A stretch of 64,000 bases of DNA, taken from IMG/VR virus record IMGVR_UViG_3300025141_013863, positions 1-64,000 of that record. One strand, written 5' to 3'. Both the position numbers and the translations under genes were made by a program. This DNA is from a virus. The notes under the pieces were generated by a model. The model saw nothing but the letters and a program-made list of their open reading frames with translations. It ran no database searches and was not told where the DNA came from. Below are positions 1-64,000 of this stretch, one piece after another; position 1 is the first letter of the stretch; every line of letters begins with the position of its first letter.

Positions 1-2
1 AT

Positions 3-146
3 TACGATTGGTATTACTCTTCTACAGATAATACTATTTACTTTACGGTCATCCCGGGTGGGAATGATTTAGTGGAAGTGGGGTATCGTTATTTTCCTGA
101 CGAAGGAGGAGACACCGGTGATACCGGATTAGATACCGCTGCATAG
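3..146 (+). CDS. 3' end of a gene truncated by the window edge; secreted/surface-type protein C-terminus with DTG low-complexity tail
   Basis: Open frame YDWYYSSTDNTIYFTVIPGGNDLVEVGYRYFPDEGGDTGDTGLDTAA*; stop TAG 144-146 merges into the GGAGG RBS of the next gene. Confidence 0.7.
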   Translation, partial: YDWYYSSTDNTIYFTVIPGGNDLVEVGYRYFPDEGGDTGDTGLDTAA

Positions 147-157
147 GAGGGCGCAGT

Positions 158-451
158 ATGGAAATTTTTGGAATTATTTTATTGATGAATTTGTGTATCT
201 TCGGATATTTTACTTATAGTTTCATTCAGTTTAGAAAAAACGAAAAATATAGAACACAAGAACTCAATCATAAGGTACAATGTTTATTGGATCAGGCACA
301 AAGAGACTACAAGGCTGAAAGAGAAGCTGAGTTGAGCGAAGAGCCTATTAATAATATTTTTAGAGAGCACGTAATTGACGAGATATCCAAACAACGACTC
401 ATCTACGACGAGGCCACTGGGCGATACATCAGACTACGACAGATCAAATAG
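158..451 (+). CDS. hypothetical protein with N-terminal transmembrane helix
   Basis: GGAGG RBS upstream; hydrophobic N-terminus followed by coiled-coil-like segment. Confidence 0.7.
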   Translation: MEIFGIILLMNLCIFGYFTYSFIQFRKNEKYRTQELNHKVQCLLDQAQRDYKAEREAELSEEPINNIFREHVIDEISKQRLIYDEATGRYIRLRQIK

Positions 452-707
452 AAGACCGCCAGAGCCTCCAGATCCCTTAGCGTCATTAGATTTATCATTT
501 ATTGCTAAGGGAATACTTTACATCTGTGCGACGGTGATTATAATTGTGTTTGTGAACTCTTGTCAAGTAGACGAAGAGGTTATTAAACAATGTGAGACAT
601 CATGTAGTTCCAATGGCAATCGTATGGATTCAGTTTCTGTGTTTGGGTGTGACTGCGAACAGAAAGAGAGTGTTATACCATCACCTTTTGTTATACCGGG
701 AGAATAA
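375..707 (+). CDS. hypothetical membrane protein with Cys-rich C-terminal part
   Basis: TM segment GILYICATVIIIVFV, then several Cys; stop abuts next ATG; start uncertain. Confidence 0.6.
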   Translation: MTRYPNNDSSTTRPLGDTSDYDRSNRRPPEPPDPLASLDLSFIAKGILYICATVIIIVFVNSCQVDEEVIKQCETSCSSNGNRMDSVSVFGCDCEQKESVIPSPFVIPGE

Positions 708-1382
708 ATGAGTTTAATAAAGGTTGGCAATGACTTAAAAAAAGAATTTATTTTTATTCATATACCAAAAACCGGAGGGACATCAGTAAAAAATATTATT
801 GGAGAAACGGGCAGTCATCTTACTATAAACGAGATCATAACAAGTGGCGAAGATGAATTGGGTACCAAATTTGATATTAACAAAAATTTACCTTTAGTAT
901 ATTTTGTTAGAAATCCTTTTGATAGATTGGTTTCTGCTTATCATTATGTTGTTGAAATCGAGAAAGTTAAGCTTCCTGAAATTTTTGACACCTTTGATAA
1001 TTTTGTTAATGAATTTTTGCCGTTAATAACTCCATATAATTATTTTTATTTTCTTGAGACTGCAGATGAAATTAATCGATTAGATCCTGATGCTATAGCT
1101 GCCAGACACGCATTGATGTGGCAATGTCAAACACTATTTGTTCGATCATCCGAAGAAGTTTTGCACTATAGATATAAATTTGAAACCATAGAACAAGGAT
1201 TTCAACACTTTGTAGAAACTTTTATAGGACAAAGTACTGATATTGAACTACCTCACTTAAACAAGAGAAAAAAGAAAAGAAAACCATATCAAGAATATTA
1301 TAAAAACAAAGAAACTTATAAGATAGTCTGTGATTTTTATGATGATGATTTTGTAAATTTTAATTACTCAAAAGAGTTATAA
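708..1382 (+). CDS. carbohydrate sulfotransferase (Sulfotransfer_2 family)
   Basis: PAPS-binding motifs FIHIPKTGGTS and VRNPFDRLVSAY. Confidence 0.85.
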   Translation: MSLIKVGNDLKKEFIFIHIPKTGGTSVKNIIGETGSHLTINEIITSGEDELGTKFDINKNLPLVYFVRNPFDRLVSAYHYVVEIEKVKLPEIFDTFDNFVNEFLPLITPYNYFYFLETADEINRLDPDAIAARHALMWQCQTLFVRSSEEVLHYRYKFETIEQGFQHFVETFIGQSTDIELPHLNKRKKKRKPYQEYYKNKETYKIVCDFYDDDFVNFNYSKEL

Positions 1383-1391
1383 GGAGAATAA

Positions 1392-1481
1392 ATGAGTAGA
1401 AAAGCACCAATGCGAAAATTTCGGCGCCGCCGAAAAGTCGGTTCAAAGAAACGTGGAAATAAGAAGAAGAGCAAGAAGTAA
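1392..1481 (+). CDS. 29-aa highly basic peptide (not in ORF track)
   Basis: AAGGAG RBS at 1381; MSRKAPMRKFRRRRKVGSKKRGNKKKSKK*; TAATG overlap with next gene. Confidence 0.7.
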   Translation: MSRKAPMRKFRRRRKVGSKKRGNKKKSKK

Positions 1482-1672
1482 TGGAAAAAACACCAAAAAA
1501 ATGGCAAAAGGTTAGAATTTTCGACAGATATGCAGATGCAAACGAATTGCGCTGTGTAATGTTAGATAATGATGATACAGGACTTTTGGAAGTAAAAGTT
1601 CGTCGGTGTGGCCCTGGAGGCTCACAATTTAAAGTAAAGAGGTACTTCCCGGATTTAAAGAAAGGAAAATAG
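1481..1672 (+). CDS. small hypothetical protein
   Basis: Coupled to upstream stop (TAATG); ends 2 nt before next ATG. Confidence 0.65.
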   Translation: MEKTPKKWQKVRIFDRYADANELRCVMLDNDDTGLLEVKVRRCGPGGSQFKVKRYFPDLKKGK

Positions 1673-1674
1673 AA

Positions 1675-2190
1675 ATGCCAGTTCATAATAAAATGTATGA
1701 TAAAAATGATAAAAGACATAGTGATGAAAAATCAAAGAAACCAACAGTAATGGTATCTGGAGGCTTTGATCCTGTTCACGCTGGTCATATTCGGATGATT
1801 AGGGACGCAGCTAATTTTGGAGAAGTTGTAGTTGTAGCAAATTCAGATGATTGGCTATTTCGTAAGAAAGGCTTTGTATTCATGACTTTTGCTCAGCGCG
1901 CCGAGATCCTTAACGCAATTAAAGGCGTGATTTTAGTAGACTCGGTAGATGATACCGATGGTACTGTATGTGAAGCAATCCGACGCATTAAGCCAGACTT
2001 TTTTGCGAATGGAGGCGATCGAGGAAGAACTAATACTCCCGAAGTTGATGTTTGTAATGAAATGGAAATTAAATTATTATGGGGTGTTGGAGGAGATAAA
2101 AAGATGGCCAGCTCATCAGATTTAGTAAAAAATTCTAGAACTTTCGAGTCGGCCCCCATTAGAGCAAGAGCAAAACATTCTGATAGATAA
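1675..2190 (+). CDS. cytidylyltransferase-like nucleotidyltransferase (CTP_transf_like, TagD/RfaE-II type)
   Basis: SGGFDPVHAGH (HxGH) motif, NSD, ANGGDR, C-terminal SSS. Confidence 0.88.
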   Translation: MPVHNKMYDKNDKRHSDEKSKKPTVMVSGGFDPVHAGHIRMIRDAANFGEVVVVANSDDWLFRKKGFVFMTFAQRAEILNAIKGVILVDSVDDTDGTVCEAIRRIKPDFFANGGDRGRTNTPEVDVCNEMEIKLLWGVGGDKKMASSSDLVKNSRTFESAPIRARAKHSDR

Positions 2191-2193
2191 TCC

Positions 2194-2222
2194 TTGACAT
2201 ATATTTATAAATCAGTTATATT
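2194..2222 (+). promoter_or_regulatory. sigma70-type promoter
   Basis: TTGACA (2194-2199), 17-bp spacer, TATATT (2217-2222), intergenic. Confidence 0.75.
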
Positions 2223-2245
2223 ATAGACCATAAGCCAGGAAAAAT

Positions 2246-2512
2246 ATGAAAATCGAAAAAAATACAATATGCTATACGTCCGAAATCGGACATAATAATT
2301 TTTGGTACCCTTCACATGAAAAAGTCTTAATAAAGGAAAATTGTGAAGCGCAAACGGTACCATGGATTAGCGGTGGTACTAAAATAGCAATAAGAATTTT
2401 GAAGTCTTGCCTTATTCCTATGGATATTACTGAAAATACAACAAATAATATTTCACCTCCAACTAGGAATCAATACACCGTAGTTTGGATCGAGAAATGT
2501 TTAAAAAATTGA
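2246..2512 (+). CDS. hypothetical protein
   Basis: First ORF after promoter, AGGA RBS. Confidence 0.6.
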   Translation: MKIEKNTICYTSEIGHNNFWYPSHEKVLIKENCEAQTVPWISGGTKIAIRILKSCLIPMDITENTTNNISPPTRNQYTVVWIEKCLKN

Positions 2513-2544
2513 AAGATTTGTGTACGTTTAAAAAGGAGAAAAAA

Positions 2545-2748
2545 ATGTCACCCACATCAACTGAAACAAGAACAACAAAACAACTAAAAGAAAAGGTAAG
2601 TCAGCAATCACAGGAACTCTCTAAGCTTCGCTCAAGAGTCAGCCAACTGGTAGATGAAATCAATTCTTTAAAGTATGAAATTGAAACTTTCCGCGATAGG
2701 ATCACAAGCGACATGAAGGTTGTTTTCGAATCCCTGCAGAAGCAATAA
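2545..2748 (+). CDS. coiled-coil hypothetical protein
   Basis: AAGGAG RBS favours ATG 2545 over 2485; heptad pattern. Confidence 0.65.
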   Translation: MSPTSTETRTTKQLKEKVSQQSQELSKLRSRVSQLVDEINSLKYEIETFRDRITSDMKVVFESLQKQ

Positions 2749-2753
2749 ATAAA

Positions 2754-3227
2754 ATGTCATTTATAGAAAAATTACAAAGCTTGCATCTTGAGTCCGATGC
2801 TATAGCTACACTTACGTATAGCGAAGGCGCCGATGTATTTCTTATGAATGAAGACGAAGTAGAAACTGCTCTTTCTGAAACAAATGTAGTTCAACAATTT
2901 AGCGAACTTATTACAACTCCCGGTATTAATGCTACTACGCCGTTTGGTACCAATATTATAGGAGAACTTCGCCATAACGACTATCTTTTAGATTATGAAC
3001 GAGGCAGCTTTTCATTTTCGGACTATATTAGCGAAACAATTCGTGATAATTTTTACGAATTGGACTTTATTGATAAGTCTGTTAAAAAATATGATTATAA
3101 GCGAGGATTTTGTACGCTCACAGCCGAAATACAAATTCCCGTCGCAGAACTAATTAACGAACGGCCGCATATTGATGCTTGGACAATTTCTGTTCCTACA
3201 AAATTTGGCACAGTTACTGTTCAGTAA
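2754..3227 (+). CDS. hypothetical protein
   Basis: 157-aa ORF in the coupled + strand series. Confidence 0.7.
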   Translation: MSFIEKLQSLHLESDAIATLTYSEGADVFLMNEDEVETALSETNVVQQFSELITTPGINATTPFGTNIIGELRHNDYLLDYERGSFSFSDYISETIRDNFYELDFIDKSVKKYDYKRGFCTLTAEIQIPVAELINERPHIDAWTISVPTKFGTVTVQ

Positions 3228-3235
3228 AATCGCTG

Positions 3236-3322
3236 TATCGTCGGTTTAATAACGATAGGTGGCTGCCGATCCTTACGTAGGCAGGGGTTTCCGGTCATCC
3301 TAGTTCGCGACAAAAAACCGGG
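3236..3322 (+). ncRNA. candidate structured RNA / tRNA-operon leader
   Basis: GC-richer intergenic stretch with three hairpins: TATCGT/ACGATA, CTGCC/GGCAG, CCGGT/ACCGG. Confidence 0.3.
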
Positions 3323-3325
3323 TTT

Positions 3326-3401
3326 GCCACTTTAGCTCAGTTGGCAGAGCAGCTGATTTGTAATCAGCAGGTCGTAGGTTCGACTCCTATAAGTGGCTCC
3401 A
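3326..3401 (+). tRNA. tRNA-Thr(UGU)
   Basis: Acceptor GCCACTT/AAGTGGC, D-arm GCTC/GAGC, anticodon stem GCTGA/TCAGC with loop TTTGTAA, TTCGA T-loop, encoded CCA. Confidence 0.96.
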
Positions 3402-3402
3402 T

Positions 3403-3477
3403 GCGAGTGTAGCTCAGTGGTAGAGCCCCACGTTGCCAACGTGGCTGTCGCTGGTTCGAACCCAGTCACTCGCTCCA
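3403..3477 (+). tRNA. tRNA-Gly(GCC)
   Basis: Acceptor GCGAGTG/CACTCGC, anticodon stem CCACG/CGTGG with loop TTGCCAA, TTCGAA T-loop, encoded CCA. Confidence 0.96.
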
Positions 3478-3483
3478 TTTAAA

Positions 3484-3747
3484 ATGAAATATAAAGAGGG
3501 CGATATAGTATTAGTAAAATCGGAAGCTGGACCGGCTATTCCGCCATTTCATGTTAAGTTAATACAAAAAATAAAACGCGAGACTTCTTTTGATCCGGCC
3601 TATATAATATGGAAGGCCCGCTTGACAAAACGTAAAGAAGCAGATATGCTTAGAAGAGAATGGCAAATACCATTTAAGTTTCCCGATCTGATGGAAACAT
3701 TTGTATATGAAACAAATATAATCAAACTAATTAAATCAAATGGCTAA
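3484..3747 (+). CDS. hypothetical protein (SH3/KOW-like start YKEGDIVLVK)
   Basis: ATG 3484 just after tRNA-Gly; the longer track ORF overlaps the tRNA. Confidence 0.65.
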   Translation: MKYKEGDIVLVKSEAGPAIPPFHVKLIQKIKRETSFDPAYIIWKARLTKRKEADMLRREWQIPFKFPDLMETFVYETNIIKLIKSNG

Positions 3748-5074
3748 AAAGAATTATCTTTTAGATACAAGCGTTTATTTAACGGATGCCAACTCTATCT
3801 TTGAATTTGGCAATAACGATATTTTCATTCCTCTTAAAGTGCTTGAAGAAATAGATAAACATAAAAAACGCCAGGATTCTGCTGGTGCAAATGCTAGAAG
3901 AATAATCAGAACTCTCGATGAACTAAGAATAGCGGGCGATTTGCAAAAGGGCGTCAGGCTTGGTAAAGGAAAAGGCCTCGTCAAGGTAATGTCTTATACT
4001 TGTTTATCTGGATCTATTTTTCCTCCCGATTTGGACATTAGAATTCCTGATCATGCGATTCTTGCAACTGGTAAAGCGGTCCAACAAGAACAGCCAAATC
4101 GAAAGATGATAGTTGTATCGCGTGATATTAATATGCGTGTCATCTGTGATTCCATTGGTATGATAGCAGAAGATTATATTACCGAAAGAGCCGCAGAATC
4201 ATCCGACCAACTTTACAGCGGCTTTATTGAGCACTTGGTGGATGATCAGATAATCGATCGATTTTATGAGGGAGAAGATATACTCATTGAAGAGGACGAA
4301 GTGCAAACACTATGGTATCCAAATCAATTTATTATGATGGTGTCCAATGCTAATGACAAGAAAACAGCCCTAGCACGCTTTAAAAGCCATCATATACCAT
4401 TGAAAAAAATTATACATGACAAGCTCCCTGACTGGAAAATCAATTCAAGAAACAAGGAGCAGGCGTTTGCTATGGACTTGCTGATGAATCCTGATGTTAA
4501 GATTGTTTCTCTGATTGGAAGAGCGGGCAGCGGCAAAACTTTAATGGCAATTGCTGCAGGCCTACAACAAACAATTGGAATGAGACAAGAACACAATCAT
4601 TATTCACGACTTATTGTCTCGCGACCCGTGCAGCCACTTGGAAAAGATATTGGCTTTCTACCGGGAACCATGCAAGAAAAAATGCTTCCCTGGTTAATGC
4701 CTATTCAAGATAATCTTAAATTTCTTATGGGGGATCGTACATCTTTAGAAATGTATATGGAGAAAGGAAAGATTGAAATTGAAGCCCTTACTTATATTCG
4801 AGGCCGCTCAATTGCAAATGCGTTTGTTGTGATTGATGAAGCTCAAAATTTAACAAAACATGAGATTAAAACTATTATTACGCGTATCGGAGATGGTACA
4901 AAAATTATATTAACAGGAGATATTGAACAGATTGATAATATTTATGTTAATGAAACATCAAATGGTCTAGCACATGCAATTGAAAGCTTTAAGCAGCATC
5001 CAATAGCCGGCCATGTAACTTTTAAGAAAGGCGAAAGAAGCGAGTTAGCCACACTTGCTTCAAAAGTCTTATAA
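3740..5074 (+). CDS. phoH: PIN-domain PhoH family ATPase (PhoH2/YlaK type)
   Basis: PIN motifs LLDTSVY, LEEID, D..IL, SRDINMR; Walker A GRAGSGKT; GFLPG, RGRS, IDEAQN, GDIEQID. Confidence 0.93.
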   Translation: MAKKNYLLDTSVYLTDANSIFEFGNNDIFIPLKVLEEIDKHKKRQDSAGANARRIIRTLDELRIAGDLQKGVRLGKGKGLVKVMSYTCLSGSIFPPDLDIRIPDHAILATGKAVQQEQPNRKMIVVSRDINMRVICDSIGMIAEDYITERAAESSDQLYSGFIEHLVDDQIIDRFYEGEDILIEEDEVQTLWYPNQFIMMVSNANDKKTALARFKSHHIPLKKIIHDKLPDWKINSRNKEQAFAMDLLMNPDVKIVSLIGRAGSGKTLMAIAAGLQQTIGMRQEHNHYSRLIVSRPVQPLGKDIGFLPGTMQEKMLPWLMPIQDNLKFLMGDRTSLEMYMEKGKIEIEALTYIRGRSIANAFVVIDEAQNLTKHEIKTIITRIGDGTKIILTGDIEQIDNIYVNETSNGLAHAIESFKQHPIAGHVTFKKGERSELATLASKVL

Positions 5075-5104
5075 TTTATGATATAGTTTAAAGGAGAAAT
5101 TTAT

Positions 5105-5398
5105 ATGTCAGAACAAAAAATAACCACAGAACGAGAGATACACACAAATCCAATGTTGGCAATGCCGGTGCAGCCTGATTCAGAACTTAAGAATTATCTT
5201 GTAGAATATGTTGGAACAAAATTAGACAATGAAGAAGTTACTGTTAATATGATAGCAGAAGTTCTTGCTACTGATTTTCCAGAGTTTGTATATGCATTTG
5301 CGGAAGAAAACTTTCTTCGGGGATATCAATTAGGATTAAATGACGCTACGAGATTACATACACCAGAAACAGAAGATGCTTCTGGAACAACAGACTAA
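5105..5398 (+). CDS. hypothetical protein
   Basis: AAGGAG RBS; acidic 97-aa ORF. Confidence 0.7.
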   Translation: MSEQKITTEREIHTNPMLAMPVQPDSELKNYLVEYVGTKLDNEEVTVNMIAEVLATDFPEFVYAFAEENFLRGYQLGLNDATRLHTPETEDASGTTD

Positions 5399-6041
5399 TT
5401 TTTATACATCAACAGGGATTCATGTATTTTTTAAGGATCCGCTGAAAAATCCAGATCTTGATATTGAAGAGCTGGTCTCTAAATTAGAATCTACAATGCC
5501 TTCACATCTTTTATCTGAAGTTGAGATGATTATAATTGGCTGGTTTGATGAATTTGATGAGCGCGGCATAAATGCTTTTTATGATGGCGGTACCTTGTTT
5601 GTTTCAAATATTCAAGATGACTTTATGGATATGTATGATGATCTAATTCATGAAATTTCACACTCTCTAGAAGAGTCGCATGGATATTTTATTTATGGTG
5701 ATAAAAAAATTGAACAAGAATTTCTAAGAAAGAGAAAGCATCTTCATGATTTGTTGTGGAAAAAAGGTGTCAAGGCGCCTTTATCGTCTTTTTTGGATTC
5801 AGAGTATGATAAAGAATTTGATATGTTTTTATATCAAAAAATAGGATATGATAAATTGTCTGGAATTATGATGGGCTTATTCTTAACTCCTTACGCCGCA
5901 ACATCATTAAAAGAATACTTTGCTACAGGCTTCACGGAATTTTATCTACATCCAGAAACCCATGACTTTTTTCAAAAAGTAAGCCCTGAGTTATATAAAA
6001 AAATATTTTTATTACAAGATCCAGAAGAACTTGACAACTAA
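5340..6041 (+). CDS. putative zinc metallopeptidase (zincin, HEXXH)
   Basis: NAFY strand, LIHEISHSLE, downstream EYFA third-ligand-type motif. Confidence 0.55.
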   Translation: MTLRDYIHQKQKMLLEQQTNFYTSTGIHVFFKDPLKNPDLDIEELVSKLESTMPSHLLSEVEMIIIGWFDEFDERGINAFYDGGTLFVSNIQDDFMDMYDDLIHEISHSLEESHGYFIYGDKKIEQEFLRKRKHLHDLLWKKGVKAPLSSFLDSEYDKEFDMFLYQKIGYDKLSGIMMGLFLTPYAATSLKEYFATGFTEFYLHPETHDFFQKVSPELYKKIFLLQDPEELDN

Positions 6042-6059
6042 TAAAAAAGTGGTTATAAT
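6031..6059 (+). promoter_or_regulatory. perfect-consensus sigma70 promoter
   Basis: TTGACA (6031-6036), 17-bp spacer, TATAAT (6054-6059); GGAGG RBS before TTG 6082. Confidence 0.88.
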
Positions 6060-6081
6060 ATAATATAAATCTGGAGGGATT

Positions 6082-6846
6082 TTGCCACATATATCATATT
6101 CAGAACTCAAAGATTGGAATACTTGCGCGTTTTATCATAAACTTACGCGCATTGACAAGCTAAAAGGGTTCAAAGGAAATGCTTTTACAGCATTTGGAAC
6201 AGCTATTCATGCTGTTTGCGAGAAGAAACTATTAAAGGAAGAGATTGACGATGAAGGATTTTTTGTTAGTAGCTTCTCTGATTGTATTGCTTCACTGGAC
6301 GACGATGTGGATGTGGATGATCGACTCGTTGCTGATATGGTGGGACAAGGGAAAGCTATACTTCCAGAAATTGAAGAAGCGGTCAAAGAATACTTCGGAG
6401 AATATAACGTCGAAGCAGTAGAATTGCAGCTTTATGAGCCTATCGATGGTGAAGATGATTATAAGTTCAAAGGTTTTATTGACGCGATTGTATCGACACC
6501 AGATGGAAAAGTTCATATTTTTGATTGGAAGACTTGCGGCTGGGGATGGGACTCTCGTCGCCGAAGCGAAAAGATGACAACGTACCAACTTACGCTTTAT
6601 AAACACTTTTTTGCGCAAAAGATGAATGTAGATCCTAAAAATATTGAAACCCACTTTGCTCTTCTTAAAAGAACAGCAAAGAAAAACAGAGTAGAACTAT
6701 TTAGAGTGACGAGCGGCCCAAGAAAAACTGAAAACGCTCTTAAATTATTGCACAAAGCATTGTACAATATTAAAAATAAACGTTACATTAAAAATAGACT
6801 CTCGTGTGAGCGATGTACGTTTAGACACACAAAAGAATGTCCATGA
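6082..6846 (+). CDS. PD-(D/E)XK exonuclease, Cas4/AddB-like with predicted 4Fe-4S staple
   Basis: SYS..C, GTAIH, GFIDAI, IFDWKT, QLTLY, C-terminal CxxC-x7-C. Confidence 0.88.
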   Translation: MPHISYSELKDWNTCAFYHKLTRIDKLKGFKGNAFTAFGTAIHAVCEKKLLKEEIDDEGFFVSSFSDCIASLDDDVDVDDRLVADMVGQGKAILPEIEEAVKEYFGEYNVEAVELQLYEPIDGEDDYKFKGFIDAIVSTPDGKVHIFDWKTCGWGWDSRRRSEKMTTYQLTLYKHFFAQKMNVDPKNIETHFALLKRTAKKNRVELFRVTSGPRKTENALKLLHKALYNIKNKRYIKNRLSCERCTFRHTKECP

Positions 6847-6853
6847 GGAATAA

Positions 6854-8143
6854 ATGACAGAAAAAAAGAAGATTTTGGTCTTATCCGACCATCCGCTATC
6901 GCCTTCAGGCGTTGGCACACAAACAAGGTATTTTATTGAAGCATTATTAAATACCGGCCAATATAGCTTTATTTGCTTAGGCGGAGCAATGAAACATAAA
7001 GACTATAGACCACAGAAAGTTGATCCGTGGGGTGAAGACTGGAGAATATTTCCGGTCGATGGATACGGAAATCATGAAATTATCCGCTCTATCCTACAAA
7101 AAGAAAAACCAGACGTTCTTTGGTTTATGACAGATCCAAGATTTTATGGCTGGCTGTGGGAGATTGAAAATGAAGTTCGATCGCATATTCCGATGGTATA
7201 TTATCATGTTTGGGATAACTGGCCTGCCCCAGTATATAATGGTTCGTTCTATCGTTCAACTGATGAGGTAGTGTGCATTTCGAAGGTTACTCATGATATC
7301 GTTAAAGATGTGGTGCCAGAAGTTTCATCTTGCTATCTGCCACATGCTGTAGATGATAATGTGTTTAAGAAATTTATCACAGAACAAGAAAAGCAACATT
7401 GCCAAGAAATAAGAGAAAAACTTCAGGTTGGCTCTAGTATAAACTTGAAGAATCCAAATAAAACGATTTTCTTTTGGAACAATAGAAACGCCCGCCGCAA
7501 GCAGAGCGGTACTTTAATTTGGTGGTTTAAGGAATTTCTTGACGAAGTAGGACACGACAAAGCAACGCTTTTGATGCACACAGACGCCAGGGATCCTCAT
7601 GGACAGGATCTACCTCATATTATAAATCATCTTGGTGTTAATGATGGGCAGGTTTTGCTTTCAACCGATAAGATTGACAGTAGGCAGTTGGCAGGAATGT
7701 ATAATGCCGCAGACTTTACAATTAATATATCTGATGCTGAAGGGTTTGGATTAGCCACTCTAGAATCATTATCTTGTGGCACGCCCATTATTGTAACAAT
7801 GACGGGCGGATTACAAGAACAGGTGACAGATGGAGATAATTGGTTTGGATGGGGTATCCAGCCAGCCAGTTCAGCAGTGATTGGATCCTTGCAAGTCCCT
7901 TATATTTATGAAGATAGAATATCACAGAAAGACTTTCATAAAACCCTTAAAAAGGCCCTTAATATCAGACCAAAGGCATATAAACAAATGTCAGACTTGG
8001 GGCAAAAACATGTACAACAAAACTATAGTTTTGCAAAATTTAATAAAAGTTGGGTTGAAAAGATGGACTCAATTGTTGAAAAGCATAGTTCTTGGGAGAA
8101 TAGAAAGGTTTATAAACGTTGGCATTTATTGGAGGTGGCATGA
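6854..8143 (+). CDS. glycosyltransferase GT4 (GT-B)
   Basis: SGVG acceptor loop, NRNARRK, YNAAD..EGFGLATLESLSCGTPII. Confidence 0.9.
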   Translation: MTEKKKILVLSDHPLSPSGVGTQTRYFIEALLNTGQYSFICLGGAMKHKDYRPQKVDPWGEDWRIFPVDGYGNHEIIRSILQKEKPDVLWFMTDPRFYGWLWEIENEVRSHIPMVYYHVWDNWPAPVYNGSFYRSTDEVVCISKVTHDIVKDVVPEVSSCYLPHAVDDNVFKKFITEQEKQHCQEIREKLQVGSSINLKNPNKTIFFWNNRNARRKQSGTLIWWFKEFLDEVGHDKATLLMHTDARDPHGQDLPHIINHLGVNDGQVLLSTDKIDSRQLAGMYNAADFTINISDAEGFGLATLESLSCGTPIIVTMTGGLQEQVTDGDNWFGWGIQPASSAVIGSLQVPYIYEDRISQKDFHKTLKKALNIRPKAYKQMSDLGQKHVQQNYSFAKFNKSWVEKMDSIVEKHSSWENRKVYKRWHLLEVA

Positions 8144-9399
8144 CAACAAAGTTATTTTTTAAAGGACCGTTATTGACTCGCTCTGGATATGGAGAACAGT
8201 CCAGATTTGCAATGCGAGCCATCCGATCGCGTCCGGATCTTTTTGATGTTTATATTCAGCCTCTTCAGTGGGGACAAACATCATGGATCAGCGAAGAAGA
8301 CGAAGAAAGAAGGTGGATTGATCAAGCAATTGAGAAGACAATAGCATATGCCCAGCAAGGCGGAAAATTTGATGCAAGTTTTCAAGTTACAATCCCCAAT
8401 GAATGGGAAATTTTGGCGCCAGTTAATATAGGATTTACAGCCGGAATGGAGACAACTAAGGTTGCACATCAATGGATTCACAAAGGAAACGAGATGGATA
8501 GAATTGTGGTTGTTTCAAATCATTCTAAAAAGATTTATGAAAATACCGTTTATATAGCCGGCTCCCAAAACTCAGATCAAGAATTTGAAGTCAGGCTAGA
8601 GACTGAGATTGATGCTGTAAATTATCCTGTTAAGGATTTTGGAGCATGCACTCAACTACCTCTAGAACTAGAATATGATTTTAACTTTCTCTCAATGGCT
8701 CAGTTTGGGCCTCGTAAAAATTTACCAAATACAATAAAATGGTTTATTGAAGAATTTCACGATGAAGAAGTGGGCCTTGTTTTAAAGTCAAATATAGCTA
8801 AGAATTGTTTAATGGATAGAGAAAAGTTATTTCACGATCTAAAGAATTTTACTGCAAATTATCCAAATAGAAAGTGTAAAGTTTATCTTCTCCATGGAGA
8901 CTTGGATGATAAAGAGATACACTCACTATTTGAACATCCGAAGATTAAAGCTTTTGTTAGTTTTACTCATGGAGAAGGTTTCGGCCTGCCGCTTTTTGAA
9001 GCAGCATATTCAGGCATGCCTATTGTTGTTCCTGGGTGGTCTGGACAATTAGATTTTCTAGTCAACAAAAACACAGGAAAGTCAGAATTTTACAGTGTAG
9101 AATATGATCTTCATCAGGTGCCAGATAGCGTTGTTTGGGAAGGTGTAATTATTAAAGAATCAATGTGGGCAAATAGTCGCGAACACTCTGCAAAACAAAA
9201 AATGCGAGAATGTTATTCAGATTTAACCTCAGAAAATTCAGCCACAGTGCTTCAAAGATTTTCCGATCACGCTAAAGTACTGCACGAAACGTTTTCAGAA
9301 GAAAAACAAAATGCATTAATGGTTGAATCTATTTGCAAAGCATTAAATATTGATACATCTGAAAAAAGTATAGACGATATAGTATTAGAATTTGATTAA
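8140..9399 (+). CDS. glycosyltransferase GT4 (GT-B)
   Basis: SGYG, PRKN, HGEGFGLPLFEAAYSGMPIV; GGAGG RBS and ATGA overlap favour start 8140. Confidence 0.88.
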   Translation: MTTKLFFKGPLLTRSGYGEQSRFAMRAIRSRPDLFDVYIQPLQWGQTSWISEEDEERRWIDQAIEKTIAYAQQGGKFDASFQVTIPNEWEILAPVNIGFTAGMETTKVAHQWIHKGNEMDRIVVVSNHSKKIYENTVYIAGSQNSDQEFEVRLETEIDAVNYPVKDFGACTQLPLELEYDFNFLSMAQFGPRKNLPNTIKWFIEEFHDEEVGLVLKSNIAKNCLMDREKLFHDLKNFTANYPNRKCKVYLLHGDLDDKEIHSLFEHPKIKAFVSFTHGEGFGLPLFEAAYSGMPIVVPGWSGQLDFLVNKNTGKSEFYSVEYDLHQVPDSVVWEGVIIKESMWANSREHSAKQKMRECYSDLTSENSATVLQRFSDHAKVLHETFSEEKQNALMVESICKALNIDTSEKSIDDIVLEFD

Positions 9400-11018
9400 T
9401 GAAAAAGATAGTTTTTATATCTGATTTTTTTGTTCACCAAATCGCCGGCGGCGGTGAAATATGCGACGATGTGCTTGTTTCAATGTTGTCTGAAGATGAT
9501 ACAAAGGTTATAAAACTAAATTCCCACACAGTAATAGATAAACATATTAAACTTTATCGTCAGTGTGGGTTTAAATTTTTAGTTTCTAACTTTTGCAATC
9601 TTAGAGAAGATGTAAAACAGGAATTAATAAAATATCCCGGAACATACTCTATTATGGAGCATGATCATAAATATTTACGCTCTAGAGATCCTTCTATTTT
9701 CAAAGATTTTATCGCTCCTCCAAATCAAATTATTAATCGTATGTTTTATACAAATGCAAAAGCTATTTTTGCACAGTCAAAATTACACAAAGAGGTTATT
9801 CAAAAGAATCTTAAGATTAATAATATAATAAGCCTTGGAATGAATCTCTGGACAGATCAACAACTAGCAATTATTGAAAAGAATATAGATAACGAGAAGA
9901 AGAATGATTTCGCAATTGTCAATAGTAAGAATCCTACAAAAAACACACAAGCTTGTGTGTCGTATTGCGTTGAAAAGAATTTGGACTATACCCTTGTTGG
10001 ATCACCAGACTACGCTGAATTTATCAAACAGCTCTCTTCTCATACGAGATATTTATACTTTCCAAAGGTATTAGAAACCTTCAATCGTGTCATAATTGAA
10101 GCACGAATGCTTAATTGCAAAGTAATAACAACTCAAAATAACGGATGTTTATCAGAAGACTGGTTTGCTAAATATAGAGGTAAAGAGCTTGTTGAGTTTG
10201 TTAGAGAACAGCGCCAAAGAGTATATAATGATATTAAAAACGCGATGTTTAAAGAGCAAAAATCTTTGCATGGCGATTCTGATATAACTGTTATTTTAAA
10301 TGCCTATAGGCGCCCATATAATCTTAAGATGCAGATCGAAGCGATTCGTAGCCAGACCATAAAACCAAAACAAATATGGTTATGGGTGAATGCACATGAA
10401 GACAATGAAGGGTTTGATTTTAAATCTCTAGGCGTTGATAGGATATTCCATAACGATTTTAATTGGAAGTTCTATGGAAGATTTGCTAGCGCCCTTTTGG
10501 CAGATACAGAATATCTTGCGCTATTTGATGACGATACCGTGCCCGGCTCAAAGTGGCTTGAAAATTGTATGAATACAATGCAGACAAACGAGGGTATTCT
10601 AGGATCCGCCGGCATAATACTAAATGATATATATTATATTAGGCACGACCGCTGTGGATGGCCAACACACAACCCAGAAGTCACAGAAGTCGACTTAGTT
10701 GGCCATGCGTGGTTTTTTAAGAGAGAATGGTTGCGTTATTTATGGCAAGAAAAGCCTACAACATGGAACAACGGTGAAGATATTCAATTTGCATTTATGG
10801 CAAAGATTCATGGAGGCATTCCTACATATTGCCCGCCACATCCTCCGGACGACAAGGAAATGCACGGATCAATATTAGGCAATGAGCTGGGGATTGATAA
10901 TAAGGCAACCTCCACCAACAGTAACGTGTCTCATAAACAATTTTTTTCTGAGCGAGATATGTGCGTGCAAGCTGGCTTAAGAAAAGGCTGGCAAACAGTT
11001 AGGAATATTAAATTATGA
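9399..11018 (+). CDS. two-domain glycosyltransferase (GT-B-like N-terminus fused to GT2/GT-A C-terminus)
   Basis: N-half GGGE and ETFNRVIIEARMLNC; C-half ITVILNAYRR and FDDD. Confidence 0.78.
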   Translation: MKKIVFISDFFVHQIAGGGEICDDVLVSMLSEDDTKVIKLNSHTVIDKHIKLYRQCGFKFLVSNFCNLREDVKQELIKYPGTYSIMEHDHKYLRSRDPSIFKDFIAPPNQIINRMFYTNAKAIFAQSKLHKEVIQKNLKINNIISLGMNLWTDQQLAIIEKNIDNEKKNDFAIVNSKNPTKNTQACVSYCVEKNLDYTLVGSPDYAEFIKQLSSHTRYLYFPKVLETFNRVIIEARMLNCKVITTQNNGCLSEDWFAKYRGKELVEFVREQRQRVYNDIKNAMFKEQKSLHGDSDITVILNAYRRPYNLKMQIEAIRSQTIKPKQIWLWVNAHEDNEGFDFKSLGVDRIFHNDFNWKFYGRFASALLADTEYLALFDDDTVPGSKWLENCMNTMQTNEGILGSAGIILNDIYYIRHDRCGWPTHNPEVTEVDLVGHAWFFKREWLRYLWQEKPTTWNNGEDIQFAFMAKIHGGIPTYCPPHPPDDKEMHGSILGNELGIDNKATSTNSNVSHKQFFSERDMCVQAGLRKGWQTVRNIKL

Positions 11019-11797
11019 AAGATTTTAATAAGGATTTTGACTCGGTTTTAGGATTAATTAAGACAAAACAACATTTTGCGTTTACCCGATTCTCTGACGG
11101 TGAATTATATATGATGCAAAATAGAAAGTTTAAGATCGAAAAGGATAAAGTTTTCCTTAGAGGAGATACACACAAAGGTGTCTGGGGCGAAGAAGAACTA
11201 AAAGAGTTTATTCCCGAAGAACAACAGATGCATAGAGAAAAGCTCATTAAGGCGTTCAAATTTAAGAAGCACAATTATATTAAAGGGATTAGTTGTAAAT
11301 GCTGTGTTGGGCCCGAAGATTGGAAATGGCAACAGCAATACGTTTTAGAAGACACACAACTTACTTGGGCCAACTTATTGATCAATGGAAACTATACAAG
11401 ATTTATAGAAGAGATGGTGCCTGAATTTGTTAAATATTCTGTGGTATATATTTGTAATAAATCTGCCAATATACAAAAGCTCCCCTTTGATGTTAAAAAG
11501 GTATTTAGAATTGGCAATAATTGTCATGTTAATGATCTTCATCTGATTGAAGAAGTTAAAAATTGGGTGAAGGACAATGATATTAAACATCATTTATTCT
11601 TGTTTTCTGCTGCAACTCTTACAAATTATATGATTCATGAATTGTATAAAGAGCATGATAAAAATACATATTTAGACATTGGGAGCACGCTTAATCCGCT
11701 TATGGATATGGACGGCTGGATCGCTTCTCGGGCCTATCTACGTGGCTATTGGATGAAGGAAAATAATCAATATATTGATATGAAATGCGTGTGGTGA
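11015..11797 (+). CDS. putative GT-D fold glycosyltransferase (DUF1792-like)
   Basis: FTRFSDGE motif and C-terminal YLDIGS. Confidence 0.65.
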   Translation: MKDFNKDFDSVLGLIKTKQHFAFTRFSDGELYMMQNRKFKIEKDKVFLRGDTHKGVWGEEELKEFIPEEQQMHREKLIKAFKFKKHNYIKGISCKCCVGPEDWKWQQQYVLEDTQLTWANLLINGNYTRFIEEMVPEFVKYSVVYICNKSANIQKLPFDVKKVFRIGNNCHVNDLHLIEEVKNWVKDNDIKHHLFLFSAATLTNYMIHELYKEHDKNTYLDIGSTLNPLMDMDGWIASRAYLRGYWMKENNQYIDMKCVW

Positions 11798-11798
11798 T

Positions 11799-12455
11799 AT
11801 GCAAGATATTTTATATATAATAACCGGCACTAGCCGTGGTATTGGATATGAGATAAAACAATTGTTATTGAAAGAGAAAATAGATATAATTTCATTAAAT
11901 CGTAAAAAATTTGATGAATATGATTATAAAATAGACCTTTCTCACATTGGAGAAGTGTATAAATTTTCGCATTACTTTAGAGAAAAAATTAAATCTGACT
12001 TTTCAAACCATACATTGGTTTTTATAAACAACGCATTTTCTTTAGGCCCGATCGGTAAAGTATCAGATTATAAAAACTATGAAATTGTTGATTCATTAAA
12101 TACAAATATATTTTCACCATTAATTTTATTAAAACTCTTGACAGAGCTGCCTAATAAGTTGTATATTATTAATATTACTTCGGGAGCAGCTCATAGTACG
12201 AACAAGCATCTTGGCCTCTATAGTTCAAGTAAATTATTTATTGAGAATTTTCTAAAGTTTATTGAAGTAGAAGACAACAATTGTTTAGAAACATATAATT
12301 TTGATCCTGGAATTACCAAAACAAGAATGTACGAGACACTTTCCGCAAGCGAAAAATTCGAAAATGAAAGCTTTAGTGATGCAATACCACTTGATCCGGC
12401 CTTTGTGGCAGCCCATTTATATAATATTATATCAAAAGAGTTGATTAATGATTAA
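11799..12455 (+). CDS. short-chain dehydrogenase/reductase
   Basis: TGTSRGIG, INNA, YSSSK catalytic motif, PG. Confidence 0.85.
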   Translation: MQDILYIITGTSRGIGYEIKQLLLKEKIDIISLNRKKFDEYDYKIDLSHIGEVYKFSHYFREKIKSDFSNHTLVFINNAFSLGPIGKVSDYKNYEIVDSLNTNIFSPLILLKLLTELPNKLYIINITSGAAHSTNKHLGLYSSSKLFIENFLKFIEVEDNNCLETYNFDPGITKTRMYETLSASEKFENESFSDAIPLDPAFVAAHLYNIISKELIND

Positions 12456-13416
12456 CGTTTTAGTTAGCGGCGTTGGAGGTGATGTAGGACAAGGAGTTAT
12501 CAGGTGTCTTAATAAATCTGATTTAGAATTGCGTATATTTAAAATTAGCTCAAGTGTTAATGATTCGTGGCTTTATCTTGATAATGATTGTTTTATTAGT
12601 CCTACAATTTACGAAGATTATATATCTTACTTAATTAAGTTTATTAATACTCATAAGATTGATATATTCTTTCCTTGCATAGATTTAGAAATACCCATAA
12701 TTTCAAAAAATAAAGACAAAATACAGTCTAAAACAAGTTGCAAAGTTTTTGTTGATGATTATCATAAAATTCAAATTTGTAACGACAAATATATGACAGC
12801 AAGATATCTAGAGGATTTTTCGTTATCATGCCCAGAAACAGATCTGATCACAACGATTGATCACAATAAGTTTCCTGTAATTATTAAGTCAAGAGAGGGT
12901 TGTGGCTCAAAAGATATTCACCTTATATATAGCAAAGAAGAGATAAGGCCATTTCTAAATAATAAAGACTATATTATTCAAGAATATTTAGATGGAGACG
13001 AATACACCGCTGGTGTTTATCTTGGAGAGGATAATAGAATAAAAGGCGTTTGCATTTTAAAAAGAACCCTCAAAGACGGCTCAACATATACTGCCGAACG
13101 TGTATTAGACTTGCAGCTGGAAGAAGAGATTGCAGCTATAGCTAGCCACGTCAGAATGAAATATTTAAATATTCAATTTAGATTAAAGAATGGAAAAGTT
13201 TGTCCTTTCGAACTAAATGGTCGTTTTTCCGGAACTACTGGTATTATTAGCAATGTTTTTAATGCACCAGAAATGGCAATCAAAGAACTTGTTTTAAAAA
13301 AAAATGTGTCTCCTTTCTTGCATAGTAAGAAATTTTATGTTATGAGATATTATGAAGAAATTTTTTCCACACAAGAGCAGCGAGAAGAACTTTTAAATAG
13401 GAGTAAGGATGATTGA
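12448..13416 (+). CDS. ATP-grasp ligase (polysaccharide-locus CarB-like type)
   Basis: DKY, PVIIKSREGCGS, IIQEYLDGDEYT, FELNGRFSG. Confidence 0.85.
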   Translation: MINVLVSGVGGDVGQGVIRCLNKSDLELRIFKISSSVNDSWLYLDNDCFISPTIYEDYISYLIKFINTHKIDIFFPCIDLEIPIISKNKDKIQSKTSCKVFVDDYHKIQICNDKYMTARYLEDFSLSCPETDLITTIDHNKFPVIIKSREGCGSKDIHLIYSKEEIRPFLNNKDYIIQEYLDGDEYTAGVYLGEDNRIKGVCILKRTLKDGSTYTAERVLDLQLEEEIAAIASHVRMKYLNIQFRLKNGKVCPFELNGRFSGTTGIISNVFNAPEMAIKELVLKKNVSPFLHSKKFYVMRYYEEIFSTQEQREELLNRSKDD

Positions 13417-14098
13417 TACCGTAGTATTTGATTTTGTCAATACATTAGCTTATCTAAACCCAAAAAGAGAAGATGTGATTTATAACTTTTTGATCGATAA
13501 GGGAATAAAGCTCAACAAGAGCAAGGTTCTTGATGCGTTAAAGATAGCCGACGATCAATGTCATTATAGTTGTTTTGAGATTGTTGATAAAGACTCTAAG
13601 AAAAACTTTTTTCAAACGAAATATAACAAAGCACTTTTAATGGCCCTAGACGTAGACTATACAATTGCAAATTGTATTGCGCTTTATGACTATTTCGATA
13701 ACTTATATAAAGAGTGGATTTTACATGATGGCGCCATGGAAACAATTAAAGAATTAAAGAAACTAGGCTATACTGTTGGAGTGGCATCTAATTTTGAACG
13801 CAGTCTAAAAACAAAGTTGGCAGATAGTTTGGGCCTCGTAGAACATTTAGATTTTCTAGAAGTCTCTCAGTGCATTGGCTTAGAAAAGCCAGATATCAAA
13901 TTTTATGAATATGTTATAAAGAACAATAATTTAAAGCCAAACAATACATTATATATTGGCGACAGCTATATGTTAGATTACCTGCCAGGAGAAGAAGTGG
14001 GCTTTAATTGTTGCTTATACGATAAGAATAATATTTATGGATCTGTGTCTAATAGAATAAATCACTTTAATAAAGTTTTGGAGTATATTAACAAATGA
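13409..14098 (+). CDS. HAD-superfamily hydrolase
   Basis: FDFVNTL, SN, EKPD, IGDSYMLD. Confidence 0.85.
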   Translation: MIDTVVFDFVNTLAYLNPKREDVIYNFLIDKGIKLNKSKVLDALKIADDQCHYSCFEIVDKDSKKNFFQTKYNKALLMALDVDYTIANCIALYDYFDNLYKEWILHDGAMETIKELKKLGYTVGVASNFERSLKTKLADSLGLVEHLDFLEVSQCIGLEKPDIKFYEYVIKNNNLKPNNTLYIGDSYMLDYLPGEEVGFNCCLYDKNNIYGSVSNRINHFNKVLEYINK

Positions 14099-14706
14099 GA
14101 CACAATCCGTACAAAATTGTAAAAATGTTTGAAGAAACAATGGCCGATTACTGCGGTTCAAAATATGCTGTATCTACAGATAACTGTACAGATGCATTAT
14201 TGTTGTGTTGTGAATATCTTAATGTTAAAGAGGTTACGATCCCATCGCGGACTTATCTTTCTGTTCCGCAATCGATTTTGCATGCCGGCGGAACATTGAA
14301 ATTTAGAGATTATAGATGGAAGGGAGTATATCAACTGGAGCCCTATCCGATTTATGATGCAGCTAGGCGCCTTACGAGTAATATGTACATCCCAGGAAGC
14401 TTCATGTGCCTTTCCTTTCACATCAAAAAACACCTAAAGATAGGCAAGGGTGGTATGATTTTAACTGACGACGAGCAGGCCGCAAGGTGGTTTAGAAAAG
14501 GTCGTTATGAAGGCAGATCTGAGGTGATGTATCATAAGGACAATATTGAAATTAATGGCTGGAACGCATATATGAGTCCTGAGCAGGCGGCTCGCGGCCT
14601 AATGCTAATGCAAAATTATCCAGAACACAATGAGGATATACCCGAAGAACCGTTTTACAGAGATCTAAGAGAGTTTAGCCTGTTTAAAGATGTAGAGACA
14701 AAATAA
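14095..14706 (+). CDS. compact DegT/DnrJ/EryC1/StrS PLP aminotransferase
   Basis: FEE..A.Y.G.KYAVS.DNCT, YDAA, SFHIKKHL..GKGG. Confidence 0.8.
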   Translation: MRHNPYKIVKMFEETMADYCGSKYAVSTDNCTDALLLCCEYLNVKEVTIPSRTYLSVPQSILHAGGTLKFRDYRWKGVYQLEPYPIYDAARRLTSNMYIPGSFMCLSFHIKKHLKIGKGGMILTDDEQAARWFRKGRYEGRSEVMYHKDNIEINGWNAYMSPEQAARGLMLMQNYPEHNEDIPEEPFYRDLREFSLFKDVETK

Positions 14707-15434
14707 TGGAAGCACCCAAAGTCATTCCCGCTGAACTATATAATGCATATTCCATGAATGGTAAAATAAGCATGGGATATAACTATAGAAATGATTGCAG
14801 CGAAGAAATACAAAATGAAATAAATGCCAAATTTACTAAAGAAGAATTTGATAAGTGTATTGAGAAAATTAAAAAAAGAGAATACAACTATTATATGGAC
14901 ACTGATTATTGGCTTTATGCTGCTTTATCAGATTTCCCAATTGAAGGAAAGCATATATGTATCATAGGCTCCGCATATCCTTGGTATGAAGCCATGGCTA
15001 TCTTGTTTGGAGCAGAAAAGTGTACAGTCATAGAGTACTCTGACAGAAAAAGCTTTCACCCAAAAATAGAATATATAAAGCCATCTGAAGTAGGAGAGCA
15101 ACTATACGACGCTTGTTTTTCTATATCTTCTTTTGAGCACGATGGCCTAGGAAGATATGGCGATCCGCTAAATCCAGATGGGGATCTGGAGGCGATGAAA
15201 AATATGAAAAAAATCCTTAAAAAAGATGCACTAATATACTTGGCTGTTCCGACTGGCAATGATTGTGTTTATTTTAATGTACACAGAGTTTATGGTATAC
15301 ATAGATTTCCGTTGCTTATCGAAGGGTGGGAACAAGTAGCATTTTATGGAGTTACCGACGAAATGTTTACCAATTCGTATAATAACGCTTACGAATCCCC
15401 ATATCAGCCCGTCTGTGTGCTAAGGAACGCTTAA
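14706..15434 (+). CDS. DUF268-like SAM-dependent methyltransferase
   Basis: IIGSAYPWYE, SISSFEHDGLGRYGDPLNPDGD, FNVHRVYG. Confidence 0.78.
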   Translation: MEAPKVIPAELYNAYSMNGKISMGYNYRNDCSEEIQNEINAKFTKEEFDKCIEKIKKREYNYYMDTDYWLYAALSDFPIEGKHICIIGSAYPWYEAMAILFGAEKCTVIEYSDRKSFHPKIEYIKPSEVGEQLYDACFSISSFEHDGLGRYGDPLNPDGDLEAMKNMKKILKKDALIYLAVPTGNDCVYFNVHRVYGIHRFPLLIEGWEQVAFYGVTDEMFTNSYNNAYESPYQPVCVLRNA

Positions 15435-15435
15435 T

Positions 15436-16326
15436 ATGATTACATTTTCAGAACTAGGTCGCCTTGGGCGTTTAGGAAATCAATTTTTTCAATATAGTGC
15501 CCTTCGATCGTTATCGTTATATCACGGATATGCCATGGCCATTCCAAATCCTAAAGATAGAGATTGGCATGGACAAAATTGTTTATTGAATGAGTTTAAT
15601 ATTGAATGCCAATTTTTAAACGCACAGAATTCTAGCGACATAACCATGTTATATCGTGAGCCAAATCATATGAGCTTTGATCCTGAATTTTTTAATATCA
15701 AGGACAATACAAACTTGTATGGTTTTTTTCAAAGTACTTTGTATTTTAAACATTGTGAGGAGCAAATCAAAAAAGAGCTTACTCCGAAGCAACATCACCT
15801 TGATAATGCTAAAAAAGCTATTCAACACATAAAAGAAAAATATCCCAATCATGAGATAGTGTCAATTCACTTGCGTCGAGGGGATAATACAGATGGTTCA
15901 AATCCAAGCAAAGAGCTTAATGAAATGTATGGAAAAAACAATGAACTTGATCCAAACAGTTTTTATGGTAAGTATATTAATGCTGCTTTTGAACAGTTTG
16001 AAAATAAAAAAGTAAAGTACTTAGTATTTTCAGGAGGAGCAAGATTTGCCGGCAATGACAATATATCTGATATCGAATGGTGCAGACAAAATCTTAAAGG
16101 AGATAATTTTGTTTTTTCAAAAGGAAATACCGCTATAAATGATTTTTCATTGATAATGTCTTGTGATCACAACATTATAAGCCATATTAGCTCTTTTGGC
16201 TGGTGGGCCGCATATTTGAACCAAAATCAGGATAAAATCGTAGTAGCACCAGAAAAATACCACCCAGATATGCCAGAATACACCTATAGAGAGGGATTTT
16301 ATCCCGATAACTGGAGATTAGTGTGA
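15436..16326 (+). CDS. GT11 alpha-1,2-fucosyl/colitosyltransferase
   Basis: GRLGNQFFQY, GFFQS, HLRRGD, SSFGWWAAYL. Confidence 0.9.
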   Translation: MITFSELGRLGRLGNQFFQYSALRSLSLYHGYAMAIPNPKDRDWHGQNCLLNEFNIECQFLNAQNSSDITMLYREPNHMSFDPEFFNIKDNTNLYGFFQSTLYFKHCEEQIKKELTPKQHHLDNAKKAIQHIKEKYPNHEIVSIHLRRGDNTDGSNPSKELNEMYGKNNELDPNSFYGKYINAAFEQFENKKVKYLVFSGGARFAGNDNISDIEWCRQNLKGDNFVFSKGNTAINDFSLIMSCDHNIISHISSFGWWAAYLNQNQDKIVVAPEKYHPDMPEYTYREGFYPDNWRLV

Positions 16327-17321
16327 GTTTTTGGAAGGATAAAAAGGTTCTTGTAACTGGTGGCGCCGGGTTCATAGGCTCAAATTTATGTAAAAATTTA
16401 GTTTTAGAGGGCTCTAATGTCGTTATAGTTGATAATTTCGAAAGAGGAAAGGTAGAATACGTTCAAGAAATCTTAGATTCTTGCAAATTGATAGAAGGCG
16501 ATCTAAAGGATGTGAGTTTTTGCGAAGAAATTTTCACTTCAGATGTTGATATTGTCATTCATATGGCATCCAAAGTGGGCGGAATTGGTCTTTATACATC
16601 ACAGCCACACACAGTAATGAGAGAAAACATGCTGATTGACTCTAATGTTTTAAAATCTGTCTTACACAACAATATTAAAAGGTATTTTTATGCTTCAAGT
16701 GCTCATATTTATCCGAAACAGCTGCAAGGTACCCCAAACTCCATAGCAATTAGAGAGTACCATGCATACCCAGCAGATCCAGAGCTGTCATATGGTTGGG
16801 CAAAATTAATTTCGGAGAAAGAAATTGAATGTGCACTAATAGAAAGACCAGATTTGTGTGTAGCAATCGCAAGATATATTGGAATTTATGGAGAAAATCA
16901 AGATTTTAATTTAGAAACAGGCTCCTGTATTCCTGTATTTACAAATCGTGCAATAAATTATCCACAGATTCCGTTTAGTGTGTGGGGCACAGGAAGAGAA
17001 ACAAGATCATATTGTTTTATTGATGATGCAATTGAATGCACGAAACTGATGATTGAAAAAATGGAAGAGAAGAATCAAGTTGGGCCCTATAATGTTGGCA
17101 AGCAAGAGCGTGTTTCAATTAAAGAACTAGCCGAAGCGGTCATAAAAACATCCGGCAAAGAAATTGATATTGAATTTGATCTAACAAAAGAGACTCTTAT
17201 ATGGGGCCAATGGTGTGATTGCAGCAAAGCAAAACAAGAAATAGGATTTGAAGCCAAAACAAGCCTACAAGAAGGCCTTAAAAGAGTTTATAATGATATA
17301 CAAGGAAGGATAAAAAAATGA
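16323..17321 (+). CDS. NAD-dependent NDP-sugar epimerase (GDP-mannose 3,5-epimerase-like)
   Basis: TGGAGFIGS, HMASKVGG, YASSA, YGWAK, WGTG..TRSY. Confidence 0.85.
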   Translation: MSFWKDKKVLVTGGAGFIGSNLCKNLVLEGSNVVIVDNFERGKVEYVQEILDSCKLIEGDLKDVSFCEEIFTSDVDIVIHMASKVGGIGLYTSQPHTVMRENMLIDSNVLKSVLHNNIKRYFYASSAHIYPKQLQGTPNSIAIREYHAYPADPELSYGWAKLISEKEIECALIERPDLCVAIARYIGIYGENQDFNLETGSCIPVFTNRAINYPQIPFSVWGTGRETRSYCFIDDAIECTKLMIEKMEEKNQVGPYNVGKQERVSIKELAEAVIKTSGKEIDIEFDLTKETLIWGQWCDCSKAKQEIGFEAKTSLQEGLKRVYNDIQGRIKK

Positions 17322-18247
17322 GGATTCTTATAACTGGAGGCGCCGGGTATATCGGTAGTGAACTAGTAGATCATCTTTTAAGAGATGGTCATGAAGTTAC
17401 TGCGATGGATAATTTGATGTACGATGCGACATCTTTATTGAGATATACGATTCATCCAAATTTTAATTTTATAAAAGCAGATGTTGTTAACATAGATTTA
17501 TTGAGAGAACAAGTGTCTAAGGCTGATGTTATTATTCCTTTGGCTGCTCTCGTTGGATTTCCGCTCTGTGACAGAGATAAGAGAGGCGCCGTAGAAATTA
17601 ATCATGGAGTAAATGCCTGGATTGCTAAAAATAAATCTGATGATCAGATGGTAATATATCCTTGTACTAATTCTGGCTATGGAGTTAGTGTCGACGGCTC
17701 TGTTTGTACAGAAGAGTCTCCGCTAAATCCTGTCTCATTATATGGACAGACGAAGGTCGCTGCCGAAAAAGAATATAAGAATGTTGATAATCATGTAACG
17801 TTTAGACTGGCAACAGTATTTGGCCCCGGTTCAAGAATGAGAACAGACTTGCTTGTTAATAATTTTGTTCTTAGGACTCTTCGCGATCGAGTATTGGTTC
17901 TTTATGAGTGTGAATTTATGAGAAATTATGTACACCTACAAGATGTATGTCGGGCATTTAAATATGTTATTGACAACTGGGAATCTTGTAAAAACGAAAC
18001 TTACAACGTGGGCAACGATGCAATTAATATGAATAAGCTGCAGCTTGCAAGAAAGATTGGCCAACATCTCCCACTTGAGATTATAAAAGCGGAATTTACT
18101 TCTGATCCTGATACGCGCGATTATATCGTAAGCAGCCAAAAATTTTATGATAAAGGATTTGAATGTAAGTATGATTTAGATGATGGAATACGACAACTTA
18201 TTAAAGCGTATAGCATTATTGAATCTCCATGGTACGCAAATTATTAG
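17318..18247 (+). CDS. NAD-dependent NDP-sugar epimerase/dehydratase
   Basis: TGGAGYIGS, LAALVG, YGQTK, RLATVFG. Confidence 0.88.
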   Translation: MRILITGGAGYIGSELVDHLLRDGHEVTAMDNLMYDATSLLRYTIHPNFNFIKADVVNIDLLREQVSKADVIIPLAALVGFPLCDRDKRGAVEINHGVNAWIAKNKSDDQMVIYPCTNSGYGVSVDGSVCTEESPLNPVSLYGQTKVAAEKEYKNVDNHVTFRLATVFGPGSRMRTDLLVNNFVLRTLRDRVLVLYECEFMRNYVHLQDVCRAFKYVIDNWESCKNETYNVGNDAINMNKLQLARKIGQHLPLEIIKAEFTSDPDTRDYIVSSQKFYDKGFECKYDLDDGIRQLIKAYSIIESPWYANY

Positions 18248-18255
18248 GAAAGAAA

Positions 18256-19206
18256 ATGTCATTTTGGAAAGATAAAACAGTATTAGTAACCGGCGGCCAT
18301 GGCTTTGTGGGTACTCACGTTATAAGAATGTTAAAAGAAAAAGAGGCTGCAACCATACATGCCCCATCTAGATATGATTATGATTTAACAGTTGAACAGC
18401 AGGTGCAATTAATGTTTGAGCACCTCAGACCTGATGTCGTAATTCACTTAGCAGGAAAGGTTGGTGGAATTGCCGCAAACAAGTCAGATCCGGGAACATT
18501 TTTTTATGACAACATTATGATGGGTACCCTTGTATTAGAATATGCTCGCCGCTATAATGTTCAGAAAACGGTTGCTCTAGCGGCAGGATGCGGCTATCCA
18601 TTAAATTTAGAGGTGCCATATACTGAAAATGATTTTTGGAGTGGTTTACCTCAAGAAGAATCGATGGGATATTCAATGGCAAAAAAGATGTTAATAGTAC
18701 AATCTTGGACGTACCGATTACAATATGGGTTCAACTCATCGATATTATTACCAGCAAATCTTTATGGACCTAATGATAATTTTGATCTAGAGAAGAGCCA
18801 TGTTGTTCCAGCCCTGATAAGAAAATTTTTAGATGCCAAGCAAAACAATATACCACTAGTAGAAGTGTGGGGTACAGGCGCCGCGACAAGAGAGTTTTTA
18901 TATGTAGAAGATACTGCGAAAGCTATTCTTGATGTTGCTGAAAAGTTTAATCATAGCGGTCCTTTAAATTTAGGCACGGGTGTCGAAACATCTATTAAAG
19001 TACTTGTCGAAACAATTGTAGAACTTGTTGGCTATGAAGGAGATGTAGTGTGGAACACTGATCGTCCGGACGGACAGCCTAGAAGATTTTACTGTATGGA
19101 AAGATTTAGAAAGCACATGGGATATGTTCCGAGCACACCATTAAAAGAAGGCCTACAGAAGACAATCGATTGGTACCTAAATTCGACAGATAAGAAGAGG
19201 TTGTAA
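18256..19206 (+). CDS. fcl: GDP-L-fucose synthase family (Fcl/WcaG/ColC)
   Basis: GGHGFVG, HLAGKVGGI, YSMAKK, PANLYGPNDNF, SHVVPALI, WGTG..TREFLYV. Confidence 0.85.
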   Translation: MSFWKDKTVLVTGGHGFVGTHVIRMLKEKEAATIHAPSRYDYDLTVEQQVQLMFEHLRPDVVIHLAGKVGGIAANKSDPGTFFYDNIMMGTLVLEYARRYNVQKTVALAAGCGYPLNLEVPYTENDFWSGLPQEESMGYSMAKKMLIVQSWTYRLQYGFNSSILLPANLYGPNDNFDLEKSHVVPALIRKFLDAKQNNIPLVEVWGTGAATREFLYVEDTAKAILDVAEKFNHSGPLNLGTGVETSIKVLVETIVELVGYEGDVVWNTDRPDGQPRRFYCMERFRKHMGYVPSTPLKEGLQKTIDWYLNSTDKKRL

Positions 19207-20232
19207 ATGAAAGTTGTATATGATTTATCGGGAGGCTACCCAGATGATATTGATCATTATTTAAAATATCATGAAATGGGTGATGATAGTGAGACCAACA
19301 TAATGTTTTTTGGATATAATGCGATAAACAATAAAGCATTAAAAGAAAAATATAAACACTATGATAGAAAGATAGCCGTTACTGGAGAGCAGCCTTGTGC
19401 ATTTTTATCAGGACAACAAGATGTAATAAATCTAAGCGCTGATGCAGATAATTATTTTGATAAGGTTTATACCATTTGTCCATACACCGCCAAATGGCTA
19501 AATGGACTACACGGTAATGAGAAGTTTGAATCAGCTATAATTCCATATAACATAAACGACATCCCTAAAAAAGAATATGAAAAAGAATTTGATGTGATAT
19601 ATTGGGGAAATATTCATTCAGAGGATCATATTGCAATAATGGATTCCTTGCCTCTTTTTAAATCTAATTTATTTACTGTGCATCCGGCACATTGGTCTGC
19701 CCCTGCTTTTAGCTATGGGGGTCGTTTTGATGAGGGCCAGCGAAATCCAGACGGCCGCCCTTATGATAGGTATGTTCCTGAAAAGTATGTGAAACTAATT
19801 TCAGGTGTTAGCACTCCACGTATTGAAATGTGGGATGTTTTAAGAAAAACAAAAATTTTTGTAGTTACAAACACGCTTTACCTCTCAGAAGCTCACACTA
19901 TGAGCGTCAAGGCGCTTCCAGCTCATAATAGCAACGAGGCTTTTTCTCATGTAGACCAGAGGATAGCGCCACAGATGAAAACAAGAGTTGTTGAGGCTGC
20001 TTTTAATAAAACACTTTCGCTTGTTAAAAAAGATCCATGGAATGTTGTTGAGCGATGGTTTGAGCCAGAAAAAGATTATCTTTATTATGAAAGCAATGAA
20101 CAATTACCGCTTCTTATAAAAGAAATATCAAACAATTGGGACAAGTATAAACAAATTACAGAAAATGCATACAACAAAGCAGTAGAAAACTATACTGCTC
20201 AAAAGCTATTTAAGAGATTTAGCGGAGAATAA
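19207..20232 (+). CDS. putative glycosyltransferase (CgeB/Glyco_trans_1_2-like C-terminus)
   Basis: KTRVVEAA...WFEPEKDYLYY pattern. Confidence 0.55.
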   Translation: MKVVYDLSGGYPDDIDHYLKYHEMGDDSETNIMFFGYNAINNKALKEKYKHYDRKIAVTGEQPCAFLSGQQDVINLSADADNYFDKVYTICPYTAKWLNGLHGNEKFESAIIPYNINDIPKKEYEKEFDVIYWGNIHSEDHIAIMDSLPLFKSNLFTVHPAHWSAPAFSYGGRFDEGQRNPDGRPYDRYVPEKYVKLISGVSTPRIEMWDVLRKTKIFVVTNTLYLSEAHTMSVKALPAHNSNEAFSHVDQRIAPQMKTRVVEAAFNKTLSLVKKDPWNVVERWFEPEKDYLYYESNEQLPLLIKEISNNWDKYKQITENAYNKAVENYTAQKLFKRFSGE

Positions 20233-20646
20233 ATGACAAGAAAGTACCTACCCACGCTGTCAGAATTGATAGATAGATTATCAATTGCACAACTAAAAGA
20301 AGTGTTTATTACGGAACATAAAGAGGAGTACGCAGAGGAAATTTCTGATATTCTTCATGATATTAATTTGACTTTAAAAGAAAAAGAGGTTATATTAGAT
20401 GCTGATGCTGTTAGAGCAATTGTTGTTTTGTCACAAATGAATTTGCATATTTGGCACAATGAATCAAATTACCGCAAAGGGATCAAAGATGGCAATAACT
20501 TAGAGCTTACGCACGGCTTAAATGGTATTCGCAACACTGCTAAAAACAAGATACAAGAACTTGCGGGCGGTAGAAAAGATTATAAGATTGACTGCCTTGC
20601 CGCAGAATTTAAAGATTGGGAAATAAGTTGGAAACAAGAAGATTAG
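20233..20646 (+). CDS. helical hypothetical protein (DUF4254-like)
   Basis: LSELIDRLSIAQLK, NLHIWHNE; coupled within operon. Confidence 0.55.
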   Translation: MTRKYLPTLSELIDRLSIAQLKEVFITEHKEEYAEEISDILHDINLTLKEKEVILDADAVRAIVVLSQMNLHIWHNESNYRKGIKDGNNLELTHGLNGIRNTAKNKIQELAGGRKDYKIDCLAAEFKDWEISWKQED

Positions 20647-22154
20647 ATGTCTTATTCGTACACACAAACTCTTCAAAAAAGATTTATCAAGACTTAGCAA
20701 AAGATCATTCAGCGATCGAGCCTCCTATTTGGGCGGCCATGTTAGCTAATCATTGTCGAGCTAATGGTTTTGGTGTTAATATATTAGATTGTGAAGCAGA
20801 AAGAATAGACGATGAAACGTCGGCCAATTTAATCAGTGATATGAATCCTAGAGTGGCTTGTTTTGTGGTTTATGGTCAACAGCCTAGTGCGTCTACACAG
20901 AATATGCAAGGCGCCGTGGATACTGCAAATATGTTAAAGAAGGTTGATCCTTCTATCCCTATCTTATTTGTCGGCGGCCATGTGTCGGCATTGCCCAGAG
21001 ATGTGTTGCGTAATGAGCCATCTATTGATTATATATGCCAGAATGAAGGCGTATACACTATCAGTAATTTGTTAGCAGCCCTTCAAAGTTCAAATTTTGA
21101 TCCGAGCAAAATCCGTGGCTTAGGCTACAGAGATGATTCTGGAAATCCTATCTTAAATGAAACAGAATCTATTGTTGCCAAGAAAGATCTTGCACACCAA
21201 TTGCCTGGAATGGCTTGGGATTTATTGCCTGATATTACAAAGTATAGAACAGCCGGCTGGCATTCCTGGTCTAATAATACCGAAAAAGAGCCTTTTGCTG
21301 CTTTATATACAAGCTTAGGGTGTCCCTATAGATGTTCATTTTGTATGATCAACATTATTAATCGAACTAATTCGGCCGTCAACATTGCAAGTGCTGATAG
21401 TAATATATTCAGATGGTGGGAGCCCGAATTTATTATAGGCCAATTTGATGAAATTGCCAGGATGGGTGTCAAAAATGTTAAAATTGCTGACGAGTTGTTT
21501 GTATTAAACCCTCGACATTTTATGAAAGTTTGTGAATTGCTAATTGAAAGAGACTATGGTTTTAATATTTGGGCATACTCTAGAATTGATACCTGTAAGC
21601 CTGCATATCTAGATACTTTAAAGAAAGCTGGTGTAAACTGGTTAGGTCTTGGTATTGAAAACCCCAACCAGACTTTGCGCCAGCAAATACATAAAGACAA
21701 CTACAAAGAAGTAAAGATTACTGATATCATGGATAGTATGAGAAACGCTGGTATAAATGTAGCAGCGAACTATATTTTTGGCTTACCAATGGACACAGAA
21801 GAAAGCATGCAAGGCACCCTTGATTTTGCAATGGAAAATATGTCAGAGATGGTGAATTTATATTGTGCCATGGCATACCCAGGAAGCCCACTACACCTAA
21901 CTGCAAAGAAAGAAGGCTTGATCCTTCCACAGGCTTATTCTGGTTATAGTCAACATTCTTACGATACATTAAATTTATCAAGCAACAACCTTACATCGAA
22001 ACAGATATTGGGCTTTAGAGATAAAGCATGGATGCAATATCATACGAATCCAGAGTATTTGAAGCTATTAGAAACAAAGTTTGGTACCGTGGCTCGCCAA
22101 AATGTGGAAGCCACAACAAAGATTAAATTAAAAAGAAAATTATTAGGAGATTAA
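20616..22154 (+). CDS. cobalamin-binding radical SAM enzyme (class B methyltransferase-like)
   Basis: N-terminal B12 domain (PPIW, VGGH, EG), CPYRCSFC, DELF, LGIE, IFGLP; exact start uncertain. Confidence 0.9.
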   Translation: MGNKLETRRLDVLFVHTNSSKKIYQDLAKDHSAIEPPIWAAMLANHCRANGFGVNILDCEAERIDDETSANLISDMNPRVACFVVYGQQPSASTQNMQGAVDTANMLKKVDPSIPILFVGGHVSALPRDVLRNEPSIDYICQNEGVYTISNLLAALQSSNFDPSKIRGLGYRDDSGNPILNETESIVAKKDLAHQLPGMAWDLLPDITKYRTAGWHSWSNNTEKEPFAALYTSLGCPYRCSFCMINIINRTNSAVNIASADSNIFRWWEPEFIIGQFDEIARMGVKNVKIADELFVLNPRHFMKVCELLIERDYGFNIWAYSRIDTCKPAYLDTLKKAGVNWLGLGIENPNQTLRQQIHKDNYKEVKITDIMDSMRNAGINVAANYIFGLPMDTEESMQGTLDFAMENMSEMVNLYCAMAYPGSPLHLTAKKEGLILPQAYSGYSQHSYDTLNLSSNNLTSKQILGFRDKAWMQYHTNPEYLKLLETKFGTVARQNVEATTKIKLKRKLLGD

Positions 22155-22159
22155 ATAAT

Positions 22160-23104
22160 ATGCCCGCAGACAATAAAAACAAAGTTACTGTTTTAAAACT
22201 TAGAAGACAAAAGAGAGAAGGAACAAAGACTGTGCTAGTCACAGCATATGATTATCCGCAAGCACGTATTGCTGATAATGCCGGGGTCGATGCTATTTTG
22301 GTAGGCGACTCTTTGGGAATGACAACTCTTGGCCACAAGACAACAATCCCGGTTACTATGGATGACATGATGGCGCACTGCGAAGCGGTGTCCCGTGGTT
22401 CAAAGCGTGCTTTTTTGATTGGTGATATGCCTTATATGTCGTATCAGATTTCCAACGAAGAAGCTGTTAGGAACGCCGGCAGATTTATTTGTGCTGGAAT
22501 GGATTGTGTCAAGGTCGAGGGCGCCCAAACCGAAAGAATTAAGGCTATTGCTGATTCTGGAATTATGGTAATGAGCCATTTGGGCCTCACTCCCCACACT
22601 CGCGCAAAGTTAGGCGGATATCGCGTGCAAGGCAAGACCGCAAAGCAAGCAGAAATTATTCTGGAACAGGCACTAAGGCTACAAGAAGCCGGCTGTTCTT
22701 TCTTGCTCTTAGAGGGTATGCCAAGAGAATCTGCAGCAATGATTACAGAAAGCTTAAGAATTCCTGTTTATGGTATTGGCGGCGGAGATATGGTCGATGG
22801 ACAACTTGTGATCTTTCACGATCTAACTGGATTATTTTGGGAGTTCAAGTCTAAGTTTGTCAAGAGATACTGCGAGGCCGGCCAGCTTATGCAATCTGCA
22901 CTAGAACAATATGCACAAGAAGTCAGAGAGGGCGTTTTTCCCGCAGAAGAGAATTTTTACGCCATCAGGGAAGAAGAGCTTGAAAAGCTTCTCGGAGACT
23001 CAAAGTGGAAGTATGAAACTGATCAGGGTTTTCCTACAAACCATAGCGTAACTCCAAACACCGTTACATTAAAAGAAGATCCTTATAAAAAAAAATTGTC
23101 ATGA
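22160..23104 (+). CDS. panB: 3-methyl-2-oxobutanoate hydroxymethyltransferase family
   Basis: TAYD, LVGDSLGM, GDMPYMSY, VKVEG, HLGLTP, LLLE, GIG, DGQ. Confidence 0.92.
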   Translation: MPADNKNKVTVLKLRRQKREGTKTVLVTAYDYPQARIADNAGVDAILVGDSLGMTTLGHKTTIPVTMDDMMAHCEAVSRGSKRAFLIGDMPYMSYQISNEEAVRNAGRFICAGMDCVKVEGAQTERIKAIADSGIMVMSHLGLTPHTRAKLGGYRVQGKTAKQAEIILEQALRLQEAGCSFLLLEGMPRESAAMITESLRIPVYGIGGGDMVDGQLVIFHDLTGLFWEFKSKFVKRYCEAGQLMQSALEQYAQEVREGVFPAEENFYAIREEELEKLLGDSKWKYETDQGFPTNHSVTPNTVTLKEDPYKKKLS

Positions 23105-23173
23105 CCAATGAGTTAAGACGAGAACTATTAGAAATTTTTAAAGAACCATGGTCAATACAATAAAGAGAAATAA

Positions 23174-25006
23174 ATGAAATTAGCTGATTATGTTATAAAT
23201 TATCTTGCCGATATCGGAGTTAAAGAAGTGTTTGTTGTTTATGGCGCCGCCAATGGTAGCCTTATCGACGCATTTACAAGAAACGATCAAATTAGATATG
23301 TGGCGACCATGCACGAACAGGGTGCCGGATTTGCAGCAGAAGGATATGCCAAGGTTTCAAAAAACATAGGTGTTGCGATCGCCACTAGCGGCCCTGGTGG
23401 AATGAATTTTGTAACATCTGTCGGTAATTGTTTTTATGATTCGGTGCCCTGTCTGTTTATTACGGGCCAGATTAAAACAAAGTACATGCGACCTGACGAG
23501 TCAATTCGCCAGATCGGATTCCAAGAGACAGATATTGTAAGCATTGTGAAGCCATTAGCTAAATATGCGAAGCTTATCGAAGACCCGAATAGTATCAAAT
23601 ATGAACTACAGAAGGCCATTTATCTTGCAAAGAACGGTCGACCGGGCCCAGTATTTTTAGATATTCCCATTGATGTACAAAAAGCAGATATTGTTCCTGA
23701 AAGGTTAATTGGTTTTGATGAAGAACTCCAAGAAGTTTGCTACAATAATAGTAGAATCGAGGAACAAATAGATCGTTTTCTGAAAGATTTATTCAAGTCA
23801 GAGCGTCCCTGCTTAATGGTTGGCGGCGGCGTTCGTCTAGCGGATGCTGAAAAAGAGCTGCTTGAGTTGGCAAGAATCTTAAAGATACCGTGTTTTCCCA
23901 CATGGAATGCATTAGATATTGTTGCTTCAGATTTTGAATATTATGGCGGCCGTATTGGAACATATGGTGGAGCCGGAAGAAACTTTGGAATCCAAAATTC
24001 CGATCTATTGTTGGCAATTGGAAGTCGTATTTCTGGTAGAATTACTGGCGGAGAGCCTCACTTGTTCGCAAGAGGAGCTAAGAAATATATGGTAGACGTT
24101 GATGGAGCCGCTATGCAAAGAAAGCTACAACAGCTGCCATTTGATGAGTGTATCCTTTCGGATGCTAAGCTATTTATTAGCCTGATGATTAAGAAACTAA
24201 AGAACTATGATGTTCCAGATTATACACAATGGACAGAGAGAGTGATGGAATGGAAAGTAAAATATGATCCAGTAACAAAAGACATGTATAATCCTTCTCA
24301 ATATATTCATCCATATGTGTTTTTAAGAATTCTTTCCGAAGAAATGGGCGCCAATGATATTCTAGCAGGTGATTGTGGTGGAAATATTGTTGCCATTAAT
24401 CACTCTTTTGAAACCAAAGTGGGACAACATTATTTTACTAATAATGGAAACTCTCCCATGGGATTTTCATTCGCCGGCGCAATGGGCGCATGCTTTGTAG
24501 CAGAGGATACACAGAATGTTGTATGTGTAATTGGTGATGGTGGAATGAATATGAATATTCAAGAAATTCAAACCGTAATAAATTATGGTGTTAAACTAAA
24601 AACTATTATATTGAATAATCATATTTACGGAATTACAAAAGCTTTTCAAGAAGTTAACTTTGAAGGTCGCAGCGAAGCATGTGGACCAAAAGGTTATAAT
24701 CCTCCAGACTTTATTAAAATTGCAAAAGCATATGGCATCGATAACATGATTATTGAAGATGGAACAGACTATGAAAAAGTTCGTAGACAGATTCGTGAAT
24801 TTTTAGATCATGATTCGGCAGTTATTTGTGACGTAAATTGTCACGAGTATCACACATATGAACCAAAGATTGTTGGATGGTCTACTCCTATTGAAGATAT
24901 GTACCCTTATCTTCCGCGAGAAGAATTCTATTCTAACATGGAGATCGAGCCATTAGAAATTTCTAAGGATCCTCCAATGCCAAGTATTTTTAATAAAAAG
25001 GATTAA
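23174..25006 (+). CDS. ThDP-dependent acetolactate-synthase-like enzyme (YerE-like context)
   Basis: HEQGAGFAAEGY, TSGPG, GRPGPV, GDGG...LNN ThDP motif. Confidence 0.9.
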   Translation: MKLADYVINYLADIGVKEVFVVYGAANGSLIDAFTRNDQIRYVATMHEQGAGFAAEGYAKVSKNIGVAIATSGPGGMNFVTSVGNCFYDSVPCLFITGQIKTKYMRPDESIRQIGFQETDIVSIVKPLAKYAKLIEDPNSIKYELQKAIYLAKNGRPGPVFLDIPIDVQKADIVPERLIGFDEELQEVCYNNSRIEEQIDRFLKDLFKSERPCLMVGGGVRLADAEKELLELARILKIPCFPTWNALDIVASDFEYYGGRIGTYGGAGRNFGIQNSDLLLAIGSRISGRITGGEPHLFARGAKKYMVDVDGAAMQRKLQQLPFDECILSDAKLFISLMIKKLKNYDVPDYTQWTERVMEWKVKYDPVTKDMYNPSQYIHPYVFLRILSEEMGANDILAGDCGGNIVAINHSFETKVGQHYFTNNGNSPMGFSFAGAMGACFVAEDTQNVVCVIGDGGMNMNIQEIQTVINYGVKLKTIILNNHIYGITKAFQEVNFEGRSEACGPKGYNPPDFIKIAKAYGIDNMIIEDGTDYEKVRRQIREFLDHDSAVICDVNCHEYHTYEPKIVGWSTPIEDMYPYLPREEFYSNMEIEPLEISKDPPMPSIFNKKD

Positions 25007-25008
25007 AT

Positions 25009-25902
25009 ATGGAATACAACATGAAGTACCTTGAAGGGGGTGTTTGGAATGAAACTGACAACAGAGTTGTTGCAACTATACTTCCTTACCTAGTTTATTC
25101 TTTTGCAAAGCCAAAGATGGTTGTTGCAGAAGTCGGCGTTTGGGAAGGTAACTCATTAGCGCTTTATATTCGAAAGATAAAAGACTTAGATGGAAAGCTA
25201 TATTTAATTGATTGGTGGAAAGGCAGCAAGCATGTCGAAGAAGAAGCAGAGATGTCATTTAACGAAGACATCTATGAAGAAGCATATCAGAAAGTTTTAA
25301 AGATCGTTAATGAAAACGATGCACAAGATAATGTAGTGATTCTTAAGGGCGATAGTGTTGAAATGGCAAAACAAATACCCGATGGAGAGCTGGATTTATG
25401 CTTTATTGATGCTGGTCACACGTATGAAGAATGTAAAAAAGATATTAAAGCTTATTTGCCTAAAGTTAAAAAAGGCGGCATAATGGCCGGCGACGATATG
25501 GATGGAGTAGTAAGTTTTTATACATATCTTGTTAACCTTGGCACCTATACCGTAGAAGAATTAAGCATGGATGTCGTTGACAACAAGGGACATCCAGGCG
25601 TACATGCAGCTGTGTGGGATTGCTTTCAAGTTAATGTTAATACGATCTCGGATGGATGGTATACTTTTGCTGGATATAAAATAGTCAGAGCGGCTATTGG
25701 TATTGTTGACGCCGAAGCCGATGCAAAATTTTGGAGTAAAGGTATTTCATCTGGAGAATATACGGGCCAAATTGTTCCCTTTAAGGGAGGATACCACCTC
25801 TTAACAAATAAACATGTTTTTCTTGTCCCAGAAGGATGGACACAGCCATCAGGCATGCACACAGTTACGGAAAACAAAACGACAGCTTGGTTGATGAAGT
25901 AA
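25009..25902 (+). CDS. class I SAM methyltransferase (Methyltransf_24-like)
   Basis: EVGVWEGNS, IDWW, FIDAGHTYE, GGIMAGDD. Confidence 0.82.
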   Translation: MEYNMKYLEGGVWNETDNRVVATILPYLVYSFAKPKMVVAEVGVWEGNSLALYIRKIKDLDGKLYLIDWWKGSKHVEEEAEMSFNEDIYEEAYQKVLKIVNENDAQDNVVILKGDSVEMAKQIPDGELDLCFIDAGHTYEECKKDIKAYLPKVKKGGIMAGDDMDGVVSFYTYLVNLGTYTVEELSMDVVDNKGHPGVHAAVWDCFQVNVNTISDGWYTFAGYKIVRAAIGIVDAEADAKFWSKGISSGEYTGQIVPFKGGYHLLTNKHVFLVPEGWTQPSGMHTVTENKTTAWLMK

Positions 25903-25923
25903 TAATTTAAAGAGAATAAACTT

Positions 25924-27111
25924 ATGACATTCAAAAAAGAAAGAGAAAAAGAAATTAGGTTTCCACTAGCGATGGAAACAATCGATAACAACGATATTGA
26001 TGCCTTGTGCAGCTGGCTTAAATCTTATCCTAGGCTTACGAAAGGTGATCTAACTAAGGAGTTTGAGAGTCAGTGGGCAGAATATATTGGAACGAAATAT
26101 TCAGTCTTTTGTAATTCTGGATCCTCCGCTAATCTTCTTATGATCTACGCTGCATATGCTTCTGGCAAAATGAAAAATAATAAGATCGCCGTGCCTTCTG
26201 TTGGGTGGGTCACCACGATTGCCCCAGCAATGCAATTTGGCTTAGAACCAATTATGATTGGCGCAGATAAAGAAACATTTGGCATGGACTTAGACCAGTT
26301 AGAGAAGCTGTGTGAAGAAGACATTCCTGGCGCCGTAATTTTTGTTCAAGTGTTGGGTGTCCCTCACTATAAAGAAAGAATCCTGCAATTACAGAAGAAG
26401 TATGGCTTTGTGCTTTTAGAAGATTCGTGTGCCGCTTTAGGGGCAGAATACTCCGATGGAACTATGATTGGTGCCCTGGGCGATATGTCTAGTTTTTCCT
26501 TTTATTTTGGACACCAGCTGTCATCTATTGAGGGAGGCATGGTTAATACCGACAACAAAGAGCTTTATGATTTGATGTTGATGCTGCGCAGCCATGGCTG
26601 GGGAAAGGATCTTGATCAAGAGACATACGATGGGCTGATTCAACAGCACGGTGTGGATGATTTTCATAAGCCGTTTACTTTCTTTGTCGCAGGATTTAAC
26701 CTGCGCTCGACAGATCTACAGGCATTTTTGGGACTCAGACAGATGAAAAAAGCAGGCTGGGTTGCCCAAAGAAGGTATGAAAACCACAAACGATATGCAG
26801 AAAATTTAAAGGGCTATGTAGAATTTCAAAATTGGCGTGATCATAAACCAGTATCTATTTCATTTGGAGCCCTTGCAGACAGTACGGAACATCGACAAAC
26901 TATTGTAGAAAGACTTGTTGAGAACAAGATAGAGACAAGAATTTTTAGCGCCGGTAATCTAGGACTGCATCCTTTTTGGACGGAGCAGTATGGCGAATTT
27001 GATGACGAAATGAGCAATAAGATACATTCATGTGGGTTCTTTGTACCAAATTACCCAGAACTCACTAACGAAGATATTGATTATATTTGTAGCGTTATAA
27101 AAGGTGAGTAA
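25924..27111 (+). CDS. DegT-family PLP/PMP NDP-4-keto-6-deoxyhexose 3-dehydratase (ColD/RfbH type)
   Basis: NSGSSANL, EDSC, SFYFGHQLSSIEGG (His replaces Schiff-base Lys), RSHGW, GFNLR. Confidence 0.85.
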   Translation: MTFKKEREKEIRFPLAMETIDNNDIDALCSWLKSYPRLTKGDLTKEFESQWAEYIGTKYSVFCNSGSSANLLMIYAAYASGKMKNNKIAVPSVGWVTTIAPAMQFGLEPIMIGADKETFGMDLDQLEKLCEEDIPGAVIFVQVLGVPHYKERILQLQKKYGFVLLEDSCAALGAEYSDGTMIGALGDMSSFSFYFGHQLSSIEGGMVNTDNKELYDLMLMLRSHGWGKDLDQETYDGLIQQHGVDDFHKPFTFFVAGFNLRSTDLQAFLGLRQMKKAGWVAQRRYENHKRYAENLKGYVEFQNWRDHKPVSISFGALADSTEHRQTIVERLVENKIETRIFSAGNLGLHPFWTEQYGEFDDEMSNKIHSCGFFVPNYPELTNEDIDYICSVIKGE

Positions 27112-27848
27112 TGAGAATTCTTGTTATTGGAGATAGTTGCAAAGACGTTTTTATTTATGGAGATTGTAGTAGATTAGCTCCAGCAGCGCCAGTTCCTGTA
27201 TTTGTCGAAAAGTATAGAAAGACCAATAAAGGCATGGCCGGCAATGTTTATGAAAATGTATTATCTCTAGGGGTAAAGTGCGATATAATTACTAATAAAG
27301 CCGAGATTATAAAGACTCGTTATGTTGAAAAAAAGACCAATCATATGATAGTGCGTGTTGATTCTGATGAAGAAAAGATCGATAGAATCAAAGATATTAA
27401 CATAGAAGCTCTACAGCAATATGACGCAGTTATAATTTCTGATTATAATAAGGGCTTTTTGCTTGAAGAAGATATACAATTTATTGCTGATAATCATGAG
27501 CTTGTTTTTTTGGATACAAAAAAACTTTTAGGCGATTGGGCAAGGAATATAAATTTTATTAAAATTAACGAACAAGAATATGAAAGAACTAGACACCTTT
27601 TGGTAGATAAAGAATGGCTTGACGAAAAGTTGATTGTTACAATGGGCGCCCGCGGCTGTATATACAATGGTAATATTTATCGAGTTCTTCAAGTTGAAAT
27701 TAAAGATTTGACAGGAGCCGGCGACTCGTTTTTGGCAGCCTTAGTTTATAAGTTTGTTAAAGAGGCAGATATAATATCTGCTATAAAATATGCCAATGAA
27801 TGTGCTACAAGAGTTGTACAACAAAAAGGAGTTAATACAATTAAATGA
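27111..27848 (+). CDS. PfkB-family heptose-7-phosphate kinase (HldA / HldE N-domain)
   Basis: VIGD..KD, RLAPAAPVPV, GMAGNV, ISDYNKG, DLTGAGDSF. Confidence 0.85.
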   Translation: MRILVIGDSCKDVFIYGDCSRLAPAAPVPVFVEKYRKTNKGMAGNVYENVLSLGVKCDIITNKAEIIKTRYVEKKTNHMIVRVDSDEEKIDRIKDINIEALQQYDAVIISDYNKGFLLEEDIQFIADNHELVFLDTKKLLGDWARNINFIKINEQEYERTRHLLVDKEWLDEKLIVTMGARGCIYNGNIYRVLQVEIKDLTGAGDSFLAALVYKFVKEADIISAIKYANECATRVVQQKGVNTIK

Positions 27849-28132
27849 CATTTAAAGAATACTATCAATATTATTTGACTTTACATCAGAATCCTACAAA
27901 TAGATATTTACACGTACTAGGCCAAATGGTGACCATTAGTTATGTTGTATCAATGATCGCAGCCGGCTGGTGGTGGGCACTATTAGCAGCACCATTTGTG
28001 GTATATCCGTTTGCGTGGACCGGACACTTTTTCTTTGAGAAGAATACACCGGCCGCCTTTTCGCGCCCTATTTGGGCGAAAGCGTGCGATTGGGTTATGC
28101 TTAAAGATATTTTGACTGGAAAACTTAAGTGA
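27845..28132 (+). CDS. DUF962/Mpo1-like membrane protein
   Basis: YLTLHQNPTNRYLHVLG, FAWTGHFFFEKNTPA. Confidence 0.8.
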   Translation: MTFKEYYQYYLTLHQNPTNRYLHVLGQMVTISYVVSMIAAGWWWALLAAPFVVYPFAWTGHFFFEKNTPAAFSRPIWAKACDWVMLKDILTGKLK

Positions 28133-28521
28133 AACTAGTTTGGGTAAATGGGTGTTTTGATGTTTTACATCGTGGGCATCTTGAAATGTTGAAGTATGCT
28201 AAGTCTCTCGGTGATTATTTAATGGTAGGCATTGATTCTGATCAAAAAGTAAAGAAAGATAAAGGTAGTAATCGTCCGTTTAATAATGCTGAAGATCGTA
28301 AGTTTGCTTTAGAATCAATAAGATATGTTGACAAGGTGCTGGTTTTTAATTCTCGTGCAGGATTAGAACACTTAATAAAACTATTAGAACCAGATTATAT
28401 GGTTATTGGTTCGGACTGGAAAGGAAAAGAAGTTGTAGGTGAGTCATATTGCACAGAATTAAAATTTTTTGATAGAATAAGTACATACTCAACAACAAAG
28501 ATCCTGGAAAATAATAAATGA
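28129..28521 (+). CDS. heptose-1-phosphate adenylyltransferase (HldC / HldE C-domain)
   Basis: NGCFDVLHRGH, GIDSD, KG..RP, GSDW, YSTT. Confidence 0.85.
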   Translation: MKLVWVNGCFDVLHRGHLEMLKYAKSLGDYLMVGIDSDQKVKKDKGSNRPFNNAEDRKFALESIRYVDKVLVFNSRAGLEHLIKLLEPDYMVIGSDWKGKEVVGESYCTELKFFDRISTYSTTKILENNK

Positions 28522-28856
28522 CGTTTGTATTTGACATCGACGGAACAATCTGCACTACTACAGACGGTGATTATGATTATGCAGAGCCAATACGGGAACG
28601 TATAGAGCTTATAAATAATTTATATGATGAAGGCCACACAATAGTTTTTCAAACAGCCAGAGGTATGGGCAGAACAAACAACAACCAACTGGCGGCATAT
28701 GTAATGTTTTATAATTATACTGCGGAACAGCTAGAAAGTTGGGAAGTTAAATATCATGCCTTATATTTAGGCAAGCCATCTGGAGATATCTATGTTGACG
28801 ATAAAGCGATGCGAGATGTTGATTTTTTTGAACAAATGGAGAAATCTTTACAATGA
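28518..28856 (+). CDS. small HAD phosphatase (capsule-biosynthesis type)
   Basis: FDIDGTI, TARG, GKP, YVDDKA. Confidence 0.82.
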   Translation: MTFVFDIDGTICTTTDGDYDYAEPIRERIELINNLYDEGHTIVFQTARGMGRTNNNQLAAYVMFYNYTAEQLESWEVKYHALYLGKPSGDIYVDDKAMRDVDFFEQMEKSLQ

Positions 28857-29218
28857 GCAAAAAGAAGCCACTATCAATGAAGCACGTCCCTAAAGGCTGG
28901 GGCTGGGAACGATGGATTGTAAATTGTCCAGAATATTGCGGCAAGCTTTTGTTTTTTAATAAAGGGAAGCGATGTTCGTGGCATTATCACAAGATTAAAG
29001 ATGAAGTATTTTACCTACAGTCTGGTAAAATGATGGTTTACTATTCTATGAACGATGATATAAGAGAAGCAAGTCAAATAATACTTAATCCTGGTGAAAA
29101 ATTTCATGTAGCAACTGGCTTGCGACATCAAATGGTTGCACTGGAAGATAGCGAATTATTTGAATTTTCTACAGAACACTTCGACAGTGATAGCCACAGG
29201 ATCATTAAAGGAGATTAA
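28853..29218 (+). CDS. cupin sugar isomerase-like protein
   Basis: KGWG.E, SWHYHKIKDE, H and EFST cupin residues. Confidence 0.8.
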   Translation: MSKKKPLSMKHVPKGWGWERWIVNCPEYCGKLLFFNKGKRCSWHYHKIKDEVFYLQSGKMMVYYSMNDDIREASQIILNPGEKFHVATGLRHQMVALEDSELFEFSTEHFDSDSHRIIKGD

Positions 29219-30178
29219 ATGAAATTAGTTGTTATAACTGGATGTTTAGGACTAATTGGTATGCATGTTACAAGGCACTGTCTTGAAAAAGGATGGAAAG
29301 TGCTGGGCATTGATAAGATTACGTATGCATCTAATCCTAAAGTTTTAGGCCAGTTTTCATATTATGAAAATTTTGATTTTAGAAAAGAAGACATATGTGA
29401 GCTGAAACAAATGCCAGATTGTGATTACGTGATCAACATAGCGGCCGAATCTCATGTTGGAAACAGTATTGTTGATAGTGAAAGCTTTATTCAATCTAAT
29501 ATCTTTGGCGTTAAACATCTTTTAGACTTAATTAAAAATAAGCAAGACAATGTTAGTGATCGTCCTGTGTTTTTTCATTTTAGTACAGATGAAGTATACG
29601 GTGATATTACCAAAGGGGAGCACACCGAATTTGATATTCTTAAGCCAAGCAATCCATATTCTGCATCAAAAGCTGCAGCAGATATGTTAGTTCTTGCGTG
29701 GGCAAGAACTTATGGAATTAAATATTTAATCTTGCGCCCCACAAACAATTATGGGATAGGACAGTATCCTGAAAAACTAATACCGCTAGCTGTCAAAAAT
29801 CTTATGAGAAATAAAAAAATTAAACTTCACGACAAAGGAGAACCAATTAGAAACTGGCTACATGCTGAAGACACAGCTTCTGCGGTCACTACTTTAATTG
29901 AATCGGGAGTTGTAAACGAAATTTACAATGTAGCTGGCGGGTTTGAACAAAAGAATATAGAAACTATTATTAAAATTTTAGAATCTTATTTTGATGAAAT
30001 AAGAGAAGAGGGTGATTGGAGTGAATATCTTGATCTTTCATATGATAGAGAAGGCCAGGATGTTCGTTATGCTCTTAATGACCAGAAACTTCGTGCGCTT
30101 GGTTGGCGCCCCGAAAAACAATTTGATCGAGAGATTAAAAATATAGTTAATTTTTATAAAGATAATTTTAAATGGTAA
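29219..30178 (+). CDS. rfbB: dTDP-glucose 4,6-dehydratase
   Basis: AAESHV, STDEVYG, PSNPYSASKA, NNYG..QYPEKLIP, R.GQDVRY. Confidence 0.88.
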   Translation: MKLVVITGCLGLIGMHVTRHCLEKGWKVLGIDKITYASNPKVLGQFSYYENFDFRKEDICELKQMPDCDYVINIAAESHVGNSIVDSESFIQSNIFGVKHLLDLIKNKQDNVSDRPVFFHFSTDEVYGDITKGEHTEFDILKPSNPYSASKAAADMLVLAWARTYGIKYLILRPTNNYGIGQYPEKLIPLAVKNLMRNKKIKLHDKGEPIRNWLHAEDTASAVTTLIESGVVNEIYNVAGGFEQKNIETIIKILESYFDEIREEGDWSEYLDLSYDREGQDVRYALNDQKLRALGWRPEKQFDREIKNIVNFYKDNFKW

Positions 30179-30187
30179 GGAGAAAAA

Positions 30188-30403
30188 ATGCAATTATCAA
30201 ATCAAGCACTAGGTGCCATCATGATGGCGCTACAAGAGTCGCTTTTAAATCAATTGGATATTGTTCCAATTCTTAAGGGCTTTGAGCTTACTGAGTCAGA
30301 GTCTGGCCTTGTAGTTACAAACCCACCAACAGTAAGGTTTACTGACAACAGTGAAATTACCGAGCAAGACTTGGTTAGTTTGGCGGCCCCCAAGGATGCC
30401 TAG
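30188..30403 (+). CDS. hypothetical protein
   Basis: AAGGAG RBS; 71 aa. Confidence 0.65.
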   Translation: MQLSNQALGAIMMALQESLLNQLDIVPILKGFELTESESGLVVTNPPTVRFTDNSEITEQDLVSLAAPKDA

Positions 30404-30662
30404 ATATAGGTATATGTGCGAAGAGTGCACGCTGACCTTTACAGTATTACACGGAATCAACGAAGTGTTGGTAAAATGTCAAGAATGTGGCGCTTCGCAA
30501 AGTATGCGAAAGCTTTTGTCAACGCCTATATTGATAAAAGATGATATCGTAATTAAAGAAAACAAAATAGGCGAACTAACGAAAGAATATATTGAAGCAA
30601 ATCGTAAGATTTTAGAAAAGCAAAAAAAAGAAGCAAAAAGTAAAGATTATGAGCCGACTTGA
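30396..30662 (+). CDS. FmdB-type zinc-ribbon protein
   Basis: MPRYRYMCEEC...CQECG; start moved to ATG 30396. Confidence 0.75.
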   Translation: MPRYRYMCEECTLTFTVLHGINEVLVKCQECGASQSMRKLLSTPILIKDDIVIKENKIGELTKEYIEANRKILEKQKKEAKSKDYEPT

Positions 30663-30987
30663 AATAATTTTATCTGCCATATCGACATTATCCTTGATTA
30701 TTAATGTTGGCTTGTTCGTGTACGCGCGTTATGCTATCGTACAGCTAATATCAGTTTCAGAAGAATTAGGAGATTTACAACAAATGGTAGATTCATTTAC
30801 AGAACACTTAAAGTCGATCTCTGAGCTTGAGATGTTTTATGGCGATGAAACAGTTAAAGGATTGTTAGAACACTCTCTTTCTTTTGGTGAACAGTTGACT
30901 ACGTTTGAATATATCTATTCATTAACAGAAGAAGGAACTACTCTAATAGATGACGACACAGAAGAAGCAGACCCGCAAGAAACGTAA
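30649..30987 (+). CDS. hypothetical membrane-anchored protein
   Basis: N-terminal TM helix, acidic tail. Confidence 0.65.
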   Translation: MSRLEIILSAISTLSLIINVGLFVYARYAIVQLISVSEELGDLQQMVDSFTEHLKSISELEMFYGDETVKGLLEHSLSFGEQLTTFEYIYSLTEEGTTLIDDDTEEADPQET

Positions 30988-31651
30988 AAATCATTATTTT
31001 ACAAAAGACCATGAGAACGCTATAATTCAATATAGCAACACCGATTGCATTAGAGAAAGAACAGAACTATATGTAAAATGGATCCAGCCAGCATTTAATG
31101 AAATGGTTGATAAGATTGTATTTACTTATAAATTTACAAATTTACCAAATTGTGATGTTTTACGAGATGAATGTAAGATTTGGTTGATGACAATTCTTGA
31201 TAAATATGATCCATCAAAAGGCTCCAAGGCCTTTTCTTATTTTTCAGTTATAACAAAAAACTGGTTTATTCATAAAGTCAAAAGGCAGCAAAAAAGAAAT
31301 AAACGAGAAGTTGATTATGATAATATTTCTAAAAGATTCGAGGAAGAGTTTTTATCAACAAGTGAATCATACCTTTCTAACAGAGAAGAGAACGAATTTT
31401 GGAATTCTTTTTATGGGGAGCTAAAATCTTGGGATGCTTCAACGATGAAAGAAAATGATTTAAAAGTGTATAAGGCAATTAATATTCTTTTTGAATCAAA
31501 AGATGACATCGATATTTTTAATAAAAAAGCTATTTACTTATACCTTCGCGAAATTACTGGCTTGAACACAAAACAGATTGTTAATTCATTAAAGAAATTT
31601 CGTAGAAAATATTATATTTTTAAACAAGATTGGGAAAATGGAGAGCTATGA
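30950..31651 (+). CDS. phage sigma factor (T4 gp55-like, region 2)
   Basis: NHYF, KYDPSKGSKAFSYFSVITKNWF resembles sigma region 2 of gp55-like proteins; C-terminal HTH-like REITGLNTKQI. Confidence 0.7.
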   Translation: MTTQKKQTRKKRKNHYFTKDHENAIIQYSNTDCIRERTELYVKWIQPAFNEMVDKIVFTYKFTNLPNCDVLRDECKIWLMTILDKYDPSKGSKAFSYFSVITKNWFIHKVKRQQKRNKREVDYDNISKRFEEEFLSTSESYLSNREENEFWNSFYGELKSWDASTMKENDLKVYKAINILFESKDDIDIFNKKAIYLYLREITGLNTKQIVNSLKKFRRKYYIFKQDWENGEL

Positions 31652-31938
31652 ACAATAATGATTTAGAATCTCTGATTGACGAGGCGCTAGATAATATTCG
31701 TAACGACAGAAAAGCAGCTAGAGAGTTTCTTAATGAGGTTGCAAATCAAATTGCAAATGATGCAGAACAAAATAAATATCTTAGCCCCGTAGCGGCCAAA
31801 CACATTGAAACCCTTCAGAGATCTAATGAACAATTAGTAAAGCTTATCGGCCTTCGACAAAAGGGCCGACCCCATTCGGTCTCTCTTTCTGACGAAGACA
31901 AGGATAGTATATTTGATATGATCCAGGGAGAGAACTAA
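31648..31938 (+). CDS. helical hypothetical protein
   Basis: ATGA overlap with sigma gene; TAATG overlap with next gene. Confidence 0.65.
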   Translation: MNNNDLESLIDEALDNIRNDRKAAREFLNEVANQIANDAEQNKYLSPVAAKHIETLQRSNEQLVKLIGLRQKGRPHSVSLSDEDKDSIFDMIQGEN

Positions 31939-33164
31939 TGTCTAAAGATTTTGTAGATCCGACCTTGTTATCTGATCCAATAGGCGCCCTGGATATGTAT
32001 GGTAATTCTCTTAGACAAGCTATACGTTTTGATGTCTATGAAGGTAAAACTGTTTTTGAGGCAATCGTTTTGTCAAAGCCAATTTTCCTTGCTGACGCCC
32101 AATTGGGCTCGGAAGCCTCCACTTTTAGCCAAGCATCTGTAGCTGAAGGAAGATTACAAAAATTTTCTTTCAAAGGAAGAATAGTTGATTCCCCTTCGCC
32201 TCACGATTTTTTGCCAGATCCATGTGATTTAAACGATGCTAGCGATGATAAAATTAAAAAGAAGGTCATAAGGAGAACAAACCTTCATACAACATTTATA
32301 TCTTCTGATGATTATACGAGAACAAACTCAACTTTGCCTAATATTGGCGATAAGGTTCGCGTAGAGCTAACTAAAAATGTACACTCTTATAATTTACAAT
32401 ATGGCAAATTCCTTGGGATTGTAAGTAACTTGGTGGGCCCCGATGTTCCCAAAACCGAGCAATGTATATCAGCCAGAGTTGCTTTCGGCACTGGCACTGC
32501 CGCCGGCGTTGCCACCGCTACCGGCGGCAATATGCCCGAGACTGGTTGGAAAATTACTGGAGATGCTCCTTGCACCGGTGAAACTGTAGTTTCTCCATTA
32601 CCCCCCGGCGGTCGAAATAACGGCAGTTTTGCGTCTAGCCGGAAAGGATCCATTCATGGTGCTGCAGACTTTTCCGGCAAGATAGGTACCCCAATATTCG
32701 CCATAGCTGACGGGACGATCTCGGTGGCCTACGCCGGCGAACGAGGCGCACCATGTCCCGATGCCGGCAAGCCCACGTGCGGGCCCAATAAATGCGGAAA
32801 CATGGTCTGGCCATGCCATTGCGGCGGTTGTATGGGAAATTATATAATGATTACACACACTGGGACAGATGAGGGACGAAAAATTGTTTCTTATTATGCA
32901 CATTTAAGCAGCTATACTGTCGCCAAAGGAGCCACGGTGACAGCCGGGCAACAAATTGGCACTATGGGAACTACAGGCAATAGTAGCGGCCCGCATCTTC
33001 ATTTAGAGGTCCGCATCAAGGGTTCCCCAATCGGTCATGGCTCGAAAGGAAAAGTTGATCCTATAGCCTATATGAGCAAGAATGCAGGGGGCAAGTGTGG
33101 CGCCGCCGCGCCAGCCGCTGCACCGGCGCCGGCGGCCGGCGCCGCCGCATCCACTGGCACGTAA
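31938..33164 (+). CDS. tail-associated M23 peptidoglycan peptidase with N-terminal (possibly gp5 OB-like) domain
   Basis: HGAAD (HxxxD), GTPIFAIADG, YAHL, GTTGNSSGPHLHLEV. Confidence 0.85.
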   Translation: MSKDFVDPTLLSDPIGALDMYGNSLRQAIRFDVYEGKTVFEAIVLSKPIFLADAQLGSEASTFSQASVAEGRLQKFSFKGRIVDSPSPHDFLPDPCDLNDASDDKIKKKVIRRTNLHTTFISSDDYTRTNSTLPNIGDKVRVELTKNVHSYNLQYGKFLGIVSNLVGPDVPKTEQCISARVAFGTGTAAGVATATGGNMPETGWKITGDAPCTGETVVSPLPPGGRNNGSFASSRKGSIHGAADFSGKIGTPIFAIADGTISVAYAGERGAPCPDAGKPTCGPNKCGNMVWPCHCGGCMGNYIMITHTGTDEGRKIVSYYAHLSSYTVAKGATVTAGQQIGTMGTTGNSSGPHLHLEVRIKGSPIGHGSKGKVDPIAYMSKNAGGKCGAAAPAAAPAPAAGAAASTGT

Positions 33165-33390
33165 AGGAAATATAATGGGAAAAGATTTTTTAGATCCAGG
33201 TCTGTTTTCGGATGCAATATCTGCAATAGATCTGCACAACAACATGGTTAGACAGCGCTTACGCGGTTTTGATGCTTTTGGAGGGAGAACCGTTTTTGAG
33301 GCAATCGTTTTATCAAAACCTATTTTCCTTGCTGATGCACAGACAGGCGCCGAATCCTCCACCTTTAGCCAAGCATCTGTAGAAGAAGGA
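32051..33390 (+). repeat. diverged direct repeat: 32051-32150 vs 33291-33390
   Basis: 84/100 nt identical by manual alignment; encodes shared VFEAIVLSKPIFLADAQ..STFSQASV.EG. Confidence 0.9.
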
Positions 33391-33439
33391 AGGCTGGCTT
33401 GCAAAAGAGCCATGGCATTGGAGCTATAGCGGCGGATGA
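33175..33439 (+). pseudogene. internally deleted paralogue of 31938 gene with M15 (VanY-like) peptidase C-terminal remnant
   Basis: N-terminal 74 aa paralogous to 31938 ORF; +1 frame 33392-33439 reads GWLAKEPWHWSYSGG*, and its TGA overlaps next ATG. Confidence 0.7.
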
Positions 33440-34518
33440 GTAAAAAAATATTTAATGATGACTTTTTCGGAAAATTTCGAAGATCCGAAGATCCCAAGAT
33501 GCCCGGTGCGGATCCGGAAAAGGATGAAGATGAGGTTCCTGTAGGTGCGGAGGATCCTCCCTCCCGACCTAGGTTTTCAACTTTACATAAACAAATTCAA
33601 GATGGAAAACGCTTCTTTCAAATTCCGGATCGCGCAGGGCCCATGCAGACCGATTCCGCGGAGCCGAAAATTTCCTTTCGGCCGGCCCCTAGCCAGAGAG
33701 TTATAAGCAAAAGAAGCTCATACATAGTCTTTGGTAAAGACAGGCCTTGCCAACTGCCTTCTGGATATGGCGGAAAGGGCGCCCTAGGTGCTGATGCAAT
33801 TGATATTGTTGTTGGAAGAATGTCATCCTTGCCAAAAGTTAATACGAGAAAGCGGCCGAGAATTGTCAATAGTCATTTTGGAGCAGATGCCGCTAGAATA
33901 TATATTAGTCAATTAACAGATATTGATACAAACTTTGCCATTGCCGATGGGGTCATCGGCAACATTAAGGCCCGTTCCGGTATTGGTATAAAAGCAGACG
34001 TAGTAAGAATTGTTGGCAGAGAAGGAATCAAAATTGTCACCGGTAAAGGGGAATTCCCCGGATTTGGATCATCTGGTGAGCCAAACTCTCTTGGAGGAAA
34101 AATAATACAGCCTTCCCCCACAATTGAGCTAATAGCAGGAAATTACGACGGCCCTAGAACGGTGTTTGGAGGAATGTTTCTGCCACGAGAATCCATAAAT
34201 AGCCTACAACCAGTTGTAGCCGGCGATAATTTAAATTCTGCGTTGAAAGATTTAAATGGAATTATTGAAAAAATAATGTCCGCTATATTTAATTTAGCAG
34301 TCATTCAGTCTGCTTTTAACGCTGCAATTGGAGTAAACCTTTGGCCGGCGAATAGTCCTCATTATGGTGCCGCCGGCGGTGCGTCTGCAACACAAATAAT
34401 AGATATGGTAATTAATAATATATGGCAAACAAGAATAAATGCTAATTTATGGGAGAACAATTATTGTACTCCCTACGGATACAAATATATCTGCAGTAGA
34501 AATGTCTTTGCCACATAA
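33436..34518 (+). CDS. putative baseplate spike/hub protein (gp5 C-terminal-like)
   Basis: Beta-strand repeats DAARIYISQ, GIGIKADVVRIVGREGIKIVT; position between lysin and gp25. Confidence 0.45.
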   Translation: MSKKIFNDDFFGKFRRSEDPKMPGADPEKDEDEVPVGAEDPPSRPRFSTLHKQIQDGKRFFQIPDRAGPMQTDSAEPKISFRPAPSQRVISKRSSYIVFGKDRPCQLPSGYGGKGALGADAIDIVVGRMSSLPKVNTRKRPRIVNSHFGADAARIYISQLTDIDTNFAIADGVIGNIKARSGIGIKADVVRIVGREGIKIVTGKGEFPGFGSSGEPNSLGGKIIQPSPTIELIAGNYDGPRTVFGGMFLPRESINSLQPVVAGDNLNSALKDLNGIIEKIMSAIFNLAVIQSAFNAAIGVNLWPANSPHYGAAGGASATQIIDMVINNIWQTRINANLWENNYCTPYGYKYICSRNVFAT

Positions 34519-34529
34519 GGAATTAAAAA

Positions 34530-37500
34530 ATGGCTGAATCAAAATTTTTAAAATATCAAGATAAAAACGGCGATGGCTTAATTGATGTTTGTGAAGACAA
34601 GGTAGATGTTAAAGAACCGTTTTATTGTCCTCCTTGTATTCCAAATCCTTACGCTGCAATCCCAAATTGGAAAGAATTGGATATTGACGAACCGTTCTTT
34701 AACGAAAGGGTGTGTAAATATCAGGTTGCAGTTGTAACAAAATACACCACAACAATGTCTGATGAGAGTTTGGAAAATTCCGATATGACAGGCGAAGAAG
34801 CCATCGAAGCTACGAATGAGCGCTTCGATGAATATCTTGAAGAAGCGGTTGAATCTTTACTGGTTAATAACTCAAAAGACGATTCGGATCCTTCAAAAAG
34901 TGTTATCCGACAGACAATTGAATATACAGATTTTGACTTAGATGTGCGCCCTAATTCTCGATTAACGCTGCTTTACTCTGTTGAGCAAGAAGTATTGTCA
35001 GCCATTGCCGATGCTGATGATGAGGAAGACGATGAAGAAGACGATGAAGAAGAAGGAACAGCCACTACTGTAGAGTTCCTTGCGGACGAAATAAGACCTA
35101 AAATTACTAAAATAAGAAAAGCCTTAAGGCTTTACTCAAAATATTTAAAAGTTTTTAGAGCAGTAGAGGGCGGCAACATTCTTAGAGTAAAAGACAATAG
35201 TGTATTTAACCTAGAAAATTATGGTGACTCAGGGCGCCTTAAAAAATCTACACTGGGCTCTATTCTTATAGACTTGGATGCTTTTTTAAACAGCAAAGGC
35301 TATAATCTTGCTGGTGTAGGCGGAGGATTTCTTCAAGAAAAAGTTACAAAAATAAGCTTTAGGTTTACTTCAAAATATAAACTAAAGAAAATGAAAGTTT
35401 ATACTGCTGGCTGCGGAGATATACCCAAAATATATGGAAAGAAAAAGCTTAAAGCTTTGAATGCAAAAAGTTCCTTTAAAGATCCAACAGCGCTAGCATA
35501 TTTTGCCCAGCTAAACGAAATGGATTCCGTACTTCAAGGCCGAGAATCGCCCGAGTGGATAGACGTTATCAAAGAATATACTTATCCAGAAGTTTATGAT
35601 ACTTTTCCATCAGTGGAACAAGATCTTAGAACCGGAAGTTGTATAGCTGAACGCTTAAAAGAAGAAGGTAAACAGATTGGACAAGATTTGCTTGATGAAG
35701 CTTTTAGTATCGGAGATGCAATTCTCTATTCTTTTCGTAAAAATACATGCATAGATAGCATTGAAGATTTAGAAGAAGAAGATCGACAGCTTGGATTAAC
35801 TTATAATCCAAAAGCTACGAGTACTCCCACAACCATCAAAGGTATGGCTGCCGAACAAGCACTTAAATCAATTGAGGAAGATGATATATCTTTTAATTCT
35901 TTATGCATACAATTCCTTGCATCCTATGGAGACTCTAAGCCGGGCGGCATGTCGCTGGAGGACTTATATAAGGGAAGTCTGGATAAAATAAAGGTTTGTG
36001 GATTATTTGAGCTGTCGCTTGAAGCCATAGGCTGCTTGCTTAAAGGTTTAACCCTGGAAGAGGCCGCGGGTCGTATGATTAAGTCTGCAATAAAAGGAAT
36101 GTCTCTTGAGAATTTAGGAGATTTTTTCTTAGTAGCGCTTCCGCCACAGAAAGCAAAAGAGATTCAAGATTTAGTGCAGACTAAAATAGATGGTGGAAAT
36201 GTTTTCCCAGACAAATCAAGATCTCAAGAAATTTCAAATGCTATAGCAACTGGAGCCACCGTAGGTGAGCCGTGGACTGATAGCGGAAAAGTACAAGAAG
36301 AAAAAGAATCCATGGTAGAAGGAAATCAAGAATCCATGGTTCCTTCTAGAAGTAGCGAAGGAGTAACACAAAGCAATGCTGGGTCCGCTCCCGGTACATT
36401 GGCCACCGCTAGCGCTTTCAAGGCGCTCAGTGATTCTGTAATTATCGAGGCATACGCCGACGCCCTTATAGAGGTTTATGCAGGCGATATTTTATCTCCA
36501 ATTGAGTTACTAAATAAATATCCAGGCGCCCAGATAATTGCTACTGCTTTGGCTATGTTTGACTGTCCGGAGGCGCCTGAAGATCCCCCAGTTCCGTCTT
36601 TTATGAAGACGGGCGAGTTCCCGTTTTGTAATACTCCGTGGGCAATTTCAATACCGAAATTTGAGAACCCATTTCAGTGGATCCCTGAAATTAAAGATTT
36701 TACAGCTGTTATTTTTAAAATACTCAAATTACAAATTAAACAAATGATTGTAAGATTAATTGTTCAAATGATGCAGAAGATTTGTGCTCTAATAAGCAGC
36801 GCCGCTTGTAAGGGCCTAGGCGCCATCGGTGGAGCGATTACTGGAGAAGGAGAAACTAATGGCCCCGGCGCATTTAGAGACGCAATAAAAGGTGCAATTT
36901 GTGGTGATGATGCCGACGATGAACAAGTAGATAATACGATCGCAGACTTATTTAAGAGTTTGGGTCTTGGTGCTGCAGCTTTAGCAAACCAAGAACGTGT
37001 AGATTCGTTTATGTCTGATTTGTCATCTTCGGTGACAAATAAAGAGCTTATGTCTGCATTCGTAGGCGATCCTTCGTCCGAACTACTGCAAATCGTTGAT
37101 AGGCTGATAGAATACGAGTATACCGAATTCAGAGAAGGGCTGCCTAATCAGAATTCTGCAGCAGATTTTTTTGCAAACGTAGGGAACTTATTTCCAGCAG
37201 ATCTTAAAGATGCCATCAGAGATCAATTAGATGCTCCCGGCGATGAAGATGTGCTACCTGCTAATCCGTCGTTGTGTGCTACCCCCGAACAGATAGAAGA
37301 TTTTTGCGAAAGACGCCAAGCACTCCTTGCCGGTCGCGCTACCCCATCACAGATTGCACAGATGTGTGAGAATACCAGAGATCAAGCAAAGAACGATCTT
37401 GAAGATTTAGGTGATTTATTGCAAGGTGGTTTGCCACAATATCTTGCAAACAATATGCCACCTTTGGTCTCGGATCCTGGTTGTGATAATGGTCTAATCC

Positions 37501-40500
37501 CCTATGAATCAGAAGAAGCTGTTGCGGCTGCATCTATGGCAGCAAAAAACGAATTAAAGAGATTGGAAATAGCATTTACTGTAGACATGCTTGGGAATGG
37601 CCCCGGTGAAAGTAGGTGGGGACTAATCAATATGATTATGTCTGATACAATGGGAAATCCACTAACTGCGCATCATAGAAAGGCCTACTTTAACCCATTC
37701 TACGTTGACTATTTTACCGAAGAGGACGAGGACGATACCGATTGGAAAGATTTACTCGCAGGAAGATTTATACCTGTATCTGTTCAAAGAGGCGCCTTTC
37801 CCGCTAAAGTTGCCGAATGGCTAGAATATCAGCTGCTTGGTGATGAGTCCGTCGTAGCAGCCACAGATTTTCGAGATTCTTTGTCTTTTAGTTCTAACAA
37901 TAATTATATAGGACCGCAAGTAACTACGGCTTCCTTTGAAGATTTGGGCCTGACACACAAGCCCCTCGCTGTTCAAGTTGCAGCGGGCGCTCTGACTGTT
38001 GCTGGTGCTGGCATAGCCGGCGCCATGGCCGCCGCAGCTGGTGCAGGGGAGTTATATGAAAAACCAGAAATCAAATTATATGAATTACCTGATTTGGGAT
38101 ATAATGTTGGGATTAAAGTTGATTTAGAAAATGAGGGCATGAGGTTTATACGAAAAGGGAGGAAAGCCGATCCAGATACTACGCTCGTATTCAAAGACAA
38201 TGCTAAAGGGTTGAGACTGGGAGACAATTCAAAAGACTCAGCATATTCATATGGATTTGATCTTGAAATGTATTTGTCGGATTTAGAGAACACAGCGCCA
38301 ACGATGTATGCCAGCAACCTCGCCAGCAAGACCCAGCCCGTGCCGGAAAAAACTATTCACAATATTTATAGTGATAATGTTAGGATATCAATTGTTGAGA
38401 AATATAATCCTGGTGCAAAATTTGAATCTCCGCTCAATAAAATTTCGTTTTTCCCAATCCCAGCTGTTGGTGACGATAACAACGAAGAGACAGTAATATC
38501 TGAGGTAAAGTATGAATTTAGTGCTTCAGATAATGCTCTTGATGAACTAGATCTGTCAAATTATCCTAGCTTTGCTAAGAGCTTTTCGGGCGAAAAAGAA
38601 TATTTGCCGCAAGTTGTGCTCTTGAAAGAGATACTCAATAATAGAGGAGCGAATTTTAGCAGCGCTGATATTAAAAATGCACATGATGAAATAATGACAA
38701 CTTTCTTAGATAATTTTGCAACAATAATTGGAACAGACAATCCTGCCTTTAATTATGGCGCCGAATTCGATCAGCTATCCGAAACTGACGTGGAATATGT
38801 TTTAGGCCCAGGCTATAGAGATTCTGGTATATCATATGGCGAGGCAGAAATTGAAGGAGAGGACGAAGACGGCAATAAAGAATATCGTAAAATTTTGAAT
38901 AATGATATGATTTTAGGCATGAGTCGCATGCAATATCAGCTTGAGGAAGGAACATATGAGGGCTCTGCTACGATAAACAGAGTGCATTATTTAAACCCTA
39001 ACCAGTTTGGAGGAACTTATATGAACCCTCCTGTATATATTGAGCCTATTAAAAATGAAGGTTGGATGGGCGTGTTAGATGCATTATTTCCTGAGTTAAC
39101 ACACTGTAAAAATGGTAAAAAAGATTTAGTTAACTTTGGAGAACTTGAAGACTTAATTACAGATCGTAGACCAAACATACCTCACGATGAAAGACTTAAG
39201 AGTAGCGATCCTGAGTGCATTGAACAGCTTCCATATAACAGAATTTTAGAAAGGGATTCGGCCGCATCCTTAGAGGGAATTATTACTGCAGCCATCAGAA
39301 TTTTTATTGCCACACACGTTGTAAGATCCCTAGCAACATTTTCTAAATTTAAGATGGACTTTCCTGACATATTTAGTGATATATATGCTGCATATATTGT
39401 TGAGAGTATGGAGGAGGCGTTATCTGGCGCCGACGATGATAAGGTGGAAAGGTTTAGCCTCTTTAAAGATTCTGAGTTTTGGATTGCGTTTTTAGAACAG
39501 TCTGTCCAAATGTATGCGCGGAGAATAGACGACGGCTATGTAAGCGATCCGCCCCGACAAGCTCTCGATGCGTTGGCCAATTTAAACGACATGCAAGGAA
39601 GGCACCTGATCGCAAGCAAAGAATCCCTAAAGCGAGCCAAAGAGGCCAATACCGTTAAAAGAACAAAAACACTAAGAAATTATCGTGAAGAGAAAAATTT
39701 CAATGCTGTTTACCGCACGAGAGATGATGCAAAGAAAGTTCTCAAAGAATTGGTCTCAGAACAATTAAATATAATGGGCCCCCGACTTGTTGACGCTCTT
39801 AAATCTATTGGTGTAACCCCAGAAGTTAGAGATATGTCTCACTATGTATTTGAAAATTTAGTACAGGGCGCCGAATTAGATTTGTCAGATGAAGCTATGG
39901 TAATGACAAGTACCGAGCTGCCTACAGAGGGAGGCCTTGAAGATCAATATACTTCTGGTGGTGAGTTTAGTGTTTATAAGGTAAATGATCCTGATGCTGG
40001 ATATTCCCAAGGCGATGAATATGTTGGATATTATCATACACATTTAGACGAAGAAGATAACTTAAACTATATGGCAGGAGAAGTTCATGTTGACGGTCCT
40101 CATAATTTATTAATGCCTTTCTCAACTAAAGTTAGTTTACCAATTGGCGATGTTGCCAATTATGGAGCTTCGGCATCGTCGGACAATAGTCAGCCTTTCT
40201 TGATTGAGAAATATATTAGTATTGATAATGTAAAATATTCATCATCTGATGCGGTAGATAAGATTCTAGCAAATGATGGAAATCTAAATATTTCAGATGT
40301 ATATCCAGGCACTTTAGAGCTTATTTATGCTCCCGGCAATATTGAATTAGACTTTCACGGCACTGAGGATGAAGAAGCTGCCACGACCCGCGCAGCGCCA
40401 ACTGATGTGGTAATAGGAATTAAGGGAAACATTGGAGTAAGATATGGCTTGCGTCTTTCCGTTGTTATTGATGGACAAAGAGCCACTGTGACTACTGTAG

Positions 40501-41159
40501 AAATAGACGCATTAGATACCCCAATATCAGAATTTCCTCCCTTTGAAGGAGACAGTAAAACGCTATTGTGTTTGTTAAATTTTCTCAGAGAAGATGTTGA
40601 TTTTAGACTTTTAACTCGTTATATTTTTCCATTAAATAAATTAACTTCTACTCTTGCAATTTATAACGACATGGCGTTTTTGGCCTCTATTGGAGAAGTG
40701 ACTGTTGAAGATGATTCAACTCACGGTGTCGGTGTTGAATATGATCAGAAGCCCGGCATGAAGGCAACCATATCTACGGTGGAAGACGATGATGGGAATG
40801 AGATTGTAGACTCGATTACTGAAGATCCGTCTGCTGGCTGGGCTAGCGTGCTAGATAGAAGCCCTGGCTTGTTTGGTGGTCGAATTGTTAATGAGTGGGA
40901 TAATTGGAACAGAACGCTTCTAACAAGATCAAAGGTAAAACTAAAAAGGATGTTCAGAAGACACTATCGTAATAGATGGCGCCGACCCGGAGATTTTGGG
41001 CTTGATCTCCCCAGCCCAGGCCGAATATTAATGAACAATCTAAGAGAAAATTTAAGACCACCAGCCGGTCGAACCCTCTTGCCATGGTGGAAAAGAAGAA
41101 GAATACGCAGAAATCCGTATGACAAGAATGGAAATATTTGTGAAAAAGATGAGGGCTGA
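34530..41159 (+). CDS. giant (2209 aa) putative virion protein
   Basis: Uninterrupted ORF in baseplate module; EF-hand-like DKNGDGLID, acidic tracts, Arg-rich C-terminus. Confidence 0.7.
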   Translation: MAESKFLKYQDKNGDGLIDVCEDKVDVKEPFYCPPCIPNPYAAIPNWKELDIDEPFFNERVCKYQVAVVTKYTTTMSDESLENSDMTGEEAIEATNERFDEYLEEAVESLLVNNSKDDSDPSKSVIRQTIEYTDFDLDVRPNSRLTLLYSVEQEVLSAIADADDEEDDEEDDEEEGTATTVEFLADEIRPKITKIRKALRLYSKYLKVFRAVEGGNILRVKDNSVFNLENYGDSGRLKKSTLGSILIDLDAFLNSKGYNLAGVGGGFLQEKVTKISFRFTSKYKLKKMKVYTAGCGDIPKIYGKKKLKALNAKSSFKDPTALAYFAQLNEMDSVLQGRESPEWIDVIKEYTYPEVYDTFPSVEQDLRTGSCIAERLKEEGKQIGQDLLDEAFSIGDAILYSFRKNTCIDSIEDLEEEDRQLGLTYNPKATSTPTTIKGMAAEQALKSIEEDDISFNSLCIQFLASYGDSKPGGMSLEDLYKGSLDKIKVCGLFELSLEAIGCLLKGLTLEEAAGRMIKSAIKGMSLENLGDFFLVALPPQKAKEIQDLVQTKIDGGNVFPDKSRSQEISNAIATGATVGEPWTDSGKVQEEKESMVEGNQESMVPSRSSEGVTQSNAGSAPGTLATASAFKALSDSVIIEAYADALIEVYAGDILSPIELLNKYPGAQIIATALAMFDCPEAPEDPPVPSFMKTGEFPFCNTPWAISIPKFENPFQWIPEIKDFTAVIFKILKLQIKQMIVRLIVQMMQKICALISSAACKGLGAIGGAITGEGETNGPGAFRDAIKGAICGDDADDEQVDNTIADLFKSLGLGAAALANQERVDSFMSDLSSSVTNKELMSAFVGDPSSELLQIVDRLIEYEYTEFREGLPNQNSAADFFANVGNLFPADLKDAIRDQLDAPGDEDVLPANPSLCATPEQIEDFCERRQALLAGRATPSQIAQMCENTRDQAKNDLEDLGDLLQGGLPQYLANNMPPLVSDPGCDNGLIPYESEEAVAAASMAAKNELKRLEIAFTVDMLGNGPGESRWGLINMIMSDTMGNPLTAHHRKAYFNPFYVDYFTEEDEDDTDWKDLLAGRFIPVSVQRGAFPAKVAEWLEYQLLGDESVVAATDFRDSLSFSSNNNYIGPQVTTASFEDLGLTHKPLAVQVAAGALTVAGAGIAGAMAAAAGAGELYEKPEIKLYELPDLGYNVGIKVDLENEGMRFIRKGRKADPDTTLVFKDNAKGLRLGDNSKDSAYSYGFDLEMYLSDLENTAPTMYASNLASKTQPVPEKTIHNIYSDNVRISIVEKYNPGAKFESPLNKISFFPIPAVGDDNNEETVISEVKYEFSASDNALDELDLSNYPSFAKSFSGEKEYLPQVVLLKEILNNRGANFSSADIKNAHDEIMTTFLDNFATIIGTDNPAFNYGAEFDQLSETDVEYVLGPGYRDSGISYGEAEIEGEDEDGNKEYRKILNNDMILGMSRMQYQLEEGTYEGSATINRVHYLNPNQFGGTYMNPPVYIEPIKNEGWMGVLDALFPELTHCKNGKKDLVNFGELEDLITDRRPNIPHDERLKSSDPECIEQLPYNRILERDSAASLEGIITAAIRIFIATHVVRSLATFSKFKMDFPDIFSDIYAAYIVESMEEALSGADDDKVERFSLFKDSEFWIAFLEQSVQMYARRIDDGYVSDPPRQALDALANLNDMQGRHLIASKESLKRAKEANTVKRTKTLRNYREEKNFNAVYRTRDDAKKVLKELVSEQLNIMGPRLVDALKSIGVTPEVRDMSHYVFENLVQGAELDLSDEAMVMTSTELPTEGGLEDQYTSGGEFSVYKVNDPDAGYSQGDEYVGYYHTHLDEEDNLNYMAGEVHVDGPHNLLMPFSTKVSLPIGDVANYGASASSDNSQPFLIEKYISIDNVKYSSSDAVDKILANDGNLNISDVYPGTLELIYAPGNIELDFHGTEDEEAATTRAAPTDVVIGIKGNIGVRYGLRLSVVIDGQRATVTTVEIDALDTPISEFPPFEGDSKTLLCLLNFLREDVDFRLLTRYIFPLNKLTSTLAIYNDMAFLASIGEVTVEDDSTHGVGVEYDQKPGMKATISTVEDDDGNEIVDSITEDPSAGWASVLDRSPGLFGGRIVNEWDNWNRTLLTRSKVKLKRMFRRHYRNRWRRPGDFGLDLPSPGRILMNNLRENLRPPAGRTLLPWWKRRRIRRNPYDKNGNICEKDEG

Positions 41160-41181
41160 ATAATTATATTGAGGTAAAAAT

Positions 41182-41550
41182 ATGTCTTCTTTAGGTGTGG
41201 CCTTGCCACTGCGATTATCCGATGCTGATGGTTTTGTTATGATAAAGGGCTTTCGGCGCCTTGTCAGACAAAATTTAAAAATGTTAATTTTGACAATTCC
41301 TGGCGAAAGAGTTATGGAACCAGAGTATGGTGTTGGTATGAAAAAGTATCTATTTTCAAGCTTTCATCAAAATCTATATGGCGATCTAGAGAATAACATT
41401 AGGCGCCAAGTTAAGATATATATGCCGGCAGTCAAGATAGAAAATATAATTTTTAACTCGTCAGACCCGGATAATCAAACTTTGGGGATAACTATACGAT
41501 ATTCAATTCCACAAATATCGATAGATGATGCGCTGCAATTTACTATTTAA
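41182..41550 (+). CDS. baseplate wedge protein gp25/GPW-like
   Basis: QNLKMLILTIPGERVMEPEYGVG motif. Confidence 0.88.
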   Translation: MSSLGVALPLRLSDADGFVMIKGFRRLVRQNLKMLILTIPGERVMEPEYGVGMKKYLFSSFHQNLYGDLENNIRRQVKIYMPAVKIENIIFNSSDPDNQTLGITIRYSIPQISIDDALQFTI

Positions 41551-41565
41551 AATGAGGATTCTTTA

Positions 41566-43362
41566 ATGGCCGACAATAGAAAAAAAATGGTACCCATAGA
41601 TTATACTAATAGGGAATTTAATGGGATTAGAGACGATTTAATGGAAATCGTAGAAAGGTTTTATCCCGATAAGTTTCGGGATTGGAGCGAGGGCTCTTTT
41701 GGTTCTTTGATGTTAGATGCGGTTGCATATGTCGGAGATCAGCTTTCGTTTTACTTGGATTACAACGTAAACGAGACCTTTTTAGATACAGCATATCAAT
41801 ATGGCAATATATTAAGACAAGGAAGAGTCCTTGGCTATAAAAGCACAGGAAGGCCCTCTACATATGGAATAGTTGCTATGTTTGTTTTGGTGCCCGCCTC
41901 CCCGACCGCTATAGGTCCAGATACAAGATATATACCGATACTTAAAAGAGGTACTTCTTTTCTATCTCGCGCCGGCCTATCGTATATATTAACGCAAAAT
42001 ATTGATTTTTCTAACGTTACTTATCCTAGAGTGGTAGCAAGAGTAAACGATGATACAGGATCTCCAACACATTATGCCATTAAAGCATATGGGAACGTGG
42101 TCTCGGGCCAATTACAACAAGAAGAAATAGATGTTGGACCTTATGAGAGATTTAAGAGGGTTGCGATTGCTGATCCAAATGTTTCCGAAGTTATTAAAGT
42201 GGTAGATACAGAGGGTAATGAATATTTTGAAGTAGATTATCTATCTCAAGATATGATATATAAGGAAATATCAAATAAAAACTTTTTAAATGATAATGTG
42301 CCCTCTATATTAAAGCCCACTTTGGTATCTAGAAAATTTGTTGTTGAGAGAGGCAGAGAATCTACCATTATACAATTTGGTAGCGGCAAAGAGGGCGAAT
42401 CAAGCGTTGTTGCTTCACCGCAAGAAGTTGCGATAGATTTATTTGGAAAAAATTATACCACTGATGTTACATTTGACCCTACTAGATTGTCTAAAAATGA
42501 GAATTTTGGAATTGTTCCCTCTAATACGACGTTAACGGTGGTGTATAGAAGCACGAATCCTGTAAACTCTAATGCTGGCGCCGGATCTATCAATAAAGTT
42601 ACAAACGCTATAATGTCGTTTTCGGATAGACAAATATTATCAAATGATGAGGTAGTAGCGGTGAGAAACTCAATAGAGGTGTTTAATGAATCTCCAATAA
42701 CTGGTGATGTCACGGCTATAAGTCCCTATGAATTAAAGCAAAGAATTTACGATACATTTCCTACGCAGAATCGAGCAGTAACTCAATCAGACTATGAAAA
42801 CATTGCCTTAAGAATGCCAGCAAAATTTGGCTCGGTATCGCGGGTTAGCGTCCAGAAGGATCCTAGCGCCAAGAAAAGAAATCTAAATATGTACATCGTA
42901 TCGGAAGATTTAGCTGGCAAACTAACACTTACGAACCAGACTATAAAAAATAATTTAAAAGTTTGGTTAAACAATTATAGAATGATAAATGATACTATAG
43001 ATATTTTAGATCCTTATATTATTAATATTGGAATATTCTTTGATATTAAAGCTTCAGCCGGTGCAGAAAAGTTTGACACACTCCAAGAGTGTATAGATGC
43101 TATAACAAAACAATATAGTTCAAAGTTTTTTATTGGAGAATCTTTGTATGTAAGCGATATTTATAAAGCATTGAATGAAGTTCCGGGAGTCCTGGACGTA
43201 ATCAGTGTTAAACTATTAAATAAAATAGGCTCTAATTATTCTGGGAATGTTCTTGATATTAAAAGAAACATGTCGCCAGATGGGGGTCATTTAGTGGCGC
43301 CAAAAAACGCTATATTAGAAATTAAGTTTCCTGAAGTTGACATAAAAGGAAAGGTTAGATAA
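41566..43362 (+). CDS. baseplate wedge protein gp6 / baseplate J-like
   Basis: IDYTNREF, LDAVAYVGDQLSFYLD, ETFLDTA, IQFGSG, QNRAVTQSDY, VPGV. Confidence 0.88.
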   Translation: MADNRKKMVPIDYTNREFNGIRDDLMEIVERFYPDKFRDWSEGSFGSLMLDAVAYVGDQLSFYLDYNVNETFLDTAYQYGNILRQGRVLGYKSTGRPSTYGIVAMFVLVPASPTAIGPDTRYIPILKRGTSFLSRAGLSYILTQNIDFSNVTYPRVVARVNDDTGSPTHYAIKAYGNVVSGQLQQEEIDVGPYERFKRVAIADPNVSEVIKVVDTEGNEYFEVDYLSQDMIYKEISNKNFLNDNVPSILKPTLVSRKFVVERGRESTIIQFGSGKEGESSVVASPQEVAIDLFGKNYTTDVTFDPTRLSKNENFGIVPSNTTLTVVYRSTNPVNSNAGAGSINKVTNAIMSFSDRQILSNDEVVAVRNSIEVFNESPITGDVTAISPYELKQRIYDTFPTQNRAVTQSDYENIALRMPAKFGSVSRVSVQKDPSAKKRNLNMYIVSEDLAGKLTLTNQTIKNNLKVWLNNYRMINDTIDILDPYIINIGIFFDIKASAGAEKFDTLQECIDAITKQYSSKFFIGESLYVSDIYKALNEVPGVLDVISVKLLNKIGSNYSGNVLDIKRNMSPDGGHLVAPKNAILEIKFPEVDIKGKVR

Positions 43363-45035
43363 TGGCCCTAAAGAGATACACAGCGAGCGCTGACACTACG
43401 ATTGCGAACGCATACGAGCCTGGACTTATTACTAGAGCCACCGGCGCAAATATGGGAGCATCTGATGTGTTAGATGTTTTTTCTGTCTATGCAAGACAAT
43501 CAACTAGTTCCGCTGAGCTGTCTCGCGTGTTGGTTAAATTTCCCATAACTGATATATCAACAGACCGAACAAATTCTATAATACCAGCAAGTGGTAGTGT
43601 TAGCTTTTACTTGCACCTTTATAATGCTTCTCATTCGCGAACAGTTCCGAAAGAGGCCAAATATACTTTTATGATGGTTTCTCAATCATGGCAGGAGGGC
43701 GCCGGCTTAGATATGGAAGGCTATACCGACTTGACACTTGGCAATGAGGGGGCCGATTGGATGTCTGCATCTAATAGTGCCTATTGGACAGATGCCTGCA
43801 GTACGTTGTTGGCCGGCGGTTCTTATCATACACAATCTGGCGCGCCAAACGATCAGGTAGATACTGAAATTCACATCTTTGACCAAACTTTGTCCGATGG
43901 AACCGAAGATATAGAAGTTGATATTACGCCATGGGTCGAGCAATGGATCGCGGGCACTTACTCAAATTATGGTGTTGGGGTAATGTTAACAGCTAGCCAG
44001 GAGGCCTCCAGTTCTGTTGATGCTCTAGCCGGCCTCCCAACAGGCAGAGCGGATGACGATGGGCTTATTCAAAACCCAAGCGGTTCTACTACATCATATT
44101 ATATTAAAAGATTTTTTGGTAGAAAAAGTCAATATTTTTTCAAGCGCCCTCACATAGAAGCTCGTTGGGATGATAGTTTAAGAGATGATCGGGGAGACTT
44201 TCATTATAGTAGCTCTTTGGCAGATGGTCCTGATAACTTAAATACCATTTATTTATATAATTATGTTCGTGGTATATTGAAAGATATTCCCGGAATTGAG
44301 AAAACGGGCTCTATCATGGTTAGTTTATTTTCTGGCAACCTTGATGACACTAGACCAACGGGATCAAGTGGACAGCTGCACATTAATAGCTCTTCAAACC
44401 CCGGCAACGAGGGTAAGGTTGGGGGCGTTAAACTTCATGTTACCGGCGGCTGGGTTTCGACTGGAATATATTCAGCCTCGTTAGCCATAACTGCTTCTAA
44501 AACAACAAGCGGATTTGATCCAATATTGACCTTATATGATGTTTGGTCCACAGGCAGTATCGTAGACGCTGATCATCTGCAAACACAATTTCATACTGGA
44601 ACAATTAAGCCGATAATATTAGAATCAGATAATAGAATGCAGAAGCATAGAAATTATTTAAGCATTACTAACCTGCGCAACAGCTATAGAGCCGACGAAA
44701 CAGCTCGGTTCAATTTATTTGTGAGAGAGAAGAATTGGAGCCCCAATATTTACACAAAAGCCAGCTCTAATATTGAGACAAAGACAGTTCACAGTGCATC
44801 CTATAGAGTTTATAGAACTTTAGATGCTAATGATTCGGTTACATATGGTACCGGAAGCGATAAACATACATATTTGTCATATGATGTATCTGGAAATTAT
44901 TTTGATTTCGATATGAGCTTGCTGGAACCTGGATACGAATATTCGTTTAAATTTTCTTTTTATGATAATTCGTTATCAACGTGGGTTGAACAAGAACAGG
45001 CTTTTAAGTTTCGAGTAGAAGATTATGAGTATTAA
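43362..45035 (+). CDS. virion protein with DNRLRE/CBM96-like beta-sandwich
   Basis: DTTI..N.G, SRVLVKF, LHLY, VSQSWQEG, DITPWVEQW..NYG pattern. Confidence 0.55.
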   Translation: MALKRYTASADTTIANAYEPGLITRATGANMGASDVLDVFSVYARQSTSSAELSRVLVKFPITDISTDRTNSIIPASGSVSFYLHLYNASHSRTVPKEAKYTFMMVSQSWQEGAGLDMEGYTDLTLGNEGADWMSASNSAYWTDACSTLLAGGSYHTQSGAPNDQVDTEIHIFDQTLSDGTEDIEVDITPWVEQWIAGTYSNYGVGVMLTASQEASSSVDALAGLPTGRADDDGLIQNPSGSTTSYYIKRFFGRKSQYFFKRPHIEARWDDSLRDDRGDFHYSSSLADGPDNLNTIYLYNYVRGILKDIPGIEKTGSIMVSLFSGNLDDTRPTGSSGQLHINSSSNPGNEGKVGGVKLHVTGGWVSTGIYSASLAITASKTTSGFDPILTLYDVWSTGSIVDADHLQTQFHTGTIKPIILESDNRMQKHRNYLSITNLRNSYRADETARFNLFVREKNWSPNIYTKASSNIETKTVHSASYRVYRTLDANDSVTYGTGSDKHTYLSYDVSGNYFDFDMSLLEPGYEYSFKFSFYDNSLSTWVEQEQAFKFRVEDYEY

Positions 45036-48000
45036 AAAGCTTTTTGATTCGCAAAGATCAAAAAATTATTTATCTGAGACCGACGAAAGAGAGGCTTTCG
45101 CCGATATAGAGTCGTCCAGAAACATGAAGGCGATCTCAAAGAGGCAGAAGACTTTTGTTCCTCAAATAGATTATACAAAGCCTGAAAGATTTGCACGCTA
45201 CGGATCGGCATATCTTTATTATAAATCTGCTATTGAATGGATTCATGATTATTATCCATATGATGGTTCCGATGCAGAAATAAATGAATATAGAAATAAA
45301 CTATTAGATATCGAAAGGTATATATTTGATAATATCTATCCTCGTACAAACGGGTTTGTTACTTTTGCTAATCCTCATGATGGCGGCTGGGGCGGCACCA
45401 CTAATGATCCAGATGATTCTGATGGTTATGGAATTCCATCCACGCTAGAGTACATTACATTTAAAGGAGGGCCCGGCACTGGTTCCGCCGAAGATGGTGC
45501 ATTGTCTTCTCTTGTGCCCAATCCTTATAATGAAAAGATAAAACACGCCAACATATATGATGAAGATATCTACACAAATGCTGGCTTACCAGCAACTTAT
45601 GGATCGGGCTCTAGAGAGTCTAATCTTAAAGCTAATTTTAATACAGGCGTCACAGTTGAGTTTTGGTTAAAAACAGGCTCCGCTATTCCTCTAAGTACAC
45701 TGAATAACGAAACAGAAAAGCAAGTTATCTTTGATATGTGGAACAACAATGCCGACACTACGCATGATTATGGACGCATAACGATTGAGTTAAATGGGAC
45801 AGCTAGCAGCGGATCTCCATTTATAGTCACAGTCCAGTCTGGTAATGCTAACCCTGGAATTTTTCAACAATCAATCGGCGCCGACATAGATGTCGACACC
45901 CTTTCAAAATGGCATCATTATGCTTTTGTAATGGAGAATACTGGCAGCGGCCATGCTATTAAATTCTATGTAGACGGCGATTATAATGATGTACTGGCCC
46001 ATACTGGTTCTTTTGGAGAGTTGCCTCAAAAAGACATGATGGGGCGCCTTGGAGCACTCTTAACGACTCCTTCTGAAACAACCGCCACTGGCTCCCTTGC
46101 CGGCGCCGGAAAACTTTCTGGCTCTATGGATGAATTTCGATATTGGAAAGTCGCTAGAACTGCCAGAGAAATTGGTTTAAACTGGCTCGATCAAATTAGA
46201 GGCGGAGTAAACACAGATATTTCTAATACGACCCTTGGTGTCTATTATAAATTTAATGAGGGTATAACAACTGTAGCGGCCACCGATAGCGTTGTTCTGG
46301 ACTATGGAGGCCGCGTTTGCAATGGTGTTTGGACAGGCTACGGAAGTAATTCCCGCGCCACTGGCTCTGCGATGGTCTTGGCCAGCGGCTCGGCAATTTC
46401 ATCAGAATACAAAGATCCAATTATGTATTCAAACCACCCAGATGTGTCTGCATTAAAAACAGCTTTATTAAATAGTGGCTCCTATCACGATAGACAAAAC
46501 AACTCTTCTATGTTGAGCATGGCGCCTTCTTGGATTATCGAAGAAGACGAAGATCATGGTAGTGAATTTACTACAAATCTTCGATACGTATCTCATATTG
46601 TAGGAACATATTTCGATAAATTATACTTACAAATTCAGTCTCTTCCAAAATTTAAGCAAGCCGGATATACAAGCGCTTCATATACGCCATTTCCCTTTGC
46701 ACAGCATATGCCACAATCAATGGGGCTCGTCTCCCCGGAGCTGTTTATTGATGCATCTGTTATGGAGAAATTTCTCAATAGAAACCAGACCGGATCCTTT
46801 GAGGGCGACTTAGCAGAAACTAAGAATCTAATTTATCTCAATCTTTATAATAATATAACAAATATTTTTAAGAGCAAAGGTACTGAAAAATCAATTAGAA
46901 ATGTATTTAGGTGCTTTAATCTTGATGAGAGCTTGATCCGATTAAACGCATATGCCGATAATACAACATATTTGTTAAGAAACAATACCCTGCAGACTCT
47001 TATAAATAAAAATAGTATTAACTTTAATCAGAAGCAAAATACAAACGCCGTTATTTATCAGAAGCAATATACTGGCTCCGCGTATGAACCGGCCCCAAAT
47101 GATGTAATTGCTGATGATACCATAGGACATATTTCTGGTTCGTGGGGTATCGGCTATAATGCCACCAATGCTCCGGATGATAGGGGTATTGAAGATCCTT
47201 ATGGATTTACAATGGAAGCTGATATTACGTTTCCAACATTCTATAGAACCCAAGATAGATTTGATAGAAATTTTTTAACAGGCTCTTTGTTTGGGCTATA
47301 TACTGTTCCGTCCGGTGCTTCTGGTTATCCTCTTACTAGGATTAAAAACGGTACCGACACTACGTGGATAACAAGCCTTGGAAACAATGCAGCAGGAGAT
47401 TCCGAAAAAGGCCCAGACGCAGCAAACTTTCAAGTTTTTGCAATTAGAGATAGCGAATATTCAAAAAATATTCGGTTTATGATTTCTTCCTCTAATGAGC
47501 CGACCCCGATTCCGCTATTAACAAGTAGCACCTTTTATGATGTCTACTCAGATAGTCGTTGGAACCTTTCCGTTAGAATTGTTCCGTCCCTAACAAGCTC
47601 TTATGGTGCTGCCGGCATTGTTAGCGGCTCCCGAGAATCAGAAAGCAATTATGATCTGATCTTTAATGGCTATCATAATGAAGTTGGTACAATTCAGAAT
47701 AGTTTTAAGTTAACTGCATCGATAGACTATGATACTGCGGTAAACTTTTTAAATGCGGCCAAAAGGGTTTATGCCGGCGCCCGCCGAACAAATATAACTG
47801 GTGCTATTTTAAATCAAACAGATGTTAATATAAACTCTATAAAATATTGGACAAAATATATTGAAGATGGAGTATTAGAACAACACGCGAATGATCTTAC
47901 TAACGCCGGCATATCTGCATCGTACCAAAACACCTCCCCAAGAGATTTAAATAGTTTTGGCCACGATATTTTAAATTTAAATACTTTGGCTCTCCATTGG

Positions 48001-51000
48001 AACTTTGAAAATATAACAGGCTCAGATAGTAATGGTAATTTTTATATTACGGATATGAGTTCAGGCTCATCAGAGATAAGAGATAATTTTGGCTGGGCTG
48101 GCAACTGGGCAGGATATCAACATACTGGATATGGATTTGGGTTTAGTACCTCGTCCACCAACGTTGTTGAAAAAAATGCGATCAACTACTTTAAGTTTAT
48201 AGATCCAGAAAGAGTAGTTTCATCAGATATGGTCCAGATCTTGTCTAGTGATGATCGAGTTTTTGGCACAGATGATGTCGTTCCGGACTATTATTTCACA
48301 GTTGAAAAAAGCATGTATAATGCAATTTCAGAAGAAATTCTTGACTTCTTTGCTGGGGTTGTAGACTTTAATAATATTATTGGCGAGGCCGTTAATAGAT
48401 ATCGCCATAGATATAAATCACTAGAAAAACTCCGAGAGATTTTCTTCAGGAAAGTGTCGAACACCAAGGATGTAGAAAAGTTTGTTGATTATTATAAGTG
48501 GTTTGATGACTCTTTAACAACAATTATATCGCAATTGATCCCGGCATCGGCTGATTTTGAAAACGACATGATGAATATTATTGAAAGCCACGTGCTTGAA
48601 AGAAATAAGTATCAAACTAAATTTCCAACATTCGATTTTAAAGAGCCAGATTTAGATTTTGCCATGAAAGGGGCAAAAGAAAGCTCGTATTCGTGGAAAG
48701 ATGGTAGCTCTACAATTCCGGCTTCTCCTCGTTCTACAAAAAAGAATAGACTATATTGGGATCGACGCGCTGAAAGATCCGCAACAGAGTTATCCTCCAG
48801 TCGCTCAACTAACTCTCCCACGGTTAATTCAACTATTGACGGGCAGAGAGAAAAGTTTAAAACGATTATATATTCTAATCCACATATGAGCCAAAGTACG
48901 CGCCTTTCCTATACTAGCACTGGTACATCATATGATATTGGAGCCCACCGAAGTCGTAGTTATGGAGGCCTCTATAATCTTCAATACGATAGTTATATAG
49001 GTTCCGGCAGTACCATTAAAGGCGGCACGAACTTCACAGATAATAAAAATATTGATTTTACATATAATGCACTTCGTCCTGCAGGTCCAGTTAATAATGA
49101 CGGCACCATATTTGTTCCTCAAAATGTTATTTTGGGATTTGCCAATGACTTGGTTGAACTGCATGAAACTCACCAATGGGAGACTGATAAGTATCCAAGA
49201 ATATTAACTAAAAGATATCTAAAAACTCTCCACGGAAGAAACTTTGAGTACGATGGAACCGGATATAGTAATGTTAAATCTTCCTTCGCATTTCCTTTTA
49301 ATATTGTAAGTTCTTCAATAAAAAGTGGATACAACAAAGTTGTAACCGATAGAGTTACCGGAGGTATTGAAATTGTTAACTTGCATCATGATACTTATGG
49401 AGATTCTTTTGAGATTCCAATGCAGGGCCCATTTACCAATACTCATGTTGGGGGCCACCAATCACGCCACATTGCAATAAATACAGGTTCAGATCAGTGG
49501 TATAACCGTCCGGAAGCATGGAAGATACTTCTTGGAACTAGTGATCTTGGAACACATAATTTAACAGGCGCAATCGGCATGGTGGGCCCAGATTATCCGT
49601 GGCCCGAGGCCAACGAAAGAGGCGGCTCGTCTCCAGGCGCTTGGATCTCACCATACCCAATGACAGCTTCTCACAAGGCTTGGCTGTATAGAGGCATGGT
49701 CGCGAAGAGTCCAGTAAACATTAGGAACATATTAACTACAACTGGATCCAGGGTACTTGGAAATTATCAGAGAAATTACGAAATAGTACAGTCGGTTGGT
49801 GCATATGAAAATGCTAGAGCATTTATTGAAGAACAGCCCACCTTGCCATCTACGGTATACTTGAGCCATTCGGGCAGCACCACAAACGTAAGAACGTTAT
49901 TAGATCTCCGTCGTGAGTCTGGAAGTCATTTCAAGTTTGTAGATGAATATAACGCTGGTTATTTAACGGGTACCGAAAACAAATCAATTATGCTATCTAG
50001 ATTTGCTGCTCCTGGTGGCATAGAAGTGATGGGTCGAGGCTATTTAGATTTTAGAGCTTCAGAATATTCTGTTTATAATTCATTATTGAATAGAAACTTG
50101 ACAGTTATCAAGCCCTCTCAGGGCCCAACTGGTTCGTATTCTGAACTTGTTGGCTCGGGTACTGCGGGAATTCGAGTATTCGATATTCATGGAAAAGATT
50201 TTGGATTGCGCTCACACTTGGCAAGACATAGTGCCAGATTTGGTAGAGATTCCATGTTTGTTACTTCTTCGAATGATATGCCCGGCGCCTCCTATGACCA
50301 GCTTCCATCTTTTCATAAGCTTAATAGAAATCGAAGAGCAGTAATAAAAATAACCAATGCCGGCGACATCTTTAGTCCAAAGACGATAACAACCGCGACG
50401 GCCTCGAAATACGATAACTATTATGTGTCCTACCCCATCCCCAGATCGGACAGACAATATTCGTGGGTTACTGGCTCAATTACTGGCTCAGATATAAGAT
50501 TTTATGGCCATGCCCGAATACATGGCGAGCAAGCAGGTTTGTTTTCTAGTTCTGCTAATGGTTATGTTGCTTATTTTGATTATGTGAGTGCCAGTTCTGT
50601 TGTGCCACAACTTACACAAAGTTTATACCAGCCGACAACAAGATTAAATATTTTAACACACGATCCTTTAACTGCCTCTGGCGACAACAACACGCTTGGA
50701 CATGCAACAACAATTGATTACGATGAGTATTTTAATAAAACAATTGTAGATAGATTCCAGATCGAAAACTTCCTTACGACATCCGCGAATTACTTTAACT
50801 TGCTGATGACAAGGCGTGGTGGTACTTTTGGTTGGAACTGGAAGAGGTTAAGGATTCAAGATCACCCAATCTTAGTTGATCAATATTTAAGTAGTACTTT
50901 TACGCGTGCCGCCATTACTGATGATGATGTCACAACGTATAGTCTCCCACCTGTGTCCATGAGAGGCCGTCCTCTCCTTATTAATTATAGCCAGGATGAT

Positions 51001-54000
51001 TCAGATACAACACTCAAAATTACTCACAACAATGAAAAGATTTATTTTAACAGCACGACTTTAAATGATGAGCTAGGCTTGCCTAATATGGAAACTGTTA
51101 CTGCGTATGATCAAGTTTTATCGATTATACAGTCGGCCGATTATTCATTAAATTGGATTATGTATTGCGAAAATGTTTTCCCATCTTTAAGAAACGAATT
51201 TGTTTCCTCGTCTCGCGAAAGAATTGGTTTTGATAATAAATTTTGGAGAGATGCATCAATAGATCGCTTGGCGGTTGGAAATGCTTTGAAAAATTCCTTT
51301 GGTGTAAGGTCTCCCGCTGTTTCACAAAGTTGTTGGCCCTTAGACGCGCCGGCTAATTTCTTGACGCGCTCAAAAGTGCCAAATGTTGGAACTGGCGGCG
51401 GCGATCATGATTTCTTTGAAGAGGGTCAAGCAGGAGAGCTTCAAAATACTTATTTTGCATATCACACAGGCGCCGCCAAGACCAGCGATGAAGTGTTTAC
51501 TTTCATGGCCCCCGCCGCCCTTTACGCCAGAAAACACACTCTTAGTTCACCATTTTCGGTGGCATCTCCATCAGGAATGGATATTCCAGAAACAGGAAGT
51601 ATTTCAATTGGAGTTCCATTTTGGAAAGGCAGCTCGCAGATTGATATTTATGCAGGCGAAGCAGTATGGGAAGCCGGCTCACAAGCTGGAATTGTTACAG
51701 TTTCTGGTTCTACCTCAATTTTTCAAGCGACCGCTTCTATTCCCTGGTTCAACGATTATGATGATTATAAAGAAGACTTATTATTGTTGGCTCGCGACTA
51801 CTCCATTATTCCAGAATTTAGGATTAGTGAACATATCGAAGATTACATAAAGTATGGCTTGGCATCAAAAAATAAATCAAACACTTTCGAGATTCCAGGG
51901 ACATCAATCAACAGCTCGACAAGTTCTTTTTATGTAGATTATTCTAATTCTGAGTTTATGACAGAATTTCTCAACATTAAGCAAGATTCATTGCTTGATG
52001 CAACAGAAATTAGATTAGTATGTAGCGCTGCAATTAGATTTAATCCGTATAAAGGGTTTTATCCCGCACAAAGAACTTTAGATCTAGTCTCACAGTTTTC
52101 TCGTTCTTATGGCGATGGATTGTTTGCGTCCAAGAAGGGCGACGGTACACAATTTTCAGTCGCCGGCGAAGAGCTTATCAAGAACAGGCCGGGCTTATTG
52201 AGGCCTTTGATGACGACACTATATTCTCCAGGTATTTTATTCAACAGTATTAAATCTGGACTGGCAGTTAATTATCCAGGAATAACTGATACTAGAAAAT
52301 TAAGTGCATCATATTATGGTAAATCAAAATTAGAAAATACAGAAAATTGGATGATCACGCCGGCCCTCCCTCCCAATAGTACAAAAGTTGGATATCGCGG
52401 CGGAGAGTTCTGGGACATTAAAGTTCCTTTCGAGGCCATCTTAGCCCCAGAAAAATATATTGCAGGGATACAATTTTTGGATATAGAGCCCCACCCCTCT
52501 TGTTCTCTGAATGCAACTGCTTCTTTGGGAGCGGCAAGTGATGAAATTTATTCTATGATGGCCAGTAATTTTCTCGGAGAAGTTGGGTCTTTCTTCTTGA
52601 AAGATAATATGTTTACACAGCTTGCCTCTGAGCCAGTTACAGATGATCTAAGATTTACATCCGGTAGCGTTTATGGGGCTAGAATAAAGTTAAGAAGATC
52701 TGTGTCGGGCTCTAGAGGTTATCTTCTAGAATCTGGCTCTGTTGGAGGAAGCGATCCATATGATCTAACAGGTGGTAGAATTTATGATTCAACTTTGGGG
52801 GCATATCAAAACGGTGCCTTTCCAATACCACAAGATCCAAGAGCAACTAACAAATCTTTTCAAGAAAGTTTTACAATGTATTCTCGCCCCTCCGCCTTCG
52901 GTCCTCCCGTTGCCGGCCAACCGGATTCAACAGGATCGAAAGACTCAGTTGTCTTAGCTTCAGATCCATTAGATAGTGTAAATGGGTATTATTGGTCATT
53001 CACCCCTCCATATTACAATGGTGAAGCTTGGTGCGATGTAATTTTTAGACCGGATAGTACGAAAAGCTATGATTTAGAACAAATATTAGCTGAGGCCTCT
53101 TTGGTATATTGGCGAGCTGATCCTGGGATTGGCACAGGTAGTGCTGGCTATTTGGGCTCTAATCCTGTTTTAATCTCCTCTTTTGGTTCTGCCTCATTTA
53201 CAAATGCTGATAATTATATTTATTCTGGACACAATGTTAATGCAAACGCTATGCAAATCAGCGCCAGCATTAATTTGCTTGGTGTTGAAAGGGTCTTGCA
53301 GCAAGAAGAAGATAAGTTTGGAAACAAGATCAAAGGCACAAATATTACCGCAGCAAAACGTTGGGTAATTCAGCCAAAATGGGAAACCCCAATGCTCAAT
53401 TTTGGTAATCAAGGGGTGCACCCAATAACCGAAAATGATGGTAACTTAACATTGCCTGATTATGGAAAAGCATCAGTGCCAAGAGGGATGTGGCATCAAT
53501 TTGGTATAATGCCAGAATCGCCAGATAAAGGAATTTTCTTAGAAATTGGAGATATTCCAAAGGATTGGTTAAAAAATCATTACGATGTATTAACAAACGA
53601 TACCGTTTATAATAATGATGATGCTGATACCGGCGACAAGGTATTTAAAGAAATGCAATCTTTAACAGATCTGGCAGGCTTTAAATCATCAACGTCAAAG
53701 CGCTTAGGAGAAATAGCAGAAAGTAAAATTATCAGGGAAGCAGTTGTGGCGGTTCCTTATGTAATACAGAATGAAGCAGGCATATCTAACGAGGCTAGCG
53801 CACTTACATCGACCATGAAGTCTCTTATAAGCATTCCAAAACAGAGATATGAAGCTGCCATGTCTAGTGCTAAGGGAACGGCGGAAGGTGATTCATTAGA
53901 TGCCGCTGGAGAGTCAATAAGAAAGCTAGTTCAAAAAATGGAAAGGTACGTTTTGCCACCTCAGTTTGACTTCCTAACTAATCCAGATGTTGATCCGGTT

Positions 54001-54441
54001 GTTATGTATATTTTTGAATTTAAGTATATTTTAGATCAAAATGATCTATCGTATATATGGCAGAATTTAGCGCCAAGAGATTATAAAAAAATATCCTTTC
54101 AATATGAATCAGTTGCACATGAGCTTATGGACACTGAATTGCTGACGGAGGCAAACTTAGTAGATAATGAAAACTTAAGATGGATGGTCTTTAAAGTAAA
54201 ACAGCGTTCCGGCACTCACTATTATGATCTAACGACTGCTCAAGCAGGCCAAGCCTCAAAAGATGTATTTAGCTTTGATGATGATACTTCTGGATACAAG
54301 CTTGGATTCAATTGGCCTTATGATTATTTATCTTTTGTTGAGCTAATTAAGATGGATGCGGAAGTTCTTTTTAAATCATCTGACGATACAGATACCACAA
54401 ATGGCTCAACTGATGTATATGGCGAACTGGAGAGCGAATAA
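45025..54441 (+). CDS. giant (3138 aa) baseplate protein: gp7/gpI-like core plus LamG domains
   Basis: LamG motifs TVEFWLK, WHHYAFV, FYVDG, MDEFRYW; gp7/gpI-like NIFKSKGTEKSIRNVFRCF. Confidence 0.7.
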   Translation: MSIKKLFDSQRSKNYLSETDEREAFADIESSRNMKAISKRQKTFVPQIDYTKPERFARYGSAYLYYKSAIEWIHDYYPYDGSDAEINEYRNKLLDIERYIFDNIYPRTNGFVTFANPHDGGWGGTTNDPDDSDGYGIPSTLEYITFKGGPGTGSAEDGALSSLVPNPYNEKIKHANIYDEDIYTNAGLPATYGSGSRESNLKANFNTGVTVEFWLKTGSAIPLSTLNNETEKQVIFDMWNNNADTTHDYGRITIELNGTASSGSPFIVTVQSGNANPGIFQQSIGADIDVDTLSKWHHYAFVMENTGSGHAIKFYVDGDYNDVLAHTGSFGELPQKDMMGRLGALLTTPSETTATGSLAGAGKLSGSMDEFRYWKVARTAREIGLNWLDQIRGGVNTDISNTTLGVYYKFNEGITTVAATDSVVLDYGGRVCNGVWTGYGSNSRATGSAMVLASGSAISSEYKDPIMYSNHPDVSALKTALLNSGSYHDRQNNSSMLSMAPSWIIEEDEDHGSEFTTNLRYVSHIVGTYFDKLYLQIQSLPKFKQAGYTSASYTPFPFAQHMPQSMGLVSPELFIDASVMEKFLNRNQTGSFEGDLAETKNLIYLNLYNNITNIFKSKGTEKSIRNVFRCFNLDESLIRLNAYADNTTYLLRNNTLQTLINKNSINFNQKQNTNAVIYQKQYTGSAYEPAPNDVIADDTIGHISGSWGIGYNATNAPDDRGIEDPYGFTMEADITFPTFYRTQDRFDRNFLTGSLFGLYTVPSGASGYPLTRIKNGTDTTWITSLGNNAAGDSEKGPDAANFQVFAIRDSEYSKNIRFMISSSNEPTPIPLLTSSTFYDVYSDSRWNLSVRIVPSLTSSYGAAGIVSGSRESESNYDLIFNGYHNEVGTIQNSFKLTASIDYDTAVNFLNAAKRVYAGARRTNITGAILNQTDVNINSIKYWTKYIEDGVLEQHANDLTNAGISASYQNTSPRDLNSFGHDILNLNTLALHWNFENITGSDSNGNFYITDMSSGSSEIRDNFGWAGNWAGYQHTGYGFGFSTSSTNVVEKNAINYFKFIDPERVVSSDMVQILSSDDRVFGTDDVVPDYYFTVEKSMYNAISEEILDFFAGVVDFNNIIGEAVNRYRHRYKSLEKLREIFFRKVSNTKDVEKFVDYYKWFDDSLTTIISQLIPASADFENDMMNIIESHVLERNKYQTKFPTFDFKEPDLDFAMKGAKESSYSWKDGSSTIPASPRSTKKNRLYWDRRAERSATELSSSRSTNSPTVNSTIDGQREKFKTIIYSNPHMSQSTRLSYTSTGTSYDIGAHRSRSYGGLYNLQYDSYIGSGSTIKGGTNFTDNKNIDFTYNALRPAGPVNNDGTIFVPQNVILGFANDLVELHETHQWETDKYPRILTKRYLKTLHGRNFEYDGTGYSNVKSSFAFPFNIVSSSIKSGYNKVVTDRVTGGIEIVNLHHDTYGDSFEIPMQGPFTNTHVGGHQSRHIAINTGSDQWYNRPEAWKILLGTSDLGTHNLTGAIGMVGPDYPWPEANERGGSSPGAWISPYPMTASHKAWLYRGMVAKSPVNIRNILTTTGSRVLGNYQRNYEIVQSVGAYENARAFIEEQPTLPSTVYLSHSGSTTNVRTLLDLRRESGSHFKFVDEYNAGYLTGTENKSIMLSRFAAPGGIEVMGRGYLDFRASEYSVYNSLLNRNLTVIKPSQGPTGSYSELVGSGTAGIRVFDIHGKDFGLRSHLARHSARFGRDSMFVTSSNDMPGASYDQLPSFHKLNRNRRAVIKITNAGDIFSPKTITTATASKYDNYYVSYPIPRSDRQYSWVTGSITGSDIRFYGHARIHGEQAGLFSSSANGYVAYFDYVSASSVVPQLTQSLYQPTTRLNILTHDPLTASGDNNTLGHATTIDYDEYFNKTIVDRFQIENFLTTSANYFNLLMTRRGGTFGWNWKRLRIQDHPILVDQYLSSTFTRAAITDDDVTTYSLPPVSMRGRPLLINYSQDDSDTTLKITHNNEKIYFNSTTLNDELGLPNMETVTAYDQVLSIIQSADYSLNWIMYCENVFPSLRNEFVSSSRERIGFDNKFWRDASIDRLAVGNALKNSFGVRSPAVSQSCWPLDAPANFLTRSKVPNVGTGGGDHDFFEEGQAGELQNTYFAYHTGAAKTSDEVFTFMAPAALYARKHTLSSPFSVASPSGMDIPETGSISIGVPFWKGSSQIDIYAGEAVWEAGSQAGIVTVSGSTSIFQATASIPWFNDYDDYKEDLLLLARDYSIIPEFRISEHIEDYIKYGLASKNKSNTFEIPGTSINSSTSSFYVDYSNSEFMTEFLNIKQDSLLDATEIRLVCSAAIRFNPYKGFYPAQRTLDLVSQFSRSYGDGLFASKKGDGTQFSVAGEELIKNRPGLLRPLMTTLYSPGILFNSIKSGLAVNYPGITDTRKLSASYYGKSKLENTENWMITPALPPNSTKVGYRGGEFWDIKVPFEAILAPEKYIAGIQFLDIEPHPSCSLNATASLGAASDEIYSMMASNFLGEVGSFFLKDNMFTQLASEPVTDDLRFTSGSVYGARIKLRRSVSGSRGYLLESGSVGGSDPYDLTGGRIYDSTLGAYQNGAFPIPQDPRATNKSFQESFTMYSRPSAFGPPVAGQPDSTGSKDSVVLASDPLDSVNGYYWSFTPPYYNGEAWCDVIFRPDSTKSYDLEQILAEASLVYWRADPGIGTGSAGYLGSNPVLISSFGSASFTNADNYIYSGHNVNANAMQISASINLLGVERVLQQEEDKFGNKIKGTNITAAKRWVIQPKWETPMLNFGNQGVHPITENDGNLTLPDYGKASVPRGMWHQFGIMPESPDKGIFLEIGDIPKDWLKNHYDVLTNDTVYNNDDADTGDKVFKEMQSLTDLAGFKSSTSKRLGEIAESKIIREAVVAVPYVIQNEAGISNEASALTSTMKSLISIPKQRYEAAMSSAKGTAEGDSLDAAGESIRKLVQKMERYVLPPQFDFLTNPDVDPVVMYIFEFKYILDQNDLSYIWQNLAPRDYKKISFQYESVAHELMDTELLTEANLVDNENLRWMVFKVKQRSGTHYYDLTTAQAGQASKDVFSFDDDTSGYKLGFNWPYDYLSFVELIKMDAEVLFKSSDDTDTTNGSTDVYGELESE

Positions 54442-55877
54442 TGGCTAAATTTTTAAATAAAAAAGAGCAAGTTTATGATTTAAAGCTTACCTCGTATGGC
54501 CACTATTTGATGTCGGTTGGTAAATTCAAGCCAGCATACTATAAATTTTTTGATGACAATATTCTATATGATGGTCGTTATGCTATGTATACCGGCTCAA
54601 GTGCCCCAGAGAAATCTAGTGTCGATTTAATGTTATATGAAAGTCAAAATCAAGTTCACAAAAGAATAAAAGAAGAGACTCAGTATTTAGAAAGCTTAGT
54701 CTTATTTGAAGATGTCGAAAATAACATAGGAAAACTATCTGATGACAATTTTGAAACAGACGTTACAGCGACCATGGTCGAGCCAAGGTTGGATGTGTTC
54801 AGGATTGATGAAGGCATAGGAGACGCATTTTTAGATGCCGGCACTCAAGCTGCCCCTGCTTGGAAAATAGTTGCTTTAAATGGAGAAATTTCCTCTTCCG
54901 CAACAAGTGATCCAGCAAATAATTCAAAAATCCCTCAAATAAATATCTCTTTAAATTATGAGAAAAAGTTGCTATCTGATATTGAACCCTTGATCGCCCC
55001 CGATTCCGTACCTGAAATGGCAGCTAGAACCGCAAAATTTTCAGACAATTACCAAATCGAACTAGTGTATGATGATGGTCTAATTTATGCTGAAGAAATG
55101 AACACCTTATTATTAACTGATAATTTTGATATTGAAGTTTTCGAACAACAAACGGAAGATGCGGAAAATGCTGCAGCACAATTTTCCTTTAATGCATCTG
55201 GGCCCGGAATCCGAGATGAAACGTTTACAATAAACGATGGTACAACATCGGCGACGTTTACTTTCAAAGAGACAGCTGCCTCTTCTACACAAATAAAAGA
55301 CGGTGCTCCACCCAGCACCGCTGCGGTTACATTAGCAGAACGAGCCGTTAGAATAATAAACAATTATGTTGCACAGTCTAGCGTCGATCTTAAAGTTAGT
55401 GCCGCGTCTGATGAAACCACAGGAGTGATAACGATAACCAACACTAATGGCACCGGTAAAAAAACAAATTCCGAAGGCACTACGGCTAGAATAACATCTT
55501 CAGATGAAGACAAGATTGCAACTGATGGTGGATTTTTTACTGGCGGCACGGATGTAAAGACAAGCCTTATAAAGAAATTTTTTAAGCAAGGGGTACCTCA
55601 AGTAGTAGATGGTTTTATGGTTTCACCACAGCCAATAGAAACCCCACTAGAAGAGCTTCATACAGGTAGCGTAGAATATTACTTCAGCATTGTTGCGGAT
55701 CAAGAAGTCGATCCAAAGCTAGCATGCCGTGCCACAGAACTTTTTAATAAAGAATCATATTATATTGATTTAGATTACGATTGCAGTCAATATACATCTT
55801 TAACTGAAGATGTATCGCCCAAATATTTTGATATTTATGGGCCAGTAACGGAGCCAGAGATATGCCAAGAGCCATAG
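54441..55877 (+). CDS. putative virion structural protein (tail-collar-fibre-like N-terminus)
   Basis: DLKLTSYG...GKFK...FFDDNILY, paralogous to 63192 N-terminus. Confidence 0.6.
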   Translation: MAKFLNKKEQVYDLKLTSYGHYLMSVGKFKPAYYKFFDDNILYDGRYAMYTGSSAPEKSSVDLMLYESQNQVHKRIKEETQYLESLVLFEDVENNIGKLSDDNFETDVTATMVEPRLDVFRIDEGIGDAFLDAGTQAAPAWKIVALNGEISSSATSDPANNSKIPQINISLNYEKKLLSDIEPLIAPDSVPEMAARTAKFSDNYQIELVYDDGLIYAEEMNTLLLTDNFDIEVFEQQTEDAENAAAQFSFNASGPGIRDETFTINDGTTSATFTFKETAASSTQIKDGAPPSTAAVTLAERAVRIINNYVAQSSVDLKVSAASDETTGVITITNTNGTGKKTNSEGTTARITSSDEDKIATDGGFFTGGTDVKTSLIKKFFKQGVPQVVDGFMVSPQPIETPLEELHTGSVEYYFSIVADQEVDPKLACRATELFNKESYYIDLDYDCSQYTSLTEDVSPKYFDIYGPVTEPEICQEP

Positions 55878-58348
55878 AAGATCTTATGTCGGGAAAATTC
55901 CCGACGCCCTTTATTGAAAGAGTGTACGTTCAAAGTCAGCAGACTAATGATTATGAAGATAATACTTCGGATGGCTTACAGGTTGACATAGCGATTTATC
56001 TACCCGAGATTGATGGCGCCGAACCAACAGAACAAAGAGAAGCTATAAATGATCTGATTTTTTATGCTGTTTATATTGTTGGTGATCCATCAATTACTGC
56101 AATCAGCAGAAGAGAAGAGTCTATCTTCGAACATATGAAAAAAATGTATATGTCTGACGCATCTTTTGCCAATAATGCAATGTCAGATATTAAAGCAAAC
56201 CCTAGCTATCACGATAATCTTATAGCTTATGGCTACGGAGTATCTACTGAGGCATCTTATACTAATGCAACCTATGCAGAAGATACCAATTCCTCGTCAT
56301 TGCGCGCCTATTGCAAAACCAACTATAATGCAATAACATTTGATGAGTTTAGTGACGAGGGAGAGCTAGTAATTGTTGAAGAGACAGAACGATTTTATAA
56401 ATATATAGCCTCAATCAGTATCCCTATGATTGGTGATTATACCTTATTTGACGACTTGATGGATGCTGCTTATCAATCAGACGACAGAAAGGTTGATTAT
56501 AAAAGCATCAATGTTTATGCATTTAGTTCAACAATAGAACATGATTTGGAGAGTGTTGATGTCTTTTCTATTGTAAATGAAAATAAAAATCTCATCAATA
56601 AGAGGCACTCAGGTTTAGCATATGAGCAGGTTTTTGACGACGGCTCGATCACTTCCGAGCCGCGTCTGAGGTGGTTTTTGGCCGACACACTTTGGGACGG
56701 CATTCCAATGATCGCGACAGACGGCACGACACGAGAGTACTCAGATTTCGATCGAGAACGAATTGTAGAGGCAATATATACGATTATGCCACAAGATCCG
56801 GTCACGGAAGAGGGGCAAGAAATTTTAGAGAATTTGATGTATTTGGTTGAGGCTGACGCATATGAGCCTACTTTTTTAACAAGATTAAATGAGTATAGAA
56901 GAGCTTTCCCTTACAAAGAAGATGCTTTCTATACAAAGCTTACAGAATTAGTAGCTAATGAAAATAATGTTTTATCGGATTCCAGCCCACTACAAAAAAA
57001 ATTAATTAGAAATTTTAAAGTAATCGACGCAAGACAGGTGGAGTTTGAAGTAAGTTATGATTATCCGGATGTAGAGGAGTTTGCGGCCGGCACTTATTTA
57101 GCTGGTGATGATGAAACTATGGATTCTGAAAGGATATATGAAAACTCTATAGAGTATTTTACTAGATACGCATATTCATCCGCCGTTGTCAGCGGTACTG
57201 ATCTCCCTGATTATGAAGATGCAGAAGATATGTTTTTAAGTTATGGATTTATATTCTTTGATTTTGAAAAAGCGGTTAGATATGATACTGCCTTAGCTGG
57301 TGTTTTTAACATACAGTCCCTGGAAGCTTGGTTTGGCAAGTCTCTTATAAACGCATCATTAAGATTTGATTATACAAGATTGCGAAGATTTTATGATGGA
57401 GGTAAAATTCGAACAATAGAGACCCATTATGATACACATTCTCCAAGTTATCCGTTTCCGCTTTATACAGCATATAGCACGACAATCGTCGGTGGCTACA
57501 CTGGTGATCCTGGAGAAGTAGAAGTTTATCCTGGGGCGAATTCTGATGGTACCCAGGGCTTCGGAGACTATTCATATTGTATGTTGGCGCCATTTTCTGT
57601 GCCGGGAATGTCTCTCGGCGCCGCAACAACTGACTATCGATTGGCGTGTTTTGCCTTCCAAGATTACTATGATTTAGATTCGACATCGGATGCAACAGTG
57701 ACTGAATATTCAAATAGCGACACAATGACTAGCACTAGTGGTGACGATATGTCTATAGAGTCATATGACTTTCAAATAGTTACGGAAGATAAAAGTGCAG
57801 ACGTTCTTATGGCTATTACTGGTTCGTACTACACAGCAGTTTATGAAGAGTTTCAAGCTTATTATGATTATGCTAATGAATATTGTAGCTATAACGATGT
57901 TGAAGGCTATTTTAATGAATTTTTTGTAAATGCTATGGATGAAATTTATCCTGACGATAGCGCAAAGCCGTGGATGCGGATGCCTGTAATTTATAATGTG
58001 CATCAAGATATTCTATATTCTGAATTTGGAGGAGATTCAGAGAAGCTGTTAGACACTGCCCAAAGCATTTCTGATAGAATCGGACCGTATACAGGAAATT
58101 TAGTACAGCTAGAGACGTTTAAAGATCAAATAGAGGCACTATGGACGCAATTTTATTCAGATGGTGGTCTTGTTGAAACAGCCATAGAGTCTATGATTGA
58201 GTCCAGAGGCGCCACTACTATATGGTATAATCAAGAATGGAAAAGTCTTCCAGAAATAATATATTCTGGCGATGGATCCACTTGGCTTCCTGAAACCGCC
58301 AAGGATTATGGCGCGGACACCGGCGATGACGGCGAGGAAAGTTCATAG
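55862..58348 (+). CDS. acidic putative virion protein
   Basis: 828-aa D/E/Y-rich ORF in structural module. Confidence 0.65.
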   Translation: MPRAIEDLMSGKFPTPFIERVYVQSQQTNDYEDNTSDGLQVDIAIYLPEIDGAEPTEQREAINDLIFYAVYIVGDPSITAISRREESIFEHMKKMYMSDASFANNAMSDIKANPSYHDNLIAYGYGVSTEASYTNATYAEDTNSSSLRAYCKTNYNAITFDEFSDEGELVIVEETERFYKYIASISIPMIGDYTLFDDLMDAAYQSDDRKVDYKSINVYAFSSTIEHDLESVDVFSIVNENKNLINKRHSGLAYEQVFDDGSITSEPRLRWFLADTLWDGIPMIATDGTTREYSDFDRERIVEAIYTIMPQDPVTEEGQEILENLMYLVEADAYEPTFLTRLNEYRRAFPYKEDAFYTKLTELVANENNVLSDSSPLQKKLIRNFKVIDARQVEFEVSYDYPDVEEFAAGTYLAGDDETMDSERIYENSIEYFTRYAYSSAVVSGTDLPDYEDAEDMFLSYGFIFFDFEKAVRYDTALAGVFNIQSLEAWFGKSLINASLRFDYTRLRRFYDGGKIRTIETHYDTHSPSYPFPLYTAYSTTIVGGYTGDPGEVEVYPGANSDGTQGFGDYSYCMLAPFSVPGMSLGAATTDYRLACFAFQDYYDLDSTSDATVTEYSNSDTMTSTSGDDMSIESYDFQIVTEDKSADVLMAITGSYYTAVYEEFQAYYDYANEYCSYNDVEGYFNEFFVNAMDEIYPDDSAKPWMRMPVIYNVHQDILYSEFGGDSEKLLDTAQSISDRIGPYTGNLVQLETFKDQIEALWTQFYSDGGLVETAIESMIESRGATTIWYNQEWKSLPEIIYSGDGSTWLPETAKDYGADTGDDGEESS

Positions 58349-58390
58349 AATTTAACATGAAGATAAATAAAAACAAGGAGAACAAAATAA

Positions 58391-58942
58391 ATGCCATCAT
58401 TTAAACTTAAAAAATCAAGCGCTTCAAGCATTGTTTCCGGTATATCGGCAGGAAGCAGTGTTGCGATTATAAGAGGTCAGCTGGTAACATCTGATAGCGC
58501 CGACGCTAGCAATTTGCTGGCGATACAAGGCGCCTATAAAAAAATGAATTCAAATGGAATAATTACCGTACAATCTCCAACTACTTCTGATAATGATAGC
58601 GCGCTAGGCGTGTTGGGGGCTTTAGGGTGCTCTGTGTGCTCCATGTCAACAGAAATGTCTCTCTTGCCCTCTCAAACTGATACAGACATTGTAGAAAATG
58701 AAAATATTTTTGACAAATCTGTTCTCAAGCTTACTCCGGATAATGTTTCAGCAACTGATAAGTTTCCTAATTCCGATAGTGATCCGTTTTTTACATTGGA
58801 CGATGCGCCACCCAGAACCCTTAGAGACAAGATTAGTCGAACAACGTCCTATGAGACAACTTCCGATGTTATACAAATAACAGCAGATCTGGTATCATTA
58901 AATATATCCAGAGAAGATAGCACATTAAAACAATTTGGATAA
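58391..58942 (+). CDS. hypothetical Ser/Thr-rich protein
   Basis: AAGGAG RBS; 183 aa. Confidence 0.65.
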   Translation: MPSFKLKKSSASSIVSGISAGSSVAIIRGQLVTSDSADASNLLAIQGAYKKMNSNGIITVQSPTTSDNDSALGVLGALGCSVCSMSTEMSLLPSQTDTDIVENENIFDKSVLKLTPDNVSATDKFPNSDSDPFFTLDDAPPRTLRDKISRTTSYETTSDVIQITADLVSLNISREDSTLKQFG

Positions 58943-58966
58943 TATTTATTAAATATGGAGTAAAAC

Positions 58967-59395
58967 ATGGCCACCGGCTTTCCTCAAACATATATGATCA
59001 CACCAGTAACAGGATCGAGCGATTATGATTCAGATACTGAGCTATTAACATCTTTTTCTCCAGCTCACTTTGGCCCACTTGAAGAAGAAGAAGACGCCGG
59101 CGCCGAGGAGCTTGCAGATCTTCCGTCTTATTCATTTTGCCTTATACAGGCGGTCAACTATACTGATGCTGGTTTTTATGAATACATGAATTATGCCGCG
59201 TACACTGACGATGATATAATTGAGTCATTCAAATTTGTGGAGTTGTCAGAGGCGCCATATAGTCCGTATGATCCAGAACTTCCAGGAGATGCGGAAGTTG
59301 ACGAGGTAGACACTGAAGAAGATGAATCAGAAGAAATGGGAACAGAGGAAGAAGAGGAATATGCATCTGGGGGCGATGGCGAAGGCTACTCGTAG
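58967..59395 (+). CDS. highly acidic hypothetical protein
   Basis: GGAG RBS; Glu/Asp-rich, no Lys/Arg. Confidence 0.65.
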   Translation: MATGFPQTYMITPVTGSSDYDSDTELLTSFSPAHFGPLEEEEDAGAEELADLPSYSFCLIQAVNYTDAGFYEYMNYAAYTDDDIIESFKFVELSEAPYSPYDPELPGDAEVDEVDTEEDESEEMGTEEEEEYASGGDGEGYS

Positions 59396-59403
59396 GAATT
59401 CGT

Positions 59404-60030
59404 ATGAAGGCAAAAAAATTTGAATATGTTAAGGGAAACACCAAAACCAATATTCCGTGGTTTAGGCCGGATCCGCACCAGTTAAATCTCTGGAAAGAAC
59501 AATTTTTCAAAATAGAGGGCGTCGAACACTACAAATACTGGATCTGCGGAGGGGTTTTGGAAAACTGGAAAACATGGGATATAGATATTTTAGTAACAGG
59601 AAAAGTAAATTCATACAAAGAATTACAAAATATTTTATCTAGTGCCACACAGATTGGTTTTGATTATAGACAACTTGTCGATATTAATTGGAACGATTCG
59701 TATGAGAAATTTTTAAGCAAAGGTCCGTGCCTTAGAAGAAGTATTTGTTGTGAACATTACTATGAAAACGATACTTGTGAATTGCAACATTGCCTCACGC
59801 CCCACACATTTGAATCAATAACTATAGCGTCGGAAATAATTAAAAATGAAAAAAAGGTTTCAAACAGGAAATTAGGATCTTCAAAAATATTTGATTCCCT
59901 GTGGAGAACTAAATTAACTCTTCCATCAAAAAAACAACACGAAAGAATTAAAAAAGGCATTATTTATAAGAGCAGGCCTGTTTTACTCACAAAAAATTTA
60001 GATTTTAAAGATATTATAGACTGGCCATAA
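59404..60030 (+). CDS. putative Pol-beta-superfamily nucleotidyltransferase
   Basis: WICGGVLE...TWDIDIL (hG[GS]..DxD) plus later LVDI. Confidence 0.55.
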   Translation: MKAKKFEYVKGNTKTNIPWFRPDPHQLNLWKEQFFKIEGVEHYKYWICGGVLENWKTWDIDILVTGKVNSYKELQNILSSATQIGFDYRQLVDINWNDSYEKFLSKGPCLRRSICCEHYYENDTCELQHCLTPHTFESITIASEIIKNEKKVSNRKLGSSKIFDSLWRTKLTLPSKKQHERIKKGIIYKSRPVLLTKNLDFKDIIDWP

Positions 60031-60044
60031 AGGAGATTTAAAAA

Positions 60045-60479
60045 ATGTCATACGTATATTATTCACATTTTGGCGCCAAAGAATCCGGCACCGGTACTAC
60101 CACTTTTACTTGGTACATTGGCGGCACCAAAGATTACGGAACTACGGCAAACACCGACACCACCTATGCTCTTGGTCCAGACAGCCAGAGTGACACTTGG
60201 TCTAGCAAAAAATCAATGACACGAAAACTACAAAATCAATTTGGCAATCATTCAAGTTCTGAAAATGCATTCGAGGATATCCAATCTATAATTAGCGATG
60301 GTATTGACGACTTGGTAGGTCAAATGGAACCAAACACGCAGGAGGCCACTGACTATATGTCTGTTATCGATTTTGGAGGCACGCTTGAAACCTTTACTAC
60401 CGCCTTTGAGACCACAGAAACACAAGTAGGCGTTGAACTAGAAACAACCACGGTAACCGTATCGGAGACATCCTACTAA
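60045..60479 (+). CDS. Thr-rich hypothetical protein
   Basis: AAGGAG RBS; TAATG overlap with next gene. Confidence 0.65.
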   Translation: MSYVYYSHFGAKESGTGTTTFTWYIGGTKDYGTTANTDTTYALGPDSQSDTWSSKKSMTRKLQNQFGNHSSSENAFEDIQSIISDGIDDLVGQMEPNTQEATDYMSVIDFGGTLETFTTAFETTETQVGVELETTTVTVSETSY

Positions 60480-63151
60480 TGGCATCAGTTTCTGTTGAAT
60501 ATGTTGATACCAATTTGATATCAGGTTCTGAACCGTTGCGAACGCAACTGGAGCAATCTTGGGAATATGTAAGTTCTTCTGAGGGCGTTACTTTAAGTTT
60601 TAATGGAAATGTTGATTATGACGGCGGAATAACCTATTACTTAAAAGAGGTTCTTACTGATTACGAACAAGTAGCCGAAATGTCAGAAGACGCCATAATA
60701 CCAAATTACAAAATACCGGTTCGAATTCGCGGCAATGAAGATCTCATATTAAATGATAATATGTGGAAGTCTTATTTGCTGGGATACTCCTATGGAACAG
60801 CGTCTTTCGCTGCGGCTTATAATACCAACGTAAATGATGATTATTATATTTCATTTAATATGCCTTATGATAATTATGCGGCCAGAGTGTTATCTGAGCT
60901 TGACGGAGATAGCTATGAATCTATAAGAGTTCAGCCAGTTTATAATTATTATATAAAAGAATATCAAGAAGCTATCGCATCCGATGCTGACTATTTAATT
61001 CCAAATATATATCTTTATCAAATAGCAGCAGATGCAGAGTCCACTGGCCAAAATTTCGATGAAGATATGATGGCTTACCTTACATTAGATGGCGAATTGG
61101 GTAATATTATGGGATATTCAACCGACTCCAATGTGCTTAGTTCCCTACTTTCGCCAACTGCACACCAGATGCTGCCCCCAGCGGAATCGTTATATGAAGG
61201 TTCTGATCTTGATGGCGACTCCACCGATGATATTATGCTTGATAGAAATTATGATCTTCGACGTTTTTTAAGCTCATCTTATCCAAACCGTACACTCTCT
61301 GCATCCTCAGCCGCTAGCGCTTTCGTTGCATCGCAACATCTTATTTTTGATCATGAGTCAGCCGGCACGCTATTGAACTCAACCTCTAAAGTTCATACTG
61401 ACGCCGGCCTCTGGCCATATTATACTGAAATAGAAATGCCTTTGGGTCGTTCTGGGGGAACAACATTTAGAGATATACTTAAGACCCGAAAATATGTTGA
61501 AAGATTTATGTTAGATCTTCAATATTTTACAGATGATCGCGTTTCGAAAGAAGGGCACAATATAGTAGCAAACTATTCGTACAATTCAGGCTCAGAGGCC
61601 TCCGATATAGTTTCATCTTTAAAAAACTCTGCAGTTGAAACACACCAATCAATAGATTTTTTGGATTTTTTATATTCATCATATAATAATATTGGCAACC
61701 GCAGCTTCGGACAGGGGGCCTTTTACGCAAAACCTCTTACTTATGATTCGAAAGCCTCGCAGGCCATAGATGCTCCTTACATATACTATAACATTGGAAA
61801 GAATTTAAAAGTAGTTGATGATGTGATATCCTATTTAGAGAGCAATCCACCATCAATTGAAAGCATTGAGGATTTATATGATCTGGCCTCATCGTCTAAA
61901 TATTATGAAGTCTTAGCATATCGAATTGAAAAAGCTGCACCCAATGGTGAGAATATACAAAACTTTTGGATTTTTAATGCCACCGGCCTGGAAGATACAA
62001 TAACACTTTATGATTCACAGCTGAGATACGGCGCCGATTATGTATATAATATTTATATGTATAAATTAATACACGGCATTAGATATAGTCTTTCTGATTT
62101 GGTATACACAAAACAAATAGCCCAGCCAGCCACATTATCAGACGATACGACAGCCTATTGTTTGCAGTTTTTAAGTGCTGAAACTGGAGAGTTAGCTCAG
62201 CCGCTTTATGGTGTTACAGCTGAAGAAGAGACGGAAGAAGAGGAAGAAGAGGAAACTTCAACGGATTTAGCAGATTATCTGGGTGATTCGATTTTTAGAG
62301 ATGCATCAGATCCCTATTTGGCTGATTTTATGTTAAATTATGAACCGTCATTAAAACTAGTTGAAATTGCGCTGGGCTCAAAAACAATTAGAATTTTAGA
62401 TCATCCAGCCCCCTCCTTAGACGTATCTTCATATCAGATGCTAGATGATTCTGGAGTAATTGGGTTTTCGATAAACGTAGAAGCATTCGCAAAAACGAAA
62501 CTGCCAACTCCATTAACGACAGGCGATATGCAATATAACAGTAATTACAGATACCATAATGATTTATTAGAAGACGAAAAAGTTACAATGCCCGCTCGAT
62601 CGCCAACACGTACAATCGAAGTATTTAGACTAGCGACGAGACCAACCGCGATCGCAGACTTTGGCGAATCGCCATTTAAAACATACGATCTCACAATACA
62701 AAATGAAAAGGGCACAAGAGCGGTAGTACAGTGTCATGATAAAATCTCCACAAATACAAAATATTATTATATGTTTAGAGTATTAAATGAATTTGGTATA
62801 GCTGGCCCATTGACTGAAATTTATGAAGTTGAGCTGGTTAGCGATGGCGGTTATAATTATATGATAACAGAAATTCTTTTTGAAGAGGATCTGGACACAG
62901 CCACATATACTAACCCAACAAAATCATTTGGTAAAATTTTTCAAATTATGCCCCACGCGAGTCAGCTGACTTTAGTGGACTCAGATGTTGACTATGCCGA
63001 GCCGTCTTACACACAGATTGATAATTTAGAAGTAGGAAATGCAGATTTAGAAGATAAAATATGGGGCAAAACATTTAAACTTCGCCTTACATCAAAGAAA
63101 ACTGGTAAAAAAATTGATTTAAATATTACTTATAATGTAAGCAGCGGATAA
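60479..63151 (+). CDS. acidic putative virion protein with C-terminal Ig/FN3-like segments
   Basis: 890 aa; AYRIEK, YVYNIY, KYYYMFRVLN patterns. Confidence 0.6.
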   Translation: MASVSVEYVDTNLISGSEPLRTQLEQSWEYVSSSEGVTLSFNGNVDYDGGITYYLKEVLTDYEQVAEMSEDAIIPNYKIPVRIRGNEDLILNDNMWKSYLLGYSYGTASFAAAYNTNVNDDYYISFNMPYDNYAARVLSELDGDSYESIRVQPVYNYYIKEYQEAIASDADYLIPNIYLYQIAADAESTGQNFDEDMMAYLTLDGELGNIMGYSTDSNVLSSLLSPTAHQMLPPAESLYEGSDLDGDSTDDIMLDRNYDLRRFLSSSYPNRTLSASSAASAFVASQHLIFDHESAGTLLNSTSKVHTDAGLWPYYTEIEMPLGRSGGTTFRDILKTRKYVERFMLDLQYFTDDRVSKEGHNIVANYSYNSGSEASDIVSSLKNSAVETHQSIDFLDFLYSSYNNIGNRSFGQGAFYAKPLTYDSKASQAIDAPYIYYNIGKNLKVVDDVISYLESNPPSIESIEDLYDLASSSKYYEVLAYRIEKAAPNGENIQNFWIFNATGLEDTITLYDSQLRYGADYVYNIYMYKLIHGIRYSLSDLVYTKQIAQPATLSDDTTAYCLQFLSAETGELAQPLYGVTAEEETEEEEEEETSTDLADYLGDSIFRDASDPYLADFMLNYEPSLKLVEIALGSKTIRILDHPAPSLDVSSYQMLDDSGVIGFSINVEAFAKTKLPTPLTTGDMQYNSNYRYHNDLLEDEKVTMPARSPTRTIEVFRLATRPTAIADFGESPFKTYDLTIQNEKGTRAVVQCHDKISTNTKYYYMFRVLNEFGIAGPLTEIYEVELVSDGGYNYMITEILFEEDLDTATYTNPTKSFGKIFQIMPHASQLTLVDSDVDYAEPSYTQIDNLEVGNADLEDKIWGKTFKLRLTSKKTGKKIDLNITYNVSSG

Positions 63152-63164
63152 ACCAAAATTACTA

Positions 63165-63174
63165 ACTATTTATA
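63165..63174 (+). promoter_or_regulatory. candidate phage late promoter ACTATTTATA
   Basis: Intergenic, immediately before GGAG RBS; related TATTTAT at 58943 and 2202. Confidence 0.35.
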
Positions 63175-63191
63175 GGAGAGAGAATAATTAA

Positions 63192-64000
63192 ATGGCATTT
63201 TTAGATAACTCTGGCGACATTATTTTAGACGCCGTATTAACAGATGTTGGAAGAAAGAGATTAGCGCAAGGAAACTTTAAGATTACTAAGTTTGCTTTAG
63301 GCGACGATGAGATCGATTATACTTTGTTTAATAGAGATCATTCTAGTGGTTCCGCATATTTTGACTTGCAAATTATGCAAACACCGATCTTTGAGGCTTT
63401 CACCCAGACGAATGCAAATATTAATTATGGGCTTACGTCACACACAAGAACAGATTTGCTTTATCTGCCAATTTTAAAAGCAAATGAGCTGGTCAGCACA
63501 GCTGCAAAAGTAACTTCAAGCGTTTACTATGTTGCAGCTAATTCAGAAACAGCAACCAAATTAAAGACTGCGTTCAGCAGCTCTAATTATGTTCTAGAAT
63601 CGAGTCAAGTTTCTGATACTGCGATTTATGTTGAATCCGGCCTTGATACTACAAACTTAACTAGCGATTCATCAAACCGATCTAGCTATATTGTTAATAC
63701 AAACTTGCTTGATTCTGCTTATACAATATACGCTGATAGTCGATTTGTTGCAGGGCTGTTGACTGCGCCGAGAGCGGGTTATTTCCGAAATGGAACAGAC
63801 GGAACATCAAAAATTAGTATGACGCCGCTGGGGACCACTACGGCTACCTCAGCGACAGCAGTTTTAGACAACTATAATACATATAGTGCCATTGGGGTTT
63901 CCAACGAGGTGACATATAATTCGCTCGTTGATGCTACTACGATCTCTGCGATATCGGGCCCTAGAGGATCCGCAACTGCTTTAAATATTGTAGTTGATAG
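63192..64000 (+). CDS. virion structural protein, 3'-truncated by window edge (tail-collar-fibre-like N-terminus)
   Basis: MAFLDNSGDIILDAVLTDVGRKRLAQGNFKITKFALGDDEIDY...; frame stays open as far as read toward the window end; absent from ORF track. Confidence 0.8.
   Translation, partial: MAFLDNSGDIILDAVLTDVGRKRLAQGNFKITKFALGDDEIDYTLFNRDHSSGSAYFDLQIMQTPIFEAFTQTNANINYGLTSHTRTDLLYLPILKANELVSTAAKVTSSVYYVAANSETATKLKTAFSSSNYVLESSQVSDTAIYVESGLDTTNLTSDSSNRSSYIVNTNLLDSAYTIYADSRFVAGLLTAPRAGYFRNGTDGTSKISMTPLGTTTATSATAVLDNYNTYSAIGVSNEVTYNSLVDATTISAISGPRGSATALNIVVD

Follow-up and report, generated by a model that had tools for sequence, protein, structure and literature searches.

A three-residue motif, [ST]-[G>A>S]-S, is strongly over-represented in the giant 3138-residue baseplate/tail protein of this phage (5–7-fold) and in four to five unrelated tail proteins (3–10-fold), its third position being restricted to Ser. 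As a possible site of sugar attachment the motif is a good candidate, and the lineage carries a conserved tandem pair of family-4 glycosyltransferases, GT4a and GT4b, that could prime such a modification. The features concerned are collected in Table 1, where the window is the whole stretch of 64,000 nucleotides that was analysed.

Table 1. Features of the contig with their positions in the window, or in the contig where so indicated; counts are observed vs expected.
Feature	Position	Strand	Remarks
GT4a, family-4 (GT-B) glycosyltransferase	6854..8143	+	EX7E; core gene of the lineage
GT4b, second, distantly paralogous GT4	8119..9399	+	EX7E; in tandem with GT4a
Hypervariable island of soluble nucleotide-sugar/glycosyltransferase genes	9399..30950	+	
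2209-aa protein, internal negative control	34530..41159	+	1 vs 1.4; generalised motif 7 vs 4.0
Baseplate wedge (gp6/J-like) protein	41566..43362	+	not enriched (1 vs 0.4); marks the module as baseplate
557-aa protein	43362..45035	+	chain of beta-sandwich domains; 6 [ST]GS, 16 [ST][GAS]S
Giant baseplate/tail protein, 3138 aa	45025..54441	+	follows the wedge gene; 33 [ST]GS, 56 [ST][GAS]S
478-aa tail-module protein	54441..55877	+	marginal, 2 vs 0.4; generalised motif 4 vs 1.4
384-aa protein	contig 64205-65359, beyond the window		[ST]GS 7 vs 1.1
442-aa protein	contig 65362-66690, beyond the window		[ST]GS 3 vs 0.8; generalised motif 10 vs 2.3
165-aa protein	contig 87362-87859, beyond the window		[ST]GS 3 vs 0.5

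Enrichment in the giant protein and distribution in the contig

The 33 [ST]GS sites of the giant protein compare with 4.4 ± 2.0 in 500 residue shuffles (z = 14.2), and they also exceed the first-order (dipeptide) expectation of 11.6, with z of about 4–5 per tripeptide. Rare tripeptides aside, TGS and SGS top the list of those over-represented in this protein, where Ser or Thr precedes 33 of the 49 GS dipeptides and Ser follows 33 of the 58 [ST]G. The preliminary description, which had counted about 18 TGS and 15 SGS by hand against a rough expectation of 4–5, proved exact in its counts and close in its expectation, and the enrichment is real and larger than it first noted. It survives the comparison with permuted tripeptides, since [ST]SG, G[ST]S, GS[ST] and S[ST]G reach only 1.1–1.5-fold family-wide.

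The sites are scattered singly along the protein at spacings that lack periodicity, and BLAST detected no internal repeats in the motif-rich proteins, in keeping with the original view that they are not linker repeats. They fall into 29 distinct 9-mers and draw their Ser codons from both families; this variation, already read as a sign of selection on the protein, places the action of the motif at the protein level. The other reading frames of the same ORF hold one or two matches only. An artefactual origin in composition, linkers of low complexity, cryptic repeats or a methylation- or restriction-related word in the DNA could draw on the richness of the motif proteins in Ser, Thr and Gly, as well as on a 10-fold over-representation of GGCGCC in the window. 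We regard it as extremely improbable, given that both the residue-shuffle and the dipeptide expectations are far exceeded and that the permuted tripeptides, the irregular and repeat-free spacing, the diversity of 9-mers and codons and the nearly empty alternative frames all speak against it.

Beyond the giant protein, the 557-aa protein carries the six TGS/SGS initially estimated, versus 1.1 in shuffles (z = 4.9), and its homologues contain 7–10 [ST]GS each where about one is expected. The estimate of roughly one site in the 2209-aa neighbour was likewise borne out. A recurrence suggested for further downstream proteins held only in part, the ORF at 54441 being marginal and those at 55862, 60479 and 63192 not significant for [ST]GS. 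No [ST]GS enrichment was found in the portal, the terminase or the enzymes, nor in the S/T-rich 828-aa and 890-aa tail proteins of this contig, whose proteins outside the motif-rich set give an observed/expected ratio (O/E) of 0.74. In the complete relative G012 the MCP is unenriched (1 vs 0.7) and the sheath reaches only about 3-fold for [ST]GS. The proposed restriction to surface-exposed structural proteins therefore applies to a tail/baseplate subset but was drawn too broadly, as the G012 MCP and the 828-aa and 890-aa proteins illustrate.

Paralogy among the motif-rich proteins was rejected, for BLAST all-versus-all related only the C-terminal domains of the 384-aa and 442-aa proteins. The only matches from fold searches were generic jelly rolls and beta-sandwiches, none of them a phage tail structure; LamG/pentraxin-type jelly rolls occupy the N-terminus of the giant protein. 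Avoidance of the motif by non-target proteins was likewise not seen (O/E 0.74 and 1.41), a result that counts against an acceptor sequon.

Motif grammar, conservation and structural setting

Family-wide, O/E amounts to 5.3 for [ST]GS, 3.8 for [ST]AS, 2.3 for [ST]SS and 1.6 for [ST]GT, while Asn, Asp, Pro, Glu, Lys, Leu or Val in the middle give values at or below 1, and Ala, Asn or Gly at position 1 are depleted. The same grammar is seen across the separate protein sets, in which a middle Ala is favoured 2.5–3.9-fold and a middle Asn or Asp does not exceed 1-fold; NGS lies at 0–1.0-fold and DGS at 0.5–1.2-fold, Flavobacterium phage immuto (4.4-fold) excepted.

More than 100 homologues, with identities down to 30%, keep the motif. 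Its Ser and Thr residues are better conserved than other Ser and Thr (0.69 vs 0.50; for Ser at position 3, 0.63 vs 0.41; p ~1e-5), whereas its Gly falls below other Gly in conservation (0.53 vs 0.65), and this opposite behaviour argues against a plain glycine turn. The flanks of the sites show lower conservation and lie close to indels. In two AlphaFold2 (AF2) models the sites sit at beta-strand ends and hairpins, and 75–77% of the motif residues are coil, against a background of 52–56%, so that the loop placement anticipated for the motif is largely confirmed. A Gly beta-turn or ST-turn fits poorly, the middle Gly not being the conserved element and exchange for Asn or Asp not being accepted. 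The beta-turn consensus of the folds, raised from the outset as a competing explanation, is contradicted by the Gly conservation and by the lack of enrichment in the analogues of T4, S-H9-2 and Atu_ph07.

The [ST]GS excess stems from retained positions and not from a higher birth rate of new sites, and a search for compensatory turnover or a stabilised number of sites was negative, the variance ratio of 1.2–2.2 equalling that of controls. Both results weigh against a sequon. They would suit a structural habit of the lineage, namely an inherited Ser/Thr-capped loop of small residues at strand ends, with the glycosyltransferase pair and the island serving another target. The host envelope or another acceptor could be that target. 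Position-conserved sites, counts that show no compensation and the location at strand ends and hairpins agree with such a habit, which we nevertheless consider unlikely, though it deserves serious attention. It does not readily explain why Gly is the least conserved residue and is swapped for Ala or Ser instead of Asn or Asp as in positive-phi turns, why position 3 rejects Thr, or why Ser/Thr at position 1 is not exchanged for Asn or Asp (Asp in immuto excepted). Moreover, jelly rolls, beta-sandwich chains and other unrelated folds bear the motif, and it is absent from the S/T-rich 828-, 890- and 2209-aa neighbour tail proteins of the same phage and from the T4, S-H9-2 and Atu_ph07 analogues.

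The glycosyltransferase pair, its island and other phages

The two GT4 candidates pointed out at 6854 and 8140 (the latter in the ORF that starts at 8119) are both GT4 enzymes with an intact E-X7-E motif, which reads EGFGLATLE in GT4a and EGFGLPLFE in GT4b in the alignment. Pfam Glycos_transf_1 scores 44.7 bits for GT4a (cut-off 26.4) and 28.2 bits for GT4b, and GT4a additionally matches Glyco_trans_1_4 and GT4-conflict. A tandem Glycos_transf_1 pair was present in 20 of the 22 long contigs with the giant protein, including all four complete genomes. Enzymes of the GT4 family act on many types of acceptor. The nearest solved relatives of the pair in the PDB are small-molecule or unknown-acceptor enzymes, and the pair adjoins PhoH and a nuclease, outside the tail operon; all three facts count against an action on tail proteins. 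DNA glycosylation of the T4 type appears unlikely as a target, four complete relatives being devoid of a thymidylate-synthase-like hydroxymethylase.

The variable island beside the pair spans 15–22 kb and lies directly upstream of the tail module, with the GT4 pair on its conserved flank; these phages devote 8–15% of a ~195-kb genome to such an island. It encodes glycosyltransferases of the GT2, GT11 and Glyco_trans_1_2 (GT1-like) types and a weak, sub-threshold GT-D-like match, together with epimerases/dehydratases, aminotransferases, a B12-radical SAM enzyme, a ThDP enzyme, methyltransferases, a kinase and a sulfotransferase. No multi-pass membrane protein was found in the island, nor any visible flippase, polymerase or polyprenyl-phosphate transferase. 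Most island genes, the sulfotransferase included, have no homologue in G012 in this two-genome comparison.

Three-position specificity and conserved hydroxyls would suit any enzyme or partner that reads Ser/Thr. Phosphorylation, O-acetylation, sulfation or an assembly chaperone might hence lie behind the motif, or the sites could be carbohydrate-binding loops, the GT4 pair being irrelevant in each case. The sulfotransferase and methyltransferases of the island and the lectin-type domains of the giant protein are compatible with this, but we judge it improbable. Even G012 is without counterparts of the sulfotransferase and of most tailoring enzymes, whereas the GT4 pair stands on the conserved flank in that comparison and likewise occurs in the further long relatives that were searched; the ORFs scanned with Pfam gave no protein-kinase match.

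More than 900 homologues of the giant protein occur in metagenomes, defining an abundant ocean myovirus family, and tblastn found no direct homologue in cultured phages. The motif grammar recurs, however, in three cultured phages, Flavobacterium phage immuto, Microcystis phage Mel-JY01 and Rhodothermus phage RM378, within tail-module proteins that have no detectable homology to the giant one. Each of these phages has a second gene, of ~425–470 aa, behind its GT4a orthologue; orthologues of GT4a were identified in all three and in LR756508, and those of GT4b in immuto and Mel-JY01. Conversely, the T4 baseplate and fibres (8 vs 12.7 expected) and the 4449-aa protein of Atu_ph07 (3 vs 3.6) show no enrichment, and the 3536-aa protein of cyanophage S-H9-2 (10 vs 5.5) lacks the grammar; none of these phages has the GT4a orthologue pair. 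Their counts rule out a generic trait of myovirus baseplate and fibre proteins. phiPsal1 and Mae-JY09 encode distant GT4s of a capsid-adjacent type, ~23% identical to GT4a, and display no and only weak motif enrichment, respectively.

The association between motif and enzymes expected by the preliminary description was thus found in immuto, Mel-JY01 and RM378 but not throughout. In LR756508, where GT4a is the only member of the pair with an orthologue, enrichment after the wedge gene is weak, which counts against a sequon and agrees with the structural habit described above. Among the phages with a homologue, none clearly without the pair turned up; the co-occurrence therefore cannot be separated from phylogeny, another point in favour of that habit. 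The co-occurrence is clade-level, and the positive lineages may all belong to a single deep clade, whose two traits could be ancestral and unrelated.

A candidate acceptor sequon compared with known systems

The suggestion of an O-glycosylation sequon near a glycosyltransferase cluster keeps its support from the motif, the protein subset, the loops, the conserved hydroxyls, the recurrence in the three cultured phages, the GT4 enzymes and an island free of multi-pass membrane proteins, and most of the refuting outcomes named for it did not occur. The missing turnover compensation and LR756508 go against it, and the acceptor role stays that of a candidate. We give about an even chance to the motif being an acceptor sequon for cytoplasmic O-glycosylation, primed by GT4a/GT4b, of a particular set of distal tail and baseplate proteins. 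The tandem pair would add the first sugar or sugars to a motif hydroxyl displayed in exposed loops at beta-strand ends, most likely that of the invariant Ser at position 3. Soluble island enzymes could then extend the primer into a strain-specific glycan, leaving the tail periphery of the virion coated with sugar. Somewhat more tentatively, an [ST]-[G/A]-S sequon read by the pair, which primes a strain-variable tail coat, might be common to the ocean family and the Flavobacterium, Microcystis and Rhodothermus phages.

Mycobacteriophage virions are O-glycosylated by phage-encoded glycosyltransferases, with glycans at the C-termini of capsid and tail-tube proteins and the enzyme genes adjoining the capsid gene, according to the summary of Freeman et al. 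2023 in PMC12619734. As there, soluble phage-encoded enzymes, which the phage studied here does possess, would decorate virion proteins within the cell and leave a glycan coat on the particle. Unlike there, the candidate sites, of three residues each, are dispersed over baseplate and tail-periphery proteins and are not placed in C-terminal extensions of MCP or tail tube; the enzymes are a conserved GT4 pair beside a variable island. The capsid-adjacent arrangement is instead that of phiPsal1 and Mae-JY09.

GtfA/GtfB is a cytoplasmic GT-B (GT4-type) pair, the O-GlcNAc transferase of streptococcal and staphylococcal serine-rich-repeat adhesins, with a strong preference for Ser where the context is of the S-x-S type and the middle residue is small; GtfB is the non-catalytic partner, and further glycosyltransferases extend the primer. 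The phage likewise has a tandem GT-B (GT4-type) pair, but both members retain EX7E, and its sites are single and dispersed in folded domains, not gathered in long Ser-rich repeats. A PDB sequence search with both GT4s (E <= 0.01) returned no chain named GtfA or GtfB, 6n1x being listed as 'Glycosyltransferase'.

Large marine T4-like phages carry glycan ('LPS/cell-wall') clusters of nucleotide-sugar and glycosyltransferase genes whose target is not known. Our ocean myovirus shares such a large gene set; it differs in the candidate acceptor motif and target proteins tied to a conserved enzyme pair, S-H9-2 being without the motif. The D-[ST]-[AILVMT] sequon of general O-glycosylation in Bacteroidota and the N-x-[ST] sequon act outside the cytoplasm with lipid-linked glycans. 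They share the three-residue logic, and cultured relatives of the phage infect Bacteroidota, but the island is devoid of machinery to export lipid-linked glycans. Both known sequons were unenriched in the motif-rich proteins (z of −0.6 to 1.7 for D[ST][AILVMT]). Literature searches on Mel-JY01 and on RM378 glycosylation returned nothing.

These data point to the giant baseplate protein, along with four to five tail proteins, as candidate targets, to the motif as a candidate acceptor and to a conserved enzyme pair as the candidate for priming. Since the cultured phages immuto, Mel-JY01 and RM378 share the motif grammar and a GT4a orthologue, the proposed acceptor role is directly testable. If that role is true, phage virion O-glycosylation would gain its first short sequon, together with a first example among the tail and baseplate proteins of cyanobacterial phages and of phages infecting Gram-negative bacteria. 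It would then bear on host recognition, on how sticky the particles are and how well they survive in seawater, and on the O-antigen-like diversification of the island.

Distribution of the [ST]GS tripeptide

The preliminary description had put the 3138-aa protein at about 18 TGS and 15 SGS, counts that proved exact. These 33 [ST]GS tripeptides compare with 4.4±2.0 after residue shuffling (z=14), and TGS and SGS rank at the top among tripeptides without rare residues, about three-fold above their dipeptide-based expectations (6.2 and 5.4). Spacing between the sites is uneven and their contexts vary, in keeping with the dispersal described before, and no internal repeats were found in this protein; the reported codon variety also held, with 29 distinct 9-mers and Ser encoded by both TCN and AGY. 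The excess in the 557-aa protein (6 versus 1.1 expected) and the low content of the 2209-aa protein (1 versus 1.4) were likewise recovered, whereas recurrence in further named proteins was marginal for the one at 54441 and was not borne out for the others. Beyond the window, three proteins are clearly enriched. Pooled over the tail block, 59 [ST]GS were counted against 11.4 expected, in comparison with 7 versus 9.5 in all other proteins of the contig. The probability that this enrichment is an artefact is negligible.

When the enriched proteins were compared between this contig and the complete relative genome G012, a common syntenic set emerged, consisting of the 3138-aa (giant) protein, its upstream neighbour and two proteins of ~370-440 aa encoded before the primase gene. 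Each genome has in addition one enriched short protein, of 165 aa on the contig and 222 aa in G012, with no BLAST homology between them. Enrichment is weaker in the G012 sheath, a protein with large insertions, and in several neck or fibre-like proteins of that genome; none was observed in the G012 major capsid protein, in portal, terminase, wedge and 2209-aa proteins, or in two tail proteins rich in S/T (828 and 890 aa). Paralogy among the enriched proteins is limited to one shared C-terminal domain, and their folds differ, the giant protein containing LamG/pentraxin-type jelly rolls in its N-terminal part and the 557-aa protein being a chain of beta-sandwich domains (model pLDDT 81).

The viral contig (90,332 bp, ~37% G+C), whose first 64 kb make up the window, holds nearly all its genes on the + strand, with terminase, portal and primase genes beyond the window, and represents about half a genome as judged from complete relatives of 187-195 kb, one of which has direct terminal repeats. 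Among cultured phages, Flavobacterium phage vB_FspM_immuto and Microcystis phage Mel-JY01 are nearest to it (44-47% identity in TerL, ~30% in the wedge protein). Since a large protein is encoded downstream of the wedge gene, either immediately or with one or two smaller genes in between, in immuto, Mel-JY01, T4 and Atu_ph07, the giant protein is best read from its gene position as a baseplate or tail-periphery protein. Some other features were observed in the contig. The M23-peptidase tail lysin shares its N-terminal ~74 residues, at 69% identity, with the beginning of a short ORF located downstream, perhaps the remnant of a second lysin cassette. A 914-aa ORF of the head-gene region, flanked by conserved neighbours, has no G012 homologue, PHROG hit or motif enrichment and may have arisen by insertion or gene replacement. 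GGCGCC, a palindrome, is present 55 times in the window, whereas dinucleotide-preserving shuffles give 5.4±2.3; the genome has 37% G+C, and the excess bears no relation to [ST]GS codons.

Coordinates of the features discussed (contig positions unless a locus is named)
Feature	Position	Remark
GT4a	6854-8143	family-4 glycosyltransferase
GT4b	8119-9399	family-4 glycosyltransferase
Glycan island	9399-30950
B12-radical SAM gene run	20616-27111	within island
Right flank of island	30950-31651	homologue in G012
M23-peptidase tail lysin	31938-33164
Short ORF with lysin N-terminus	33082-33429
2209-aa protein	34530-41159
Baseplate wedge protein	41566-43362	gp6/J-type
557-aa protein	43362-45035	enriched
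3138-aa (giant) protein	45025-54441	enriched
Enriched protein	64205-65359	beyond window
Enriched protein	65362-66690	beyond window
Conserved head-region neighbour	83321-83929	beyond window
914-aa ORF	83904-86648	L002:5904-8648 (contig part beyond window)
Conserved head-region neighbour	86645-87070	beyond window
Enriched protein	87362-87859	beyond window
GGCGCC, examples	1423; 2826; 33099-33351
RM378 nuclease-GT region	L104 8212-11893
Mae-JY09 GT genes	L107 9787-10971	after major capsid gene
phiPsal1 GT genes	L108 6979-9351	after major capsid gene

Motif grammar, structure and conservation

The grammar of the motif was derived from an alignment of 74 full-length homologues of the giant protein, out of more than 975 in marine metagenomes. 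Observed/expected ratios were 5.3 for [ST]GS, 3.8 for [ST]AS, 2.3 for [ST]SS, 2.0 for [ST]GA and 1.6 for [ST]GT; permutations and forms with N, D, P, E, K, L or V in the middle gave 0.4-1.5, and AGS, NGS and GGS were depleted. Single alignment columns are occupied by TGS, SGS, TAS, TSS, SAS and SGT, which together with these ratios defines the motif as hydroxyl - small - Ser. Every giant-protein homologue examined, down to 30% identity, is enriched, and the 557-aa protein family still more so (7-10 sites versus ~1 expected). Sequons known from Bacteroidota O-glycosylation and from N-glycosylation showed no enrichment in the motif-rich proteins.

In two AF2 models, 75-77% of motif residues lie in coil, versus a background of 52-56%, and sites typically stand directly before or after a beta strand. 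It is possible, if rather doubtful, that [ST]-[G/A]-S is simply a lineage-specific structural loop habit. Position-1 Ser/Thr is kept as Ser/Thr in 69% of homologues versus 50% for other Ser/Thr, and position-3 Ser as Ser in 63% versus 41% for other Ser (p ~1e-5 in both cases), while the motif Gly, at 53%, is less conserved than other Gly (65%); the flanks are below average in conservation, with many indels in columns close to the sites. A turn that needs glycine for its conformation would predict the opposite conservation pattern, and also replacement of Gly by Asn or Asp, whereas Ala or Ser takes its place here.

The GT4 pair and the glycan island

GT4a and GT4b are distant paralogues, both with an intact EX7E motif. 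Tandem GT4 (Glycos_transf_1) matches were detected in 20 of the 22 long contigs encoding the giant protein, including all four complete genomes; the other two were a 43%-complete fragment without a match and a contig with a single sub-threshold hit at its end. The pair belongs to the conserved left flank (gene order PhoH, nuclease, GT4a, GT4b) of the hypervariable island, whose remaining ~20 kb are almost wholly different in G012; island homologues there comprise the flanks (on the left also a cytidylyltransferase) and a few internal genes.

The island encodes GT2, GT11 and other glycosyltransferases, epimerases/dehydratases, aminotransferases and methyltransferases, as well as a B12-radical SAM enzyme, a ThDP enzyme, a sulfotransferase and a kinase. 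One gene run (B12-radical SAM, PanB-like, ThDP enzyme, methyltransferase, aminotransferase) is suggestive of a branched-chain sugar pathway. No multi-pass membrane protein was found in the island; that the glycan would be made by soluble enzymes, with neither a lipid carrier nor export, suggests that its acceptor is cytoplasmic. The tail module starts directly after the island. A thymidylate-synthase-type hydroxymethylase is absent from four complete relatives, which argues against DNA glycosylation of the T4 type.

Occurrence in other phages and candidate role of the motif

GT4a orthologues were found in immuto, Mel-JY01, RM378 and the uncultured phage LR756508, and GT4b orthologues in the first two; RM378 has a 425-aa gene at the equivalent tandem position. 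In this thermophilic Rhodothermus phage an exonuclease-like gene annotated 'similar to DNA polymerase I' is followed by the GT4a orthologue and the 425-aa gene, an order that matches nuclease-GT4a-GT4b of the window and indicates an ancient arrangement.

[ST]GS counts in structural proteins of other phages
Phage and proteins	Observed	Expected
immuto tail module	62	14.6
Mel-JY01 tail module	49	7.5
RM378 cluster, 64.8-76 kb	21	3.3
LR756508 (GT4a only), three post-wedge proteins	5	1.4
S-H9-2 3536-aa structural protein	10	5.5
T4 baseplate and fibres	8	12.7
Atu_ph07 4449-aa protein after wedge	3	3.6

The result for LR756508 is ambiguous. The full grammar is present in each of immuto, Mel-JY01 and RM378, with G (4.6-7.6x) and A (2.5-3.3x) but not N/D (at most 1) favoured in the middle, S and T each at 4-8x in position 1, and Ser only in position 3 (Thr 0.7-1.1x). 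As no similarity was detected between their tail proteins and the giant protein, this common grammar was not inherited site by site.

Virion O-glycosylation is established in mycobacteriophages, where, according to Freeman et al. (2023, as summarised in PMC12619734), capsid and tail tube subunits carry glycans at their C-termini. The system proposed here would differ from it in target proteins, in its dispersed short motif and in enzymes. Two unrelated siphoviruses, Mae-JY09 and phiPsal1, resemble the mycobacteriophages in having GT genes directly after the major capsid gene, and [ST]GS enrichment in the structural proteins of these distant phages is slight or absent. GtfA/GtfB of serine-rich-repeat adhesins form a cytoplasmic GT-B pair with a preference for Ser and a small middle residue. 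The proposed phage system would be closest to them in its working, sharing these features. The GT4 pair is no member of that family, since both proteins look catalytic and PDB sequence searches at E <= 0.01 gave no chain named GtfA/GtfB.

We give an even chance to [ST]-[G/A]-S being a glycosylation motif. This reading is made less certain by the possibility that all positive lineages belong to a single deep clade, and by the facts that no clade member clearly lacks GTs, that the excess stems from retained positions rather than a higher site birth rate, that site number shows no compensation, and that avoidance of the motif is not seen in other phage proteins. That the motif is read instead by another modification or a binding partner appears improbable. 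Overall, the findings are consistent with [ST]-[G/A]-S being recognised by a trans-acting factor conserved across the positive lineages. The obvious candidate for this factor would be the conserved GT4 pair, which sits at the fixed edge of a variable glycan island that is without export functions and adjoins the tail genes.
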